Shown piece after piece: positions 1-59,081 of a DNA stretch of 59,081 bases. Within the stretch, counting starts at the first letter, position 1; every line of letters begins with the position of its first letter. This DNA is from Thermoanaerobaculia bacterium (lineage in GTDB: Bacteria; Acidobacteriota; Thermoanaerobaculia; Multivoradales; UBA5704): contig DATANP010000599.1 of the NCBI GenBank assembly GCA_036266195.1, forward strand, positions 1 through 59,081, read 5' to 3'. The translations under genes were made by a program, and so were the position numbers. The notes beneath the pieces are model-generated. The model was not told where the DNA came from. It was given only the letters and a program-made list of their open reading frames with translations, and did no database searches.

Positions 1-63
1 ATCCGTCGAAGGGCGAGAGCGGGGCGGCGACGGACGGGCGCAAACGCCGAGCGTAGCCACGCT

Positions 64-88
64 CCCCTCTCCCGTTCCGGGAGAGGGG
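64..88. repeat. Perfect 11-bp stem / 3-nt loop inverted repeat (CCCCTCTCCCG-TTC-CGGGAGAGGGG)
   Basis: Read directly: 64-74 is the exact reverse complement of 78-88. No T-tract follows, so it is not a canonical intrinsic terminator. It resembles REP-type intergenic hairpins. Confidence 0.6.
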
Positions 89-94
89 CCGGGG

Positions 95-313
95 GTGAGG
101 GCCGCAGGCCACGAACGCCCTCTCGTCCTGACTGCGGCGCCAGTGGCTCCGCGCCGCGAGCCCCCCCGCGAGCCGGCGGGGCCTCGCGTTCAGATCGGCC
201 GCCTGGAGGTGATCGTCACGGCGCCGGCTCCGGCCGCTCCGGCGAAGACTCCGGTTGCTCCAAGCCCCAAGCCCGGCGCTCTCGCGAGCCGCCGCTATCT
301 CAGGAGCCTCTAG
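95..313 (+). CDS. Hypothetical protein (72 aa from GTG), or the 3' end of a longer gene entering from the left edge
   Basis: The frame is open back to nt 2. A GGAGAGG lies about 9 nt upstream of GTG 95. The product is Pro/Ala-rich with an IGRLEVIV motif. The stop lies 3 nt before the next gene in the same operon-like string. Confidence 0.35.
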   Translation: MRAAGHERPLVLTAAPVAPRREPPREPAGPRVQIGRLEVIVTAPAPAAPAKTPVAPSPKPGALASRRYLRSL

Positions 314-316
314 TCC

Positions 317-1333
317 ATGGCGCTGCCTCTCTCTTCCCTGTCGCGCATCTGCCGGTCCGTCGCCGACTTTCTCGGCGCGGAGCTGGAGGCCAACTCGAAC
401 TCGATCCGCGTGCTGCTCGGCAACCCGGCCGACGCCGCCAAGGACCACGAGACCGAACACCGGGTCAACCTTTTCTTCTACCAGGTCGAGCCGAGCGGCT
501 TTGGCGCTTTCGCCCCGGACGAGGCGTGGCTGGTCCGCCTGCACTGCCTGATCACCGCGTTCGGCGTCGCCGAAAACCAGGTGAGCTCGGGCGAGAACGA
601 TCTCCGGTTGCTGGGCGCGGTGCTGCGCGTGTTCCACGAGAACCCGATCCTGCCGGCCTACGATCTGGATGGCACGGCGGTGCGCGCGCAGGTGGTGTTC
701 AACCCGCTCACGCTCGATCAGATCAATCACATCTGGTCCACCCAGGGCGGGGACGTGGCATTCCGGCCGTCGGTGGCGTACGAGATGGCACTCGCGCCGA
801 TCCCGCCGAGCGAGCTGCGGGTGCCCGGACCGCTGGTGGGATCGATCGGCGTGGACGTGTTCAAGGATCTCAAGCCGCACCCGTTCGGCGGCAATCCGGC
901 GATACCGGCGGTGATCGTGCGCGCGGTGAGCACGGACCGTCCGGACTGGACGCCGAGGCTCTGCCTGGTGGACGGCGGCGAGTGCGCGGAAAGCCTTTCG
1001 TTCGAGGTGGGCAGCCCGGAGCTGACCGCGTTCACGCCGCACGCCTGGGTCGCCGGCCTGTCCGGCAGCCCGGTGACGCTGCGCTGGGAGTCGTGGGAGG
1101 CCGGCACGGGCTGGACTTCGCTGTCCGATCACGTGGACACGCAGGCCACTTCGATCGCGATCGATCCCGCGGCCGCCGGCTCGGCCACCACCGTGGCGGC
1201 GCCGATGCCGTTCAAGGACAAGGCGGGGCAGCTCGTGCTCTACGCGGTGCGCAGCGCGAACCGCTTCCCGGACGGGCTCGCGATCGAGGTGCGGAGCAAT
1301 CCGGTCCTGATCAATCTCTACGAAGGGGCGTGA
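317..1333 (+). CDS. DUF4255 (Pvc16/Afp16-like) contractile-injection-system protein
   Basis: The N-terminus (SLSRICRSVADFLGAEL...NPADAAKD...HRVNLFFYQVEPSGF) matches the DUF4255/Pvc16_N pattern as I remember it. It sits at the head of a tail-like gene string. Confidence 0.75.
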   Translation: MALPLSSLSRICRSVADFLGAELEANSNSIRVLLGNPADAAKDHETEHRVNLFFYQVEPSGFGAFAPDEAWLVRLHCLITAFGVAENQVSSGENDLRLLGAVLRVFHENPILPAYDLDGTAVRAQVVFNPLTLDQINHIWSTQGGDVAFRPSVAYEMALAPIPPSELRVPGPLVGSIGVDVFKDLKPHPFGGNPAIPAVIVRAVSTDRPDWTPRLCLVDGGECAESLSFEVGSPELTAFTPHAWVAGLSGSPVTLRWESWEAGTGWTSLSDHVDTQATSIAIDPAAAGSATTVAAPMPFKDKAGQLVLYAVRSANRFPDGLAIEVRSNPVLINLYEGA

Positions 1334-1337
1334 GCGC

Positions 1338-1583
1338 GTGTGGACCTTCGATCAATTGCGGCTGGTGCTCCCGGCCGGCTTCGAGCATCGCGCCGAGGGC
1401 ATTGCCCGCCGGGTTGCCGAGGAGCTGGCCGGGCTGCCGGCTCCCGCCGACGTCTCGCTCCGTTCGCTCTCCCTGCCTCCCTTGGAGATCCGGACCGGCG
1501 CCTCTGACCATCAGATCGCCGGCCAGATCGCTCAATCGATCGCCCGGACCGTGGGTGGCGGGTCCTCCGCTCTGAATCCGTAA
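1338..1583 (+). CDS. Small hypothetical protein (81 aa, GTG start)
   Basis: ORF tightly packed between the DUF4255 and tube-like genes. No recognisable motif. Confidence 0.4.
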   Translation: MWTFDQLRLVLPAGFEHRAEGIARRVAEELAGLPAPADVSLRSLSLPPLEIRTGASDHQIAGQIAQSIARTVGGGSSALNP

Positions 1584-1593
1584 AGGAAGAACG

Positions 1594-2241
1594 ATGCTCA
1601 ACGTCACGAAAGCGGCTCTGGTCGAGTACGCCTTGTCCATTCCGCCGCTCGCCCTCATCTTCGACTTCAACCCGGAGAGCCTGTCGCGCACCCGGACGGT
1701 GAACGTGCGCACGGGCAATTCGGCGGCGACGCGCGGGGGTTACGACTTCGCGCTCCCCACGGAGACGCCGCGCGCCGCGCTCGGGGTCTCGGTGCAGCCG
1801 GAGACCTTCAGCATCCAGGTGCTGTTCGACTGCACGGACCGGCTGAGCGACGGCGATCCGATCGCGCAGACGCTCGGCATCGAGCCGGAGCTCGACACGC
1901 TGCGCACCATGCTGGAGCCCAAGTCGCAGGGCCCGGGCGGCTTCCAGATGCTCGCCAGTCTTGGTCTGGGAGGCCAGCGCGCGTTCCAGCGCCACGAGTC
2001 GGCGTCGGTGATCCTGTTCATCTGGGGCACTCATCTCCTGCCGGTGTTCGTCACCAACGTGCAGGTGGACGAGAAGGCGCACCTGCCGTCGCTCGTGCCC
2101 TACCGCGCGAACGTGACCATCTCGATGCAGGTGATCGAGGGGAACAATCCTTTCTATACCGTCGAGAAGGTGCGCCAGGTGGTGAGCTCCGCGATCAACA
2201 CGGGCCGCACCGTGGGCGCCATCCTGGGAGGGATCTTCTGA
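1594..2241 (+). CDS. CIS tube / tube-initiator-like protein (Afp7 N-terminal-domain-like)
   Basis: Motifs LIFDFNPESLSRTRTV...ILFIWG...LPVFVTNVQVDEK resemble the contractile-system tube-fold domain that precedes LysM in Afp7/Pvc7-type proteins. Its stop overlaps the next start (TGATG). Confidence 0.55.
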   Translation: MLNVTKAALVEYALSIPPLALIFDFNPESLSRTRTVNVRTGNSAATRGGYDFALPTETPRAALGVSVQPETFSIQVLFDCTDRLSDGDPIAQTLGIEPELDTLRTMLEPKSQGPGGFQMLASLGLGGQRAFQRHESASVILFIWGTHLLPVFVTNVQVDEKAHLPSLVPYRANVTISMQVIEGNNPFYTVEKVRQVVSSAINTGRTVGAILGGIF

Positions 2242-2531
2242 TGTTCTTCAAGGGCTCGCGCTACGAAGGCTCCCGTCCGTTCACGCCCGCGCCCGGCGGC
2301 CGCGAGGTGTTCCCCGGCGTGCGTCCGCGCGAGGTCGTGACCCGCGCCGGCGCCGTGGAGCACGTGATCCGGGCCGGCGACCGGCTCGATCTTCTGGCCC
2401 GTCACTACTACAACGACGACCGCCTGTGGTGGCGGATCGTGGACGCCAATCCCGAGGTGCTGTTCGCGGGCGACATGCTCGCTCCCGGCACCGAGGGCCA
2501 GGTCATCCTCATCCCGGCGGGGAGGGGCTGA
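2241..2531 (+). CDS. LysM-like / tail protein X (gpX)-like protein
   Basis: HVIRAGDRLDLLARHYYNDDRLWWRIVDANPEV fits the LysM/gpX pattern. Its position before the gpD-like gene is typical. Confidence 0.7.
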   Translation: MFFKGSRYEGSRPFTPAPGGREVFPGVRPREVVTRAGAVEHVIRAGDRLDLLARHYYNDDRLWWRIVDANPEVLFAGDMLAPGTEGQVILIPAGRG

Positions 2532-2534
2532 GGC

Positions 2535-3701
2535 ATGGTCCTGGACCTCTTCTCCGGCGCCCAGCGCGAGCCGGCCGGCTGCGTGGTCAAGGTGGGCGTG
2601 GCCCAGCTCGAGATCACCGATCTCTATCCCTTTCTGACCGGGGTGGACATCGAGTGCAGCCGCACGGACGCGTGGACCGCGACGCTCACGTTCGAGAGCC
2701 GCCGCGACGAGCAGGGCAAGTGGGCGGTCCAGGACTCCGGCGTGCTCGCGCCGTGGGAGCCGATCGTGATCGAAGCGTCGTTCGGCAGCCGCAGCGAGGA
2801 GATCTTCCGCGGCTACATCCGCGACGTCTCGGCGAGCTATCCCGAGGAGGCCGGCGCCGCCACGGTGACCGTCGAGTGCCAGGACGATTCGATCGTGCTC
2901 GACCGCACGCACGTGCGCCAGAGCTGGGGCGAGGCCGAGGCGCCGACCACGGACGGCCTGATCTTCCAGCAGATCGTGGCGCGCAACGCGCTCATACCCA
3001 GCCCCGAGAGCGGCCAGGGCCTCTCCGGCCTGCACCTGTTCCAGGACGCCACGGACGTGAGCTTCCTGCGCGACCGCGCCGAGGCCAACGGCTACGAGCT
3101 GATCTTCTCCGGCGGCATGGTCTACTTCGGACCCATGCGGCTGTCGGGCGAGCCGCAGCCCACGATCCTGGTCTATGCCGGCCGCGACACGAACTGCCTG
3201 CGCTTCGACGTGCGGGCGGACGGCCACCGGCCGGAAAAGGTTGCTTATGAAGTGGCCGCGACCGAGGGCACGGGCGTCCAGGAGCGCACGGTCGAGCCGG
3301 ACATCCCGCTGCTCGGCACCGAGCCGGCCTCCGGCGGCGGCCCGGGCCTGCCGGAGTACGTCTGGCGCCTGCGCCGCCAGGGCACGATCGACGAGGCCGA
3401 GCTGACCGCGCGCGCCCAGGCCAGGGCCAACGAGCTTTCGATGCGCGTCCAGGGCGACGGCGAGCTCGACGGCACGCTCTACGGCCACGTGCTGCAGGTC
3501 GGCGGGCTGGTCCCCGTGGATGGCGTGGGCGACCGCCTGAACGGCCTCTATTACGTCGATTCGGTTTCGCATCACTTTTCGACCGAGGGCTACAGCCAGA
3601 GCTTCCGGGTTCTGCGCAACGCCTACGGCGACAACGTCCCCTCCGGACCGCTCGGCGGACTGTCTGCGTCGGTGTCCGTCTCGTTCTCGTTCGGTTTCTG
3701 A
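2535..3701 (+). CDS. Phage late control gene D (gpD)-like baseplate hub protein
   Basis: 388 aa, with gpD-like N-terminal organisation and a position immediately upstream of the spike gene. Corresponds to the VgrG N-terminal half. Confidence 0.7.
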   Translation: MVLDLFSGAQREPAGCVVKVGVAQLEITDLYPFLTGVDIECSRTDAWTATLTFESRRDEQGKWAVQDSGVLAPWEPIVIEASFGSRSEEIFRGYIRDVSASYPEEAGAATVTVECQDDSIVLDRTHVRQSWGEAEAPTTDGLIFQQIVARNALIPSPESGQGLSGLHLFQDATDVSFLRDRAEANGYELIFSGGMVYFGPMRLSGEPQPTILVYAGRDTNCLRFDVRADGHRPEKVAYEVAATEGTGVQERTVEPDIPLLGTEPASGGGPGLPEYVWRLRRQGTIDEAELTARAQARANELSMRVQGDGELDGTLYGHVLQVGGLVPVDGVGDRLNGLYYVDSVSHHFSTEGYSQSFRVLRNAYGDNVPSGPLGGLSASVSVSFSFGF

Positions 3702-3716
3702 TCCTGGAGACACGCC

Positions 3717-4538
3717 GTGGATGAGCTGCTCCAACAGGTTGCCAAGCAGGTCCAGAAGAAGTACTACGGAAAGTTCCGCGGCTTCGTCGTGGACAACCAG
3801 GACCCGGAGAAGCGCGGGCGTTTGAAAGTGAAGGTCCCGTCGATCCTTGCCGAGACCGAGACCGGCTGGGCGCTGCCGTGCGTGCCGTTCGGCGGCCTCC
3901 CGGGCCACGGCCTGTTCCTCATCCCGGAGGTCGACGCGCAGCTCTGGATCGAGTTCGAGGAGGGCGAGCTCTCGCGGCCGATCTGGACCGGGACCTTCTG
4001 GCAGCAGGCTGGCGATCCGCCGGCCGAGGCCACCGAGGGCGACGGCACGAAGACGCGCCTGCTCAAGACGCCCGGCGGCCACGTCCTCCGCTTCGACGAC
4101 GAGAGCGACAAGGAGAAGCTCCAGCTCCTCCATCCGGGCGGTACCGAGATCGCGATCGACGAGAAGGGCATCCTCACGCTCACCGACCAGGGCGGCTCGA
4201 AGGTGACGCTCGATCCCGACGCCGGCAAGCTGATCGTCGAGGATTCGAACGGCAACACGCTCACCATGGATTCGAGCGGCACGCTCGTCGAAGACAAGAA
4301 CGGCAACAAGATCGAGATGGCCGCGGCGGGCATCAACGTCGAGGGCCAGAAGATCGTGATCAAGGGCTCGCAGGTGGTCCTCGGCGGCGACGCCGGCGAG
4401 CCGATCATCAAGGGCCAGAGCTTCCTCACCCTGTTCGCCACCCACGTCCATCCGACCTCGGCGCCCGGCGCTCCGACCGGCCCGCCGATTCCCCAGGGAG
4501 AGATGTCGAGCCTCTCCCAGAAGGTGATGACCGCATGA
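3717..4538 (+). CDS. gpV / gp5 OB-fold spike protein (VgrG C-terminal-half-like)
   Basis: YYGKFRGFVVDNQDPEKRGRLKVKVPSI...WALPCVPFGG is the classic gp5/gpV OB-fold signature. It is followed by beta-helix-like short repeats (KVTLDPDAGKLIVEDSNGNTLTMDSSGTLVEDKNGNKIEM). GGAGA lies 7 nt upstream of GTG. Confidence 0.85.
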   Translation: MDELLQQVAKQVQKKYYGKFRGFVVDNQDPEKRGRLKVKVPSILAETETGWALPCVPFGGLPGHGLFLIPEVDAQLWIEFEEGELSRPIWTGTFWQQAGDPPAEATEGDGTKTRLLKTPGGHVLRFDDESDKEKLQLLHPGGTEIAIDEKGILTLTDQGGSKVTLDPDAGKLIVEDSNGNTLTMDSSGTLVEDKNGNKIEMAAAGINVEGQKIVIKGSQVVLGGDAGEPIIKGQSFLTLFATHVHPTSAPGAPTGPPIPQGEMSSLSQKVMTA

Positions 4539-4915
4539 GACGCCTCGCGGATCCTCCGTATCTCGCGTTCCCCTTCCGCGTGAGCGACAGCGGGCCGGAG
4601 CTTTCCGACCGCAGCCGCCACCTGCGGGAGCAGATCGAGCAGGTGCTGTTCACCAATCCCGGGGAGCGCGTGTTCCGGCCGGACTTCGGCGCGGGCATCC
4701 GCACCCTGATCTTCGAGCCGAACACCTCGCCGCTGTGGACGATCACGCGCAAGCGGCTGATCGCTTCGCTGGCGGATGCCTTGAAGGGCGAGGTCGATCC
4801 GCGCAGCCTCACGATCGACGTCACCGGCGAGGAAGAAAAGGTTTTCGTCAACATCGCGTACACGCTCGCGACGCTCGGCCATACCGAGCAGCAGCGCTTT
4901 TCGGTGAGCGCCTGA
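4535..4915 (+). CDS. GPW/gp25-family baseplate wedge protein
   Basis: LAFPFRV...HLREQIEQVLFTNPGERVFRPDFGAGIRTLIFEPN is the gp25/GPW signature. ATGA overlaps the spike stop. The track ORF 3878-4915 is in frame, but only the distal part is coding. Confidence 0.9.
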   Translation: MRRLADPPYLAFPFRVSDSGPELSDRSRHLREQIEQVLFTNPGERVFRPDFGAGIRTLIFEPNTSPLWTITRKRLIASLADALKGEVDPRSLTIDVTGEEEKVFVNIAYTLATLGHTEQQRFSVSA

Positions 4916-4925
4916 GGAGGCGGCC

Positions 4926-6083
4926 ATGGCGGACACACCGGTCCAGGATCTCGAGTTCCAGGGGCAGTGCCCCGACTGCGGCAGCCGCCGCGTCGAGCTG
5001 CCCCGCGCCCTGCCCCCGGTCGGCGACGACTTCGACTGGCGGGTGCGCGATTACGACGGCTTCCGCGTCTTCCTCCTGGAAGAGCTCGCCGCCCGCTTCC
5101 CCGAGCGCTCGCGCTGGACGCCGGCCGATGTGGAAGTCACCCTCATCGAGGCGCTCTCGGCGGTGCTCGACCAGCTTTCCGACACGCTCGACCGCGTCTC
5201 GTCCGAGGCCTATCTCGAAACCGCGCGGCGGCCGGAGTCGGTCCGCCGCCTGCTCAAGATGATCGGCGCCGATCCTCTGGGCTCCAATTCCGACGAGCCC
5301 CCGGCCGACCGGCTCGCCCGCGAAAAGGAGCTGGACCTCTACTGGCAGAGCCATCCCGAGGCCATGGAAGCCGCGCGCCGCGCCGGGCCGCTGGCCATCC
5401 GCCGGCAGCGCCGCATGGTCACGACGGACGACTACGCGAACCGCCTCTCGGACCACCCGCTCGTGCTCCGCGCCCACTCCTGGACCGATTGGAGCGGCAC
5501 CTGGACGACCGTCCACGTCGCGGTCGTGGCCTGGGAAGAGCACCGGCTCGACGACGCGCCGGAGCTGCCCCAGGACCTGATCGACGAGGTCGAGGAGTTC
5601 CACCGCGAGCACCGCCTGCCGGTGCCGCTGTGGTCCGGCAAGCCCACGATCCGCCAGGTGCTGAGTCTGTATCTCGGCGCCTACCGCATGGCCGGCCAGG
5701 AGGTGCTCCTGGAGGACGCGGTGCCGGTGGGCGTGATTCTCGCGCTGACCCTCGTGGTGGACGAGCGCTTCTTCCGCTCCGAGGTGCGGCGCGCGGTCGA
5801 GCAGGCGCTGGGCCGCGGCCCCGGCGGCTTCTTCGAGCCCGGCCGCCTGCGCTTCGGCGAGGACCTGCACGCGAGCGACGTCTTCGAGGCCCTGATGGGC
5901 GTCGAGGGGGTCGTGGACATCACGCTCGACCGCTTCAAGCGCGTGGGCGCGGCCCACCCCGACCGCTCGGCCGAGGGTTTCATCCCGCTCCGCGGTCTCG
6001 AGGTCGCGGTCTGCGACAACGACCCGGTCCGGCCCGGCCGCGGCTACTTCCGACTCGATCTCTGCGGAGGGCGGAGAGGATGA
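4926..6083 (+). CDS. Baseplate J-like protein (small)
   Basis: GAGGAGG RBS. N-terminal pattern ...DYDGFRVFLLEELAARFPE...TLIEALSAVLDQLSDTLDRVSSEAYLETA resembles the Baseplate_J family. Sits in a conserved position after gp25. Confidence 0.7.
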   Translation: MADTPVQDLEFQGQCPDCGSRRVELPRALPPVGDDFDWRVRDYDGFRVFLLEELAARFPERSRWTPADVEVTLIEALSAVLDQLSDTLDRVSSEAYLETARRPESVRRLLKMIGADPLGSNSDEPPADRLAREKELDLYWQSHPEAMEAARRAGPLAIRRQRRMVTTDDYANRLSDHPLVLRAHSWTDWSGTWTTVHVAVVAWEEHRLDDAPELPQDLIDEVEEFHREHRLPVPLWSGKPTIRQVLSLYLGAYRMAGQEVLLEDAVPVGVILALTLVVDERFFRSEVRRAVEQALGRGPGGFFEPGRLRFGEDLHASDVFEALMGVEGVVDITLDRFKRVGAAHPDRSAEGFIPLRGLEVAVCDNDPVRPGRGYFRLDLCGGRRG

Positions 6084-9000
6084 GCGATTCAACGAGCGAC
6101 CTTACCCGATGGAACCGCGCGGGCCTGCCGCGCTTCCGATACGTCGACGGCAACGCGGCCGCCTGGCTGGAGGAGCTGCGCCTCGCGCTCCTCGCGCGCA
6201 ACCTGGAGCCGCTTCTCGATCCGAACCAGCCCGACCCTGCGTCGAGCCTCGACTGGTGGAAGGAGATCTGGCGCAAGCCGCCCGCGGATTCGCAGGGCCA
6301 GGTCTTCGTCAAGCAGATCCTCGACCAGGCGGAGACGCGGCTGCGCTGGCAGGCGCCCGAAGGCGCCGGCCCGCTCTGGGTGCGTCCGCCGGTAAGGCCG
6401 GAGCTCGAAACCGAGCACAGCACGCGCCTGCGCGAACAATACGAAGCAGGCCGCGGCGACCTCGCCTGGGAGATCGTGCGCTCGTTCGCCCGCGGCGTCC
6501 ATGTGCTCACCGAGCACCTCGACGCCTACGCCAACGAGGGCTATCTCGGCACCGCAACGCAGTGGGAGAACGTCCGCCGGCTCATCGCCATGCTCGACGT
6601 TCGTCCGGCGCCGCCCGCCTCGGCCTCGACCGTTCTGGTGCTGGAGGCCAAGGGCATCGGTACGGTTGCGAAAGGTTTTCAGATCAAGCACTCGCCCCCG
6701 GACGGCGGCGCGCCGGTGATCTTCGAGACGCTCGACGACCTGGAGGTCGATCCCGGCCTGAACGCCCTGCGTCCGCTCGATCACGACCGGAGCACCGCCG
6801 TCACCCAGGGGACCCGGATCGAGCTGGAGGGCCGCGTCAAGGGTCTCAAGGCCGGCGAGCCGCTCGTGCTGGAAGACGAGCGCAGCGGCGAGCTTCACGC
6901 CTACCTGATCCAGTCCGTGTCCGAAGAGGAGACGGTCACGCGCGTGGACGTCACTCCGCCGGTCAAGAGCGGCATTCCGAAAGGTTATGCCCGGGTCCAC
7001 GCCACGCCGCGCGAGCGCCTCGCGCCGCTCGCTCCGGCTTCCAAGGGCGCCGAGGTAGGCAAGTCGCTGCAACTGGCCGAGGAGCCCGCGGGGCTTCAGC
7101 CCGGCGACGTGGTCTGGATCAGCGACGGCCACCAGCCGATCTATCGCAAGGTGCAGCAGGTCCGCGGCCGGCGGATCATCCTGGACGCCGGGATCGGCGA
7201 TCTGCGGGCCGACCTGACCGTCGTGGGCCGGCCGATCGTGCTCTCAGTCACCGATATCGGGCAGCGCGAGATCGAACACGACACCTCCGGCACCCTCCAG
7301 TCCACCATCCTCGCGATCCGCGTGGCCGGCGATTGGACGCGCCTCGCGAACGACTGGCTGGCCGACAAGGTCGTGACCACCGGGGGCAACCCCCTGCCGC
7401 TCTTCCAGGTGATCAGCGCCGACTACCGGCCGGTGGGAAGCGTGACCGACAACGAAGGGCATCTCGACCCCAACGGCGGCTACACCGTTCTGCGTCTCAA
7501 GTGGACGCACCAGAGCAACCTCTCGAACCCGCAGGCCCTCCTGGCGCCGCCGCCCGGCGGCGGCCTCTGGCGGGCGGACCGCTTCCTGGAGAAGCCCTCC
7601 GGCAAGCTGCCCGCGGAGATCGTCTCGGCCCTGCCCAAGAAGGCCGCGGCCGGCGACGTGGCGGTGGTGGCGAGCGGCTCGACCCTGGCCTGGACGCGCC
7701 TCGCGGCCGTCGAAGCCGACGCCGACGCGGGCACCGCGCTGCTGCGGGCCGGCGAGGGTGGCTGGAAGGACCGCGGCGGCGGACCGTTTTTCCTGGCCGA
7801 GACCCGCGTCTTCACCAAGTTCGAGCGCTCCGCCCGCGTCCTCGGCTGGTCCGCGAACAACACGCCGATCACGGGCACCGAGGTCCCCCTGCCGGCCAAT
7901 GTCCCGGCCGCCCTCCGTCCGGGACGGACCGTGGTGGTGGAGCTGGACGATCAGCCTTCCGCCGCTCTGGCTTCGCGGGTGATCGCCGTGGCCAACGCCA
8001 AGGCGACCCTCGACCGTCCGCTGCCGGCAGGCGCCCGCTTCGACAACCTGGTCCTGCGCGCCAACGCGGTGCTCTCCGGCCATGGCGAGGCCAAGGGCGA
8101 GCGGGCTCTCGGCAGCGGCGACGCGTCGCGCTCGCACCAGACCTTCCGGTTCGACGAGAAGGGCGTCTCCTTCGTGGCCGATCCCGCGCAGCCCTCGGGC
8201 GTGCGCGCGGCCATCGAGGTCCGCATCGCCAACCGGGTCTGGCAGCAGGTGCCGACCCTCGCCGACTCCGGCCCGGCCGACCCGCACTACACCGTGCGCA
8301 TGACCGAGGACGGCGGCATCGAGCTGGCATTCGGCGACGGCCGCAACGGGCGCCGTCTGCCCACAGGCGTCAACAACGTGCGCCTGGCCTGGCGCTCGGG
8401 CACCGGCCTCGCCGGCAACCTGCCCTGGGGCAGGCTGGTCAAGGCGGCCCGGCCCAACCCGCTGATCGAAGCCGTGCGCCAGCCCCTGCCGGCCACGGGC
8501 GGCAACGACATGGAAAGCGTCGAATCCATGCGGGCCACGGCTCCGGCCAGCGTCTCGACCCTGGGCCGCGCCGTGTCGCTGGGCGACTATGGGCGCCTGG
8601 CCGCGAGCCAGAGCAGCGTCTGGCAGGCCGCGGCGTTTTCCATGCCGACCGGACTCGCCCGCAAGGACAGCGTGCGGGTCGTGGTCGTGCCGGCCGGCGG
8701 CGGCCAGCTCGGCGCGCTGGCGGCCCAGATTCAGGCGTTCCTGGAGTCGCACGCGCTGCCTGGCGTGGCCGTCAAGGTCGATCCCTACCGCTCCGTGGGC
8801 TTCAGCCTGCGGGTCGAGCTGCAGATCGTGACCGCCGAGTTCGACCCCGAGCGGGTGTCGGACACGGTCCGCGCGCGCCTCCTGGCCGCCTTCGGCCTGC
8901 GCGCGCGCAAGCTCGGCCAGGCCCTGCGCCTGTCCGAGGTCTTCCGCATCGTCGAGGGGGTGCCGGGCGTGGCGAACTCCCTCTGTGTCCTCGACAACGA

Positions 9001-9100
9001 TCCGAAGAAGGTCCGCGTGGACGCGCCGGCGGACAGGGTGGCCCACCTCGACGCCAGCACCTCCTCGCTGACCATCCTTCACAGGGAGTTCGAGCTGTGA
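6080..9100 (+). CDS. Large putative baseplate assembly protein (gpJ-like, TIGR02243-type)
   Basis: Starts at ATG 6080 (ATGA overlap), in frame with track ORF 4967-9100. The MSDSTSDLTRWNRAGLPRFRYVDG N-terminus and the C-terminal ...LPATGGNDMESVESMRATAPASVSTLGRAVSLGDY resemble gpJ-type baseplate proteins of tail-like particles. Confidence 0.7.
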   Translation: MSDSTSDLTRWNRAGLPRFRYVDGNAAAWLEELRLALLARNLEPLLDPNQPDPASSLDWWKEIWRKPPADSQGQVFVKQILDQAETRLRWQAPEGAGPLWVRPPVRPELETEHSTRLREQYEAGRGDLAWEIVRSFARGVHVLTEHLDAYANEGYLGTATQWENVRRLIAMLDVRPAPPASASTVLVLEAKGIGTVAKGFQIKHSPPDGGAPVIFETLDDLEVDPGLNALRPLDHDRSTAVTQGTRIELEGRVKGLKAGEPLVLEDERSGELHAYLIQSVSEEETVTRVDVTPPVKSGIPKGYARVHATPRERLAPLAPASKGAEVGKSLQLAEEPAGLQPGDVVWISDGHQPIYRKVQQVRGRRIILDAGIGDLRADLTVVGRPIVLSVTDIGQREIEHDTSGTLQSTILAIRVAGDWTRLANDWLADKVVTTGGNPLPLFQVISADYRPVGSVTDNEGHLDPNGGYTVLRLKWTHQSNLSNPQALLAPPPGGGLWRADRFLEKPSGKLPAEIVSALPKKAAAGDVAVVASGSTLAWTRLAAVEADADAGTALLRAGEGGWKDRGGGPFFLAETRVFTKFERSARVLGWSANNTPITGTEVPLPANVPAALRPGRTVVVELDDQPSAALASRVIAVANAKATLDRPLPAGARFDNLVLRANAVLSGHGEAKGERALGSGDASRSHQTFRFDEKGVSFVADPAQPSGVRAAIEVRIANRVWQQVPTLADSGPADPHYTVRMTEDGGIELAFGDGRNGRRLPTGVNNVRLAWRSGTGLAGNLPWGRLVKAARPNPLIEAVRQPLPATGGNDMESVESMRATAPASVSTLGRAVSLGDYGRLAASQSSVWQAAAFSMPTGLARKDSVRVVVVPAGGGQLGALAAQIQAFLESHALPGVAVKVDPYRSVGFSLRVELQIVTAEFDPERVSDTVRARLLAAFGLRARKLGQALRLSEVFRIVEGVPGVANSLCVLDNDPKKVRVDAPADRVAHLDASTSSLTILHREFEL

Positions 9101-17757: not shown

Positions 17758-19034
17758 GATTTCACTGCATCGGGATGAATTGGCAGGACTACAGTGAAGT
17801 AGGAACGCCCTTCGTCGAACTCAAACCGAGGCTCCGGTGAACCGTTGGCCGCCATGGCCCGGAAGATCTTGGGAATTCCGGTACTGCGGGTCTCTGCGAG
17901 CTTCAGCTCCTTGAGCAACTCGCCGATGCGCCGGTTCCGGGCAGGAACCTGAGGGATGCGGCGTCCGGGCGCGAAGTCCTCCGTCTTGAGACCGGGTACC
18001 GGGCCTGGGTAGCTGGTTATCACCAACTCGGTAGGGTAGAGATAGACCTTGGTAGGCTGTTCCGCCCGATAGTCGCGGTGGTGGACGGCATTGACAACCG
18101 CCTCCTCGATGGCAGCAAAGGGGTAGGCATCCCAGGTTGTTGCCTCCGGTCGATCGGGATGCTTGCGCACGAACTGTCCCACCAGAGTGCGCAAAACTCC
18201 GAGGCAGTCGCGCACCTGACGGTGAACAGGGCCCCGGAAGATGCGCTCTTCGAGGATGTCGCCGCCTGCGTCATCTTCGAACCGGACGACGTCAATCCGG
18301 GCACCGGGAAAATGACGATCCGGATCATCGCTGAAGAAAAGAAGGGCGACGTTGCGCGGCGCCTCATGGCCATTCATTCGGTAGACGAGTTGCATGGCCC
18401 GGTACATCTCCCGATCGTCGGGCTCGTCAATGAGGGCGCTGCCGACTTCCTTCAAGAGCTCGCGGACGAGAGTGGAACGCAGGTCGTACATGTCGAATCG
18501 CGGAGCCGGCTGGTCGTCGAACGGCACCCAGCGGGTCATCTGCAGGAGCTCCGTCAGCACGGTGCCTCTCGCTTCGACGGTCTTCGAGCCGAGACGGACC
18601 CAGAAGCGGCGGTCTCCTGCCCGCGCTCCCGGCAGACTGTGCGGCCGGTTGAAGCTGCCGTGAGCCCAGACGGCCAGAATGTGCCGGCCATCTACGACCT
18701 CGTGGGAAAGGACGGGCTGATAGACAGGATCCATCCGCTGGCAGTTGCCGCGGATCCAGCGCTGGATCCGCTCCAGGGATGACGGATCGAGCCCTTTCGG
18801 GGGCAGTTGGGCGACGCCGTCCTTCTCCTCGACCCCGAGGATGATGTAGCCGCCGTTGACGTTGTAGTAATCGTTCGCGAAGGCGCAAATGGTCTCCAGA
18901 ACCTGCTGGGCTGTCGGGCCCTCGTTCCAACTGCTCTTGAATTCGACGCGAGCGGCCTCGACCCCACGGCGATAGAGGAGGTCGTAAACCGAAATCGGCA
19001 GAGCGCTGGTGGGAACCGCGCCTTCAGTCTCCAT
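17754..19034 (-). CDS. AlbA_2 (Schlafen-type) DNA/RNA-binding domain plus HATPase_c_4-like C-terminal domain protein
   Basis: RVEFKSSWNEGP...ICAFANDYYNVNGGYIILGVEEKDG is AlbA_2. EEAVVNAVHHRDY...ARNRRIGELLKELKLAETRSTGIPKIF is the C-terminal ATPase-like/wHTH module of RecG-like putative regulators. GGAGAA lies 11 nt upstream of ATG. Confidence 0.85.
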   Translation of the reverse strand: METEGAVPTSALPISVYDLLYRRGVEAARVEFKSSWNEGPTAQQVLETICAFANDYYNVNGGYIILGVEEKDGVAQLPPKGLDPSSLERIQRWIRGNCQRMDPVYQPVLSHEVVDGRHILAVWAHGSFNRPHSLPGARAGDRRFWVRLGSKTVEARGTVLTELLQMTRWVPFDDQPAPRFDMYDLRSTLVRELLKEVGSALIDEPDDREMYRAMQLVYRMNGHEAPRNVALLFFSDDPDRHFPGARIDVVRFEDDAGGDILEERIFRGPVHRQVRDCLGVLRTLVGQFVRKHPDRPEATTWDAYPFAAIEEAVVNAVHHRDYRAEQPTKVYLYPTELVITSYPGPVPGLKTEDFAPGRRIPQVPARNRRIGELLKELKLAETRSTGIPKIFRAMAANGSPEPRFEFDEGRSYFTVVLPIHPDAVKS

Positions 19035-19068
19035 GAGCGGGCGTTTTCTCCTGGGCCGTCGGCCCTAC

Positions 19069-19086
19069 AGGTGATACCGGTCACCT
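19069..19086. promoter_or_regulatory. Inverted repeat AGGTGA-N6-TCACCT upstream of the AlbA_2 gene (possible operator)
   Basis: Read directly. The 6-bp arms are perfect reverse complements. It lies 35-52 nt upstream of the start codon at 19034. Confidence 0.25.
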
Positions 19087-19180
19087 CCCGGTTGAAGACT
19101 TTAGCAGGTGGCGGCCTGAGAAGGTCCGCCCTGGACCAAGGTGCCCGGGCGATCCCCGCTGCCATCGCCGATTCCGGCGG

Positions 19181-19706
19181 CCCGTAGAAGGTTACAGCAG
19201 CCCATAGAAGGTTGCGGCGGCCCGTAGAAGGTTACGGCAGTCCGTAGAAGTTTCCGTGGGCCCGTAGAAGTTTCCGTGGGCCCGTAGAAGGTTATGCCGG
19301 CTCGTAGAAGTTTACGTCGGCCCGTAGAAAGGTTGCGCCGGCTCGTGGAAGTTTCCGTCGGCTCGTAGAAGTTTACGGCGGCCCATAGAAAGTTTCCGTG
19401 GGCTCGTAGAAGGTTACGTCGGCCTGTAGAAGTTTCCGGCGGCTCGCAGAAAGTTTCCGCCGACTCGTAGAAGTTTACGGCGCCCCGCAGAAGGTTACGG
19501 CAGCCCATAGAAAGTTTCCGCCGGCCCGTGGAAGTTTCCGTCGGCTCGTAGAAGGTTACGGCGACCCGTAGAAGGTTACGGCAGCCCGTAGAAAGTTTCC
19601 GGCGGCCCGTAGAAGTTTCCGCCGGCTCGTAGAAGCTTCCGCCGGCCCGTAGAAAGTTTCCGCCGGCCCGTAGAAGGTTGCGGCGGGCCGTAGAAGGTTA
19701 CGACGA
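19181..19706. repeat. Array of 26 head-to-tail 20-21-bp direct repeats (approx. consensus GGCCCGTAGAAGKTTWCGGC), no spacers
   Basis: Hand-counted 26 units over 526 bp. The core CGTAGAAG is nearly invariant. The unit length is not a multiple of 3. Confidence 0.95.
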
Positions 19707-20060
19707 CTCCGGCTCGACGACCCGGTGCCCGCAGACGCCGCAGCGGCCGGTGACGGCGGCAATCTCACCGGTCGTGCCGAGCAGCGCCTCGCCGCAGGAC
19801 GGGCAGGCAAGGCCGAACTTCCGCACCCGACGCTCCTCCAACTGGGGAACGAAGATCGTAGCGGTTGCCAGCGTGGCGACCAGCGCGGCGAAGGCCGCGA
19901 CTTCCGGCCAGACACCCCAGCGGTCGACGTCGATGCCTTTGAAAGAGCCCACTACCAAGGGAGCAAGCACGGGGATGAAGACGAAGAGGAAGGGCGTCAT
20001 CCGTCCCCGGGCGGCACGTTGGAACGCCTGCTGCCGTTCGACAAGCTCGACGTGGGTCAT
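19698..20060 (-). CDS. Small membrane protein with C-terminal CxxC...CxxC zinc ribbon (120 aa)
   Basis: Start at MTHVELVERQ with GAGG about 10 nt upstream. Two hydrophobic helices (FLFVFIPVLAPLVVG, AAFAALVATLATATIFV), then ACPSCGE...GRCGVCGH. Confidence 0.5.
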   Translation of the reverse strand: MTHVELVERQQAFQRAARGRMTPFLFVFIPVLAPLVVGSFKGIDVDRWGVWPEVAAFAALVATLATATIFVPQLEERRVRKFGLACPSCGEALLGTTGEIAAVTGRCGVCGHRVVEPESS

Positions 20061-20083
20061 GGCAATAGGATACCTCGAAAGTG

Positions 20084-20108
20084 CCGGGGAGCGCGGGTGC
20101 GCCCCCCG
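20084..20108 (-). terminator. GC-rich imperfect hairpin downstream of the isoamylase stop (weak intrinsic-terminator candidate)
   Basis: CCGGGGAGCGC-GGGT-GCGCCCCCCGG pairs imperfectly. On the minus strand it is followed only by a short TTT. Confidence 0.3.
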
Positions 20109-20122
20109 GTCCATCGACCTGG

Positions 20123-22720
<2,598 letters not shown>

Positions 22721-22733
22721 GATGGGATCCTCC

Positions 22734-22778
22734 TGTTGCCGCAATTCGAAGCGGCTCAAATTCTGGACAGGCTACTTT
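22734..22778. repeat. Copy 1 of a ~45-bp conserved element (R element) containing a hairpin GCCGC-AATTCGAA-GCGGC
   Basis: Aligns by eye to 30516-30559 with 6 substitutions and 1 indel. See findings. Confidence 0.7.
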
Positions 22779-22813
22779 AGCCCTTCCCTCTCCTCTTCGC
22801 CCCGGTCGCCGGG

Positions 22814-23719
22814 GTGGGGCCGGAGTATGATCTGCGGATGCGATCGGGCCTGAACCTGGACGAAATGGACCTCTATGCGGGGATCGCCGACGCCCGTCTC
22901 CAGGTGGACGAGTTCCACTTTGGCCGCGGCATCGCCTTGTCCCGCACCTTTGCTCATCTCTCCGCTCCCTTTCTCGCGGGATTCCTGCCGCGGCCCGCCC
23001 GGTATCTCGGGGATGCCGCTGTGTTCGAGCCCAAGAGTTTCGACATCCTGGCGCAGCTCCATATTCCCGAGGATGCCGTTCCACTGGAAGGTCTGGACCG
23101 GTTGAACACGGTCTGGTGGCTGGCGCTGCTTCTGCGGCTGCGGACCACGCCGCACCTGAGCGTGGTGGGGTTGTCGAGCGAGCCGTTCGGAGGAGACCCG
23201 AGAGCCTGGCGGGGCGCCGGTTTCTGGCCGGTCGAGGCGGAGCCCCGCCGCGTCGAGCTGGCTCCCGGAGCCCGGGGCGAGATCACCCGGGAGGACCTGG
23301 AGTGGGTGGCGCGCTGTTGGATTCCCGCCGGCCGCCTGATGAGGGAGCGCGAGGACCTCCACAAGGCGGTCCGCAACTTCGACCGGAGCTGCTTCGCTCC
23401 CGGTCCGGCCGACGCCCTTCAACTCCTCTGGGCCTCGCTCGCCAGTCTCTTCCTTCCCGACGAGGAAGACGACGGCAGCCGCCTTATCTCAAACCTGGCG
23501 ACCTTCCTGGAGATCCCCGCCGCGGAGCGCGCCGCCTTCCTGGACAGCGCGACCGATCTCTTGGATGCCCGGCTGGCCTCGCTCGAAGGCGCCATCGGCG
23601 ACCTGGAGGAGCCGGTTGCCAGGACCTGTGGGCTGGTCCGACAGACGCTGACCCGGATCTTCGACAACGGCTACGTGCCGACGATCCCGGAGCTGGAGGC
23701 GGGACTCCAGGCACATTGA
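22814..23719 (+). CDS. Hypothetical protein (301 aa; alternative start ATG 22838)
   Basis: Long ORF with non-shadow-like composition (helical, Leu/Glu/Asp-rich C-terminal half). No motif recognised. Confidence 0.5.
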   Translation: MGPEYDLRMRSGLNLDEMDLYAGIADARLQVDEFHFGRGIALSRTFAHLSAPFLAGFLPRPARYLGDAAVFEPKSFDILAQLHIPEDAVPLEGLDRLNTVWWLALLLRLRTTPHLSVVGLSSEPFGGDPRAWRGAGFWPVEAEPRRVELAPGARGEITREDLEWVARCWIPAGRLMREREDLHKAVRNFDRSCFAPGPADALQLLWASLASLFLPDEEDDGSRLISNLATFLEIPAAERAAFLDSATDLLDARLASLEGAIGDLEEPVARTCGLVRQTLTRIFDNGYVPTIPELEAGLQAH

Positions 23720-23732
23720 GATGGAGGACGCC

Positions 23733-23761
23733 TTGACTCGGAAGGCGTCGCTGTTCATAAT
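23733..23761 (+). promoter_or_regulatory. Sigma70-type promoter TTGACT-N17-CATAAT for paralogue A
   Basis: -35 at 23733-23738, 17-nt spacer, -10 at 23756-23761. The whole element is conserved at 30558-30586. Confidence 0.55.
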
Positions 23762-26700
23762 CTCTGACTCCTATCCCCTGAAGCATCTGAATCCGGTCTG
23801 CTGATCTCGTCCATTTCGGGATTGAAACCTGTGATTCGAGCGCGGCGCTCGTAGGGAAGCTCTTTCTCTCTCCGGGTCGCGGCCGAAGGAGAGAGCGTCC
23901 TTGGCGATGACGCGTCGTGTGGCCGTACGCGCGGGAACCTGTCTTGCGTTCCTCGTTCTGCTGGGCGCTCCCTTGCTGGGCGGCCGTTTCCGGCTGTCCA
24001 ACCCGGAGTCTCCGGTCTACTATCGCTACGCCGTCATCGCGGGCGAGAGGATCCAACTCGTCGAGGGAACCCGGGTTGCCGGCAATCTCCACTCGAACGG
24101 CGATGTGAGCACCGCCTCCGGCGTCCTGATCGACGGCGACGCTTCGACGGTAGGCAAGATCACGGGCCCGGGAACCGTAACGGGAACGAAGAGAGAAGGG
24201 GCTCCGTCCGTCTCCCTGCCCCGGCTGGCGACCGCCGCCGAGCTTCAGGCGATGGCTGACCGGAAGCTCCAGGGAGATCAGACGTTCAACAACGCGGTCG
24301 TCGACGACGTCATCTTCGTCAACGGCCGGGTGAGGATCCAGGGCAGCCTCGGCGGCGCCGGCACCATCCTGGCGACCGGCGACGTGACCCTGGAATCCAG
24401 CGCGGCCGTGCCGGGTCCGGGGACGCGGATCTCCGTGGTCTCCCTGGGATCGATCGCTCTGGCCGAGGGCCGCGCGTTTCGCGGCATCCTCTATGCCGGC
24501 CAGGACGTGCAGGCCGGCCGCGGCGCGCAGCTCGAAGGCGTCGTGCTGGCCGGCCGCCGCGTTCATCTCAATGGAGACGTCCGGCTGACCTTTGTCAACT
24601 TCGACAGCGGCCCGCCGGTCATTACCTTGCTGTCGCCCGCGGCAGGCGCCTTCCTTTCCACGGCGATCCCGCAGATCACGCTCTCGTTCTCCGACGACCT
24701 CTCGGGCGTGGACCCGTCGACGGCGTCCTTCCTTCTCGACGGCCAGGACCGCACGGCCGGGGCCACCGTGAGCGCGACGGGCTTGAGCTTCCAGCCCGCG
24801 CAGCCGCTCGCTGACGGTCTTCATAAGATCGTGGTGCGGATCTTCGATCATTCGGGCAAGGAAGCTTCCGCGGAATTTACCTTCACCACCGACACGGTCG
24901 CGCCCGCGCTGCGGATCGCCTCCCCCGGCCCGACTGTGGATGGCGACTCCACGCCGGCTGTTACCGTTGAATTCTCCGACGCCGCCTCGGGCATCGATCC
25001 GGAGACCCTGGAGGTCGAGATCGATGGCGTGTCGATTCAGAGCTCGTGCGTCCTGTCCGAGAGCTCCGCTGTGTGCGAGCCGCCCGAGCTGGCGGAAGGC
25101 CGGCACACGATCGTCGCGGAGGTCGCCGATCGCGCGGGCAACCGTACGACCGCGGAATCGAGCTTCGACATCGTGCTCGACCGCAAGCCGCCCGCGCTGC
25201 GGATCGTCTCTCCCTCGGTCGGCCTGACCGTCGGCGACGCCACGCCTGAGATCGTCCTGTCGTACTCGGATGCGGGCTCCGAGGTCGATCTGGCCACGCT
25301 GAGCGTGGTCCTCGACGAGCAGGACCTGACGGCGGGGTGCGACGTGCAGCCGAATAAGGCCACCTGTGAGCCGCCGCCTCTGGCCGCCGGACTTCACATC
25401 CTGAAAGCCGCGATCGCGGACCGGAGAGGATTCCGAGCGGAACGCGAGCGGGTCTTCGAGATCTCGCTGCAGCTTGCCTTGATGATCGAAGCGCCGGCCC
25501 AGGGCGAGCTGACCCAGGCCTCCACCGTGGAGGTCTCGGGCACGATCTCTCCCGAGGCCGACTCGGTCTCGGTGAACGGAATCGAGGGCGTCCCCCAGAA
25601 CGGCATCTTTGTCATCGCGGATGTGCCCCTGCACGAGGGCGGCAACACCCTGACCGCGATCGCGCGCAGCGAGGGCGGCGGCATCGGAACGGCCACTGTG
25701 ACAGTGGTGCGGGATACCGCGGCGCCGAGGGTCGTCATCGCCGCGCCCCATGCCGGATTGATCACGACCTCGCCGCAGATCGCGGTCACCGGCGAATACG
25801 TCGATCCCTTATCGAGCAACGCCGACGTGGCTCCGCCGGTGGTGAAGGTCAACGGCTTCGTGGCAAAGACGGAGCTGCGGACGTTTTCCTATGACAACCT
25901 GCTCCTGCAACCTGGAGAAAACCTGATCCGCGTGACCGTGACGGACACGGCGGGCAACGAGGGCTCGGCCGAAGTGTCGGTGACGCTCGTGCAGGACGCG
26001 GCGCAGCAGATCGAAAAGCTTTTGGGAGACGACCAGTCGGGGCCGGTCGGACAGAGGTTGAAAGATCCGCTGGTGATGCGGCTCCGCGATGTGATCGGCA
26101 ACCCGCTGCCGGGCCGGCGCGTGCTGTTCGAGGTAACGCGTGGAGGCGGGCAGGTGGTGGCCGGAGGAGAGGAAGCGAGCAAGCTGTCGGTTTCAACCGA
26201 CGAGCAGGGGCTTGCCCGGGTGGACTTCTTCCTGGGCCGCCGGGCCGGCGCGGGCAACCATGAAGTGACGGTGACCTCGGCCGGCTTCCCGGGAGAGATC
26301 ACCTTCTCCGCCTCGGCAACGGTGAGCGAGCCGCGCCGCATCGTGCGAGCGGCCGGAGACGATCACACGGGAGCGATGGTCGCGGCGGTGTCGGAGCCTT
26401 ATCCCAAGCCCCTGTTGACGCAGGTTTTCGATGGTCAGGGCAACCCGGTGCAGAACGTGCCGGTGACCTATCGCGTGATCTCGGGCGGCGGCTCCTTCGC
26501 CGGGGCCGAGACCGTGACCGAGGTCACCAACGGCCAGGGGCTCGCCTCGGCGACCTTCACTCTGGGGCCGCAGCCGGGAAACATGATCAATCTGGTCGAG
26601 GCAGGCTTCGATGGATTGGCCGAGCTGCCGGTAACCTTTGCGATCACCGGCATGGTGCTGGGCCCCGAGGAGGAGACCGCGATCGTCGGCTTGGTGCTGG

Positions 26701-27412
26701 ACAACCAGGACGATCCGGTTCCAGGCGTTACTCTGGCCGTCGATCACACAGACCTCACGGCGGTCTCCGACGCGCAGGGCCGCTTCCGTATCGCCGGGGT
26801 TCCTGTGGGAACGGTCAAGCTCAAGGTCGACGGCAAGACCACGAGCCGGCCCGGAACCTGGCCGTATCTGGAATTCCATTTCACCACCATCAGCGGCGTG
26901 GACAACAGTCTGGGGATGCCGATCCGTCTGCTTCCGATCGATGTCGCGGGCGGGAAGCTGGCTGGCGGTCCGGAAGAAGTCGTGATCCAGATGAAGGGAG
27001 TCCCCGGAGCGACACTGACAGTGGCGCCCAATTCAGTGACCTTCCCCAATGGATCCAAGGTCGGCACCGTCTCCTTCACCCAGGTCCATGGCGACAAGGT
27101 GCCGATGATCGCGCCGCTGGGCTCGAACTTCACGGTGGCATTCACGGTCCAGCCGCCGGGCACGCGCTTCGATCCTCCGGCGGTGGTGACGCTGCCAAAC
27201 ATCGGCCTGCCGCCGGGCTCCGAGGTGGATCTCTTCTCCTTCGATCACGACATCGGCGAGTTCCTCTCGGTCGGTACCGCGACGGTGACGCCGGACGGCC
27301 TGCTGTTGCGCTCGAACCCGGGCACCGGCATCAGCAAAGCCGGCTGGGGCGGTGGGGTTCCTCCACCGCCGCCGTTATCCGACGCTTGCCAACCGGGCGC
27401 TTGTACGACCTG
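23733..27412 (+). repeat. Copy 1 of a ~3.7-kb direct duplication (promoter, leader and N-terminal ~1160 codons)
   Basis: The protein alignment with 30558-34243 is roughly nine in ten identical by eye, and becomes almost identical in the last ~280 codons before the junction. Confidence 0.9.
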
Positions 27413-28940
27413 CGTCGATGGGCGGCCGGTGTCGAAGTGCGGGCCTTGTGAGCGCTGCGATGGGAGCCAAGGTTGTGTGATCGCAAGCCTGGATGGATTG
27501 CAGATATTTGCGGATTCGCTTGAAGGTGAGGAGACCAGCGAATTCGGCCTGCTCTCTTCCTCTGCCCGCCTTGCAGCCCGTGCCACGACCGCGGCGCGTA
27601 AGATAACAGTTGGTCTCAATGTCCCGATACAGTTCAGGGCAGTGCCTCCGGACAAGTGTTGCACTTCAGTAAGTTATAGATGGGACTTCAAGGATGGAGG
27701 ATCTTCCACGGATCAAAATCCGAAACACACGTTCAAGCAGAGAAAAACATATCCCGTCGAGCTGGTCGCCACCTGCTCCAGCTGCCCCGCGACCAAGACC
27801 GAAACCATGGACGTCGAAGTCATTGCATCCATTCAGATCAACACGGTCATATCGAATCAATTCCCAGGTTCGCGCTGTAACCTGTTGACAGCAACCTCGG
27901 TCCCGGGATCCAACAATCCGATGCTCATGGGAACTCTCGGAGGAGCCTCTACGGAAGTTCTCCTGGAATCCAAGGTCGTTCCCAAGGAAGCTCTTGCGCT
28001 GGCACGGATCGGCGTGCGGAAGGTTGGTTCCAGTAGCCCGATATTCGAAGAGAAGGTGTCGAGTTTGACGAGCCCGACTTCTCTACGTTTCGATGCCCAG
28101 CCCGGCCGTTTGCGTTATGAGGTGGTGGCAGGCTTCGATGACAACTCGTCGAGCGGCCTACAGGATTCCGAGATCGACCAGGTCTTCCCACACAAGATCC
28201 GCGTGGTGACTCCGCAGGATGTCACAGAGTCCCTGGAGGGTATCGATGGCGATGAAATCCTGCTGGTAGGGGCCGCGCAGGACCTGACCGACTATTTCCT
28301 TGCAAAGACGGCAGGTGTGGTCAATGCAAGCCTGGTTCCAACGACCATTGCGGCGAGTGATCTGGCTCATCCTCTCGGTGCCTCATGGACTTCGGCTTGC
28401 GTGGCCACCACCGTTAGAGCTGCTTATGGACCAACATCGCCTGTGGCAGACAAGCTGGCCAATTCGGAGAAGGTGGAGGATTTAGTGAAGGCTGCTCTCA
28501 GCAGCCACGCAACGAGCATCAAGGCATTCTTCAGCTCGCCGAGCAGTCCGAATACCGCTCTATTTCCGGCGGTACTTGGAGGAACTTGGACATGGTCTGG
28601 TTCCGTCCGTTCTGCAGGAGACTGGGCGAAAGATGGAGAGATGGAAATCGCAGGAGCCTTCGGGGCCGTCAATCTGAAAGGAGAGATCAGAGAGGTCGAG
28701 ATCCGTAAGTCGGACTTGCAAGTCATGAAAATTCTCTATACCGGAGAGCTTGCCGAGTCCTACGATTTCGATATAACGAAGCCGCCAATCCCCATTCTGG
28801 GACTTTCCTTTGACGTCAATCGGGATGGAGCTACCATGCAGGCTGGTCACACAACAATCAACCCGGGCGGGCAAGTGTTCAGGACGAGCGTCAACTTCTC
28901 GAGAATTGCTGGCTCAGAGTTTGACTTTGAGATTCCATAA
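23901..28940 (+). CDS. Large secreted Ig-like-repeat protein, paralogue A (1679 aa), with unique C-terminal ~510 aa
   Basis: TTG 23901 (GGAGA 8 nt upstream) or ATG 23907. Signal peptide RRVAVRAGTCLAFLVLLGAPLLG. Beta-helix-like N-domain, three tandem ~100-aa Ig-like repeats (PPVITLLSP...DTVAPALRIASP...), further beta-sandwich domains, a CarboxypepD_reg-like segment (VGLVLDNQDDPVPGVTLAV...GRFRIAGVPVG) and a PKD-like segment (SYRWDFKDGGSSTDQNPKHTFKQRKTYPVEL). Confidence 0.85.
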   Translation: MAMTRRVAVRAGTCLAFLVLLGAPLLGGRFRLSNPESPVYYRYAVIAGERIQLVEGTRVAGNLHSNGDVSTASGVLIDGDASTVGKITGPGTVTGTKREGAPSVSLPRLATAAELQAMADRKLQGDQTFNNAVVDDVIFVNGRVRIQGSLGGAGTILATGDVTLESSAAVPGPGTRISVVSLGSIALAEGRAFRGILYAGQDVQAGRGAQLEGVVLAGRRVHLNGDVRLTFVNFDSGPPVITLLSPAAGAFLSTAIPQITLSFSDDLSGVDPSTASFLLDGQDRTAGATVSATGLSFQPAQPLADGLHKIVVRIFDHSGKEASAEFTFTTDTVAPALRIASPGPTVDGDSTPAVTVEFSDAASGIDPETLEVEIDGVSIQSSCVLSESSAVCEPPELAEGRHTIVAEVADRAGNRTTAESSFDIVLDRKPPALRIVSPSVGLTVGDATPEIVLSYSDAGSEVDLATLSVVLDEQDLTAGCDVQPNKATCEPPPLAAGLHILKAAIADRRGFRAERERVFEISLQLALMIEAPAQGELTQASTVEVSGTISPEADSVSVNGIEGVPQNGIFVIADVPLHEGGNTLTAIARSEGGGIGTATVTVVRDTAAPRVVIAAPHAGLITTSPQIAVTGEYVDPLSSNADVAPPVVKVNGFVAKTELRTFSYDNLLLQPGENLIRVTVTDTAGNEGSAEVSVTLVQDAAQQIEKLLGDDQSGPVGQRLKDPLVMRLRDVIGNPLPGRRVLFEVTRGGGQVVAGGEEASKLSVSTDEQGLARVDFFLGRRAGAGNHEVTVTSAGFPGEITFSASATVSEPRRIVRAAGDDHTGAMVAAVSEPYPKPLLTQVFDGQGNPVQNVPVTYRVISGGGSFAGAETVTEVTNGQGLASATFTLGPQPGNMINLVEAGFDGLAELPVTFAITGMVLGPEEETAIVGLVLDNQDDPVPGVTLAVDHTDLTAVSDAQGRFRIAGVPVGTVKLKVDGKTTSRPGTWPYLEFHFTTISGVDNSLGMPIRLLPIDVAGGKLAGGPEEVVIQMKGVPGATLTVAPNSVTFPNGSKVGTVSFTQVHGDKVPMIAPLGSNFTVAFTVQPPGTRFDPPAVVTLPNIGLPPGSEVDLFSFDHDIGEFLSVGTATVTPDGLLLRSNPGTGISKAGWGGGVPPPPPLSDACQPGACTTCVDGRPVSKCGPCERCDGSQGCVIASLDGLQIFADSLEGEETSEFGLLSSSARLAARATTAARKITVGLNVPIQFRAVPPDKCCTSVSYRWDFKDGGSSTDQNPKHTFKQRKTYPVELVATCSSCPATKTETMDVEVIASIQINTVISNQFPGSRCNLLTATSVPGSNNPMLMGTLGGASTEVLLESKVVPKEALALARIGVRKVGSSSPIFEEKVSSLTSPTSLRFDAQPGRLRYEVVAGFDDNSSSGLQDSEIDQVFPHKIRVVTPQDVTESLEGIDGDEILLVGAAQDLTDYFLAKTAGVVNASLVPTTIAASDLAHPLGASWTSACVATTVRAAYGPTSPVADKLANSEKVEDLVKAALSSHATSIKAFFSSPSSPNTALFPAVLGGTWTWSGSVRSAGDWAKDGEMEIAGAFGAVNLKGEIREVEIRKSDLQVMKILYTGELAESYDFDITKPPIPILGLSFDVNRDGATMQAGHTTINPGGQVFRTSVNFSRIAGSEFDFEIP

Positions 28941-28941
28941 G

Positions 28942-30384
28942 GTGAGTGTCTTGAATAGATTTCCTGCCGGCGTATTCCTTCTGTTGCTTCTCTTCAGCGG
29001 CACGATCGCGCGCGCCGATGATCCGCGGAAAGAGGGCGATCCGGAGGGCGAGCGGTTGTGTCGCTCCATGTTGCACTTGGGCTCTCCGAATGAGCTCTTG
29101 AAGGTGGTTGCAGACAAGGGTGCCGAAGGCTGGACTGCCATGATTTCGGCGCGCCATGCGGCCGCTCCGGCAAAAGGCAAGGGCGACGACTGCCAGTTGG
29201 CAACGCTGCGTGTCGTTGATGCGTTTCGGGGAGCGGTGGAGGTCGCGAAGAAGGGACCGCGTGAGTTTGCGGAACAAGTCGCTCTCCTGCTGAGACTGCG
29301 AGATGCCATGGCGACAGATTCTACCTACGCCAGTCTCGTTTTGGCCGACGTTGCGAACAGAGCCGTCGTCGTGATGTTTGCGGTGAGACTCTGGGAAGAC
29401 TGGACTGTCACTGAGGATCAATCTGTAACACTTGCCGCATTGCGCAGGTTTCATGTCGACAGTACGCTCCTTGCCCGAGTGATGCAAAAGGAGGGTGTTT
29501 CGGTACCTGCCCCAGTCGACATGGATGAGCGCGAGAGATTCTTCAGCCTCCTGGAAAAACTACCGAGAGCGACTGGGGACACTGTTGCCGGCTTCGCCGG
29601 GGCAGGTGTTGTCCAGCTCCTGGAGCGTCGGGACATTGCTCTGCTGTTCCTGAGACTGATCAGAACGGATTACGATCTGCATGGAACCCTTCCGCTGACC
29701 GCCGAATACGTTCGCCGAGTTGCAAAACCCAAGGTCGTGCCCGGCTATGGGGACGTGAAGACAGCTCTTGGCTTTGGCGCCGCGGAGTGGAAGAGGTACG
29801 GCTCGGAACGGAATCGTATCGGCCCTGGAGACGAGGCTTCGGTAGGGCGGTTGCTGGCCGAAGTAGAGAACGGCCGGATCGACGCAAAGCTCGGCTTGGA
29901 TCTCTCGAGGAAAGCTTACCTCGAGGAATATCGTCGCTTCCTTCGACTCGACTTGGCGGTTGCCAAGAGTGAGAAGGGGCAGGAGCTGGAGCTCGTCTTG
30001 CACAACCAGGGGCCTGATCTCCTTTGGATCGCAGCCGTAGAGGTAGCCAACAAGAAGGGTATGGATGCGAGTCAGATCGCTGGCGAGCTCAACATACATA
30101 GTCAAGATGCCGGACCGACGGAGCTATGGCTTGTCGCAAGGCGGCTTCCTCCTGAATCCGGAACTGGCATTCAGAAGCTGTTTGTCAAGGCTGGTGAAAG
30201 TGTGAGTCAACGGCTCGCGCTGACCGGCGTAGATACGCTTGGCCGTGCGGATCTAAAAGCGACAGATGTGTGGGTGCGTTATTTCCCATTTTGGGAATGG
30301 GCAGAAGGGAGTGAAGCGATTTCCAAAGACGTCGGCCTGGAGGCCTCGGCGCGGGTGGAAGCGGAGAAACCGAAGGAGCAGTGA
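28942..30384 (+). CDS. Signal-peptide protein (480 aa) cognate to paralogue A (candidate immunity/accessory)
   Basis: GTG 28942 lies 1 nt after the stop of A. N-terminus is VSVLNRFPAGVFLLLLLFSGTIARADD. Mostly helical composition with no recognised motif. Confidence 0.6.
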   Translation: MSVLNRFPAGVFLLLLLFSGTIARADDPRKEGDPEGERLCRSMLHLGSPNELLKVVADKGAEGWTAMISARHAAAPAKGKGDDCQLATLRVVDAFRGAVEVAKKGPREFAEQVALLLRLRDAMATDSTYASLVLADVANRAVVVMFAVRLWEDWTVTEDQSVTLAALRRFHVDSTLLARVMQKEGVSVPAPVDMDERERFFSLLEKLPRATGDTVAGFAGAGVVQLLERRDIALLFLRLIRTDYDLHGTLPLTAEYVRRVAKPKVVPGYGDVKTALGFGAAEWKRYGSERNRIGPGDEASVGRLLAEVENGRIDAKLGLDLSRKAYLEEYRRFLRLDLAVAKSEKGQELELVLHNQGPDLLWIAAVEVANKKGMDASQIAGELNIHSQDAGPTELWLVARRLPPESGTGIQKLFVKAGESVSQRLALTGVDTLGRADLKATDVWVRYFPFWEWAEGSEAISKDVGLEASARVEAEKPKEQ

Positions 30385-30395
30385 GAAGAACAGCG

Positions 30396-30500
30396 ATGAG
30401 AGCCTTCATCTCGGGTATTGGAAGTCTCAGCCTTCTGGTCCACCTTGCGGCCTGGAGCGAATCGAGCGGGCCAAGCCAGGAGAACAAAACGGGAATCATT
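30396..30500 (+). pseudogene. Truncated remnant (signal-peptide region only) of a homologue of the 35958-36695 gene
   Basis: MRAFISGIGSLSLLVHLAAW aligns with MKTLISHLGSLSLLIHLAAA. At nucleotide level ggaagtctcagccttctggtccaccttgcggcc aligns with ggaagcctgagccttctgatccatctcgcggcc. The open frame then runs through the R element and promoter, so the 117-aa track ORF is not credible. Confidence 0.5.
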
Positions 30501-30515
30501 GAATGTGCGTCAGAT

Positions 30516-30559
30516 TGTTGTCGCAATTCGAAGCGACGCAAATTCGGGATAGTCTATTT
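30516..30559. repeat. Copy 2 of the R element (hairpin GTCGC-AATTCGAA-GCGAC)
   Basis: Aligns with 22734-22778. The two stem differences are compensatory (C:G becomes T:A). Confidence 0.7.
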
Positions 30560-30586
30560 GACTCGCGAGCCGTCGCTGTCTATGAT
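30558..30586 (+). promoter_or_regulatory. Sigma70-type promoter TTGACT-N17-TATGAT for paralogue B
   Basis: -35 at 30558-30563, 17-nt spacer, -10 at 30581-30586. Homologous to 23733-23761. Confidence 0.6.
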
Positions 30587-33500
30587 CTTCGTCGCCCATC
30601 CAGTATGCATCGGAATCAGGTTTGGTGCTCTCGTCTTTTTCGAGATTGAACCTGTTCGGCGATTTGAGCGTGGCGCTCGTAGGGAAGCTCTGTCTATTTC
30701 TTCCGTTGCACGGTTGAAGGAGAAGTGCCCTTGACGATGATGCGTCGTGCGGTCGTACGGGCAGGAGCCTGTCTTGCGTTCCTCTTCCTGCTGAGCGCCC
30801 CGTTGCTGGGCACCGGTTTCCGGCTCTCGAGCCCGGAATCCGCGGTCTACTACCGGTACGCCGTGATCGCGGGCGAGCGGATCCAGATCGTCGAGGGGAC
30901 CCGGATTGCCGGCAATCTCCAATCGAATGGCGACGCGAGCACCGCCTCCGGCGTCGTGATCGACGGCAACGCCTCGGCCGTGGGCAAGATCACGGGCCCC
31001 GGCACCGTGACGGGAACGAAGAAGGAAGGAGCCCCGTCCGTCTCCCTGCCCCGGCTGGCGACCGCCGCGGAGCTCCAGGCGATGGCCGACCGGAAATTCC
31101 AGGGCGATCAGATATTCAATAACGCGGTCGTCAACGACGTCATCTTCATCAACGGCCGGGTGAAGATCCAGGGGAGCCTGGGCGGCGCCGGCACCATCCT
31201 GGCGACCGGCGACGTGACCCTGGAAGCCAGCGCGGCCGTGCCGAGTCCGGGGACACGGATCTCCGTGGTCTCCCTGGGATCGATCACTTTGGCCCAGGGC
31301 CGCTCGTTCCGGGGCATCCTCTATGCCGGCCAGGACGTGCAAGCCGACCGTGGCGCGCAACTGGAAGGTGTCGCGCTGGCGGGCCGCCGCGCCAATCTCG
31401 GAGGAGACGTTCGGCTGACCTTTGTCGACTTCGACAGCGGCCCGCCGGTGATCACCCTGCTGTCGCCCCTAGCAGGCGCTTTCCTTTCCACGGCGACCCC
31501 GCAGATCACCCTCTCGTTCTCGGACGATCTCTCGGGTGTGGACCCGGCGACGGCGTCGTTCCTCCTCGACGGCCAGGACCGCACGGCCGGAGCCACGGTG
31601 AGCGCGACGGGCTTGAGCTTCCAGCCCTCCCAACCGCTCGCCGAAGGTCTCCATGGGATCAGGGTGAGGGTCTCCGATCACTCGGGCAAGGAAGCCTCTG
31701 CTGAGTTTTCCTTCACCATCGACACGGTCGCCCCCGTGCTGCGGATCACCTCCCCGGGCCCGATTGTCGAGGGCGACTCCACGCCGGCTGTTGTTCTCGA
31801 ATTCTCCGATGCCACCTCGGGTATCGATCCGGCGACCTTGGAGGTCAAGGTTGACGGCGCGTCGATCCGGGGCTCGTGCGCCGTGACCGCAAGCTCCGCC
31901 GTGTGCGAGCCGCCGGAGCTTGCGGAAGGCCAGCACGCGATCACAGCGATGATCGCCGACCGCGCCGGCAACCGCTCGACGGCGGAGTCGAGCTTCGAGA
32001 TTGCGCTGGACCGCGTTCCGCCGGTGCTGCGGATCGTCTCTCCCCCGGCCGGTCTCATCGTTGGCGACGCCACGCCCGCGATCGTCCTGTCATATTCAGA
32101 TGTGGGGTCCGGAGTCGATCTCACTACGCTGAGCATCATCCTCGACGGGCAGGATCTGACAGCCGGGTGTGACGTGCAGCCGGACAGGGCCACCTGTGAG
32201 GCGCCGCCTCTCGCCACCGGCCTCCATACCTTGAAGGCCGCGATTGCGGACCGGAGAGGATTCCGTGCGGAACGCGAACGGATTTTCGAGGTGTCGATGC
32301 AGCTTTCCCTCGTGATCGAAGCGCCGGTCCAGGGCGAGCTGACACAGGCCTCCACCGTGGAGGTCTCCGGCACGGTGTCTGCCGAGGCCGACTCGGTCTC
32401 TGTGAACGACATCGAGGGAGTCCCGCAGAACGGCGTATTTGTGATCGCAGACGTGCCCCTGCACGAGGGCGGCAATACCCTGACCGCGATCGCCCGCAGC
32501 GAGGGTGGCGGCATCGGCACGGCCACCGTGACCGTAGTGAGGGATACTTCGGCGCCGAGAGTCGTCATCGCCGCGCCCCGCGCCGGGCTGGTGACGACCT
32601 CGCCGCAGATCGCGGTCACCGGCGAATATGTTGATCCATTGTCGAGCAACGCCGACGTGGCTCCGCCGGTGGTGAAGGTCAACGGCTTTGTTGCGAGGAC
32701 GGAGCTGCGGACGTTCTTCTATGACAACCTCCTCCTGCAACCCGGAGAGAACCTCATCCGCGTGACCGTCACGGACACGGCGGGAAACGAAGGCTCGGCC
32801 GAGGTGTCGGTGACGCTCGTGCCGGACGCGGCGCAGCAGATCGAAAAACTCTTGGGAGATAGTCAGTCGGGACCAGTCGGCCAACGTTTGAAAGACCCGC
32901 TGGTGGTGCGCCTCCGTGACGTGGTCGGAAACCCGCTGCCGGGCCGGCGCGTGCTTTTCGAGGTGACCCGTGGAGGTGGGCAGGTGGCGGCTGGAGGCGA
33001 GGAGGGGAGCAAGCTGTCGGTTTCGACCGACGAGCAGGGTCTGGCCCGAGTGGACTTCTTCCTGGGCAGCCGGGCCGGCGCGGGCAACCACGAGGTGACG
33101 GTGACCTCGGCCGGCTTCCCTGGAGAGGCGACCTTCTGCGCCTCGGCAGCGGTGAGCGAGCCGCGCCGCATCGTGCGGGCGGCCGGAGACGATCACACGG
33201 GAGCGATGGTAGCGCCAGTGTCGTCGCCCTACCCGAAGCCCCTGTTGACGCAGGTTTTCGACGATCAGGGCAACCCGGTGCAGAACGTGCCGGTGACCTA
33301 TCGCGTTGTGTCGGGCGGAGGCTCCTTCGCCGGGGATGAAACGGTGACCGAGGTCACCAACGGCCAGGGGCTCGCGTCGGCGACGTTCGCCCTGGGGCCG
33401 CAGCCCGGAAACGTGATCAATCTGATCGAGGCAGGCTTCGATGGGCTCGCCGAGCTGCCGGTGACCTTCGCGATTACCGGTGTGATGCCGGGGCCCGAAG

Positions 33501-34243
33501 AGGAGACCGCGATCGTCGGCCTGGTGCTGGACAATCAGGATGATCCGGTTCCAGGTGTGACGCTGGCCGTCGATCACACGGACCTCACGGCGGTCTCCGA
33601 CGCGCAGGGCCGCTTCCGCATCGCCGGGGTTCCCGTGGGCACGGTCAAGCTCAAGGTCGACGGCAAGACCACAAGCCGGCCTGGGACCTGGCCTTATCTG
33701 GAGTTCCACTTCACCACCATCAGCGGCGTGGACAACAGTCTGGGAATGCCAATCCGACTGCTGCCGATCGACGTCGCAGGTGGGAAACTGGTTGGCGGTC
33801 CGGAAGAAGTGGTGATCCCGATGAAAGGCGTCCCCGGGGCGACGCTCACTGTGGCGCCCAACTCGGTTACGTTCCCGAATGGAGCCAAGGTCGGTACGGT
33901 CTCTTTCACGCAGGTCCATGGAGACAAGGTGCCGATGATCGCGCCCATGGGCTCGAACTTCACGGTGGCCTTTACAGTGCAGCCGCCGGGCACGCGCTTC
34001 GATCCACCGGCGGCCGTGACCCTGCCGAACATCGGCCTGCCGCCGGGCTCAGAGGTCGACCTCTTCTCCTTCGATCACGACATCGGCGAGTTCCTCTCGG
34101 TCGGCACCGCGACAGTGACACCGGACGGCCTGCTTCTGCGTTCGAATCCGGGCGTCGGCATCAGCAAGGCTGGGTGGGGCGGCGCGGTTCCGCCACCGCC
34201 GCCGCTGACGAATGCTTGTGAGCCTGGCTCCTGTACAAAATGT
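30558..34243 (+). repeat. Copy 2 of the ~3.7-kb direct duplication
   Basis: See copy 1. Confidence 0.9.
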
Positions 34244-35950
34244 GATCCCGGGCCGAAACCGATCGTCGAACCTCCGGACATCAAGGCACTCGCCAACGGG
34301 GAGGAAGAGTCAGTCTTCGTTCAGATCGGCGAACCGGTTCGGTTTTCGGTGACATCGAACACGACCCTTCGCCAGGCAGAAGACACCTGCGCTCTTCCAA
34401 AGTGGGCTTTCGGTGACGGAGCAGCGGAGGAAGGAAACGGCCTTTCTCACGCCTACAAAGAACCCGGCGAGTACGAGGCGAGGGTGGCCGTGCAATGTGG
34501 GAGCTGCCAGAACTCCAGCGATACCGATCAGGTCAAAGTGGTCGTGGCTAAGCCGTCGATCAAGCAGGCGGAATACAGCGGCGATGGTTTCCAGGCGGTT
34601 CGCCAGGATTCGGGGAGCCCCTACGATACTCCACACTGGCAGGACAACACGCCGAAGCTCGACGACGATGCGGCGGACTCCGGCGATCGCCGCTTTCCGG
34701 TGAGCTATTTGAAAGGCAGCACGATTGAGATGTCGCTCGAAATCGAGACGGAAGGCCAGGGCTTTGGCAATGCTGAGGGTAAGACGAAGGTCCGCGGCCA
34801 CGGCTCTCGAGGGATCGAATTTCCGGCTACCGCCGCAAGCGTCCAGGGCGCGCGCATCGTCGCTGACGGTCTGCGTGCTGCCAGCGCTCTGCCGAATACG
34901 ATCGATCTGATCGATCCCTTCGAGGTGAGCTGGGAGATCTCGTTTGACGACGGCGAGAACTGGATCGATCTGGGAAAGACGGACAACCGCATCTACGTCA
35001 CATTGGCCGAGCCGATCAATGCCTCCTTGTTCGAGACCGTGCTCGACATCGGTTGCCGTAACGCCAAGGGCTCCTCTGAGCCAGACCAGGCCTTCGACAG
35101 GATCTGGCAAGAATTCAAAGACCGGAGCGTCCTGCGCAAGGCGATCGATGGCTTCAACAAACCCGATGGGCAGGTGATGCGCTATTGGTTCGACCGCGGA
35201 AGCCCCCTCAATGTTCCTGTCTACTCACAGTGCAAGCTGATGAGCCAAATGATCAATCCTGAGCCTGGCGACGCGCAGCTCAATGGCGTAGGTAGCTGCG
35301 GCGCGTGGGCGAACCTGCTCCATAAAATCGCCTCTGCGCTCGGCATCGGCGGCTCCGAGGTGGTCCAGGTTCAACCGGATCAAACGGTTCATCCGGAGGC
35401 GCAGTTGTTCTTGGTCAAGAATTGGAACTTCGGTAAACACATACAACCTGGAAGCGATAACACCTGTGAGTCGGTACGAGCCGGAGATGATCTCCCGTCT
35501 CCTGCAGGGAGGCCCACCTGCATAACTCCTGGCCGGAACGGCATCCTCGACACGCAGGTGGCGGCAACCGACGTAGAAGCAGAAGGAGTGCTTGCCTCAT
35601 TGAATCAGAGATTCCCTTTCCTCCTTTTCGATGAAGAGGACCGCCCTGATTTCGGATTTCTGCTAGGAGATGCAGCCGATCAGCCAGGAGCTCCGGGCCA
35701 ACTGACACAGAATCCTCCAGGCTTCTTCGCAAACCATTTCATCGTCAGGCGCAATGGGAAGATCTACGATCCATCCTATGGTAACGGGCCTTACGAGAGC
35801 GAGGTGGCATGGGAGCAGGACTCTGTAGCCGGCATCATGACGGTGAGCAAAGCGCAACCTCCCATTCCCCTGGCCAGGAAGAAGGGTCCGACCAAAGAGT
35901 TGGTGTATACCACGTCAAATCTACCCGAGCTCAATCCTGACGAGGATTAG
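30731..35950 (+). CDS. Large secreted Ig-like-repeat protein, paralogue B (~1739 aa), with unique C-terminal ~580 aa including a possible papain/transglutaminase-fold Cys-His-Asp domain
   Basis: TTG 30731 is positionally equivalent to the start of A; the track gives GTG 30725, and ATG 30737 is also possible. Same architecture as A up to ...GWGGAVPPPPPLTNACEPGSCTKC. After that come a PKD-like segment (KWAFGDGAAEEGNGLSHAYKEPGEYEARV) and GVGSCGAWANLL...FFANHFIVRRNGKIYDPSYG. Confidence 0.85.
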   Translation: MTMMRRAVVRAGACLAFLFLLSAPLLGTGFRLSSPESAVYYRYAVIAGERIQIVEGTRIAGNLQSNGDASTASGVVIDGNASAVGKITGPGTVTGTKKEGAPSVSLPRLATAAELQAMADRKFQGDQIFNNAVVNDVIFINGRVKIQGSLGGAGTILATGDVTLEASAAVPSPGTRISVVSLGSITLAQGRSFRGILYAGQDVQADRGAQLEGVALAGRRANLGGDVRLTFVDFDSGPPVITLLSPLAGAFLSTATPQITLSFSDDLSGVDPATASFLLDGQDRTAGATVSATGLSFQPSQPLAEGLHGIRVRVSDHSGKEASAEFSFTIDTVAPVLRITSPGPIVEGDSTPAVVLEFSDATSGIDPATLEVKVDGASIRGSCAVTASSAVCEPPELAEGQHAITAMIADRAGNRSTAESSFEIALDRVPPVLRIVSPPAGLIVGDATPAIVLSYSDVGSGVDLTTLSIILDGQDLTAGCDVQPDRATCEAPPLATGLHTLKAAIADRRGFRAERERIFEVSMQLSLVIEAPVQGELTQASTVEVSGTVSAEADSVSVNDIEGVPQNGVFVIADVPLHEGGNTLTAIARSEGGGIGTATVTVVRDTSAPRVVIAAPRAGLVTTSPQIAVTGEYVDPLSSNADVAPPVVKVNGFVARTELRTFFYDNLLLQPGENLIRVTVTDTAGNEGSAEVSVTLVPDAAQQIEKLLGDSQSGPVGQRLKDPLVVRLRDVVGNPLPGRRVLFEVTRGGGQVAAGGEEGSKLSVSTDEQGLARVDFFLGSRAGAGNHEVTVTSAGFPGEATFCASAAVSEPRRIVRAAGDDHTGAMVAPVSSPYPKPLLTQVFDDQGNPVQNVPVTYRVVSGGGSFAGDETVTEVTNGQGLASATFALGPQPGNVINLIEAGFDGLAELPVTFAITGVMPGPEEETAIVGLVLDNQDDPVPGVTLAVDHTDLTAVSDAQGRFRIAGVPVGTVKLKVDGKTTSRPGTWPYLEFHFTTISGVDNSLGMPIRLLPIDVAGGKLVGGPEEVVIPMKGVPGATLTVAPNSVTFPNGAKVGTVSFTQVHGDKVPMIAPMGSNFTVAFTVQPPGTRFDPPAAVTLPNIGLPPGSEVDLFSFDHDIGEFLSVGTATVTPDGLLLRSNPGVGISKAGWGGAVPPPPPLTNACEPGSCTKCDPGPKPIVEPPDIKALANGEEESVFVQIGEPVRFSVTSNTTLRQAEDTCALPKWAFGDGAAEEGNGLSHAYKEPGEYEARVAVQCGSCQNSSDTDQVKVVVAKPSIKQAEYSGDGFQAVRQDSGSPYDTPHWQDNTPKLDDDAADSGDRRFPVSYLKGSTIEMSLEIETEGQGFGNAEGKTKVRGHGSRGIEFPATAASVQGARIVADGLRAASALPNTIDLIDPFEVSWEISFDDGENWIDLGKTDNRIYVTLAEPINASLFETVLDIGCRNAKGSSEPDQAFDRIWQEFKDRSVLRKAIDGFNKPDGQVMRYWFDRGSPLNVPVYSQCKLMSQMINPEPGDAQLNGVGSCGAWANLLHKIASALGIGGSEVVQVQPDQTVHPEAQLFLVKNWNFGKHIQPGSDNTCESVRAGDDLPSPAGRPTCITPGRNGILDTQVAATDVEAEGVLASLNQRFPFLLFDEEDRPDFGFLLGDAADQPGAPGQLTQNPPGFFANHFIVRRNGKIYDPSYGNGPYESEVAWEQDSVAGIMTVSKAQPPIPLARKKGPTKELVYTTSNLPELNPDED

Positions 35951-35957
35951 TACAACG

Positions 35958-36695
35958 ATGAAAACGTTGATTTCACACCTTGGAAGCCTGAGCCTTCTGA
36001 TCCATCTCGCGGCCGCACCCGTCGTCGCCGAGACGTCAGCGGCCGGCCCGGCAGCGGGGATGGAGCTCCTTTCGGGTATCGCGTACTGGAGCGGGTCTCA
36101 GGTTCAAGTTCTGATGCTGTCGCGCCCGAGAGTTCCAACGGTCCCTCTGAAAGAGGCCAAGGAGTCGCCTCGCGACCCCTTCACCGTGCTGAGCGAGCAG
36201 CCCGGATTGTATGAAGGAACGCCACTGGTTCTGGTCGAATCAACGCTGGAGGCGGGCCCGGAGAAGACTTTATGGAGGGGGCGTGCGAAAGAGCTCAAGT
36301 TTCAGACGATCGAGGCCTGGTTTGATGCTGACGTGGTTCGCGACGCAGTTACGGGAGCGATCTATGTCGTTGTTCTCCAAGGCGAGCCGGGCAGTCTTGA
36401 ACTCCGAGTGTTTCCTGTAGCGAGACCCAGCAGCAATACATCGCTCGATACAGTGCCCGAAACTCTCGTGCCACGGGCGAAGTTCCTGATCTCTCTCTGG
36501 TCCGACGAGTTTTGCGACAGCCGCGAGTTGGACGTCAGCTCCGACCGGGCTGGATTGTTGCTCACGATGAAAGCCACCGATTCCAAATGCCGTCAGATCG
36601 GTTATCGCTTCGATCCGGAGAGCGATACCTGGACGCAGGTGTCCCTGAAGCGAGTCGAGCCGTCCAAGCCGAAGGAAAAGAATGGGAATGGTTGA
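35958..36695 (+). CDS. Signal-peptide protein (245 aa) cognate to paralogue B (candidate immunity/accessory)
   Basis: Starts 7 nt after the stop of B. Signal peptide is MKTLISHLGSLSLLIHLAAAPVVAETS. No recognised motif. Confidence 0.65.
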   Translation: MKTLISHLGSLSLLIHLAAAPVVAETSAAGPAAGMELLSGIAYWSGSQVQVLMLSRPRVPTVPLKEAKESPRDPFTVLSEQPGLYEGTPLVLVESTLEAGPEKTLWRGRAKELKFQTIEAWFDADVVRDAVTGAIYVVVLQGEPGSLELRVFPVARPSSNTSLDTVPETLVPRAKFLISLWSDEFCDSRELDVSSDRAGLLLTMKATDSKCRQIGYRFDPESDTWTQVSLKRVEPSKPKEKNGNG

Positions 36696-36808
36696 TCTCA
36701 TGATCCGTCCCTCTTCAGGAGCCTGTCCTTGCTTTATGCAGGCGGTGCGGGTGCCCTGTTGATTTCGCGGGAGAGCGGGGAAACCCGCGCGCTGAGGAGA
36801 GCGAGCTA

Positions 36809-39800
36809 ATGCCGAACAAGGGGATCTGGAACTCTTTGATGGACCGGAGGCAGGTGGGCCTTTTCTGTCTGGCCACTGCCTTCCTGCTCGCGTTCGCCGG
36901 CCCGGCCGCGGCCCAGGCCGGCCCGAGTTGCACGGCGAGCCTGCTCAACCGGACCGTGGTACCGGCCGAGGATGGCTCGTTTTTCTTCACCGGCATCCCC
37001 GCCGAGCTCGGCCTCTTTCGTGTCCGCCTGGCCTGCGAAGGCAGCGGCGTCTCCTATGGCCAGTCCGGTCTTTTCTCTTTCATCCCCAACAGCTTCGTGC
37101 TCATCGGCCCCATCCAGTTCGGCGACGTCAGCCCCATTCCCGTTGCGCTCGAGATCTCGGCCACCAAGACCACGCTTAGACAGCTCAACGAGACAGTCCA
37201 GCTCCGGGTGGACGGCATCATCGCCGACGGCCGCCTGATCGACATGACGTCGAGCGAAGGCGGGACGGTCTACATGTCGAGCAACGAGCAGCTCGCCACG
37301 GTCAGCCGCGACGGCCTCGTCACGGCCAGGGCGCGCGGCACGGTCTTCATCACCGTCCGCCGTGAAGGTGTGATCGGCGCCATCCAGATCGATCTCAACA
37401 TCCCTGCCGACGTAGACGGCGACGGCATGTCGGACGAGTTCGAGACCCTCAACGGCCTCGACCCCAGCGATCCCACCGACGCGCTCGAAGATCCCGACGG
37501 CGACGGACTGAGCAACCTCCAGGAGTTCCAACTCGGCACCAGCGTCGACTCCGACGACAGCGACGGCGACGGCATCTTCGACGGCGAGGAGGTCGCGATC
37601 GGAACTCTTCCCGCCAACCCGGACACCGACGGCGACGGCCTGATGGACGGCGACGAGATCGTGCGCCAGACCAACGCCCTTTCCGCCGACTCGGATGGCG
37701 ATCGCATCCTCGACGGCCTGGAGGTGGACCTCGGGACCAACCCGTTGGTTCCGAACGCCACCACCACGGTCGTCGGCCAGGTTGTCGACGACATCGGCTC
37801 GGCCGTGCCCGGCGCGGCCGCGGTCGCTTTCGGACGCCTGGTCGCCACCAGCGGCTTCGGCGGCGAGTTCCTGCTCGCCAACGTCCCGGCCGACCAGGGC
37901 AACCTGGTCATCTTCTCGCGCCTGATCCGGGACAGCCAGGTGCTCGACGGCCGCTCGCAACCGACGCCGCCGGCCGCCGGCGGTATCACCGACGTGGGCA
38001 TCATCCGGCTGGGCGAGATCAGCGGCCGGCTCACCGGCCGGGTGCTCGATCCGCGTGGCAACACGGTTGCCGGCGCCCGCGTGACCGTGCTGACCGGCGT
38101 CGATCGGCGTCAGGTCAACACCGACGTCACGGGTTTCTATGAAATGGATCGCCTGCCCCCCGGGCCGATCCAGGTGCAGGCGCTCGATCCGCGCACGTCG
38201 CTGCGCGGGCGCACCCTGGGCGAGCTGGCCGACAACAGCTCGGCCAACCTCGACGTGCGCCTCGGCGCCTCGGGCGACTTCGTCGGCACGGTCTTCCAGC
38301 GCGACGGCGAGACGCTGGTCGGCGCGGGCGTGGACGTCATGGCGCGTAGCCGCTCCTACTTCCAGCAGGCCGAGACCGATGGCAGCGGCAGTTACAAGCT
38401 GGAGTTCGTGCCGCTCGGCGCCTACACGCTCGACGGCAACGACGACCAGGGCAACCGCGCCCGCACGACCTCCTCGATCGAATTCACCTCCCAGGTTGTG
38501 CGCGCCGACCTCGGCTTCCTCGGCCGCGGCCGGGTCACCGGCAAGGTCGAGAACACGGCCGGCCAGGCGGTCGCCGGCGCCCAGGTGCGCACCAGTAGCC
38601 GCGGCATTTTCGATCAGGTTTTGACCGCGACCAGCGGGCCCGATGGGCGGTTCACCATCGACGGCGTGTTCGTCGGCGAGCTCACCGTGAGCGCCAACGA
38701 CCCCGCGACCGGCAACGCGGCTGCGACGTCCGCGGAAATCCGCTTCGACGGCGACAGCGAGGACGTGACGCTCGTCCTCCGCTCGACCGGAGCGGTCACC
38801 GGCACCGTCTTCGAGGTCGACGGCACGACGGTGGTGCCCGGAGCCACGGTCCGGGCTTCGGGCCTCGGCCGCACGACGACCACCAACAACGCCGGCGTCT
38901 ACCTCTTTGACCAGGCGCCTGAGGGAACGTATACCTCGCTGTCTGCGACCAAGCCGAACGGCGACTGCGGAGCGAACGAGGTCATCATCCCCGGTCCAGG
39001 CCCGGCGGCGGTGCGCAACATCGTGCTCCACGGTTTCGGCAGCCTTATCGTCACTGTGCGCTACGCCGACTCCGTGCCGGTCGTCGATACTACCGTATCC
39101 CTGTCGCCCAAGGACGGGACCTGCGGGCCGTCGCGCAGCGCGAAGACCGACGCCTTCGGCGTGGCGCGCTTCACCGACATCAACGCGGGCCGCTTCGATC
39201 TTGGCGTGGGTGAGCCGATCTGCGGTCTCGGCCGCTCCAGCGAAGTGTCGGTGAGCGCCGGCACGACCGGGCAGGCCAACGTCACCTTCCCGCCGTTCGG
39301 CGGAATCGGCGGACGGGTGTTCCGGCCGGATGGGGTGACGCCGATTCCCAACATGCGGGTAAAGCTGAGCAGCAAGTCCACGGCCACCGATTTGAGCGGC
39401 TCCTTCCACTTCGCCTGCGTGGTGGCGGGTACCTACGATCTCGAGGCGCTGGACAACAGCAGCACCGTGCTGGCGCGCGCCACGGGTGTGAGCCTCGAGC
39501 GCCAGGCGCAGGAGGTGCGGCGCGACCTGGTGATCGTCAAGCGCGGGACGGTCGAGGGGACGGTGCTCGATCCCAACGGCAACCCGGCTGTCGGCGTCGC
39601 GGTCTCGGTCGGCAGCCCCGGCCCCTCGCGTTCCGTGCGCACCGACGCCACGGGCTTCTACCGCGCCACCGGCGTCTTCGCCGGCCACGTACAGGTCACC
39701 GCCCGCGACGGCAACTTCGAGGGCCGCGGCGAAGGAGAGATCACCGAAGAGGGCCAGGTGATCACGATCGACGTCCAGATGGAAGGCGACCAGGTCCTGG

Positions 39801-42800
39801 CTCAGCTTTACGATGCCAACAACTATTTCTATCCGATCCAATATCCGAACGGCAGCATCCTGGACGGAACGCTGGACCTGTTCCGTGGCAATGGCGACAA
39901 GAACCGCGGCGGCTTCCGCCTCGAGTTGGGACAGGCCGGGACGTTCCACCCGTTCCAGGCCACCACGTCGGCCATCGGTCTTCAGGGTCGCGAGGTCCTG
40001 CTGAGCGGCGGCGATGCGAGCGGTCTCACGGTCAGCCGCCGGGTCTTCGTGCCGGTCGAGGGCTACTTCTCCCGCTACCTCGAAATCCTTTCCAATCCGA
40101 CGGCCAACCCGATCACGGTCGACGTCGGCGTCAGCTCTTTCTTCCGCTTCGTGCGCAACGTCCAGGATGGCGCCACGTTCACGGATCCGCCGGAGATCTT
40201 CGGCACCTCGAGTGGCGACAACCGCCTCGTGGCCGGCGGTTCCAGCCCCGACCGCTGGGCGATCATCGACGTGCAACTGCCGGACCGCTCGACCCTGCGG
40301 ACGCTCTATCCGACTGCGGCGCACGTGTTCGACGGCGACGGCGGCTCGCGCGCCGCCAACGCCGCGACGTTCGACGTCGATTTCGGCGCTCAATACGGCC
40401 GGCTGCGAACGGTCTGGTCGGGCGTCACCGTGCCGCCGGGCAAGACGGTGGTCCTGTTGCACTTCGGCGTCCAGGAGACCGGATTCCTGGCGGCGCGCGC
40501 GGCTGCGGCCCGACTGGTGCAACTTCCGCCGGAAGCGCTCGACGGGCTCACCGTCGAACAGATCGATGCGATCGCCAACTTCGCCGTGCCGGCCGGCGGC
40601 GGCAGCAACCTGGCACCTCTGCCGGCGCTCGACGGCACCGCCACCGGCACGGTCTTCGAGACCAACGGCACGACGCCGGTGCCCGGCGCGCCAGTACGGT
40701 TGCGCAGCAACAATCCAATTTTCCAGCGCCTCCTCCAGGTCAGGTCGGACAGCGGCGGCCGCTACCAGGTGCGGACGGTCTTCAACAATTCGGGCGGCTC
40801 GGTCGTGGTGCCGCGGGATGCGTTCACCGTCGATGCCGACCATCCGGTCAGCCGCGTCAAGTCACCCCCATACGTGGGCGAGTTCGCGGGCGGCTCCGCG
40901 ACCGCCACGCGCGACATCGTGTTCACCGACACAAGCACTGTCACGGGCACCGTGCGCCGTGCCAATGGCGAGGTCGTGAGCAACGGCTCGGTCCGTCTCA
41001 CCGGCTTCCAGGCACTGATCGCTCTCACCGCGAATCTGCCGACCGACGGCACGTTCCGCTTCGAGGGCCTGCCGCCCGGCTCCTACACCGTGGTCGTAAC
41101 CCAGCCGCACCCGCAGGGCTCCGGCCTTTCGGCCGCCGTCTCGGCCACGGTCACCGCCGGTGGGCAGACGGTGGTCGCAAACGTCACGTTCCCGGCCACG
41201 GGCCGCGTCGAAGGTGTGGTGCGCGCCGGCGAAGGCTTCCCGGTGGTCGCACACCTGGTCGAGCTCCTCGCTCCGTCCTTCCGGCGTGAGATGTATACGG
41301 ATACCGCCGGCCGCTATGTCTTCAACGACGCCCCGGTCGGTACCTACACGGTGCGCTCGTTGGAGCCGGGGACGAAGCTCCCGGCGACCATCCAGGTGAC
41401 CGTCACGGCTGACCAGACGGAGGTCCGCGACATCCAGTTCCGCGGCTTCGGCATCGTGGTGGTCCAGGCGTCGTACGCCGGCGGCGCGCCCGTCGACGGC
41501 GCTCCGGTCCAGATCCGCAGCCATCCGCTCGGCACCTTCTACAGCGGTGCCGGCAAGACCGACGCCGACGGCCGGCGCGAGATCGAGGACGTGCCGGTGG
41601 GCGCCTTCACGGTTCAGGCGCGCCATCCGGGCAACGTCGATCTGATCACCCAGGTATCAGGGGAGATCGCGACCGCCCGGCAGGTGGTCGTGGTGCCGAT
41701 GACGATCCTGGCGGACAATCCGCCGACCGTGGCGCTGACCGCGCCGATCGCCGGCGCCCAGGTGCTCGAAGGCACGGTCGTCACGCTGCAGGCTATAGCC
41801 GGCGACGACTACCGGGTGCAGAAGGTCGATTTCCTGGCCGGCGGCAAGGTGGTGGGTACGGCGACCACATCGCCATACTCGGTCCCCTTCATCGCCCTGG
41901 CGCTTTCCGGTGGGAACGAGATCGAGCTGCGCGCGGTGGCGACCGACAACGCGGGTCAGCAGACGTTGTCGCAGCCGGTCCGTCTGCGGGTCACCCACGA
42001 CGCCACACCGCCGATCGTCAACTTCGCCCGCCCAAGCGCCGGTGCCAGCTTCGTCGAGGGGACGACGCTCACCGTCGAGGTGATCGCCGTCGATGATGCC
42101 GGCATCGACCGGGTCGAGTTCTTCGTCCAGGGGACGCGGTTCCAGATCGTCAAGAGCGCGCCGTTCATTGCCAACCTGACGCTGCCGAGCGACGCGGCCC
42201 CCAGCGGGCCCGTGTCGGTGCCGATCTCGGCCACCGCCTACGACCGGGCCGGCAATCCGACCACGCGGACGATCTCCATCGTTGCGACGCCCGACGCGCC
42301 GCCGACCATCTCGATCAAGCAGGCGCCGCCGAGCGGCAGCGACGTGCTCGAGCGCACCACCCTGGTGCTCGAGGCAAACGCCAGCGATGACATCGGCGTC
42401 GAGGTGGACCTCCTGCTCGACGGCGAGGTCATCGGCACGCGCTCGAACGCGCCGTTCCGTTTCGAGTACAGGGTGCCGGACGCCGACGCGGTGAGCGAGC
42501 CGCTCCGCTTCGTCCTGCGGGCGGTCGACACGATCAGCCAGACGGCGGTCACGCCGTTGATCTCGCTGCGCGTCGTCGATCAGAAGGCGCCGGAGATCCA
42601 GCTCACCAGCCCCACAGTGGGGCAGGAGTTCTATGAGGGAGACAATGTCCGGATCACCGCGACGGTCACGGATGTCAACCCGATCACCGGCGTCGAGATC
42701 TTCTTCGACGGCGCCTCTCTGGGAGTGTTGACCGCGCCGCCGTATCAGATCGATTACCGGATGACGGCCGGGAGCGACCTCAGCCAGGTCGAGATCCGTG

Positions 42801-45800
42801 TGACCGCGACCAACAGCATCGGTCTGACCGGCGAGAAAAAGATCAACGTCGTGCGTCGGGCCGACGAAGAACCGCCCTTCGTCGCGCTCACCGCGCCCAA
42901 GCCCGGTACGGTCGTCACGCTCGGGGAGACGGACGTGACGATCCTCATCGACACGTCTGCCACCACCAGCCAGACCACTGGCCGCGATGCCGACGGCGAC
43001 GGCTCCACGGACACGATCCTCCGGTCCGAGGTGCTCGCCGCGCGCGAGCTGCTCAACCTGATCAGTCCGGTGACGAGCAAGGCGGCGGTCGTCTCCTACT
43101 CGACCTCCGCCTCCTTGTGGACGGGCCTTACGAACGATTTCACGACCGTTCAGAACGCGCTGACTACCATTCGCACCCTGACTCCATCCGGCACCCCGGA
43201 CTTCTCCGCCCCCCTGCGAACGGCGACCGATCAGCTCGGCGGGACCGCCGCCCGGCGCGAGGCGAGGTCGATCCAGTTCCTGTTCGGTCATGGAACAGGC
43301 GGTTTCCCGGCGGCCGAGGTCCAGCGCGCGATCGACGCCGGCGTGGTGATCCACACCTTCGCCGTCGGCTTCGGCGCCGACGCTGCTCTCTACCGCGCGA
43401 TCGCCGAGGCGACCGGTGGCGTCTTCACGGCGGTGAACGATCCGCGCGACCTGCGCGAAGTCCTGCCCGACTTCCTCGCCTTCGGCGTCGATTCCCTGGC
43501 GCTGGCCGCCGAGGCCAACGACAACCGTGCCATGGCGCAGGTGGCGTTCCGGGTGCGTTCGGCGGATGGCACGATCGATCAGACCCTGGTCGACTCCGAG
43601 GCGCCGTACGCTGCTTCCTTCAGCCTCACCTCGCTCGGCGCCGCGACCGAGCTGCTGGTCACGGCCACGGCCAAGGACGTGGCCGGCAACGAGCGCACCA
43701 CGCTGGCTGTCAATGCTACCGTGCTGCCCGGCAGCAATCCTCCGCAACTCGTGCGCATCCAGCCGCCGGCCGGCCGGTCAGGGGACAAGGTCCACGTGCT
43801 CGGTCGCTTCCTGCACCCGAACCAGAGCAACAATGCCATCACCTTCGGCGCGCTCCCTGCCACGTCGATCTCGGGCAACAAGTTCGACATCGAAGTGACC
43901 GTGCCCGCGATCACCGGCAACGTGCCGGTGAAGCTCGCCATCGGCACGCTGACCACCAACGAGATTCTGTTCCGGATCGATCGCGACGGCGACGGCCTGG
44001 CCGACGACGACGAGGCCGCGCGCGGCACCAACCCGACCGTGGCTGATACCGATGGCGACGGCGTCAAGGACGGCGACGAGGTCAACGTCTACGGCTCCAA
44101 CCCGCTCTCCACGGACAGCGATGGCGACGGCCTGTCGGACGGCTTCGAGGTGCGCTACTTCTTCGATCCGACCGTCGCGGGCGAGCAGTCGGCCGACTCC
44201 GACGGCGACGGCCTGACCAATCTCGAAGAGCAGACGGCGGGAACGGATCCGCGCAAGACCGACACCGACGGCGACGGTCTGACCGATGGCGCCGAGGTGC
44301 GGACCCACCACACCGACCCGACGCGCCAGGACACCGACGGCGGCGGCCGCACCGACAGCCAGGAGCTGGGGGAGGGGACCGATCCGCTCAACCCGGCGGA
44401 CGACCTGCCGACCGTCACCCTGCCCTACATCCTGATGGACGCCGGCGGGTACCGCTGGGATGTCCAGGGGAACGGCACCATCTCGGACGGAACGAACAAC
44501 GCCTTCGACGGTGCGTTCGACGCGTCCTTCTCGTTCTCCAGCGTGGTCTTTGCGGAGAACGACCGCCGCGAGCTCATCTTCGGCCCGCAGACCAGCAACG
44601 GCGTGAAGCGGACCCGCAAAGTCTTCGTGCCAAGCGACGACTCGTTCGTCCGGTACCTGGAGATCTTCGAGAACACGGCCACCAGCGAGCGCCAGTGGAC
44701 GCTGACCGTGTTCACCAACGTCGGCTCGGACAGCTTGACCGAGGTCTTGACGACCTCGAGCGGCGATAGCACCCTCGACCTGGCCGACGACTACATGGTG
44801 ACCGACAACAACGGCGATGGCTTCGGCAGTCCGGCGGTGGCCCAGGTCTTCGCCGGCCCCAATGCCCGGCTGCGGCCGAGCCAGTTTGGTTTCTGGTTCA
44901 CGAACAAGGACCTGAGCCGCTTCGAGTACACGCTCAGGATCCCGGCGGGCCAGCGCGCCATCGTCATGCACTTCGGCTCCCAGAGCACCATGCGGGCGGG
45001 AGCGCTGGCGAGCGCCGGCAATCTGCGCGCCCTCCGCGGCTCGGCCCTGGCGGGTCTCACCCCGGCCGAGCAGGCGGACATCGTCAACTTCTTCGCCTAT
45101 CCCGACGCCGACCTCGACGGCATCTCCGACGCCGAAGAGGCGACGCTCGGCACTGATCCGAACGACGCCGACAGCGACGACGACGGCCTGTCCGACGGCG
45201 ATGAAGTGAAAAACGGTTTCGATCCGAAAAATCCGGCCGACGCCGTGACTGATCCCGACGGCGATGGTCTCGACAACGTCGCAGAGCTGCAGCGCGGGAC
45301 CGATCCGCGGAACCCGGACACCGACGCCGACGGCCTGACCGATGGCGACGAGGTGGAGAGCCGTGGCACCGACCCGCTCAAGGCGGACACCGATGCCGAC
45401 GGCCTGACCGACGGCGCCGAGGTCAACGTCCATCACACCGATCCGCTCGACAGCGATACCGACAATGGCGGCAAGGCCGACGGCGCGGAGGTTACGGACA
45501 AGACCAACCCCCTCAACGCCGCCGACGATACGGTGCCGCTGCCGCGCACCTTGACCGACAATGCCGGCTTCCTCTGGGACATCCAGACCTACGGCGGCAT
45601 CGGTGATGGCAGCGCTGATGCCTTCGATGACGCGTTCGGGCTCAATGTCGACAACGGACCGAACCAGACCTTCTCCAAGGCGTTGACCGAAGCGGAGGTG
45701 CGTGAGCTCGTCCTCGGCCCCTGGTCGCAGAGCAGCGGGTTGAAGGTGCGCCGCAAGGTCTTCGTGCCGGCGAACGACGCGCTGGTGCGTTACCTGGAGA

Positions 45801-48800
45801 TCCTGGAAAATCCGGGAACGAGCGATATCGAGACGGTTGTCCAGATATTCACCAATCTGGGCACCGATTCGACCAACACCAAGGTCGTCCTCACCTCCTC
45901 GGGGGATCTCACCCTGACGAAGCAGGACCGCTGGATCATCACCGACGATTCCGACGGCACCGTCCGTCCGGCCGTGACGCTCCTCTTTGCCGGCGCCAAC
46001 GCCCGCGTCCGGCCGGACACCGCCACGCTCACCGGCGACAGCTTCATGGTCGCCTACCGCGTGAAGGTCCCCGCCGGCGGCCGGTCGATCCTGATGCACT
46101 TCGCCACGCAACGGACGCGGCAGAACGAGGCGCTGCTCAGCGCCCAGGCGGTTTCGGCGCTCGGCGGCCAGGCGCTCGCCGCACTCGATCCGGCCGAGCA
46201 GGCGGACATCGTCAACTTCTTCGCCTTCCCCGATGCCGATCAGGACGGTCTCTCCGACGCCGACGAGTCGAGCCGTGGCACGGACCCCAACGACGCCGAC
46301 AGCGACGATGACGGCCTGCTCGATGGTTTCGAGACCAAGAACGGTTTCGATCCCAGGACGGCGGGGGAGGCCGGCGCCGACCCCGACGGCGACGGTAGGA
46401 CCAACCTCGACGAACAGCAGGCGGGAACCGATCCGAACGATGCCGACAGCGATGACGACGGCGCGAGCGATGGCGTCGAAGCGACCGCAGGCAGCGATCC
46501 GCTCGACCGCGATACCGATCGCGACGGGTTGCTGGACGGCGCCGAGATCGGCATCTTTCACAGTGATCCGAATCGGACGGATAGCGACGCCGGCGGCCGG
46601 ACCGATGGGCAGGAGGTGCTCGAGGACGGCACCAATCCTGTCGACGCGAGCGATGATGCTGTCTCCAGATTCAACTTCAACTTGAGCGACAGCGGCGGTA
46701 CACAGTGGGACCTCGCTGGTGACGCCAGCAACTATGTTACAAGCGTACTATCTTCGGCTGCCAGATTGCTGATAACGAAGCTGCCCATCACTTTCGCCAG
46801 CAGTCTCTCGTATGGATCGTTCTTCTATCCTGATATCGGGGAGGGTCGCCGCGAGCTCCGGACGGCGCCGGAGCAGGTCCAGGGGATCACGATAACGCGC
46901 AAGTTCTTCGTTCCTGCGAATGACGCCTTCATCCGCTACCTGGAGATCGTCGAGAACCCCACGGCTTCGGATCTCCAGGTGAGGTTGAGCCTCTATTCGG
47001 GCCTCGACTCGTCCACGGTCATCCAGCTTCTCGCCACCTCCTCGGGCGATCTCACGGTGACCCTGCGCGACCGCTCGCTCGTGGTGGACGATCAGGACGG
47101 CAAGACCGACCCGCGCGTGCTCCATGTCTTCGCTGGCCCGAACGGCCGCGTGTTCCCCAGCCAGGTCAAGGTCAGCACCGAGCAGTTCTCGAACGAGGAC
47201 GTCCGCTATGACTTCGACCTGACGATCCCGCCGGGCGGCCGGCGCATCGTCATGCACTTCCTCTCCCTCCGGCCGGATCTGGCCTCCGCGGTCACCCAGG
47301 CCGGCCGGCTGGAGGCGCTGCTCGGCTCCGCGCTGGTCGGACTGTCGCCCTCCGAGCAGGCCGACATCGTCAACTTCTACGCCTATCTCGACACCGACCT
47401 CGACGGCCTCTCCGACGCCGAGGAGGCAGCGCGCGGCACGAACCCGAACAATCCCGACAGCGATGGCGACGGTGTCCGGGACGGCATCGAGGTGCGCCAC
47501 GGCAACGATCCGCTCAGCCCCGCGGATGGCTCGACCGACTCCGACGGCGATGGTCTCTCCGACGCGGGCGAGCAGACCGCCGGCACCAATCCGGACGACC
47601 CCGACACCGAGCACGACGGCCTCGCCGACGGCCCCGAGGTGCTGACCTACGGCAGCGATCCGTTCGTGGCCGACAGCGACCTCGACGGCATCACCGACGG
47701 CGAGGAGGTCGCGGTCCATGGCACGCACCCGGCCAAGGCCGACACCGACGGTGGCGGTCGCAATGACGGCGACGAGATCCTGCGCGATGAGACGAACCCG
47801 CTCGATCCGGCCGACGACTCGACAGCGAGGACCCTCCCCGTGACCCTGCTCGACGGCGGAGGCCTGAAGTGGGACGTGCAGACGTCGGGCATCATCCGCC
47901 TGGGCGACAGCGGCGCGTTCGGCTCCGGCGGGGGTGGCTATCAGCTCCGGGTGAGCGGAACCTCCTTCCCAGGCTCCGGGGAGGCGTTGACGACCCTGGC
48001 CGGGCGCCAGCTCGCGATCGGTCCGTGGAGACGGCAGGACGGCCTCGAAGTACGGCGGAGGGTCTTCGTACCGGCCGATGACAGGTTCATCCGCTACCTC
48101 GAGATCTTCGAGAACAACGGCGGAGACCCCCTTGCGATCACGGCCGAGATTCGCAGCGACCTGGGCTCCAGCACGGGCACCCGTCTCATCGTCGAGTCGA
48201 GCCGGGACGGACTCCTGGGCCTCGACGACAACTACCTCGTCACGGACGACGCCGGCGACGGTACCTTCTTCGGAAAACCGGCTATCACCCATGTCTGGGC
48301 CGGCCCTGGTGGGCGCATTCGCCCTGCCCTGGTCTCTCTGACGAGCAGCGGAAGGTTCACCTTCCGATACGACTTCACCGTGCCGCCGGGAGAGCGCGTC
48401 ATCCTGATGCACTTCGGCGCCCAGAACAAGGTCCGCGCCTCGGCCGTCTTCAAGGCGCCCGACCTGGAGCGGCTGCGCGGCGCCGCCATCCTCGGGCTCA
48501 CGGCGGACGAGCAGGCCGACATCGTCAACTTCTTCGCCTATCCGGACGCCGACAGCGACGGCCTTTCCGACGCCGACGAGCAGGCGCATGGCACCGATCC
48601 GAACAACGCCGACACCGACGGCGACGGCATCAAGGACGGCCGCGAGGTGGAGAACGGCCTCGATCCGCTCAACGCAGTCGACGGCGCAGCCGACCGCGAC
48701 GCCGACGGCCTGTCCAACGCCGCCGAGGAGGCGGCCGGCACGCTGATCTCCGATCCGGACACTGACGACGACGGTCTGACGGACGGCGCCGAAGTGAACG

Positions 48801-51800
48801 TCCACGGGACCAAGCCCAAGGTCGCCGACTCCGACTCCGACGGTCTGTCGGACGGCGCCGAGGTGTCGACGCATCACACCGATCCGCTCAAGGCCGACAC
48901 CGACGGCGGCGGCCAGGCGGACGGCGCCGAGGTGAGCGAGGGGAAGAACCCGCTCAGCGCGGCCGACGACGCGGTGTCGCTGCCGCGAAGCCTGACCGAC
49001 GGCTACGGAGCCTCATGGAGCATCCAGCAGGATGGCCGGGCCAACGGTGGTTTCGTGGCCAGCTCCGGCCTCGCGCTGCGCCTCTCCGGCACCCTGTTCC
49101 CCAACTTTACCAAGGCCAGCACGGAGGCCGGCCAGCGCGAGCTGGTGATCGGCCCCTGGGATCGCAACGGGCTCAAGGTGAGCCGCAAGGTGTTCGTGCC
49201 TACGGGCGATCGTTTCGTGCGATTCCTGGAGGTCCTGGAGAACCCGACCGGGCAGGCAATCGAGGCCGAGGTCAAGCTGGCGACGACGCTCGCCAGCGGC
49301 GCGTCGACCCAGGTTGCGAGCACGTCGAGCGGAGACGCGCTCGTCACCCTGGAGGATCGCTCGGTCATCACCGATTGGAATAATGGACCGAGCACCCGGG
49401 CCATTCACGTCTTCGCCGGGTCGACCGGCCGTCTGCGACCCTCGCAGGTGGGCCTCGATCTCTCCACGCTTTCGTTCACCTATCGCGTGACGGTGCCGCC
49501 CGGCGGCCGGGTGATCCTGATGCACTTCGCCGCGGGCGCCAATACCCTGCCGGCCGCGGCTGCGATCGTGGGACAGCTCGACAGCCTGGACGCCTCGGCG
49601 CTGGCCGAGCTGACGCCGGAGGAGCGCGCGGACATCCTCAACTTCCAGGCGCTGCCCGATGCCGACATGGACGGCCTCAGCGACGCCGAGGAGACGGGCC
49701 TTTACGGGACCGATCCGCTCTTCGACGACACCGACGGCGACGGCGTGCTCGACGGCAACGAGGTGCGGCACGGCCTCGACCCGCTCAATCCGGCCGACGG
49801 GACGGCCGACCTCGACGGCGACGGCCTCGACAACGCAGGCGAGCAGCTCGCCGGCACCGACCTGGCCGGCGCGGACACCGACGGCGACGGTCTCACGGAC
49901 GGCGACGAGGTGCTCATCCACGAGACCGATCCCTTCGTCGCCGACACGGATCGCGACGGCCTGAGCGACCTTGCGGAGGTTCAGACCCATCACACCGATC
50001 CGACCTCGCGCGACACCGACGGCGGCGGCCAGACCGACGGCGAGGAGGTCTCGCAGGGCAGGAACCCACTGTCGGCGAGCGACGACCGGCTGTCGCTGCC
50101 TCGGACTCTCAAAGACGGCGATGGCTTCTCCTGGGACGTGCAGCAGGATGGCAGCATCTGGGATGGTAGCAACAACGCCTTCGACGGCGGTTTGAAAGTA
50201 CCCTTCCAGAGCTTCTCCTCAGCGATTCCCGAGAACGGTGGCAGAGAGCTGCTGATCGGGCCGATGACGATCTTCAATAACCTCACGGTCAGCCGCAAGG
50301 TCTTCGTGCCGAGCAACGATGGATGGATCCGGTACCTGGAGATCTACGAAAACCTGACGTCCAGCCCGATTCCCTATCGGGTCAACATCAGTACCAACCT
50401 GGGGTCCGACCCCTGCTGCACCGAGATGGTTGCGACCTCCAACGGCGACAAGGTGCTTGGCTTCGGCGATCGCTGGGTGGTCACCGACGACTACTCCGAC
50501 GGGTCCAGCGAGCCGTCGATCGTGCATGCGTTCGCCGGTGCCGGAGCGCGCCTGCAGCCGTTCTCCGCCTCGCTGATCAACGACAACGTCACGATTACGT
50601 ACGACATCACCGTCCAGCCCTTCCGGCGCGTGATCCTGATGCACTTCGCCTCCCAGGCCAACCTGAAGGCGACGGCGCTCGCGACCGCAGGCGATCTCGA
50701 CGCCCTCCGCGGCTCGGCCCGGGCCGGCATCTCGCCGGAGGAGGCGCGCGATATCGTCAACTTCGCCGTGCCGTCGGACATCGATGACGACGGCCTCTCC
50801 GACCAGGAGGAAGCCGCGCTCGGCACCGATCCGCTGAGCCGCGACACCGACGGCGACGGCCTGCCCGACAAGTACGAGGTCGATCAAGGGCTCGATCCGC
50901 TCGACCCTTCCGACGGTCAGGTCGACACCGATGGCGACGGTCTGAACGATGGCGAGGAGTTCGCCCTCGGGACCGACCCGACCCGGGTGGACACCGACGG
51001 CGACGGCTACTCGGACGACTACGAGGCGGGCCACGGGCTCGATCCGCTCGACCCGACGGACGGCCATGCCGATGCCGACGGCGACGGCCTTGCCGACGGA
51101 CAGGAACAGCTCCTGGGTACCAACCCGCGCGATGCCGATAGCGACGACGACCACCTGCCGGACGGCTATGAGGTCGCCTATGGCCTCAATCCGCTGAACG
51201 CCGCCGATGCGACTCAGGATGCCGACGGCGACGGCCTGACCAACCTCGACGAGCGCGGGCGCGGTACCGATCCGACGATCGCGGACGTCGACCTCGACGG
51301 CTTGAACGACGGCCAGGAGGTCGCACTCGGCACCGACCCGAAGATCGCCGACAGCGATCAGGACGGCCTGAGCGACGGCGCCGAGGTCAACATCCACCAC
51401 ACACAGCCACTCAACCGCGACACCGACGGCGACGGCCAGACCGACGGCTACGAGGTCTCTCACGGGCTCGATCCGCTCGACCCGAGCGACGGTATCGTCG
51501 ACGACGACGGCGACGGTCTCAGCAACATTGAGGAAGGCACCCTGGGGACCGACCCGACCCGGCCGGACACCGACGGCGACGGTTTGAGCGACGGCGCCGA
51601 GGTGCGCACGTACACGACCAACCCGCTGCTCAAGGACACCGACAACGACGGTCTCACGGACGGCGAAGAGGTCAACGTCCATCACACCCTGCCGAAAGTG
51701 GCGGACACCGATCGCGGCGGGCAGACCGACGGCAACGAGTTGGAGGAGGGCACCAACCCGCTGTTCACGGACGACGACAGCTTCCCCATCGCGCTCGAAT

Positions 51801-54800
51801 ACGCGCTGACCGACGCCGGCGGCGTCCGCTGGAACGTGTTCAAGGAAGGTTACGTCTACGGCGGCATCACCACCACGTACGGCCAGCTCTTCCAACTCGA
51901 GCTCAACGGCACCGCGTTCCCCAGCTTTGCCACGGCCTCGCTCATGCGCGACGAGCGCACGCTCGTGATCGGCCCCTGGAAGACGCCGGGAGGCCTCGAG
52001 GTACGGCGCAAGCTCTGGATCCCGAGCGGCGACTCGTTCATCCGGTACCTCGAGATCCTGAAGAACCCCGGCACCACGGACGCCACCGCATCCCTGGTGC
52101 TGCGCGACAGGCTCGACAACCACCGACTGGTGATCTCGACGTCAGACGGCGACCGCTACGCCACGGCGGCGGACGACTGGGTGGTGCTCGACGACTCGCA
52201 GGACAACACAGGCGCTCCGCCGATCGCCCTGGTCTTCTCCGACTCCCTGGGCGACCTGCGTCCGGCGACGGTATCCAAGGTGACGTTCGGGGTGACCGTG
52301 AGGTATGAGATCACCGTGCCGGCCGGGTCGCGGGTCATCGTCCTCCACTTCGGCGCGCTTCGCACGGCTCGCTCCCAAGCTGCCACCATGGCCGCCGTGC
52401 TGCGCGACCTCGCGGGCTCGGCCCAGACGGGGCTCACGCCGGCCGAGCGGCGGCAGATCTTGAACTTCTTTGCCCAGCTCGACAGCGACGGCGACAAGGT
52501 GAGCGACGAGGAGGAGGCCGCGCTGGGCACCGATCCGCACGATGCCGACAGCGACGACGATAGCTTCGCCGATGGCTACGAGCTGGCCAACGGCCTCGAT
52601 CCGGGCGTGGCGAACGATCCGGCGGCCGATCGCGACGGCGACGGCCTGACGGAGAGCCAGGAGCTCGCCCGGGGCCTCGATCCGCGCAAGGCCGACACGG
52701 ATGGTGACGGGCTTTCCGACGGCGCCGAGGTCACAACCCACGGCACCGACCCGCTCAAGCCCGACGGCGACGGCGACGGCCTTCTGGATGGCGCCGAGGT
52801 GACCTACGGCACCGATCCGTTCAAGGTCGATACAGATAACGGCGGCCGGAGCGATGGCGAGGAGGTCCACTTCGACGGCACCGATCCGCTGGATGCCGCC
52901 GAGGAGGTGCTGCCGCTCGATCTCGGGTCCCCGAACGGTCTCACCTCGCCGCGGGTGACGGTGGACTCTGCCGGCAACATACATCTGGTCTGGATCCAGT
53001 ACCAAACGGTCACGCAGGGGAATTGCGACGGACTGGCCTATCGGATGCTCTCCCCGTCCGGCGCCACCCTGATCGACTCCACGCTGCTCAGCCCTGGGAC
53101 GTGTGTCGGTCCGAAAACGCCGGTGGTGGCCGCCGATGCGCAAGGTTTCATCCATATCGCCTGGATCGACTACCAGGGCATCCGCTACCTGCGGCTCGAC
53201 CCCACACGCGACGACCGCGACGGCTCTCCCGCCGAGGCTGCGCAGATCACCGTGGTACCGGCTGCGACGGTCTCGGGTGTGTCCGCGGCGGGCTACCAGG
53301 ACGGGCTCGCTGTCAGCGTCGGCGCAGCCGGCGAGGTCCACCTCGCCTGGCGCGATTCCCCGAATGAGGTCCACTACGCCCGCCTGGCGGTCGACGGCAC
53401 GGTGGCCGTGGCCGACCGGCTCGTCGGAAACATCCAGGGAATCCAGAGCGACCTTCCCCTGGGCCTGGCGGCGGACACGAACGGCGACGCGCACCTCGCC
53501 GCCACGGTATGGCCAAGCGGCGGCGCCAGATCGATCCGCTACTGGATGCTCGATCGCTCGACCGGGGTGACGCGCATTGCCGCCACCGACATAACCCCGG
53601 GCAGCGGCGCCGCGGTGGGCTATCCGACCCTGGGCGCGCTCGCGGGCGGCAGGATCGAGCTCATCTATGTGAAAGGCAATGATGACTTCGAGATCTACTC
53701 GAAGGGCGGCAGCTATCCTGACGTCTTCCGTCTGGTCCTCGATCCGGCGCAGGACGACCGCAACGGCGACGCGGCCGATCCGGCGCGCATCGTCGTCGCG
53801 GGCCCCCTTCCGTTCTCGCCCGGACCGCCAGCCGCCTCCATCGGGTCCACGGCCGCGTTCAACCGCGGACTCACGGCGGCGGTCTGGACCGAGCTCGATC
53901 CCGACGGTCTGCAGGTGCTGTTCGCTCGCGGGCTTGACGCGAGCGGTGCCGAGGTCGTGCCATACCAGCCTGTTACCAACAAGGCTGTCTCGCGGCTCAC
54001 CGTGCCTGCTGTCTTCTTCGGCACCGTGCGGCTGCCCTGGTTGCGGAGCACGCCATCATTTACCAACGCCTTGATGCTTTCGACCCTCAACCCGGACGGC
54101 GACGGCGACGGTCTGCCCAATCTCGACGAGAACGCCCGCGGCACCAACCGCCGCGATCCGGACACCGACGACGACGGCATGCCGGACGGCTATGAGGTCC
54201 TCAACGGCTTCGATCCGAAGAACGCCGCGGACGGCGCTCGCGACGAGGACGGCGACGGCCTGATCAACACCGACGAGGAAGAAGCGGGCAGCAACCCATT
54301 CGCCCCGGATACCGACGGCGACGGGCTCACCGACGGAGCCGAGGTCCACCAGCATGGGACCGATCCGACAAAGGCGGACACCGACGGCGACGGTCTGACC
54401 GACCGCGACGAGATCGCCGTCCATGGCACCGATCCGACAAAGGCCGACACCGACGGCGACCTGCTTCCCGACGGCTACGAGATCGCCAACGGCCTCGATC
54501 CGAAGAACGCGGCCGACGGCAACGTTGACAGCGACGGCGACGGCCTCACGCTCGGCGAGGAGCACCGGGTGGGAACCGATCCGACGGATCCCGACACTGA
54601 CGACGACCGCCTCACCGACGGCAACGAGGTGCACGCGCGCGGCACCGATCCGACCAGAGCGGATACCGACGGCGACGCGCTCTCCGACGGCGATGAGGTC
54701 GAGATCCACGGCACCGATCCGCTGAAGGCGGACACCGACGGCGGCGGCGAGAAGGACGGCTCCGAGATCGCCGCCGGCAGGAACCCGCACGACGCGGTGG

Positions 54801-57550
54801 ACGATGTCTTCCAAGTCGACCTGCCCTACGAGCTGACGGACGGAGACGGCTATCGCTGGGATGTCTCGACCACGGGCGAGATCAACTCGGGCACGGACTT
54901 CGCCTTCTATGGCGGCCTCGAGCTGGCGATGAACGGGGAATACTTCCCGGGCTTCAGCACCGGGACGCTGCGCAAGAACCACCGCGAGTTGGAAATCGGG
55001 CCCTGGTCCTCCGCCGGTCTGCTGGTGACGCGGAAGCTGTTCGTGCCCGACGACGACGGTCTGGTGCGTTACCTGGAGATCCTGGACAACCCGGGGGCTG
55101 CCAGCACTACAGTCATCGTGACCATTCCGTCCTACTTGAACTCGTACACCGATACGGTCGTGCTCCGGACATCCAGCGGCGACCTGGTGTTGAGCCCGGC
55201 CGACGACTGGCTGGCCACGGACGACTCCGCGGATGGCACCGGGAGGCCGGCCCTGGGCTTCGCCTTCTCCGGCGCCGGAGCGGCGGTGCAGCCGATCACC
55301 GCCTCGCTCGCCTCGGATGGGCAGCTTGCCATCCAGTTCCAGGTCACGGTGCCGGCCGGTGGACGCGCGATCCTGATGCACTTCGCCGTGCAGAACCACG
55401 ACCGCGCAACCGTCCTGGCCGCGGCGCAGGCGCTGGCTGCGCAAAGCGGATCGGCCCTGTCCGGGCTTACGGCCGCGGACCGCCCGAAGATCGTCAACTT
55501 CGTAGTGCCCACGGCGGCCTCCGCCTCGCTCGGCCAACTCCAGGCCGACGAAGTGGATCCGACCGGCGAGATCTCAGTCGATCTGCCCTATGAGCTGACC
55601 GACGGGGAGAATCACCGCTGGGACGTCATGCGGACGGGTGGAGTCAACAGCGGCACCGACGTCGCCTTCTACGGTGCCTTCGAGCTGGCTGTGGACGGGG
55701 TACCCTTCCCGCAACTCGAGACCGGCATGCTGCGCAAGGGACGGCGCGAGTTGGAGCTCGGTCCCTGGGCCGCTTCCGGTCTGCGCGTGACGCGAAGGGT
55801 ATACGTGCCGGAAGACGACAGTCTGGTGCGCTACCTCGAGGTTCTGGACAACCCGGGCACCGCCGACACGACGGTCACGGTGGCGGTCCAGTCCAATCTG
55901 AGCTCGATGGGCGATACGGTCGTGCTCAGCACCTCGAGCGGCGACCTGGTTCTGAACAAGGCGGATGACTGGCTGGCGACCGGCACCGCGGAAAGCTCCG
56001 GGAAATCGGCCCTGGCGTTCGCGTTCTCCGGGGGAACCGCGGGGTTGCAGCCGAGCCGGGCTTCGCTCACGTCGGACGGCGAGCTCACACTTGAATTCCG
56101 GGTCACGGTGCCGGCTGGCGGAAGAGCGATCCTGATGCACTTTGCGGCGCAGAAGCCGGACCGCGTCGCCGCCGTCGCCGCTGCCCAGGCGCTGGCCCTG
56201 CTGAGGGGGGCGACACTGGCTCAAATCCCGGCGGAGGACCTCCCGCGGATTGTGAACTTCGCGATCCCCGCGGGCGCTTCCGTGCTGGTCGACCGCCGGA
56301 TCGATCCGGACGGCGACACAGTGCCGGGCCATATCCAGATGCCGCGCCGTGGGGACGCGGTGATCGATTGGAACAACGTGACGCTCGAAGCCATCCGGAT
56401 CGACAGGACGGCCCCGCCGCGGGCGAGCCGGGCGCTTGCGTGCGTCCATACGGCGATCTTCGACGCGGTGAACGGCGCTGTGGGCGGCGCCTATGAGCCC
56501 TATCTCGTGGCCCCCGCCGAGCTCGGCTCACCCGTTTCTCCCGAGATCGCGGCCGCGGCTGCGGCTCACGAGACCCTGATCCACCTGTTCCCGGCGCAGA
56601 AAGCCCGGCTCAATGCCGCTCTGGCGGCCTCCCTGGCGGCCGCTCCGGACGGTCCCGAGAAGAGCTCCGCGATCACCTGGGGAAGGAAGGTGGCGAGGAC
56701 GATCATGGCGGCGCGCCAAAAGGACGGTGCGGACAAGACGGTGGACTACGAGGCTCAGGCCGGACTCAGCCTGTGGCAGCCGACGCCGCCCGGATTCTTC
56801 TCAGCCCTGCTGCCGCAATGGAGCTTCGTGAAGCCCTGGGCCATGATTCATCCAGCCCAGTTCCGCCAGGGTCCGCCGCCCTCCCTGCTGAGCGAGGAGT
56901 ACACCCGGTCGTTCCATGAGGTGGAGCGCCTCGGCGGGATTGACAGCCAGGACCGCACTCCCGAGCAGTCCGAGATCGCCCTGTTCTGGGCGGACGGTCC
57001 CGGTACCGCCACGCCGCCTGGCCACTGGCACGTCATTGCGCAGGCCATTTCCGAGGCCAGAGGCCTCAGCCTGCTCGAGAACGCAAGGCTGTTTGCCCTG
57101 CTCGCCATCACCAACGCCGACGCCGCCATCGTCTCCTGGGATCACAAGTACTACTATAGCCACTGGCGTCCCGTGACAGCCATCCGAATGGCCGAAGCCG
57201 ACGGCAATCCCGATACCGCCGCGGACGCCGACTGGACCCCGTATCTCCCGACGCCGCCGTTCCCGACCTACACCTCCGGTCACAGCACCTTCAGCGGCTC
57301 CAGCGCCCGGCTGCTGGAGCTGTTCTTCGGCACCGACAGGATCCCCTTCAGGACGAGCTCCGATGGCCTGCCGGGAGCACAGCGTTCGTTCACTCGCCTC
57401 TCCACCGCCGGCGAGGAGGCCGGACAGAGCCGGATCTATGGCGGCATCCATTGGCAGTACGACAACCAGGCCGGTCTGGCAAGCGGCCGCGCGCTCGCCG
57501 AGTATGTCTACCTCAACTTCCTAACCCCCAAGGGGGGGCTGTCGAAATGA
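36809..57550 (+). CDS. Giant secreted multidomain protein (6913 aa): Big_2, TSP3-like Ca-binding repeats, many CarboxypepD_reg-like domains, Ig-like repeats, VWA, IPT/TIG, ten copies of an unrecognised domain, propeller-like region, C-terminal PAP2/vanadium-haloperoxidase-like domain
   Basis: Uninterrupted 20.7-kb frame with GAGGAG 11 nt upstream of ATG. Signal peptide is [22 protein letters not shown]. Dozens of D.D.DG..D..E repeats. VWA segment ([10 protein letters not shown]...VVSYSTSA...IHTFAVGFG). PAP2 motifs at the C-terminus. Confidence 0.9.
43980..52500 (+). repeat. In-frame super-repeat region of the giant ORF: alternating TSP3-like repeat clusters and an unrecognised ~240-aa domain
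   Basis: The R-Y/F-L-E codon landmark recurs at 44651, 45788, 46934, 48092, 49220 and 50330 (spacings 1137, 1146, 1158, 1128, 1110 nt), then at 52043. Confidence 0.85.
56360..57547 (+). other. PAP2 / vanadium-dependent haloperoxidase-like catalytic domain at the C-terminus of the giant ORF
   Basis: All three PAP2 motifs are in order: K-x6-RP (KYYYSHWRP, 57146-57172), SGH (57275-57283) and SR-x5-H-x3-D ([12 protein letters not shown], 57428-57463). Confidence 0.75.
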
Positions 57551-57556
57551 GACGAG

Positions 57557-58276
57557 CTACTCGGGCCGGGACACACAACACCGGCAACGCGGTTCACCAG
57601 CTACATCTCGAACCGCACCCCCACTTCCACTGCGCGTCCGATGAGCGGCCCCCAAACGTCCGTCGTCCAGCGGTCGAGAGCCGTAGGTCGAGGCAGCAGG
57701 AGTGGGTCGTGGCAGCTCGTCTACGAGCACCCGCGTGTAGCGGCCGCGCAGTCCGCGCAGGCGCAGTCCAACTCCATCGTGGGTAGGCGCCGTTGTCTCC
57801 ATGTGCAGCCCGGGCAGCTCAGCAAACAGCGTCGTCAGGTTGCCCGGCGCCATGGTGAGGTTCTCTTCTACTTCCTCCTGCGGCAATGCCTCAACGTGCA
57901 GTGGCTGGTCTTCGAGCACGGCGCCTGTGCGGGTGGCGGCGACGACCGTGACCTCGCTCTCGAAGCTGAGGCGGCGTAACTGCACGTCTATGACCGCGGT
58001 CTGTCCGGCGATCACGCTCACCGACAATCGCGCCGGCTCGTATGCCTCGCGTTCCACGGTGATGACCTGGCTGCCCGCCGGAAGCTCCAGCTTGCCGATC
58101 CCTCGCTTGTCCGTGACCGTGGCGGTGGCCCCAGCGGCGGCAGCTGCGTTCGCGACCGGGGATGGCCCGCTGCGCACATGAAGCTCGACGGTACCTCCGC
58201 CGTTCTGCGCGCGAAGCGACGGCGCGAGCGCCAGCGCTAGGACACCGACGACCATTCGATACGCGACCTGGCTCAT
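57557..58276 (-). pseudogene. TonB-dependent receptor remnant (signal peptide, CarboxypepD_reg-like domain and part of the plug only; barrel missing)
   Basis: Start ATG 58276 with signal peptide MSQVAYRMVVGVLALALAPSLRAQ. Then ...EVTVVAATRTG...LPGLHMETTAP...GLRLRGLRGRYTRVLVD is plug-like, after which similarity is lost. Another frame ends ...GRAVEVGVRFEM* (stop at 57601-57603), which resembles a receptor C-terminal strand. Confidence 0.6.
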
Positions 58277-58380
58277 CGCACATCTCCCGCTACATCGTAC
58301 GAATTGGAACTCCCTCCTGTCCTGGCTGCGGGAGGTCCAGGCCTGGAGCGAGAATGGCAGCGACATGGTATTCTGAACCC

Positions 58381-58638
58381 ATGACGACTACCATTGACAA
58401 GGCGGGACGCGTGGTCATTCCCGCCGAGGTACGAAAGAGGCTCGGTCTCACCGCTGGTACAGAGTTGGAGATGGTCATTGAAGGCTTCGCCCTGCGCCTC
58501 GTTCGGGCGGTGGCCGGCCCTCAACTCGTCCGGCGTGGCGAGCGTCTGGTTGCCCGCCCTCGGGCCACGGAGGGACAGCGTACCGAGATCGACGTGGCAC
58601 GGTTGATCGAGGAGGAGCGGGACCGGTGGCCAGCCTGA
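58381..58638 (+). CDS. vapB: AbrB/SpoVT/MazE-fold antitoxin (VapB-like)
   Basis: MTTTIDKAGRVVIPAEVRKRLGLTAGTELEMVIEG is the SpoVT-AbrB swapped-hairpin signature. 85 aa, and it overlaps the following PIN gene. Confidence 0.8.
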   Translation: MTTTIDKAGRVVIPAEVRKRLGLTAGTELEMVIEGFALRLVRAVAGPQLVRRGERLVARPRATEGQRTEIDVARLIEEERDRWPA

Positions 58639-59081
58639 CGGGGATCTTCTTCGACACCAGTGTGCTCATCGCCGGAACGATCGATTTTGGTCACAGCTCG
58701 CAACACGCCTTGCTGCTGATGGATGCGGTGGCGGATGGCCGGATCGAGCGCCCGCTGACGGCGTGGCACTGCTGCCTCGAGTTCTATTCGGTGACAACAC
58801 GTCTGCCCGAAGAATATCGTCTCGAGCCGGAGACCGCCCTCCGGCTTCTCCGAGAGGAGATTCTCGCGCGGTTCTCGGTCCACGACCTTCAGGCGGAGCT
58901 CAGGGAGGAATTCCTCGTTTCTTCCGCGGGAGAGGGAACGACGGGCGGCAGGATTTACGATTCGCACATCGCTGAGATCGCGCGACAGGCTGGCGCGCGG
59001 CTCGTGGCCACCGAAAACCGTCGCCACTTCACCCCTCTGCTGCGCCATGGCATCCGCGTGCTGGTCAGCGCCGAGTTGGTC
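58626..59081 (+). CDS. vapC: PIN-domain toxin (VapC-like), 3' end beyond the window
   Basis: My own translation from GTG 58626 gives VASLTGIFFDTSVLIAG...RIYDSHIAEIARQAGARLVATENRRHF, with acidic residues in PIN positions. The frame is open to the window end. It is absent from the ORF track because there is no stop. Confidence 0.75.
   Translation, partial: MASLTGIFFDTSVLIAGTIDFGHSSQHALLLMDAVADGRIERPLTAWHCCLEFYSVTTRLPEEYRLEPETALRLLREEILARFSVHDLQAELREEFLVSSAGEGTTGGRIYDSHIAEIARQAGARLVATENRRHFTPLLRHGIRVLVSAELV

Follow-up and report, generated by a model that had tools for sequence, protein, structure and literature searches.

The window, by which is meant the whole stretch of 59,081 nucleotides analysed here (Thermoanaerobaculia bacterium, GCA_036266195.1 DATANP010000599.1:1-59081), carries a tandem array between two minus-strand genes. 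To the left of the array lie an eCIS locus, a DinB_2 gene and a minus-strand gene with AlbA_2 and HATPase_c_4 domains, and to its right lie a membrane zinc-ribbon gene, an isoamylase gene and the genes of very large surface proteins. The features at and beside the array are as follows (coordinates of the window).

17754-19034, minus strand: AlbA_2 (Schlafen-type) and HATPase_c_4 gene (Pfam PF04326 and PF13749)
19035-19178: unique spacer of 144 nt from the array to the AlbA_2 start, with no unit-like site in the matrix scan
19179-19704: tandem array, consensus GGCCCGTAGAAG[G/T]TT[A/C]CG[N]C on the plus strand, defined by Tandem Repeats Finder (TRF), unit parsing, column statistics and matrix scan
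19279-19704: super-period of 61 bp (20+20+21) in the array, TRF period 61 with 0% indels
19698-20060, minus strand: zinc-ribbon gene, 120 aa, two transmembrane helices and a C-terminal CPSCG...CGVCG

The eCIS locus (window 1-17210) encodes Pvc16_N, a CIS tube protein, a baseplate V (OB) protein and a DUF6519 protein, together with a 1083-aa protein that has an N-terminal eCIS_core/DUF4157 domain and is a likely payload. On the other side, two paralogous genes at 23901-28940 and 30725-35950 (their first 300 nt are 85% identical and lie 6830 nt apart) encode surface proteins of ~1700 aa that contain Glucodextran_B, Big_13 and PKD domains, and one ORF of 6913 aa fills 36809-57550, its many coding repeats of 66-69 nt being of the DTDGDGL type (thrombospondin type 3 / calcium-binding). 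The isoamylase has homologues at 75-84% identity that are assigned to Thermoanaerobaculia, which places the uncultured source organism in that class of Acidobacteriota. With the isoamylase gene, the eCIS locus and the giant surface proteins around it, the array looks chromosomal in context.

The zinc-ribbon gene is intact, and the last unit of the array provides its TAA stop. A search of 1.84 billion representative proteins found 296 relatives, which align from the Met at 20060 (residue 19 of a longer ORF) through the C-terminus, the closest being 61% identical with the same end point; no Pfam, NCBIfam or PADLOC family was matched by the protein. The module of two transmembrane helices and CxxC...CxxC is a family without a name, many relatives carry two or three such modules in tandem, and one match showed seven stretches in 1287 aa. 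The AlbA_2 protein matches the N-terminal part of the PADLOC pAgo model and Argonaute-associated SIR2-PNTD models. Its gene has a GC3 of 0.74 versus ~0.92 in the neighbouring genes, a low value that suggests horizontal acquisition. Homologues of the protein have varied C-terminal additions (TPR, SAVED-type PF18145, NA-iREase3) and stand in a different context in each genome.

By core-anchored parsing, the 526 nt of the array were divided into 26 contiguous head-to-tail units, 20 of them of 20 nt and six of 21 nt. TRF placed the array at 19175-19702 with a period of 20, 26.1 copies, 78% matches, 2% indels and a score of 484, and fitted it also at a period of 61 (8.7 copies, 0% indels) and at a period of 81. 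The first-pass annotation had counted 26 contiguous spacer-less units over 526 bp at 19181-19706, coordinates that are 2 nt off for the same array, and had described three interspersed flank variants; unit parsing bears out the count and the variants, with six 21-nt units in place of the seven claimed. The array fills, as had been described, the interval between the zinc-ribbon stop codon and the spacer before AlbA_2: its last unit holds the TAA (19698-19700, minus strand) and its left edge lies 144 nt from the AlbA_2 start (19034).

With up to 3 mismatches, the 16-mer CCGTAGAAGKTTMCGG gave 28 matches in the window versus 1.27 expected, far more than chance would give, 22 of them within the array; the six others, each with 3 mismatches, were at about chance level and not unit-like. 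A position weight matrix gave at least 23.4 bits for each of the ungapped 20-nt units scored (20 of the 26), and the best score in the rest of the 59-kb window on both strands was 12.9 bits. The unit is restricted to the array locus within the 59 kb scanned, and the dispersed generic repeat that had been raised as a refutation was not seen there by either scan. Degenerate units in the flanks, which had been suspected by eye, were rejected because the matrix scan did not confirm them, and the edges of the array are sharp. No sigma-70-like promoter and no intrinsic terminator were found around the array or in the 144-nt spacer, and no inverted repeats were found flanking the array. A small dyad, GGTGA-N6-TCACC (19070-19085), precedes the AlbA_2 start by 36-51 nt and could be the operator of AlbA_2 itself.

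Two readings of the 526-bp block are at issue, a protein-docking array with regular spacing and a minisatellite that is old and frozen, and the variation among the units bears on both. The flanks of the units read GGTTAC (seven units), GGTTGC (three), GGTTAT (one), GTTTCC (eleven), GCTTCC (one) and GTTTAC (three), which amounts to 11 units of the GGTTAC type, 12 of the GTTTCC type and 3 with GTTTAC. Six columns of the 20-nt unit are invariant (G9, A10, A11, G(12), T14 and T15). No two of the 26 units are identical, the mean unit identity is independent of distance (0.77-0.81 over lags 1-12), and no significant duplications of multi-unit blocks were detected in the array. Because all units differ and identity does not depend on distance, the array is old and is not now expanding; the hypervariable minisatellite proposed at first is at present unlikely, neighbouring units being no more alike than distant ones. 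Expansion or collapse of the repeat by the assembler, which might be suspected since the window is probably a metagenome contig, is hardly credible: 26 unique units give a path that ordinary k-mers can resolve, intact genes abut both edges, and comparable arrays occur in independent assemblies.

Columns 4, 13, 16 and 19 hold most of the changes (index of dispersion 6.45). These variable columns are scattered rather than clustered (p = 0.83), and without them the remaining columns vary uniformly at ~5% (P = 0.17), so the substitution pattern alone is no proof of selection; a few ancestral unit types followed by uniform mutation give an equal picture, which counts against a binding array. The same pattern favours a neutral fossil, in which replication slippage or unequal recombination would have amplified a 20-nt seed from the zinc-ribbon gene's 3' end, at one stage as a 61-bp block, until amplification stopped, the units having drifted by ~5% per site since and serving no function. 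Equal unit quality and sharp edges are likewise what one amplification burst is expected to leave. We consider this neutral history a serious possibility, though on balance a somewhat doubtful one.

The doubt comes mainly from the lengths of the units. The 21-nt units are units 8, 11, 14, 17, 21 and 24, each with a single extra A after GAA, so that 21-mers stand at every third unit (p = 0.0017-0.006 under random placement), and the mean period of the array is 20.2-20.3 bp. This extra A is the sole length change in 526 bp. Amplification as a block should raise the identity at lag 3, yet no lag-3 substitution signal was found (0.797 versus 0.79 at other lags) while the every-third 21-mers are kept; their spacing without such a signal favours a spacing constraint over a mere record of block duplication. 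Neutral drift is further at odds with the lack of any other accumulated indel, and with a bacterial deletion bias that should purge 526 useless base pairs, as the divergence of the units indicates long persistence.

On the plus strand TAG occurs in 22 of the 26 units and, given the period of 20/21, stops hit every frame; the minus-strand ORFs across the array are purely mechanical, and for the open frame of that strand no relatives were found at E <= 0.1 among 5.8 billion proteins. The array is non-coding, as the first-pass annotation had held. Rfam gave no match at gathering thresholds over the whole window, nor at E <= 1 over 18900-19900, and folding of the whole array was weakly below that of shuffles (z = -2.8 for the plus strand and -1.55 for the minus strand). 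The 5-bp mini-hairpin CCGTA/TACGG, to which attention had been drawn earlier, can form only in GTTAC and TTTAC units, about half of all; in 11 of the 26 units its middle pair is a T:C mismatch, and compensatory changes are absent. Folding of single units, too, was negative or weak. The changes thus do not keep the hairpin, and recognition would be of sequence rather than of RNA or single-stranded DNA structure.

A transcribed repeat RNA, carried within a zinc-ribbon-AlbA_2 transcript or made from its own promoter, might act as a protein or sRNA sponge, as a type-III-antitoxin-like inhibitor of AlbA_2 or as a precursor of 20-21-nt guide-length RNAs. It would be in keeping with the shared strand of the two flanking genes and the lack of any terminator-like site between them, with the match of the AlbA_2 module to Argonaute-associated defence models, with the guide-length units, and with a large unrelated array that lies 136 nt downstream of an AlbA_2 homologue (59% identity) whose genome has 44% GC. 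We nevertheless judge it improbable, since it has neither conserved secondary structure nor covariation to show beside the weak fold scores and the empty Rfam search, the six closer AlbA_2 homologue loci have no arrays, the region of the 59% homologue is repeat-rich in general, and an RNA role does not require even spacing of the 21-mers. The orientation of similar arrays relative to neighbouring genes, described below, is inconsistent, which is tolerated by a role at the DNA level and not by a cis-acting RNA.

The first-pass annotation had placed every core on the same face of the DNA. This holds locally and fails across the array: a period of 20.23 bp at 10.5 bp per turn rotates the core by ~-26 degrees per unit, and by the same arithmetic the cores spiral through ~1.9 turns over the whole array. 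A period of 20.3 bp would be in phase only at 10.17 bp per turn, which is not relaxed B-DNA. Modelling of curvature, which had been recommended, was performed with a dinucleotide wedge model and gave an end-to-end/contour ratio of 0.96 for the array, compared with 0.92 +/- 0.05 in genomic windows and with 0.92 when the columns of the array were permuted. Intrinsic curvature was rejected, as the ratio of the array is within the range of genomic windows and the model predicts nothing unusual. The period out of phase with relaxed B-DNA and the lack of a special shape in the wedge model both count against a binding array.

Seven loci of AlbA_2 homologues were retrieved, six at 81-86% identity and one at 59%. 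At the six closer loci (in different contexts: L247, L248, L249, L261, and L262 with its near-identical copies) the upstream regions are short and array-free, so the earlier proposal of a giant operator or enhancer for AlbA_2 is not supported. A conserved partnership of array and AlbA_2 was rejected on these six loci and on the unrelated array, amid other repeats, of the 59% homologue. Judged from this comparison, the array does not serve the AlbA_2 family as a dedicated operator, and AlbA_2 is its neighbour rather than a demonstrated partner. Downstream of the 59% homologue, a gene-free, repeat-rich stretch of 1.7 kb (L257 6770-8520, also in L258-L260) holds CTAGGGCTTTGTCATT about 30 times, spaced by 20 or 33 nt, and after these come five units of 53 nt in which the palindrome AAAAAATCCGATTTTTT occurs. 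Among relatives of the isoamylase at 77-94% identity nothing was common beyond the isoamylase gene itself, and synteny was lacking. The neutral history described above gains from this, as relatives have other genes beside the isoamylase, the array lies in a variable and probably horizontally acquired stretch (by the GC3 of AlbA_2), it has no conserved partner, synteny or flanking similarity, and promoter, terminator, Rfam and structural signals are missing.

The array was compared with known repeat systems. CRISPR arrays have repeats of 23-50 nt with unique spacers, whereas the units here are of 20/21 nt and strictly contiguous, and Pfam scans covering 14 of the window's large ORFs found no cas genes; that this is not CRISPR had been stated correctly from the start. 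The parC repeats of pSK41 are 20 bp long. Like type II parC (pSK41 and R1, bound by ParR), the array consists of spacer-less head-to-tail direct repeats upstream of genes. In pSK41 a continuous run of tandem repeats precedes the par operon, and in ParR or omega complexes the row of bound protein forms a superhelix (PMC5016525). Cooperative binding that leads to such a superhelical filament in parC is shared by the present array only as a proposed geometry. Unlike parC, which has 4-10 units, it has 26 of unrelated sequence, is accompanied by neither parM/parR nor another partition gene, and lacks plasmid matches in a context that looks chromosomal; the adjoining genes are those for AlbA_2/HATPase_c_4, the membrane zinc ribbon, DinB_2 and isoamylase. 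With the iterons of Rep or O proteins (17-22 bp) it shares unit size, direct orientation, spacing of about two helical turns and a conserved core with degenerate positions, and it differs from them in a far higher copy number and in having no adjacent initiator gene, DnaA boxes or AT-rich unwinding element.

That the array is a parC/sopC-type centromere or a block of replication iterons from an integrated plasmid or another mobile element, for which contiguous direct repeats of about two helical turns would speak, is accordingly very unlikely. GC is 0.58-0.69 across 18.9-20.2 kb with no AT-rich unwinding region, Pfam scans of the neighbours gave no ParA/ParM/ParR/ParB, Rep, integrase or relaxase, flanking inverted repeats are absent, and searches of 72,556 plasmids, 50,697 phages and viral contigs showed no similarity to the array. 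On these results, the array is most probably not a site of plasmid partition or replication.

As in bacterial VNTR minisatellites, a class of 10-100 bp made by slippage or unequal recombination, the repeats are head-to-tail and non-coding, but here identical units and any effect of adjacency are missing and the length variants are evenly spaced; the searches made yielded no second copy of the locus. A repeat block that immediately precedes a putative defence gene of the nuclease type, with both on one strand, recalls ToxI-type loci, whose units are of ~36 nt in 2-6 copies as against 20 nt in 26 copies; unlike ToxIN, the locus has no intervening terminator, no ToxN-family toxin and no co-inheritance with AlbA_2 homologues. 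REP/BIME elements are similarly extragenic and GC-rich with a GTAG motif (found in 20 of the 26 units) and partial dyad symmetry, but the present unit is not dispersed over the 59 kb, all its copies are direct, and the hairpin is missing in half of them, the stem occurring in about half without compensatory changes. No Y1/RAYT gene was seen near the array. A link to REP/RAYT was rejected, since the unit is not dispersed and the unit of a second array, that of L247, does not flank the Y1 transposase fragment found there.

Arrays of similar period were encountered in other genomes. In ~170 kb of sequence from relatives two more non-coding-looking arrays, with cores unlike that of the window, were met without having been searched for (L245 and L247), and three others (L036, L080 and L241) were found through a search for the core motif, so that their likeness to the window is partly by construction, a point that weakens them as support for a binding array. 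The five are as follows.

L245, 7577-7846: Thermoanaerobaculia MAG GCA_031390755.1, 12 units of 20/21 nt
L247, 1587-1867: ~13 units of 21 nt, CGTGAC-N4-GTCrCGG
L036, 5891-6155: Polyangiaceae, 21-nt unit CTCGTAGAAGGCCTTCCCGCC
L241: soil, 18 units, GGATCCCGTAGAAGTTTrTsGG
L080: Acidobacteriota, next to a brnT gene, 20-nt units, 15 or more

At L245 the isoamylase is 87% identical to that of the window, and the array begins 4 nt past the stop of a DUF885 gene. Its GCTTCG is invariant within the dyad CGAAGsGCTTCG, the linkers of 5-6 nt are near-random, and the variable columns are clustered (p = 0.0008). Its 20- and 21-nt units are evenly interspersed (mean 20.4), no two 21-mers standing side by side, for which the chance by arithmetic is 56/792 = 0.07. 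No compensatory pairs were seen in the dyad, one half-site of which is more conserved than the other; uneven half-sites and the absence of compensation favour recognition of sequence over a hairpin. Such conservation of motif versus linker is not predicted by neutrality.

The array of L247 is overlain by a called gene of 93 aa without a Pfam match, and the same entry (1587-1867 and 5712-7334) has a 126-nt repeat in 13 copies within a gene of 672 aa, with a Y1 transposase fragment of 90 aa nearby. The core at L036 (CGTAGAAGGCCTTCC) is similar to that of the window, and the likeness of the unit extends well past the 7-mer searched; the array starts exactly at the stop of the upstream gene, its first unit supplying the TAG. 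At L080 GTAGAAG occurs in only 3-4 of at least 15 units, so its likeness to the window comes mostly from how it was found. The L080 array contains two inverted units, and a long inverted repeat, AGAGACGCCCCGCCGTCCCCG ... CGGGGACGGCGGGGCGTCTCT, lies at 7240-7435 between the brnT toxin gene and the array. The arrays of L036 and L241 run in the sense direction of the flanking genes, those of the window and L080 in the antisense direction.

Common flanks, as a mobile element would leave, were not found among the arrays, and a mobile element with shared flanks was rejected on this comparison. The neighbours differ at every array (AlbA_2/zinc ribbon, BrnT, ferredoxin, DUF885/glycerate kinase, S8-like protease), and no candidate binding protein is conserved beside them, which again counts against a binding array. 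In 1.88 Mb of unrelated loci, the independent 18-23-bp arrays of at least 8 copies all had a period of 18 or 21, which is what coding repeats should show. A loose search for three 7-mers (3 x GTAGAAG), which returned mostly 21-nt coding repeats, also gave many non-coding-looking 20-21-bp arrays in diverse phyla (L109, L218, L102, L094, L019 and L036); arrays of this period are thus not rare, which again suits a neutral origin. L243 and L242, from a metagenome scan, were rejected as chance matches (a coding PETVEGS repeat and a low-complexity contig). A young array of 34 copies of the 20-nt unit TTTACTCAACTCTTCTAYGT with 88% matches was seen at L109 3085-3768 in a 33%-GC genome, so long period-20 arrays occur outside high-GC phyla too. 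No description of Acidobacteriota arrays of such a kind was found in the literature searched.

Weighing these observations, we tentatively favour, at somewhat less than even likelihood, a helically phased direct-repeat array of binding sites for a putative DNA-binding protein, built by minisatellite-type amplification. It draws on units that are all strongly consensus-like though all 26 differ, on sharp edges, and on even length variants with no lag-3 signal and no other indel. It draws further on the independently found L245 array, with its design of motif plus linker and its ~20.4-bp mean period, on the similar design at L247 (1587-1867, 21 nt), and on the L036 unit, which is alike beyond the searched 7-mer. 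The array would be double-stranded, non-coding chromosomal DNA, a 20-nt unit of which was amplified in the manner of a minisatellite, probably as a three-unit block of 61 bp, and which is now kept as a regular row of 26 candidate recognition sites with the core CGTAGAAG-N-TT-N-CG. A putative sequence-specific protein would bind these sites cooperatively, and with one protein or dimer per ~20.3 bp successive sites would turn by ~-23 to -26 degrees. From this turn we infer, along with protein binding itself, a slowly winding superhelical nucleoprotein filament of iteron- or centromere-like geometry. The iteron- or centromere-like idea of the first-pass annotation survives in this form only, as a working model without family membership, which the spacing evidence favours although no partition, replication or other cognate gene adjoins the array.

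A broader proposal, which we regard as unlikely, is that the array belongs to an undescribed, widespread class in Acidobacteriota, Myxococcota and other high-GC soil bacteria, namely phased 20-21-bp arrays kept by selection, with cores of the GAAG...(C)TTC type and often placed at or near an upstream stop codon, which would form a superhelical filament with a putative DNA-binding protein as a chromosomal segrosome-like scaffold, a boundary or insulator, or a titration array, and not as a plasmid centromere.

If the array is an old neutral minisatellite, diverged minisatellites can persist for long in large GC-rich genomes and can mimic functional arrays, and the locus cautions against inferring gene linkage from adjacency, here to a defence-type AlbA_2 gene. 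If the phased array of binding sites is real, some bacterial chromosomes carry long and precisely spaced docking rows outside partition and replication modules, the 14-nt motif is defined as a bait for the protein, and abundant uncultured soil phyla would possess an unrecognised system that organises DNA or titrates a regulator.

Follow-up and report, generated by a model that had tools for sequence, protein, structure and literature searches.

Tandem giant exported proteins with exchanged C-terminal cassettes in a Thermoanaerobaculia genome: a likely polymorphic effector/immunity family, mainly of the Acidobacteriota

In the 59,081-nt stretch of a Thermoanaerobaculia genome analyzed here (contig DATANP010000599.1, called the window), two tandem genes, A and B, encode giant proteins that share most of their length and end differently, and each is closely followed by a different smaller gene. 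The question raised by this arrangement is whether the ends and the small genes are exchangeable toxin and antidote cassettes, or whether they serve adhesion, enzymatic work outside the cell or an injection machine. A sequence-only reading of the window had proposed a polymorphic-toxin-like organization, and this is supported here by demarcation with a ZU5-fold domain, varied C-termini, their co-variation with downstream genes, foreign cassettes, exported-looking partners and a cassette remnant. We consider it likely that A and B are a tandem pair in a polymorphic effector/immunity family centered on the Acidobacteriota, for which we infer toxicity, immunity, an envelope target, self-cleavage and delivery.

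An old duplication that ends after a ZU5-fold domain

Gene A (23907–28940; 1677 aa from the ATG, in an ORF that opens with TTG at 23901) and gene B (30737–35950; 1737 aa from the ATG, in an ORF that opens with GTG at 30725) are on the + strand, as are all features of the two copies described below. The gene A product, listed as P0064 (1677 aa) in the homologue set, has in order a signal peptide, a beta-helix-like N-domain, an Ig-like array, CarboxypepD_reg, ZU5, a linker, PKD and tip A; gene B has the same order but terminates in tip B. Both proteins start with a hydrophobic signal-peptide-like segment by a crude heuristic, in line with the signal peptides read earlier. The beta-helix suggested for residues ~30–235 had weak bactofilin and ice-binding protein matches, but all of them were sub-threshold (E 0.015–0.4).

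When the nucleotide alignment called for in the sequence-only reading was made with blastn, the sole alignment returned joined 23733–27374 to 30558–34204 with 86.9% identity over 3652 nt, which confirms the direct duplication and maps its breakpoints. Proteins A and B were 88.4% identical over their first 1170 aa, where nine in ten residues had been estimated by eye. A promoter-like site of the anticipated sigma70 type was found once per copy, as TTGACT-17-CATAAT at 23733–23761 in copy A (10/12 matches) and as TTGACT-17-TATGAT at 30558–30586 in copy B, and both sites lie exactly at the left duplication edges, 23733 and 30558. Each is followed by a leader of ~145 nt (~140 nt in the earlier estimate) and the Shine-Dalgarno sequence GAAGGAGA before the likely ATG at 23907 or 30737, respectively. 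A 44-nt repeat at 30516–30559, 84% identical to 22734–22777, marks an earlier left boundary of the unit that was duplicated, and copy A has an extra 22778–23732 relative to copy B. The unit is larger than first drawn: it also takes in a gene remnant and the 44-nt repeat at 30396–30559, and a conserved neighbor gene at 36809–57550.

The near identity claimed for the last shared codons held at the protein level, with 11 non-synonymous codon differences in ~260 codons, but not at the nucleotide level, where third-position divergence was 0.23–0.34, the same as in the rest of the duplication. Low non-synonymous and ordinary third-position divergence indicate purifying selection on an old duplication rather than recent gene conversion of these codons. 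The shared part closes with the motif GWGG[GA]VPPPPPL..AC.PG.CT, which ends at ~27412 in A and ~34243 in B, at the positions given before. The two proteins do not become unrelated immediately after it, as had been thought, but only further on, since both continue with a linker rich in Cys and a PKD domain that has diverged between them (27378–27830 in A and 34208–34549 in B). No relation is left between the final 369 aa of A (27831–28937) and the final 466 aa of B (34550–35947).

The last constant domain (26913–27359 in A; 33743–34189 in B, 94% identical to the modeled A domain) carries in A the motifs VH.DKVPM, FDPPA and SFDHD.G.F. Its AlphaFold2 model (pLDDT 86.5), searched against the PDB with Foldseek, had ankyrin ZU5 domains as its top 15 matches (E 8e-5, probability 1.0, TM 0.5–0.6). 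On this model the domain is assigned a ZU5 fold, common to ankyrin, UNC5 and PIDD, with sequence similarity below significance: Pfam ZU5 matched 2 of 13 members at E 0.16, and PDB ankyrin-3 gave E 0.24.

PIDD self-cleaves in the C-terminal portion of its ZU5 domain, at a His-Phe-Ser motif (PMC3482391). Compared with PIDD, most relatives of A and B end in Trp-His-Cys at the last ZU5 strand, and the junction read GWHC in 44 and GWHG in 10 of 79 relatives; by this analogy, their ZU5 domain probably cleaves itself and frees the effector. Junction A (GWGGGVPPPPPL, 27342–27377), on and after the last ZU5 strand, and junction B (GWGGAVPPPPPL, 34172–34207), after the ZU5 domain of B, read GWGGG and GWGGA, with Gly-Gly where most relatives have His-Cys. 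A His plus nucleophile (Ser, Thr or Cys) at the C-terminal cleavage site was absent from both window copies. This makes autoproteolytic release doubtful at this locus, and effector release here, if any, must work differently.

Two unrelated tips and their downstream partners

Tip A (27831–28937; 369 aa, 56% G+C) starts with a beta-sandwich and had no Pfam or PDB match. Its 139 representative homologues are invariably C-terminal on diverse scaffolds, and it is a widespread, conserved module of about 360 aa. Partner A (28942–30384; 480 aa), a putative cognate immunity protein, is exported-looking and starts 1 nt past the gene A stop. In loci L082, L081 and L008 its homologues come immediately behind tip-A homologues, and a profile made from those three partners matched partner A as the sole one among 92 sequences (92.8 bits). 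The partner is not a constant feature, as the tip-A homologues P0065 and P0070 have no partner gene ahead of the giant neighbor, and in L007 the downstream gene encodes an unrelated small lipoprotein.

Tip B (34550–35947) consists of a beta-sandwich and a transglutaminase-fold core according to AlphaFold2 (pLDDT 89.8, pTM 0.90), Foldseek (best matches transglutaminases 3 and 2, E 5e-5, probability 0.99) and its homologues. In the 26 sequences formed by tip B and 25 homologues, C250, H396 and D407 (codons at 35297, 35735 and 35768) were invariant, with the Cys at a helix N-terminus followed by the His and Asp on strands. In transglutaminases 2 and 3, too, a beta-sandwich precedes the Cys-His-Asp core. 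Unlike animal transglutaminases and Tox-TGase, tip B has long family-specific inserts and no significant Pfam Transglut_core match, the best in the family being E 0.08 for one homologue, below threshold. By the model and the conserved columns, tip B represents a new family of transglutaminase fold whose Cys-His-Asp does not vary; it may act as a protease, deamidase, cross-linker or amidase.

Partner B (35958–36695; 245 aa), likewise exported-looking and a putative cognate immunity protein, starts 7 nt past the gene B stop, so that the 1–7 nt spacing reported for the downstream genes is exact and the signal-peptide-like starts ascribed to both are seen. It shares 66.5% identity with the gene that follows the tip-B orthologue of L001, and a profile from the partners that follow tip-B homologues in L083 and L084 matched only partner B and the L001 partner (L001p). 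Downstream of the tip-B homologue P0055 no gene runs in the same direction. Tips A and B each keep their own partner family on unrelated scaffolds.

A degenerate partner-B-type remnant lies after cassette A at 30396–30500, where a 5′ signal-peptide piece is joined to a 3′-end piece. By blastn it matched the 5′ end of partner B with 86% identity (35 nt) and the 3′ end with 79% (47 nt), and the peptides read MRAFISGIGSLSLLVHLAA in the remnant versus MKTLISHLGSLSLLIHLAA in partner B. An intact orphan cassette was not present within the window.

Cassette exchange and genomic neighborhood across the family

The CarboxypepD_reg and ZU5 module was found as 281 confirmed stretches in 185,579 species genomes, mostly of Acidobacteriota. 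In 38 proteins the module was 43–60% identical, with complete divergence past K.GW, and the search proposed for the scaffold with other C-termini returned ~280 genomic places with many unrelated ones. Tandem paralogues occur at five loci besides the window.

An alignment set of 73 C-termini (the two from the window and 71 relatives) contained the Pfam domains PLA2G12 (4), prokaryotic PLA2 (2), Peptidase_M15_3 (4), 3D (1), Peptidase_M10 (1) and DUF6973 (6). Downstream ORFs were similar in 45 of 86 pairs with similar C-termini compared to 1 of 2059 pairs whose C-termini were dissimilar (Fisher p = 6e-68, inflated by the shared ancestry of some loci), so that the co-variation named beforehand as a check on the toxin-like reading is present. 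A signal-peptide-like start was found by a crude heuristic in 55 of 66 partners; 12 of 66 were HEAT-repeat proteins and others were TPR and LRV proteins, with PLA2 paired with LRV or HEAT and M15 with TPR. In the closest relative, L001, identity to the window was 90% for the ZU5 module, 80% for the giant neighbor, 68% for the C-terminus and 66.5% for the partner, and the orthologous locus L002 has two other C-termini. G+C content was lower than that of the scaffold for the C-terminus in all 66 systems and for the partner in 60 of 66. The cassettes are compositionally foreign.

These data bear on whether the two proteins are variable adhesins, with C-termini that bind different surfaces or hosts and downstream proteins as co-receptors or anchors. 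A stalk of Ig-like, PKD and CarboxypepD_reg domains is typical of adhesins, NCBIfam adhesin-repeat models gave weak matches, both tips open with a beta-sandwich, and Laminin_G_3 and Big_2 each occur in 4 of the 73 C-termini, some relatives having C-termini of ~1300 aa. However, the structure search that could have shown tip B to be a simple lectin or adhesin returned an enzyme fold, whose catalytic triad does not vary; enzymes are evident in many relatives (PLA2, M15, M10, 3D), and a tip-specific exported partner would be needless for an adhesin, yet partners co-vary with tips. We regard the adhesin explanation as very unlikely; for the family as a whole, the minority of relatives with lectin-like or very long C-termini leaves it, like the exo-enzyme alternative below, a small probability.

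The conserved neighbor (36809–57550, + strand) encodes a 6913-aa secreted protein with Pfam TSP3 repeats, CarboxypepD_reg, Big_7, VWA and a C-terminal PAP2/vanadium-haloperoxidase-like domain, and with no transmembrane segment besides the signal peptide. In 49 of 56 loci a homologue of its non-repeat N-terminus is encoded a short way downstream; in L078 the counterpart genes are split. Upstream, a contractile injection system occupies 317–17210, 6.5–23 kb away, with Pvc16_N, CIS_tube, Phage_base_V and eCIS_core (DUF4157) genes, and such clusters often end in toxin genes (Zhang, de Souza, Anantharaman, Iyer, Aravind 2012; PMC3482391), so A and B might be its cargo. This is extremely improbable: A and B start with Sec-type signal peptides, and neither contains DUF4157; the intervening DNA has genes for DinB, Schlafen-like and isoamylase proteins, two of them on the other strand; and no upstream gene was conserved across 77 related loci, the conserved gene being the downstream giant one instead.

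Enzymes and a matrix-like neighbor could also mean that the tips are surface or secreted exo-enzymes and not weapons, with a stalk that shows interchangeable hydrolytic or cross-linking enzymes for the cell's own matrix or for external polymers. The role of the partner could then be to quiet the enzyme during export, as its dedicated inhibitor, chaperone or cofactor, and the TSP3 giant could be part of the matrix. ZU5 domains occur in large bacterial surface proteins together with adhesion modules, lipases, glycohydrolases and phosphodiesterases, for which a role in extracellular polymer remodeling has been suggested (PMC3482391). A conserved neighborhood with a giant matrix-like TSP3/VWA protein, a transglutaminase fold that could cross-link matrix proteins and the missing partner after some tip-A homologues fit this as well. 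In contrast, housekeeping enzymes would not be expected to swap between close relatives and paralogues, to have a foreign G+C content in all 66 systems, to outpace both flanking genes in sequence change, as the L001 identities show, or to keep a module-specific exported partner across unrelated scaffolds. Moreover, in a general-knowledge comparison, PLA2, M15 and 3D domains with exported helical-repeat partners resemble envelope-targeting effector/immunity pairs. The exo-enzyme explanation is therefore considered unlikely.

Relation to known systems and proposed mechanism

Among known systems, the effector/immunity reading places the locus near the Sec/T2SS-dependent polymorphic toxins cataloged by Zhang et al. 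(PMC3482391), which likewise have a signal peptide, a constant N-terminus, a hypervariable C-terminal effector swapped together with the downstream cognate gene, and cassettes of lower G+C. ZU5 is a listed processing domain and transglutaminase domains (Tox-TGase) are known heads of these toxins; in RHS/SpvB toxins ZU5 is near the N-terminus and is proposed to cut the base of the stalk (PMC3482391). Unlike in those toxins, ZU5 here closes the constant part and immediately precedes the effector, at the place occupied elsewhere by HINT or VENN; the stalk is Ig-like and not RHS or filamentous hemagglutinin; and the family has mostly exported-looking partners, a conserved giant TSP3 neighbor and an Acidobacteriota-centered distribution.

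CdiA-CT/CdiI systems are similar in having a giant exported stalk, a short demarcating motif, a swappable C-terminus, an immunity-type gene directly downstream, displaced remnants and a drop in cassette G+C. CdiA-CT toxins mostly act in the cytoplasm and have cytoplasmic immunity proteins, whereas the partners here are exported-looking. By Pfam, the full proteins A and B contained no TPS domain, FHA repeats or VENN motif, no RHS or PAAR match and no MafB N-terminal DUF1020 (MAFB-N), and no CdiB gene was found in the window, in agreement with the earlier view that the scaffold falls outside the CdiA, Rhs and MafB families.

Periplasm-acting type VI effectors, such as Tle/Tli phospholipases and Tae/Tai amidases, are paired with periplasmic immunity proteins that are often helical-repeat proteins. 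As a general-knowledge comparison, the present family resembles them in combining envelope-type enzymes, including the papain/transglutaminase superfamily, with exported and often helical-repeat partners. It differs in having no type VI genes, PAAR or VgrG attached and in being fused to a Sec-exported Ig-like stalk. An outer-membrane secretion or import component was not identified. The literature search found no paper describing the Ig-stalk/ZU5 effector family, which is seemingly an undescribed, mainly acidobacterial variant of toxin/antidote competition systems.

In the proposed mechanism, the large protein would be exported by its Sec-type signal peptide and would form an Ig-like stalk capped by the CarboxypepD_reg and ZU5 domains. 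Beyond ZU5 lies a horizontally exchanged cassette made of the Cys-rich linker, PKD, the effector domain and a separate gene for the cognate exported protein. This partner would bind and neutralize the effector in the producer's own periplasm, which suggests the envelope of competing cells as the effectors' target. Effector B is predicted to be a transglutaminase-fold Cys-His-Asp enzyme.

The conserved gene order raises the speculative idea, to which we give little credence at present, that the Ig-stalk/ZU5/effector gene or genes, the exported partner and the giant calcium-binding TSP3/VWA protein with its vanadium-haloperoxidase-like end make up one apparatus. If so, the giant protein would be an extracellular platform or fiber that carries the stalk proteins and delivers them to a target, envelope-acting effectors would be set free at ZU5, and the locus would encode a so far unknown acidobacterial competition machine.

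The duplicated genes and their shared stalk

Segments 23733-27374 and 30558-34204 of the window, which is 59,081 nt long with an overall G+C content of 66.7%, were found by blastn to be 86.9% identical over 3652 nt. The first 1170 residues of the two giant secreted proteins that they encode, A and B, were 88.4% identical, and identity collapsed beyond the motif GWGG[GA]VPPPPPL..AC.PG.CT. A duplication with a shared N-terminal part and divergent C-termini, as proposed in the sequence-only reading, is thus borne out by nucleotide and protein alignment. ORF A spans 23901-28940 and ORF B spans 30725-35950, with likely ATG codons at 23907 and 30737, respectively, each behind GAAGGAGA. The promoter, signal peptides and closely spaced downstream genes described earlier were also recovered. 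Promoter-like hexamers mark the left edge of each duplicate copy at the exact position, a hydrophobic signal-peptide-like start was present in A, B and both downstream gene products, and the downstream genes, partner A (28942-30384) and partner B (35958-36695), begin 1 nt and 7 nt past the stop codons of A and B, respectively. Upstream of copy A lie a further 955 nt (22778-23732) without counterpart at copy B; this stretch contains a 301-aa ORF of coding-like composition (22814-23719; GC3 0.83) with no Pfam or NCBIfam match and no tblastn match in 77 related loci. That the ~145-nt leaders contain a regulatory RNA was rejected, as there was no Rfam match, no excess folding compared to shuffles (z 0.56 and 0.14) and no nucleotide match in related loci.

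Three details of the earlier description required revision. The two proteins had been taken as unrelated immediately after the motif, but both carry a divergent Cys-rich linker followed by a PKD domain, and the truly unrelated parts are therefore the 369-aa tip A (27831-28937) and the 466-aa tip B (34550-35947). The near identity of the last shared codons held for the protein, with only 11 amino-acid changes over ~260 codons, but not at third positions, where divergence (0.23-0.34) was the same as elsewhere. Recent gene conversion was ruled out because synonymous divergence in this part is as high as in the others; these codons are, as judged from the substitution pattern, under strong purifying selection. 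For the proposed beta-helix N-terminal domain (residues ~30-235; A 23988-24605, B 30818-31435), the matches were weak and below threshold, to ice-binding/antifreeze beta-solenoids and bactofilin. This domain was found in only 12 of 77 related loci, and other family members start with different domains, for example CBM96 in protein P0065; variability thus extends to the N-terminal end of the stalk.

The last stalk domain and its relatives

The Pfam scan of A and B identified Ig-like domains, CarboxypepD_reg and PKD, in agreement with the earlier statement that the scaffold is not CdiA, Rhs or MafB. Residues ~1005-1160 had no Pfam match. A search with residues 925-1165 retrieved 38 proteins, 43-60% identical, in which the module ends at a K.GW motif and the sequences are completely different beyond it. 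The AlphaFold2 model of the part without Pfam match had a pLDDT of 86.5, and its top 15 PDB matches were all ankyrin ZU5 domains (E 8e-5, probability 1.0, TM 0.5-0.6), with weak but concordant hints at the sequence level. On the basis of the model, the last constant domain of the stalk is predicted to be a ZU5 domain. Zhang et al. 2012 (PMC3482391) count ZU5 as one of the domains by which polymorphic toxins are processed through self-cleavage, and normally place it near the N-terminus of RHS/SpvB toxins, whereas in A and B it closes the constant part.

The last ZU5 strand reads GWHC in 44 of 79 copies, GWGG in 17 and GWHG in 10. The window copies read GWGGG and GWGGA at the junction, followed by five prolines, and are without the His and Cys that would suit PIDD-like self-cleavage. 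We infer release of the effector at the ZU5 junction for the family; in the window locus it is doubtful. Two types of junction were seen among the related loci L001-L077, GWHCGGNP..G[TS]...C..C..C (44 copies) and GW[GH]G.xPPPPP (about 28 copies, including those of the window); both run into a Cys-rich knot, and the FDHD and DKVPM motifs are invariant across the two.

When a profile of the CarboxypepD_reg+ZU5 module was searched against one genome per species (185,579 species), 281 stretches were confirmed. The best 77 loci belong mostly to Acidobacteriota (Thermoanaerobaculia, Holophagales, Vicinamibacteria, Ca. Multivoradales and Ca. Angelobacter), a few being assigned to Nitrospirota, Planctomycetota, Myxococcota and others, and five loci besides the window carry tandem paralogues. 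As expected under the sequence-only reading, the module precedes many different C-terminal domains. Pfam matches among 73 aligned C-termini (the two of the window and 71 from relatives) included PKD (24), DUF6973 (6), PLA2G12, Peptidase_M15_3 and Laminin_G_3 (4 each), prokaryotic PLA2 (2), and 3D and Peptidase_M10 (1 each).

Tips and their partners

Co-variation was measured in 66 systems in which the C-terminus was complete and the downstream ORF had 60-600 aa. The downstream ORFs were similar in 45 of 86 pairs with similar C-termini compared to 1 of 2059 dissimilar pairs (Fisher p = 6e-68, a value inflated by shared ancestry). The predicted co-variation of C-termini with downstream genes was therefore found, and a cleaner test was provided by tips carried on unrelated scaffolds. 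An exhaustive representative search yielded 139 tip-A homologues, compared to zero in a word-indexed protein search; the tip is always C-terminal, on ZU5 stalks, on TSP3 or FN3-type proteins or on short secreted proteins. Partner A is homologous to the genes directly after tip-A homologues in three loci (L082, E 1e-17; L081, 4e-14; L008, 4e-5), and a profile built from these three partners matched partner A alone among 92 partner-type sequences (92.8 bits). The 25 homologues of tip B are likewise on varied scaffolds. In the closest relative of the window locus, L001, tip B is 67.6% identical over 577 aa and is followed by a partner B that is 66.5% identical; a profile built from the genes that follow tip-B homologues in loci L083 and L084 matched only partner B and its L001 orthologue. 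The partner families thus track the tips across unrelated scaffolds, each tip being paired with a family of its own. There were exceptions: two tip-A homologues had no partner gene ahead of the giant neighbour (see below), an unrelated small lipoprotein followed one tip-A homologue, and one tip-B homologue had no co-directional downstream gene. Metagenomes scanned with partner A as query yielded no relative.

In loci that encode short secreted tip-A or tip-B proteins, the putative toxin gene directly adjoins, on its upstream side, a gene for an exported TPR protein. A second pair, a DUF6973 protein and a 206-aa exported protein, lies 1.5 kb downstream in L081. These arrangements (L081 7373-9585 and 2329-3999; L082 1725-3056; L083 2311-4001) suggest that effector/partner pairs also form arrays apart from the ZU5 stalk family.

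Pfam, NCBIfam and PDB sequence searches gave nothing significant for either tip or either partner. In the model of tip B (pLDDT 89.8, pTM 0.90), a beta-sandwich precedes a core for which transglutaminases 3 and 2 were the best PDB matches (E 5e-5, probability 0.99), and Cys250, His396 and Asp407 were invariant in 26 sequences. The fold match together with the invariant triad makes tip B a predicted enzyme of the transglutaminase/papain-like superfamily. Conserved motifs of tip A are V.SDQ.PG.ECN.LP, an EF-hand-like D.N.DG loop, LTHP.GA.W, D.YDF.Y and VQAG[YF]PTLG. Signal-peptide-like starts were found by a crude rule in 55 of the 66 partners, and were visible in several others too; twelve of the 66 were HEAT-repeat proteins and others TPR or LRV proteins, the partner being of the LRV/HEAT kind next to a PLA2 tip and a TPR protein next to an M15 tip. 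Exported, tip-specific putative binding partners beside phospholipases and cell-wall hydrolases are what one would expect of a producer that protects itself from effectors acting on the envelope. Protection against periplasmic type VI effectors is likewise given by exported, effector-specific binding proteins, and the mode of protection that we infer for the ZU5-stalk family is alike.

Cassette exchange, surroundings and significance

The cassettes of the window have a G+C content of 56-59% compared to 67% in the stalk. The C-terminus was lower in G+C than the stalk in all 66 systems (median gap 6.5 points) and the partner in 60 of 66 (median gap 6.2 points). Compared to the window, L001 is 90% identical in the ZU5 module and 80% in the giant neighbour, but 68% in the C-terminus and 66.5% in the partner, and the two stalk genes of the orthologous locus L002 end in different C-termini again. 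Directly after partner A lies a degenerate piece of a partner-B-type gene (30396-30500), in which a 5' signal-peptide segment is joined to a 3'-end segment; it is followed, within 30396-30559, by a 44-nt repeat of 22734-22777, a sequence beside the start of the isoamylase gene. This remnant and repeat suggest that an older B-type cassette in a tandem duplicate was replaced by cassette A. No further orphan cassettes were found within the window.

Partner B is followed by an ORF (36809-57550) for a secreted protein of 6913 aa. Besides its signal peptide, this protein carries numerous TSP3 calcium-binding repeats and five CarboxypepD_reg domains as well as Big_7 and VWA, and it ends in a soluble PAP2/vanadium-haloperoxidase-like domain. 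A role of the PAP2 domain as membrane anchor was ruled out, as it has no hydrophobic segment and its sequence resembles the soluble haloperoxidase type. Of the 56 loci in which sufficient sequence was available, 49 have a homologue of the non-repeat N-terminus of this giant neighbour, 0.1-4.3 kb downstream of the stalk gene. Two genes side by side encode the TSP3 protein and the haloperoxidase-like protein in L078, and the short tip-A and tip-B proteins elsewhere are without the neighbour. The constancy of this neighbour may point to the delivery route. No upstream gene was conserved among related loci, the largest cluster comprising 6 loci.

The tail of a PVC-like extracellular contractile injection system cluster (317-17210) comprises Pvc16_N (317-1333), a CIS_tube-like protein (1594-2241), a Phage_base_V spike (3717-4538), DUF6519 (10833-13949) and a 1083-aa protein with an N-terminal eCIS_core/DUF4157 domain (13959-17210), which could be a cargo of the system; ORFs in 4900-10800 overlap in several frames. 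A link to these genes was rejected and they were taken as coincidental neighbours, because upstream genes are not conserved. Between them and gene A are unrelated genes for a DinB-family protein (17227-17757, + strand), a Schlafen AlbA_2/HATPase_c_4 protein (17754-19034, - strand) and an isoamylase with CBM48 and CBM20 (20123-22759, - strand). The + strand ORF called at 20081-22780 is spurious, as GC3 favours the - strand.

The polymorphic toxin/immunity reading of A and B, first made from the sequence alone, was supported in all comparative tests run; toxicity, immunity, processing and delivery are putative. The family fits the broad class of Sec-dependent polymorphic toxins, but is distinct in its Ig-like stalk, C-terminal ZU5 boundary, exported partners, conserved giant neighbour and concentration in Acidobacteriota, and a literature search found no description of it. 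It would add two effector families without annotation, tip A (139 representative clusters) and tip B (a new transglutaminase-fold family), two new candidate immunity families, and a new position and use of ZU5 as the boundary ahead of an exchangeable effector. The CarboxypepD_reg+ZU5 module ending in K.GW offers a simple handle in searches for further effector/immunity pairs. Acidobacteriota rank with the most abundant bacteria of soil and, to our knowledge, almost nothing is known about their means of competition; if the reading is true, the family would provide them with an arsenal of envelope-targeting effectors that is both large and diversifying.

Follow-up and report, generated by a model that had tools for sequence, protein, structure and literature searches.

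The window, i.e. the whole stretch of 59,081 nucleotides from a Thermoanaerobaculia contig (DATANP010000599.1) that was analyzed here, encodes a giant, predicted secreted multidomain protein with ten copies of a domain that we classify as a family uncurated in Pfam and NCBIfam, on a known fold, and in an undescribed architecture. Structure prediction places the domain in the galactose-mutarotase-like beta-supersandwich fold, with two large antiparallel sheets, and most copies are coupled to linkers of calcium-binding-type TSP3 repeats.

Ten copies of one domain in a giant protein

All ten copies lie in one frame of a single ORF of 6,913 aa (36809..57550, + strand), delimited from the ORF list and its translation. 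The N-terminus, which starts with MPNKG, reads by eye as a Sec-type signal peptide (36809..36913, +), and the first 200 aa are conserved in 61 relatives. Pfam domains (Big_2, CarboxypepD_reg, Big_7, VWA, TIG, and TSP3) occur along the whole ORF, and an orthologous protein (L001) shares 53%–89% identity, depending on the region, and is under purifying selection. The window has a GC content of ~67% and contains many long shadow ORFs in other frames and on the opposite strand, which would fit the view that the repeats arose by chance or that the long ORF is a spurious product of the GC-rich sequence. Nevertheless, such an origin is refuted, and we assign it a negligible probability: GC3 in the ORF frame is 0.87, typical of real genes within the window, Pfam domains cover the entire ORF, orthologous giant genes elsewhere show dN/dS values below 0.5, and the high profile scores of the copies, 3,949 database relatives, and a confident predicted fold all speak against it. 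We also considered a connection with the eCIS genes, which lie at the window's 5' end, but dropped it because they are ~20 kb away with opposite-strand genes in between.

The original prediction of ten copies of one domain was borne out by ten full-length homologous segments of ~235 aa. Searching with the pattern R[YF]LE[IV] places the R-Y/F-L-E landmark exactly where it had been reported (40073, 44651, 45788, 46934, 48092, 49220, 50330, 52043, 55067, and 55829), and a self-alignment, raised beforehand as a possible point of failure, joins the ten segments end to end, with pairwise identities of 27%–62% and 17 invariant columns. A hidden Markov model (HMM) built from the ten copies scores each of them at 228–332 bits, so their likeness is far beyond chance. 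All copies are on the + strand. Copy 1 (aa 998–1258; 39800..40582; 228 bits) is a divergent subtype with a ~25-aa insertion, is embedded among CarboxypepD_reg domains, and ends in LVQLPPEAL...NF; this subtype and its context recur in P0004, P0012, and L026. It lies outside the range of 44405–56270 initially given for the copies, which holds for copies 2–10 except that copy 10 ends at 56278. Copy 2 (aa 2535–2767; 44411..45109; 322 bits) is 79% identical to the orthologous copy 2 of L001, and copy 3 (aa 2908–3143; 45530..46237) was used for structure prediction. Alignment, HMM, and orthology also support copies 4 (aa 3285–3529; 46661..47395), 5 (aa 3673–3914; 47825..48550), 6 (aa 4055–4285; 48971..49663), 7 (aa 4427–4658; 50087..50782), 8 (aa 4993–5226; 51785..52486), and 9 (aa 6002–6237; 54812..55519), while copy 10 (aa 6256–6490; 55574..56278), 62% identical to copy 9, is supported by alignment and HMM. 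The spacing of copies 2–7 is as regular as predicted, with landmark steps of 379, 382, 386, 376, and 370 codons (1110–1158 nt), and the ~370–386-codon period is also directly visible in the DNA repeat families D9 and D10. Likewise, copies 9 and 10 are adjacent without a linker, with 18 aa and no TSP3 repeat between them.

The domain has its own set of motifs (R-K-V-F-V-P, R-Y-L-E..N, T-S-S-G-D, M-H-F, and I-V-N-F), and D10, R75, P80, R87, E90, N94, S123, D126, D133, H190, F191, N229, and F230 are kept in all ten copies. Across 369 instances of the family, R75, R87, N94, and N229 are conserved at 98%–100%, H190 at 84%, and E90 at 75%. Four near-invariant polar residues at ~30% identity are also what a catalytic site or a metal site would show, a counterpoint to a non-catalytic role.

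The copies are old, and each is conserved in its own right. Copies 1–9 are 1:1 orthologs of those in the L001 and L005 loci, both of which end before copy 10, and most copies also have such orthologs in L002 and L003. Purifying selection acts on all nine copies amenable to the test, with dN/dS values of 0.23–0.49 against L001, and the positive selection that had been proposed for testing is not seen region-wide. Nor is there any sign of concerted evolution, which, like recent duplication, we rejected because positional orthologs are 60%–85% identical compared to 32%–63% for paralogs. At the DNA level, the copies are just 60%–85% identical to one another without any near-identical pair, again arguing against recent duplication.

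Calcium-binding linkers and the repeat unit

The linkers preceding copies 2–7, described at first as TSP3-like, are genuine calcium-binding-type TSP3 repeats as judged from their sequences, with 140–143 aa between those copies. Pfam TSP3_bac (PF18884) matches three pieces of the protein with E-values of 7e-38, 7e-153, and 7e-109, the last two values standing for two thirds of its length, and the calcium-binding consensus D.D.DG..D..E, shared with TSP3 repeats, has 67 regex matches in the giant protein. Each of these linkers is an ordered set of six TSP3 repeats, as represented by aa 2768–2907 (45110..45529, +; Pfam TSP3_bac and unit alignment) and found equally at 46238–46660, 47396–47824, 48551–48970, and 49664–50086 (all +). 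The sixth repeat is a variant (DTDxGG..DG.E), followed by NPL.A.DD. Longer linkers precede copies 8 (50783–51784, +) and 9 (52487–54811, +); these also contain the six-repeat set with extra material inserted, so the unit of six TSP3 repeats plus domain occurs eight times (copies 2–9). In the AlphaFold2 (AF2) model of the unit, the linker blocks reach a pLDDT of 88–97 with one short helix per TSP3 repeat, and linker dN/dS values of 0.12–0.34 (vs. L001) indicate a constraint at least as strong as that on the domains. In contrast to TSP3 repeats generally, those of the linkers come in cassettes of always six, with variants specific to their position and D-T-D-x-G-G invariably in last place; cassette and supersandwich domain have been duplicated jointly, as a ~380-aa unit.

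An analogous design is known from the "dockerin-type" giant proteins of Omnitrophota (West-Roberts et al. 2023), in which CBM-like beta domains alternate with dockerin/TSP3 calcium-binding elements (bioRxiv 10.1101/2023.11.21.568195). This likeness is architectural and by description, as the Omnitrophota proteins exceed 30,000 aa, are membrane-anchored, belong to a different phylum, and have a CBM35-like repeating beta domain instead of a supersandwich. Our literature search found no report of supersandwich or mutarotase-like domains combined with bacterial TSP3 repeats.

Predicted fold

The suggestion that the domain is a beta-sandwich agrees with the AF2 model of copy 3 (pLDDT 95.1, pTM 0.92), which contains 14 strands and a C-terminal helical hairpin that ends the domain with the I-V-N-F motif. 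A Foldseek search against the PDB yielded 64 matches at E ≤ 1e-3, and among the best 50 of the 64, essentially every protein contains a supersandwich, with more than 10 families represented. The matches to these families reach a probability of 1.0 and include the YidC P1 domain (E 1e-6, query TM-score (TMq) 0.50–0.55) and GH94 (TMq up to 0.60), as well as GH65, GH38, heparinase III, hyaluronate lyase, and aldose-epimerase-like proteins. In the BFVD, four matches were found at E ≤ 1e-3, one annotated as GH65, one as GH95, and two unnamed. The structural alignments to supersandwich matches have only 10%–15% identity. Because the TM-scores are moderate (0.5–0.6), the model would make the domain a divergent member of its fold class, which we take to be SCOP superfamily b.30.5 and Pfam clan Gal_mutarotase. 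In aldose 1-epimerase, the sugar-binding or catalytic residues of the cleft are His/His/Asp/Glu.

YidC P1, a beta-supersandwich similar to galactose mutarotase, has a cleft that lacks a sugar-binding motif and was proposed to bind proteins or periplasmic molecules (PMC4252904). Its case illustrates that a supersandwich fold is no guarantee of sugar binding, a counterpoint to a glycan-binding role.

The predicted two-sheet supersandwich of ~230–300 aa is a likeness to YidC P1, the N-terminal domains of GH94/GH65, the C-terminal domains of heparinase II/III and PL8, and aldose 1-epimerase. Unlike these known domains, the copies form a free-standing repeated module, with neither a catalytic barrel nor a membrane insertase to which it would be an accessory, and they differ further in their motif set and C-terminal helical hairpin. 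Compared to the heparinase II/III C-terminal domain (PF07940), they score below the gathering threshold and are not preceded by an (alpha/alpha) toroid lyase domain, which is absent from the giant ORF and from 25 scanned relatives or tails. Whereas YidC P1 (PF14849) lies between TM1 and TM2 of the insertase, the host here is a secreted multidomain protein without a YidC core.

A large uncurated family

In agreement with the original prediction that the domain could not be assigned to a known family, Pfam (with models to 2025), NCBIfam (release 20.0), and PDB sequence searches returned no match above threshold. Scans of all ten copies against Pfam and NCBIfam at E ≤ 10 gave as best Pfam match Hepar_II_III_C (PF07940; 16.3 bits vs. 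a cut-off of 24), and YidC_periplas (PF14849) reached 13.2 bits (cut-off 24), both for copy 3 only. These two, the only sub-threshold Pfam matches, name domains also found among the structural matches. Summed over a 2,500-aa piece, Hepar_II_III_C attains 24.8 bits without any single stretch passing. Among 37 diverse family members, no Pfam family recurred and sub-threshold matches were found in one, and searching the PDB with a profile of the ten copies gave two chance-level matches and with the 37-member profile none. Thus, profile homology to galactose-mutarotase-like families is not detectable (Pfam below cut-off, PDB profile searches without a meaningful match). The same Pfam and PDB profile searches gave no sequence-level link to any carbohydrate-binding family, which is a further counterpoint to glycan binding.

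A word-indexed homolog search had found 14 proteins, suggesting a rare domain; this was overturned by an exhaustive profile search with 3,949 cluster representatives. The novelty originally suggested for the domain therefore stands in the sense that no curated sequence family covers it, but not for its fold, which Foldseek identifies as a known one, nor for its occurrence, with ~3,900 public representatives. Most relatives are giant proteins with multiple copies (up to 11 per protein), from MAGs that span many phyla, and the public names of carrier proteins are either "hypothetical" or taken from other domains. Partner domains in other carriers include C-type lectin, Glucodextran_B, disintegrin, RTX plus VWA, and FGE-sulfatase-like domains as well as beta-propellers, and some small proteins begin with just one copy of the domain, joined to lectin, RTX, or FGE-like modules. 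No shared CAZyme catalytic core was found among the fusion partners, and glycoside hydrolase, lyase, or transferase catalytic domains are absent from the giant protein and the sampled relatives.

Modules at the distal part of the protein

Between copies 8 and 9, a region of ~390 aa (52919..54088, +) is probably a BNR_4-like beta-propeller. Its only direct Pfam match is SBBP (E 0.018), but counterparts are present in 18 relatives, and the one in P0021 matches BNR_4 (27.4 bits, E 2.6e-6). No other part of the protein evolves as fast (53% identity to L001, dN/dS 0.49).

The C-terminal domain (aa 6491–6913; 56279..57547, +) can be assigned by homology and motifs to the vanadium-dependent haloperoxidases/PAP2-like proteins (Pfam PAP2, 38 bits, VCPO_N, and VCPO_2nd). 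It resembles the Zobellia iodoperoxidase (PDB 4cit), a vanadium-dependent haloperoxidase, in a full-length match (E 1.7e-34, residues 38–411 of 423) and in the PAP2-type motifs KX6RP, PSGH, and SRX5HX3D, which are readable in the translation. In contrast to 4cit and the fungal chloroperoxidase 1idq, it is fused to a 6,500-aa adhesin-like stalk. Neither the 150 best family relatives nor 35 loci, the closest of which end before the C-termini, showed the haloperoxidase domain, and C-terminal tails are variable; we therefore rejected it as a conserved partner of the repeated domain.

Possible functions of the domain

We lean slightly toward a role of the domain in binding rather than catalysis, as a module whose ligand is probably a glycan and which is arrayed on calcium-stiffened spacers of an adhesin-like extracellular protein. 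Extracellular adhesion is indicated by the signal peptide, the set of Ig-type, VWA, and TSP3 domains, and the lectin-like and adhesion partners in other carriers, while ligand binding, carbohydrate as the ligand, and avidity from multiplicity are what we infer. The ten copies would be displayed outside the cell, each a putative binding module with a glycan as the most probable ligand, and their array would form a long, calcium-stiffened, multivalent stalk. This stalk may serve as an anchor on a polymeric surface (for example, extracellular polysaccharide, a cell wall, or a plant or algal matrix), where the protein's BNR_4-like propeller and its vanadium-haloperoxidase-like enzyme at the C-terminus would thereby be positioned. 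Regarding membership in a carbohydrate-active enzyme, which characterizes CBMs alongside carbohydrate binding by the isolated module, the giant protein and the sampled relatives instead combine the domain with lectin-like and adhesion modules. More tentatively, the family could represent a new lectin or CBM family, or less likely a new enzyme class, on the supersandwich fold, with an Arg-Arg-Asn-Asn site that perhaps recognizes anionic polysaccharides. Calcium-rigidified arrays of up to 11 copies would then let diverse uncultured bacteria hold on to a polymeric surface and deliver variable terminal modules.

The near-invariance of four polar residues across the family, and their retention in every copy, could alternatively mark an active site in which R75, R87, N94, and N229 act together with H190, D133, and E90, making the domain an epimerase, lyase, or hydrolase on a polymer and the giant protein a processive multi-site enzyme. 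The fold class does include a true enzyme, aldose 1-epimerase, and domains contributing to phosphorylase and lyase active sites, and copy 3 weakly matches the heparinase II/III C-terminal domain. However, eight to eleven catalytic copies in one protein would be unusual, H190 and E90 are not as widely conserved in the family, no curated enzyme family is matched, and the partners are adhesion and recognition modules without CAZyme cores. Furthermore, the supersandwich of lyases and phosphorylases is accessory to an (alpha/alpha) barrel that is missing here, and we consider a catalytic role quite improbable. The invariant residues might also merely stabilize the fold through salt bridges, Asn caps, and docking of the C-terminal IVNF strand, in which case the domain would be a structural or protein-binding spacer without a small-ligand site and the array would build length or bind proteins. 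This is consistent with YidC P1, the best structural match, being non-enzymatic and devoid of a sugar motif, with the invariant N229 and F230 in a C-terminal tail that in the model probably packs on the sandwich, and with a giant protein already rich in purely structural Ig-like and CarboxypepD_reg modules. We nonetheless regard it as unlikely, since position-by-position orthology and an invariant set of polar residues are seldom retained across phyla in simple spacers, length is already supplied by the rigid TSP3 blocks, and a spacer makes little sense as the single N-terminal copy of small lectin, RTX, or FGE-like fusions.

Implications

These findings leave current understanding intact and instead close a hole in the annotation of domains. 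Despite its thousands of members, the family has neither a structure nor a curated entry in the Pfam and NCBIfam versions searched. Some of the largest proteins of uncultured Acidobacteriota (Thermoanaerobaculia), Myxococcota, Planctomycetota, and others consist to a large extent of this domain, and with a family definition, hundreds of kilobases now labeled "hypothetical" would be annotated. Should the domain prove to bind a defined ligand, it would provide a new lectin or CBM scaffold and help to explain how environmental bacteria attach to polymers or other cells. Finally, that such a stalk carries a fused vanadium haloperoxidase hints at oxidative chemistry directed to a surface; if the arrays do deliver terminal modules, this enzyme could make hypohalous acid at the surface to which the protein is bound.

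Architecture of the giant protein

All copies of the domain are carried by a single ORF of 6,913 aa (36809-57550, + strand), whose GC3 of 0.87 resembles that of the real genes elsewhere in the window and differs from that of shadow ORFs. Its product has a signal-peptide-like N-terminus, and Pfam matches along the ORF include a Big_2 domain, TSP3_bac repeats, about ten CarboxypepD_reg domains with copy 1 lying among them, and four Big_7, one VWA, and one TIG domain. The array of TSP3 repeats and domain copies follows, with an unassigned region of ~390 aa between copies 8 and 9 and a PAP2/VCPO-like domain at the C-terminus.

The protein has exactly ten R-[YF]-L-E-[IV] motifs (nt 40073, 44651, 45788, 46934, 48092, 49220, 50330, 52043, 55067, and 55829), in agreement with every coordinate of the original prediction. 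The segments around these positions can be aligned throughout, over ~235 aa (261 aa in copy 1), with pairwise identities of 27%–62% and 17 invariant columns, and a ten-copy HMM scores each of them at 228–332 bits, corroborating the proposed homology of the ten copies. The predicted range of 44405-56270 needs correction, as copy 1 (39800-40582, + strand) lies outside it. The expected super-repeat of ~380 codons is found in copies 2–7 (spacings of 379, 382, 386, 376, and 370 codons), with the same period detectable in the DNA (repeat families D9 and D10), and copies 9 and 10 are indeed adjacent, with 18 aa between them.

TSP3-like linkers of ~130 aa had been predicted before copies 2–7. In each of the linkers of 140–143 aa, six TSP3 repeats form a cassette of fixed order, the sixth always being a D-T-D-x-G-G variant followed by N-P-L-x-A-x-D-D. 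Copies 8 and 9 are also preceded by such a cassette, resulting in eight occurrences of the six-repeat-plus-domain unit. The fixed cassette order with its constant last variant indicates, at the sequence level, that the whole ~380-aa linker and domain is the unit of duplication. In an AlphaFold2 model of this unit (pLDDT 89.9, pTM 0.71; linker blocks 88–97), every repeat contributes one short helix, as would be expected if the linker were an ordered, calcium-binding wire and not a flexible tether.

The C-terminal domain (56279-57547, aa 6491-6913, + strand) aligns along its entire length with 4cit, a vanadium-dependent haloperoxidase of solved structure (E 1.7e-34), and its PAP2-type motifs (KX6RP, SGH, and SRX5HX3D) are intact. 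As it was not found in the 150 best family relatives or in the fetched loci, the closest of which end before their C-termini, this haloperoxidase-like domain may be a lineage-specific 'payload'. The ~390-aa region (52919-54088, aa 5371-5760, + strand) contains repeated D..G..H[LIV].W motifs and evolves faster than the rest of the protein (dN/dS of 0.49 and 53% identity compared to the related locus L001). In 18 relatives a homolog follows the repeat array, and since one of these homologs (in protein P0021) passes the Pfam BNR_4 threshold with 27.4 bits, the region is probably a sialidase-like beta-propeller.

Genomic neighbourhood

Two paralogous Ig-rich proteins of ~1,700 aa each (23901-28940 and 30725-35950, + strand) with near-identical Pfam architecture (Big_7/Big_13, two Glucodextran_B, Big_1, CarboxypepD_reg, and PKD) are encoded directly upstream on the same strand and may form a surface-protein cluster with the giant gene. 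Downstream, CarboxypepD_reg and TonB Plug are the only domains in a short ORF of 269 aa (57557-58366, - strand), which resembles the N-terminal portion of a TonB-dependent receptor of the SusC/RagA type; as the barrel is missing, the gene may have been truncated or frameshifted. At its 5' end, the window contains genes typical of extracellular contractile injection systems (eCIS; 317-1333, 10833-13949, and 13959-17210, + strand), encoding a Pvc16_N protein (E 1e-24), a DUF6519-like protein, and a 1,083-aa protein with eCIS_core (PF13699, E 2e-27), a domain that marks eCIS-associated effectors. These genes appear unrelated to the giant gene because they are ~20 kb away with opposite-strand genes intervening, including a gene for a Schlafen AlbA_2 and HATPase_c_4 protein (17754-19034, - strand) and, beyond it, one for an isoamylase/alpha-amylase-type enzyme that carries CBM48 and, at its C-terminus, the starch-binding domain CBM20 (20123-22759, - strand). 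The ORF at 20081-22780 (+ strand) is a shadow of the latter (GC3 of 0.55 vs. 0.93).

The domain family and its distribution

As originally proposed, the domain is not known by sequence: no family was found above threshold in Pfam, NCBIfam, or PDB sequences. Among 24,736 Pfam models, only Hepar_II_III_C (16.3 bits, cut-off 24) and YidC_periplas (13.2 bits) gave sub-threshold matches, for copy 3 alone; the NCBIfam scan of the copies gave no match, 37 diverse family members shared no recurrent Pfam family, and PDB-wide sequence searches with 10- and 37-member profiles yielded no meaningful match. Carrier proteins are publicly named "hypothetical protein" or "carboxypeptidase regulatory-like domain-containing protein", the latter name being taken from a different domain.

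A word-indexed search retrieved 14 proteins only; an exhaustive search with HMMER, covering 1.84 billion cluster representatives, identified 3,949 at E ≤ 1e-3 (2,962 at E ≤ 1e-10 and 1,034 at E ≤ 1e-30). The best 150 of these are mostly 1,000–6,700 aa long with 2–8 copies, and related giant proteins have 8–11 copies with the ~380-aa period of the window protein. A genome scan found 35 loci, every one from a MAG; the closest belong to Acidobacteriota/Thermoanaerobaculia (81% and 71% identity), and other labels include Myxococcota, Bradymonadia, Binatia, Ignavibacteriae, Deinococcus, Deferribacteres, Gammaproteobacteria, Alphaproteobacteria, and Planctomycetota.

Two subtypes of the domain can be distinguished (window copy 1 vs. 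copies 2–10; P0004, P0008, P0011, P0012, and L026): a TSP3-flanked type and a 'copy-1' type, which has an insertion of ~25 aa and a C-terminal LVQLPPEAL motif and always lies among CarboxypepD_reg domains. Smaller carriers include single-copy proteins with unusual fusions, combining the domain with an FGE-sulfatase-like domain (Deinococcus MAG, L016:1656-4028), with RTX repeats, VWA, and a serralysin C-terminal domain (Amaricoccus MAG, L029:9962-12439), or with a C-type lectin (P0150). Two neighbouring planctomycete proteins (L028:9830-14105) have an N-terminal copy and C-terminal halves without assignment, and the single-copy P0002 (310 aa) ends in a hydrophobic, basic tail resembling a sorting signal.

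Evolution of the array

Copies 1–9 each match best the same-numbered copy in the orthologs of loci L001 and L005 (56%–85% identity), both of which end before copy 10, and for most of them the pairing by number extends to L002 and L003. Within the window, the best paralogs share only 32%–63% identity, and at the DNA level copies are 60%–85% identical, no two of them being nearly identical. Compared to L001, Nei-Gojobori dN/dS was 0.23–0.49 for the nine comparable copies and 0.12–0.34 for the linkers. The positional orthology, low paralog identity, lack of near-identical DNA copies, and dN/dS of the copies argue that the array is old and each copy individually maintained. Concerted evolution and positive selection among the copies had both been raised with the original prediction; neither was seen, the former being rejected by the same identities and the latter, at the region-wide level, by the dN/dS values.

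Predicted fold and function

The AlphaFold2 model of copy 3 (aa 2908-3143; 24-sequence alignment) is confident (pLDDT 95.1, pTM 0.92) and consists of 14 beta strands and, after them, two helices, in line with the predicted beta-sandwich. Foldseek retrieved 64 PDB matches at E ≤ 1e-3, and essentially all of the best 50 contain a galactose-mutarotase-like beta-supersandwich, including GH94 cellobiose and cellodextrin phosphorylases (TMq up to 0.60), cyclic-glucan synthase, GH65 enzymes, one GH38 enzyme, heparinase III, a Bacteroides polysaccharide lyase, hyaluronate lyase, aldose-1-epimerase-like proteins, and the YidC periplasmic P1 domain (E 1e-6). A viral structure library gave four matches at E ≤ 1e-3, including one GH65- and one GH95-annotated giant-virus protein. 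The model and these matches thus strongly support the fold assignment; with only 10%–15% identity in the structural alignments and no profile link, the support is for the fold and not for homology in the strict sense. The galactose-mutarotase-like supersandwich domains are one of the two closest known comparators, having the fold in common with the window domain but neither detectable sequence similarity nor context.

The fold class, extracellular context, multiplicity, and fusion partners make a non-catalytic ligand-binding module the most likely function, probably with a glycan as ligand. Partners in smaller carriers comprise TSP3, C-type lectin, Glucodextran_B, disintegrin with Dicty_CTDC, RTX with VWA, FGE-sulfatase-like, various beta-propeller, and Ig domains; a catalytic CAZyme core common to the carriers was not among the partners of the smaller proteins examined. 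An enzymatic role would also suit the conservation pattern, as the family's conserved residues are kept in all ten copies and the near-invariant Arg/Arg/Asn/Asn set (R75, R87, N94, and N229 in copy 3; 98%–100% conserved in 369 instances from 150 representatives) would suit an active site. YidC P1, described as a beta-supersandwich that resembles galactose mutarotase and has a cleft in place of the sugar pocket but no sugar-binding motif (PMC4252904), shows that the fold can also exist without sugar binding, as it would in a structural or protein-binding role. As ligand-binding modules, the copies arrayed on rigid spacers would form an adhesin-like stalk that is multivalent and bears variable terminal modules.

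In the other close comparator, the "Dockerin-type" giant proteins of Omnitrophota, CBM35-like beta domains alternate with dockerin/TSP3 elements (bioRxiv 10.1101/2023.11.21.568195); their design principle is similar to that of the window protein, but the fold is different. We found no literature on supersandwich or mutarotase-like domains together with bacterial TSP3 repeats. While specialists in bacterial giant surface proteins are unlikely to be surprised by this architecture and the fold itself is known, the uncurated domain family and its undescribed repeated architecture are new, and the family merits a Pfam entry.
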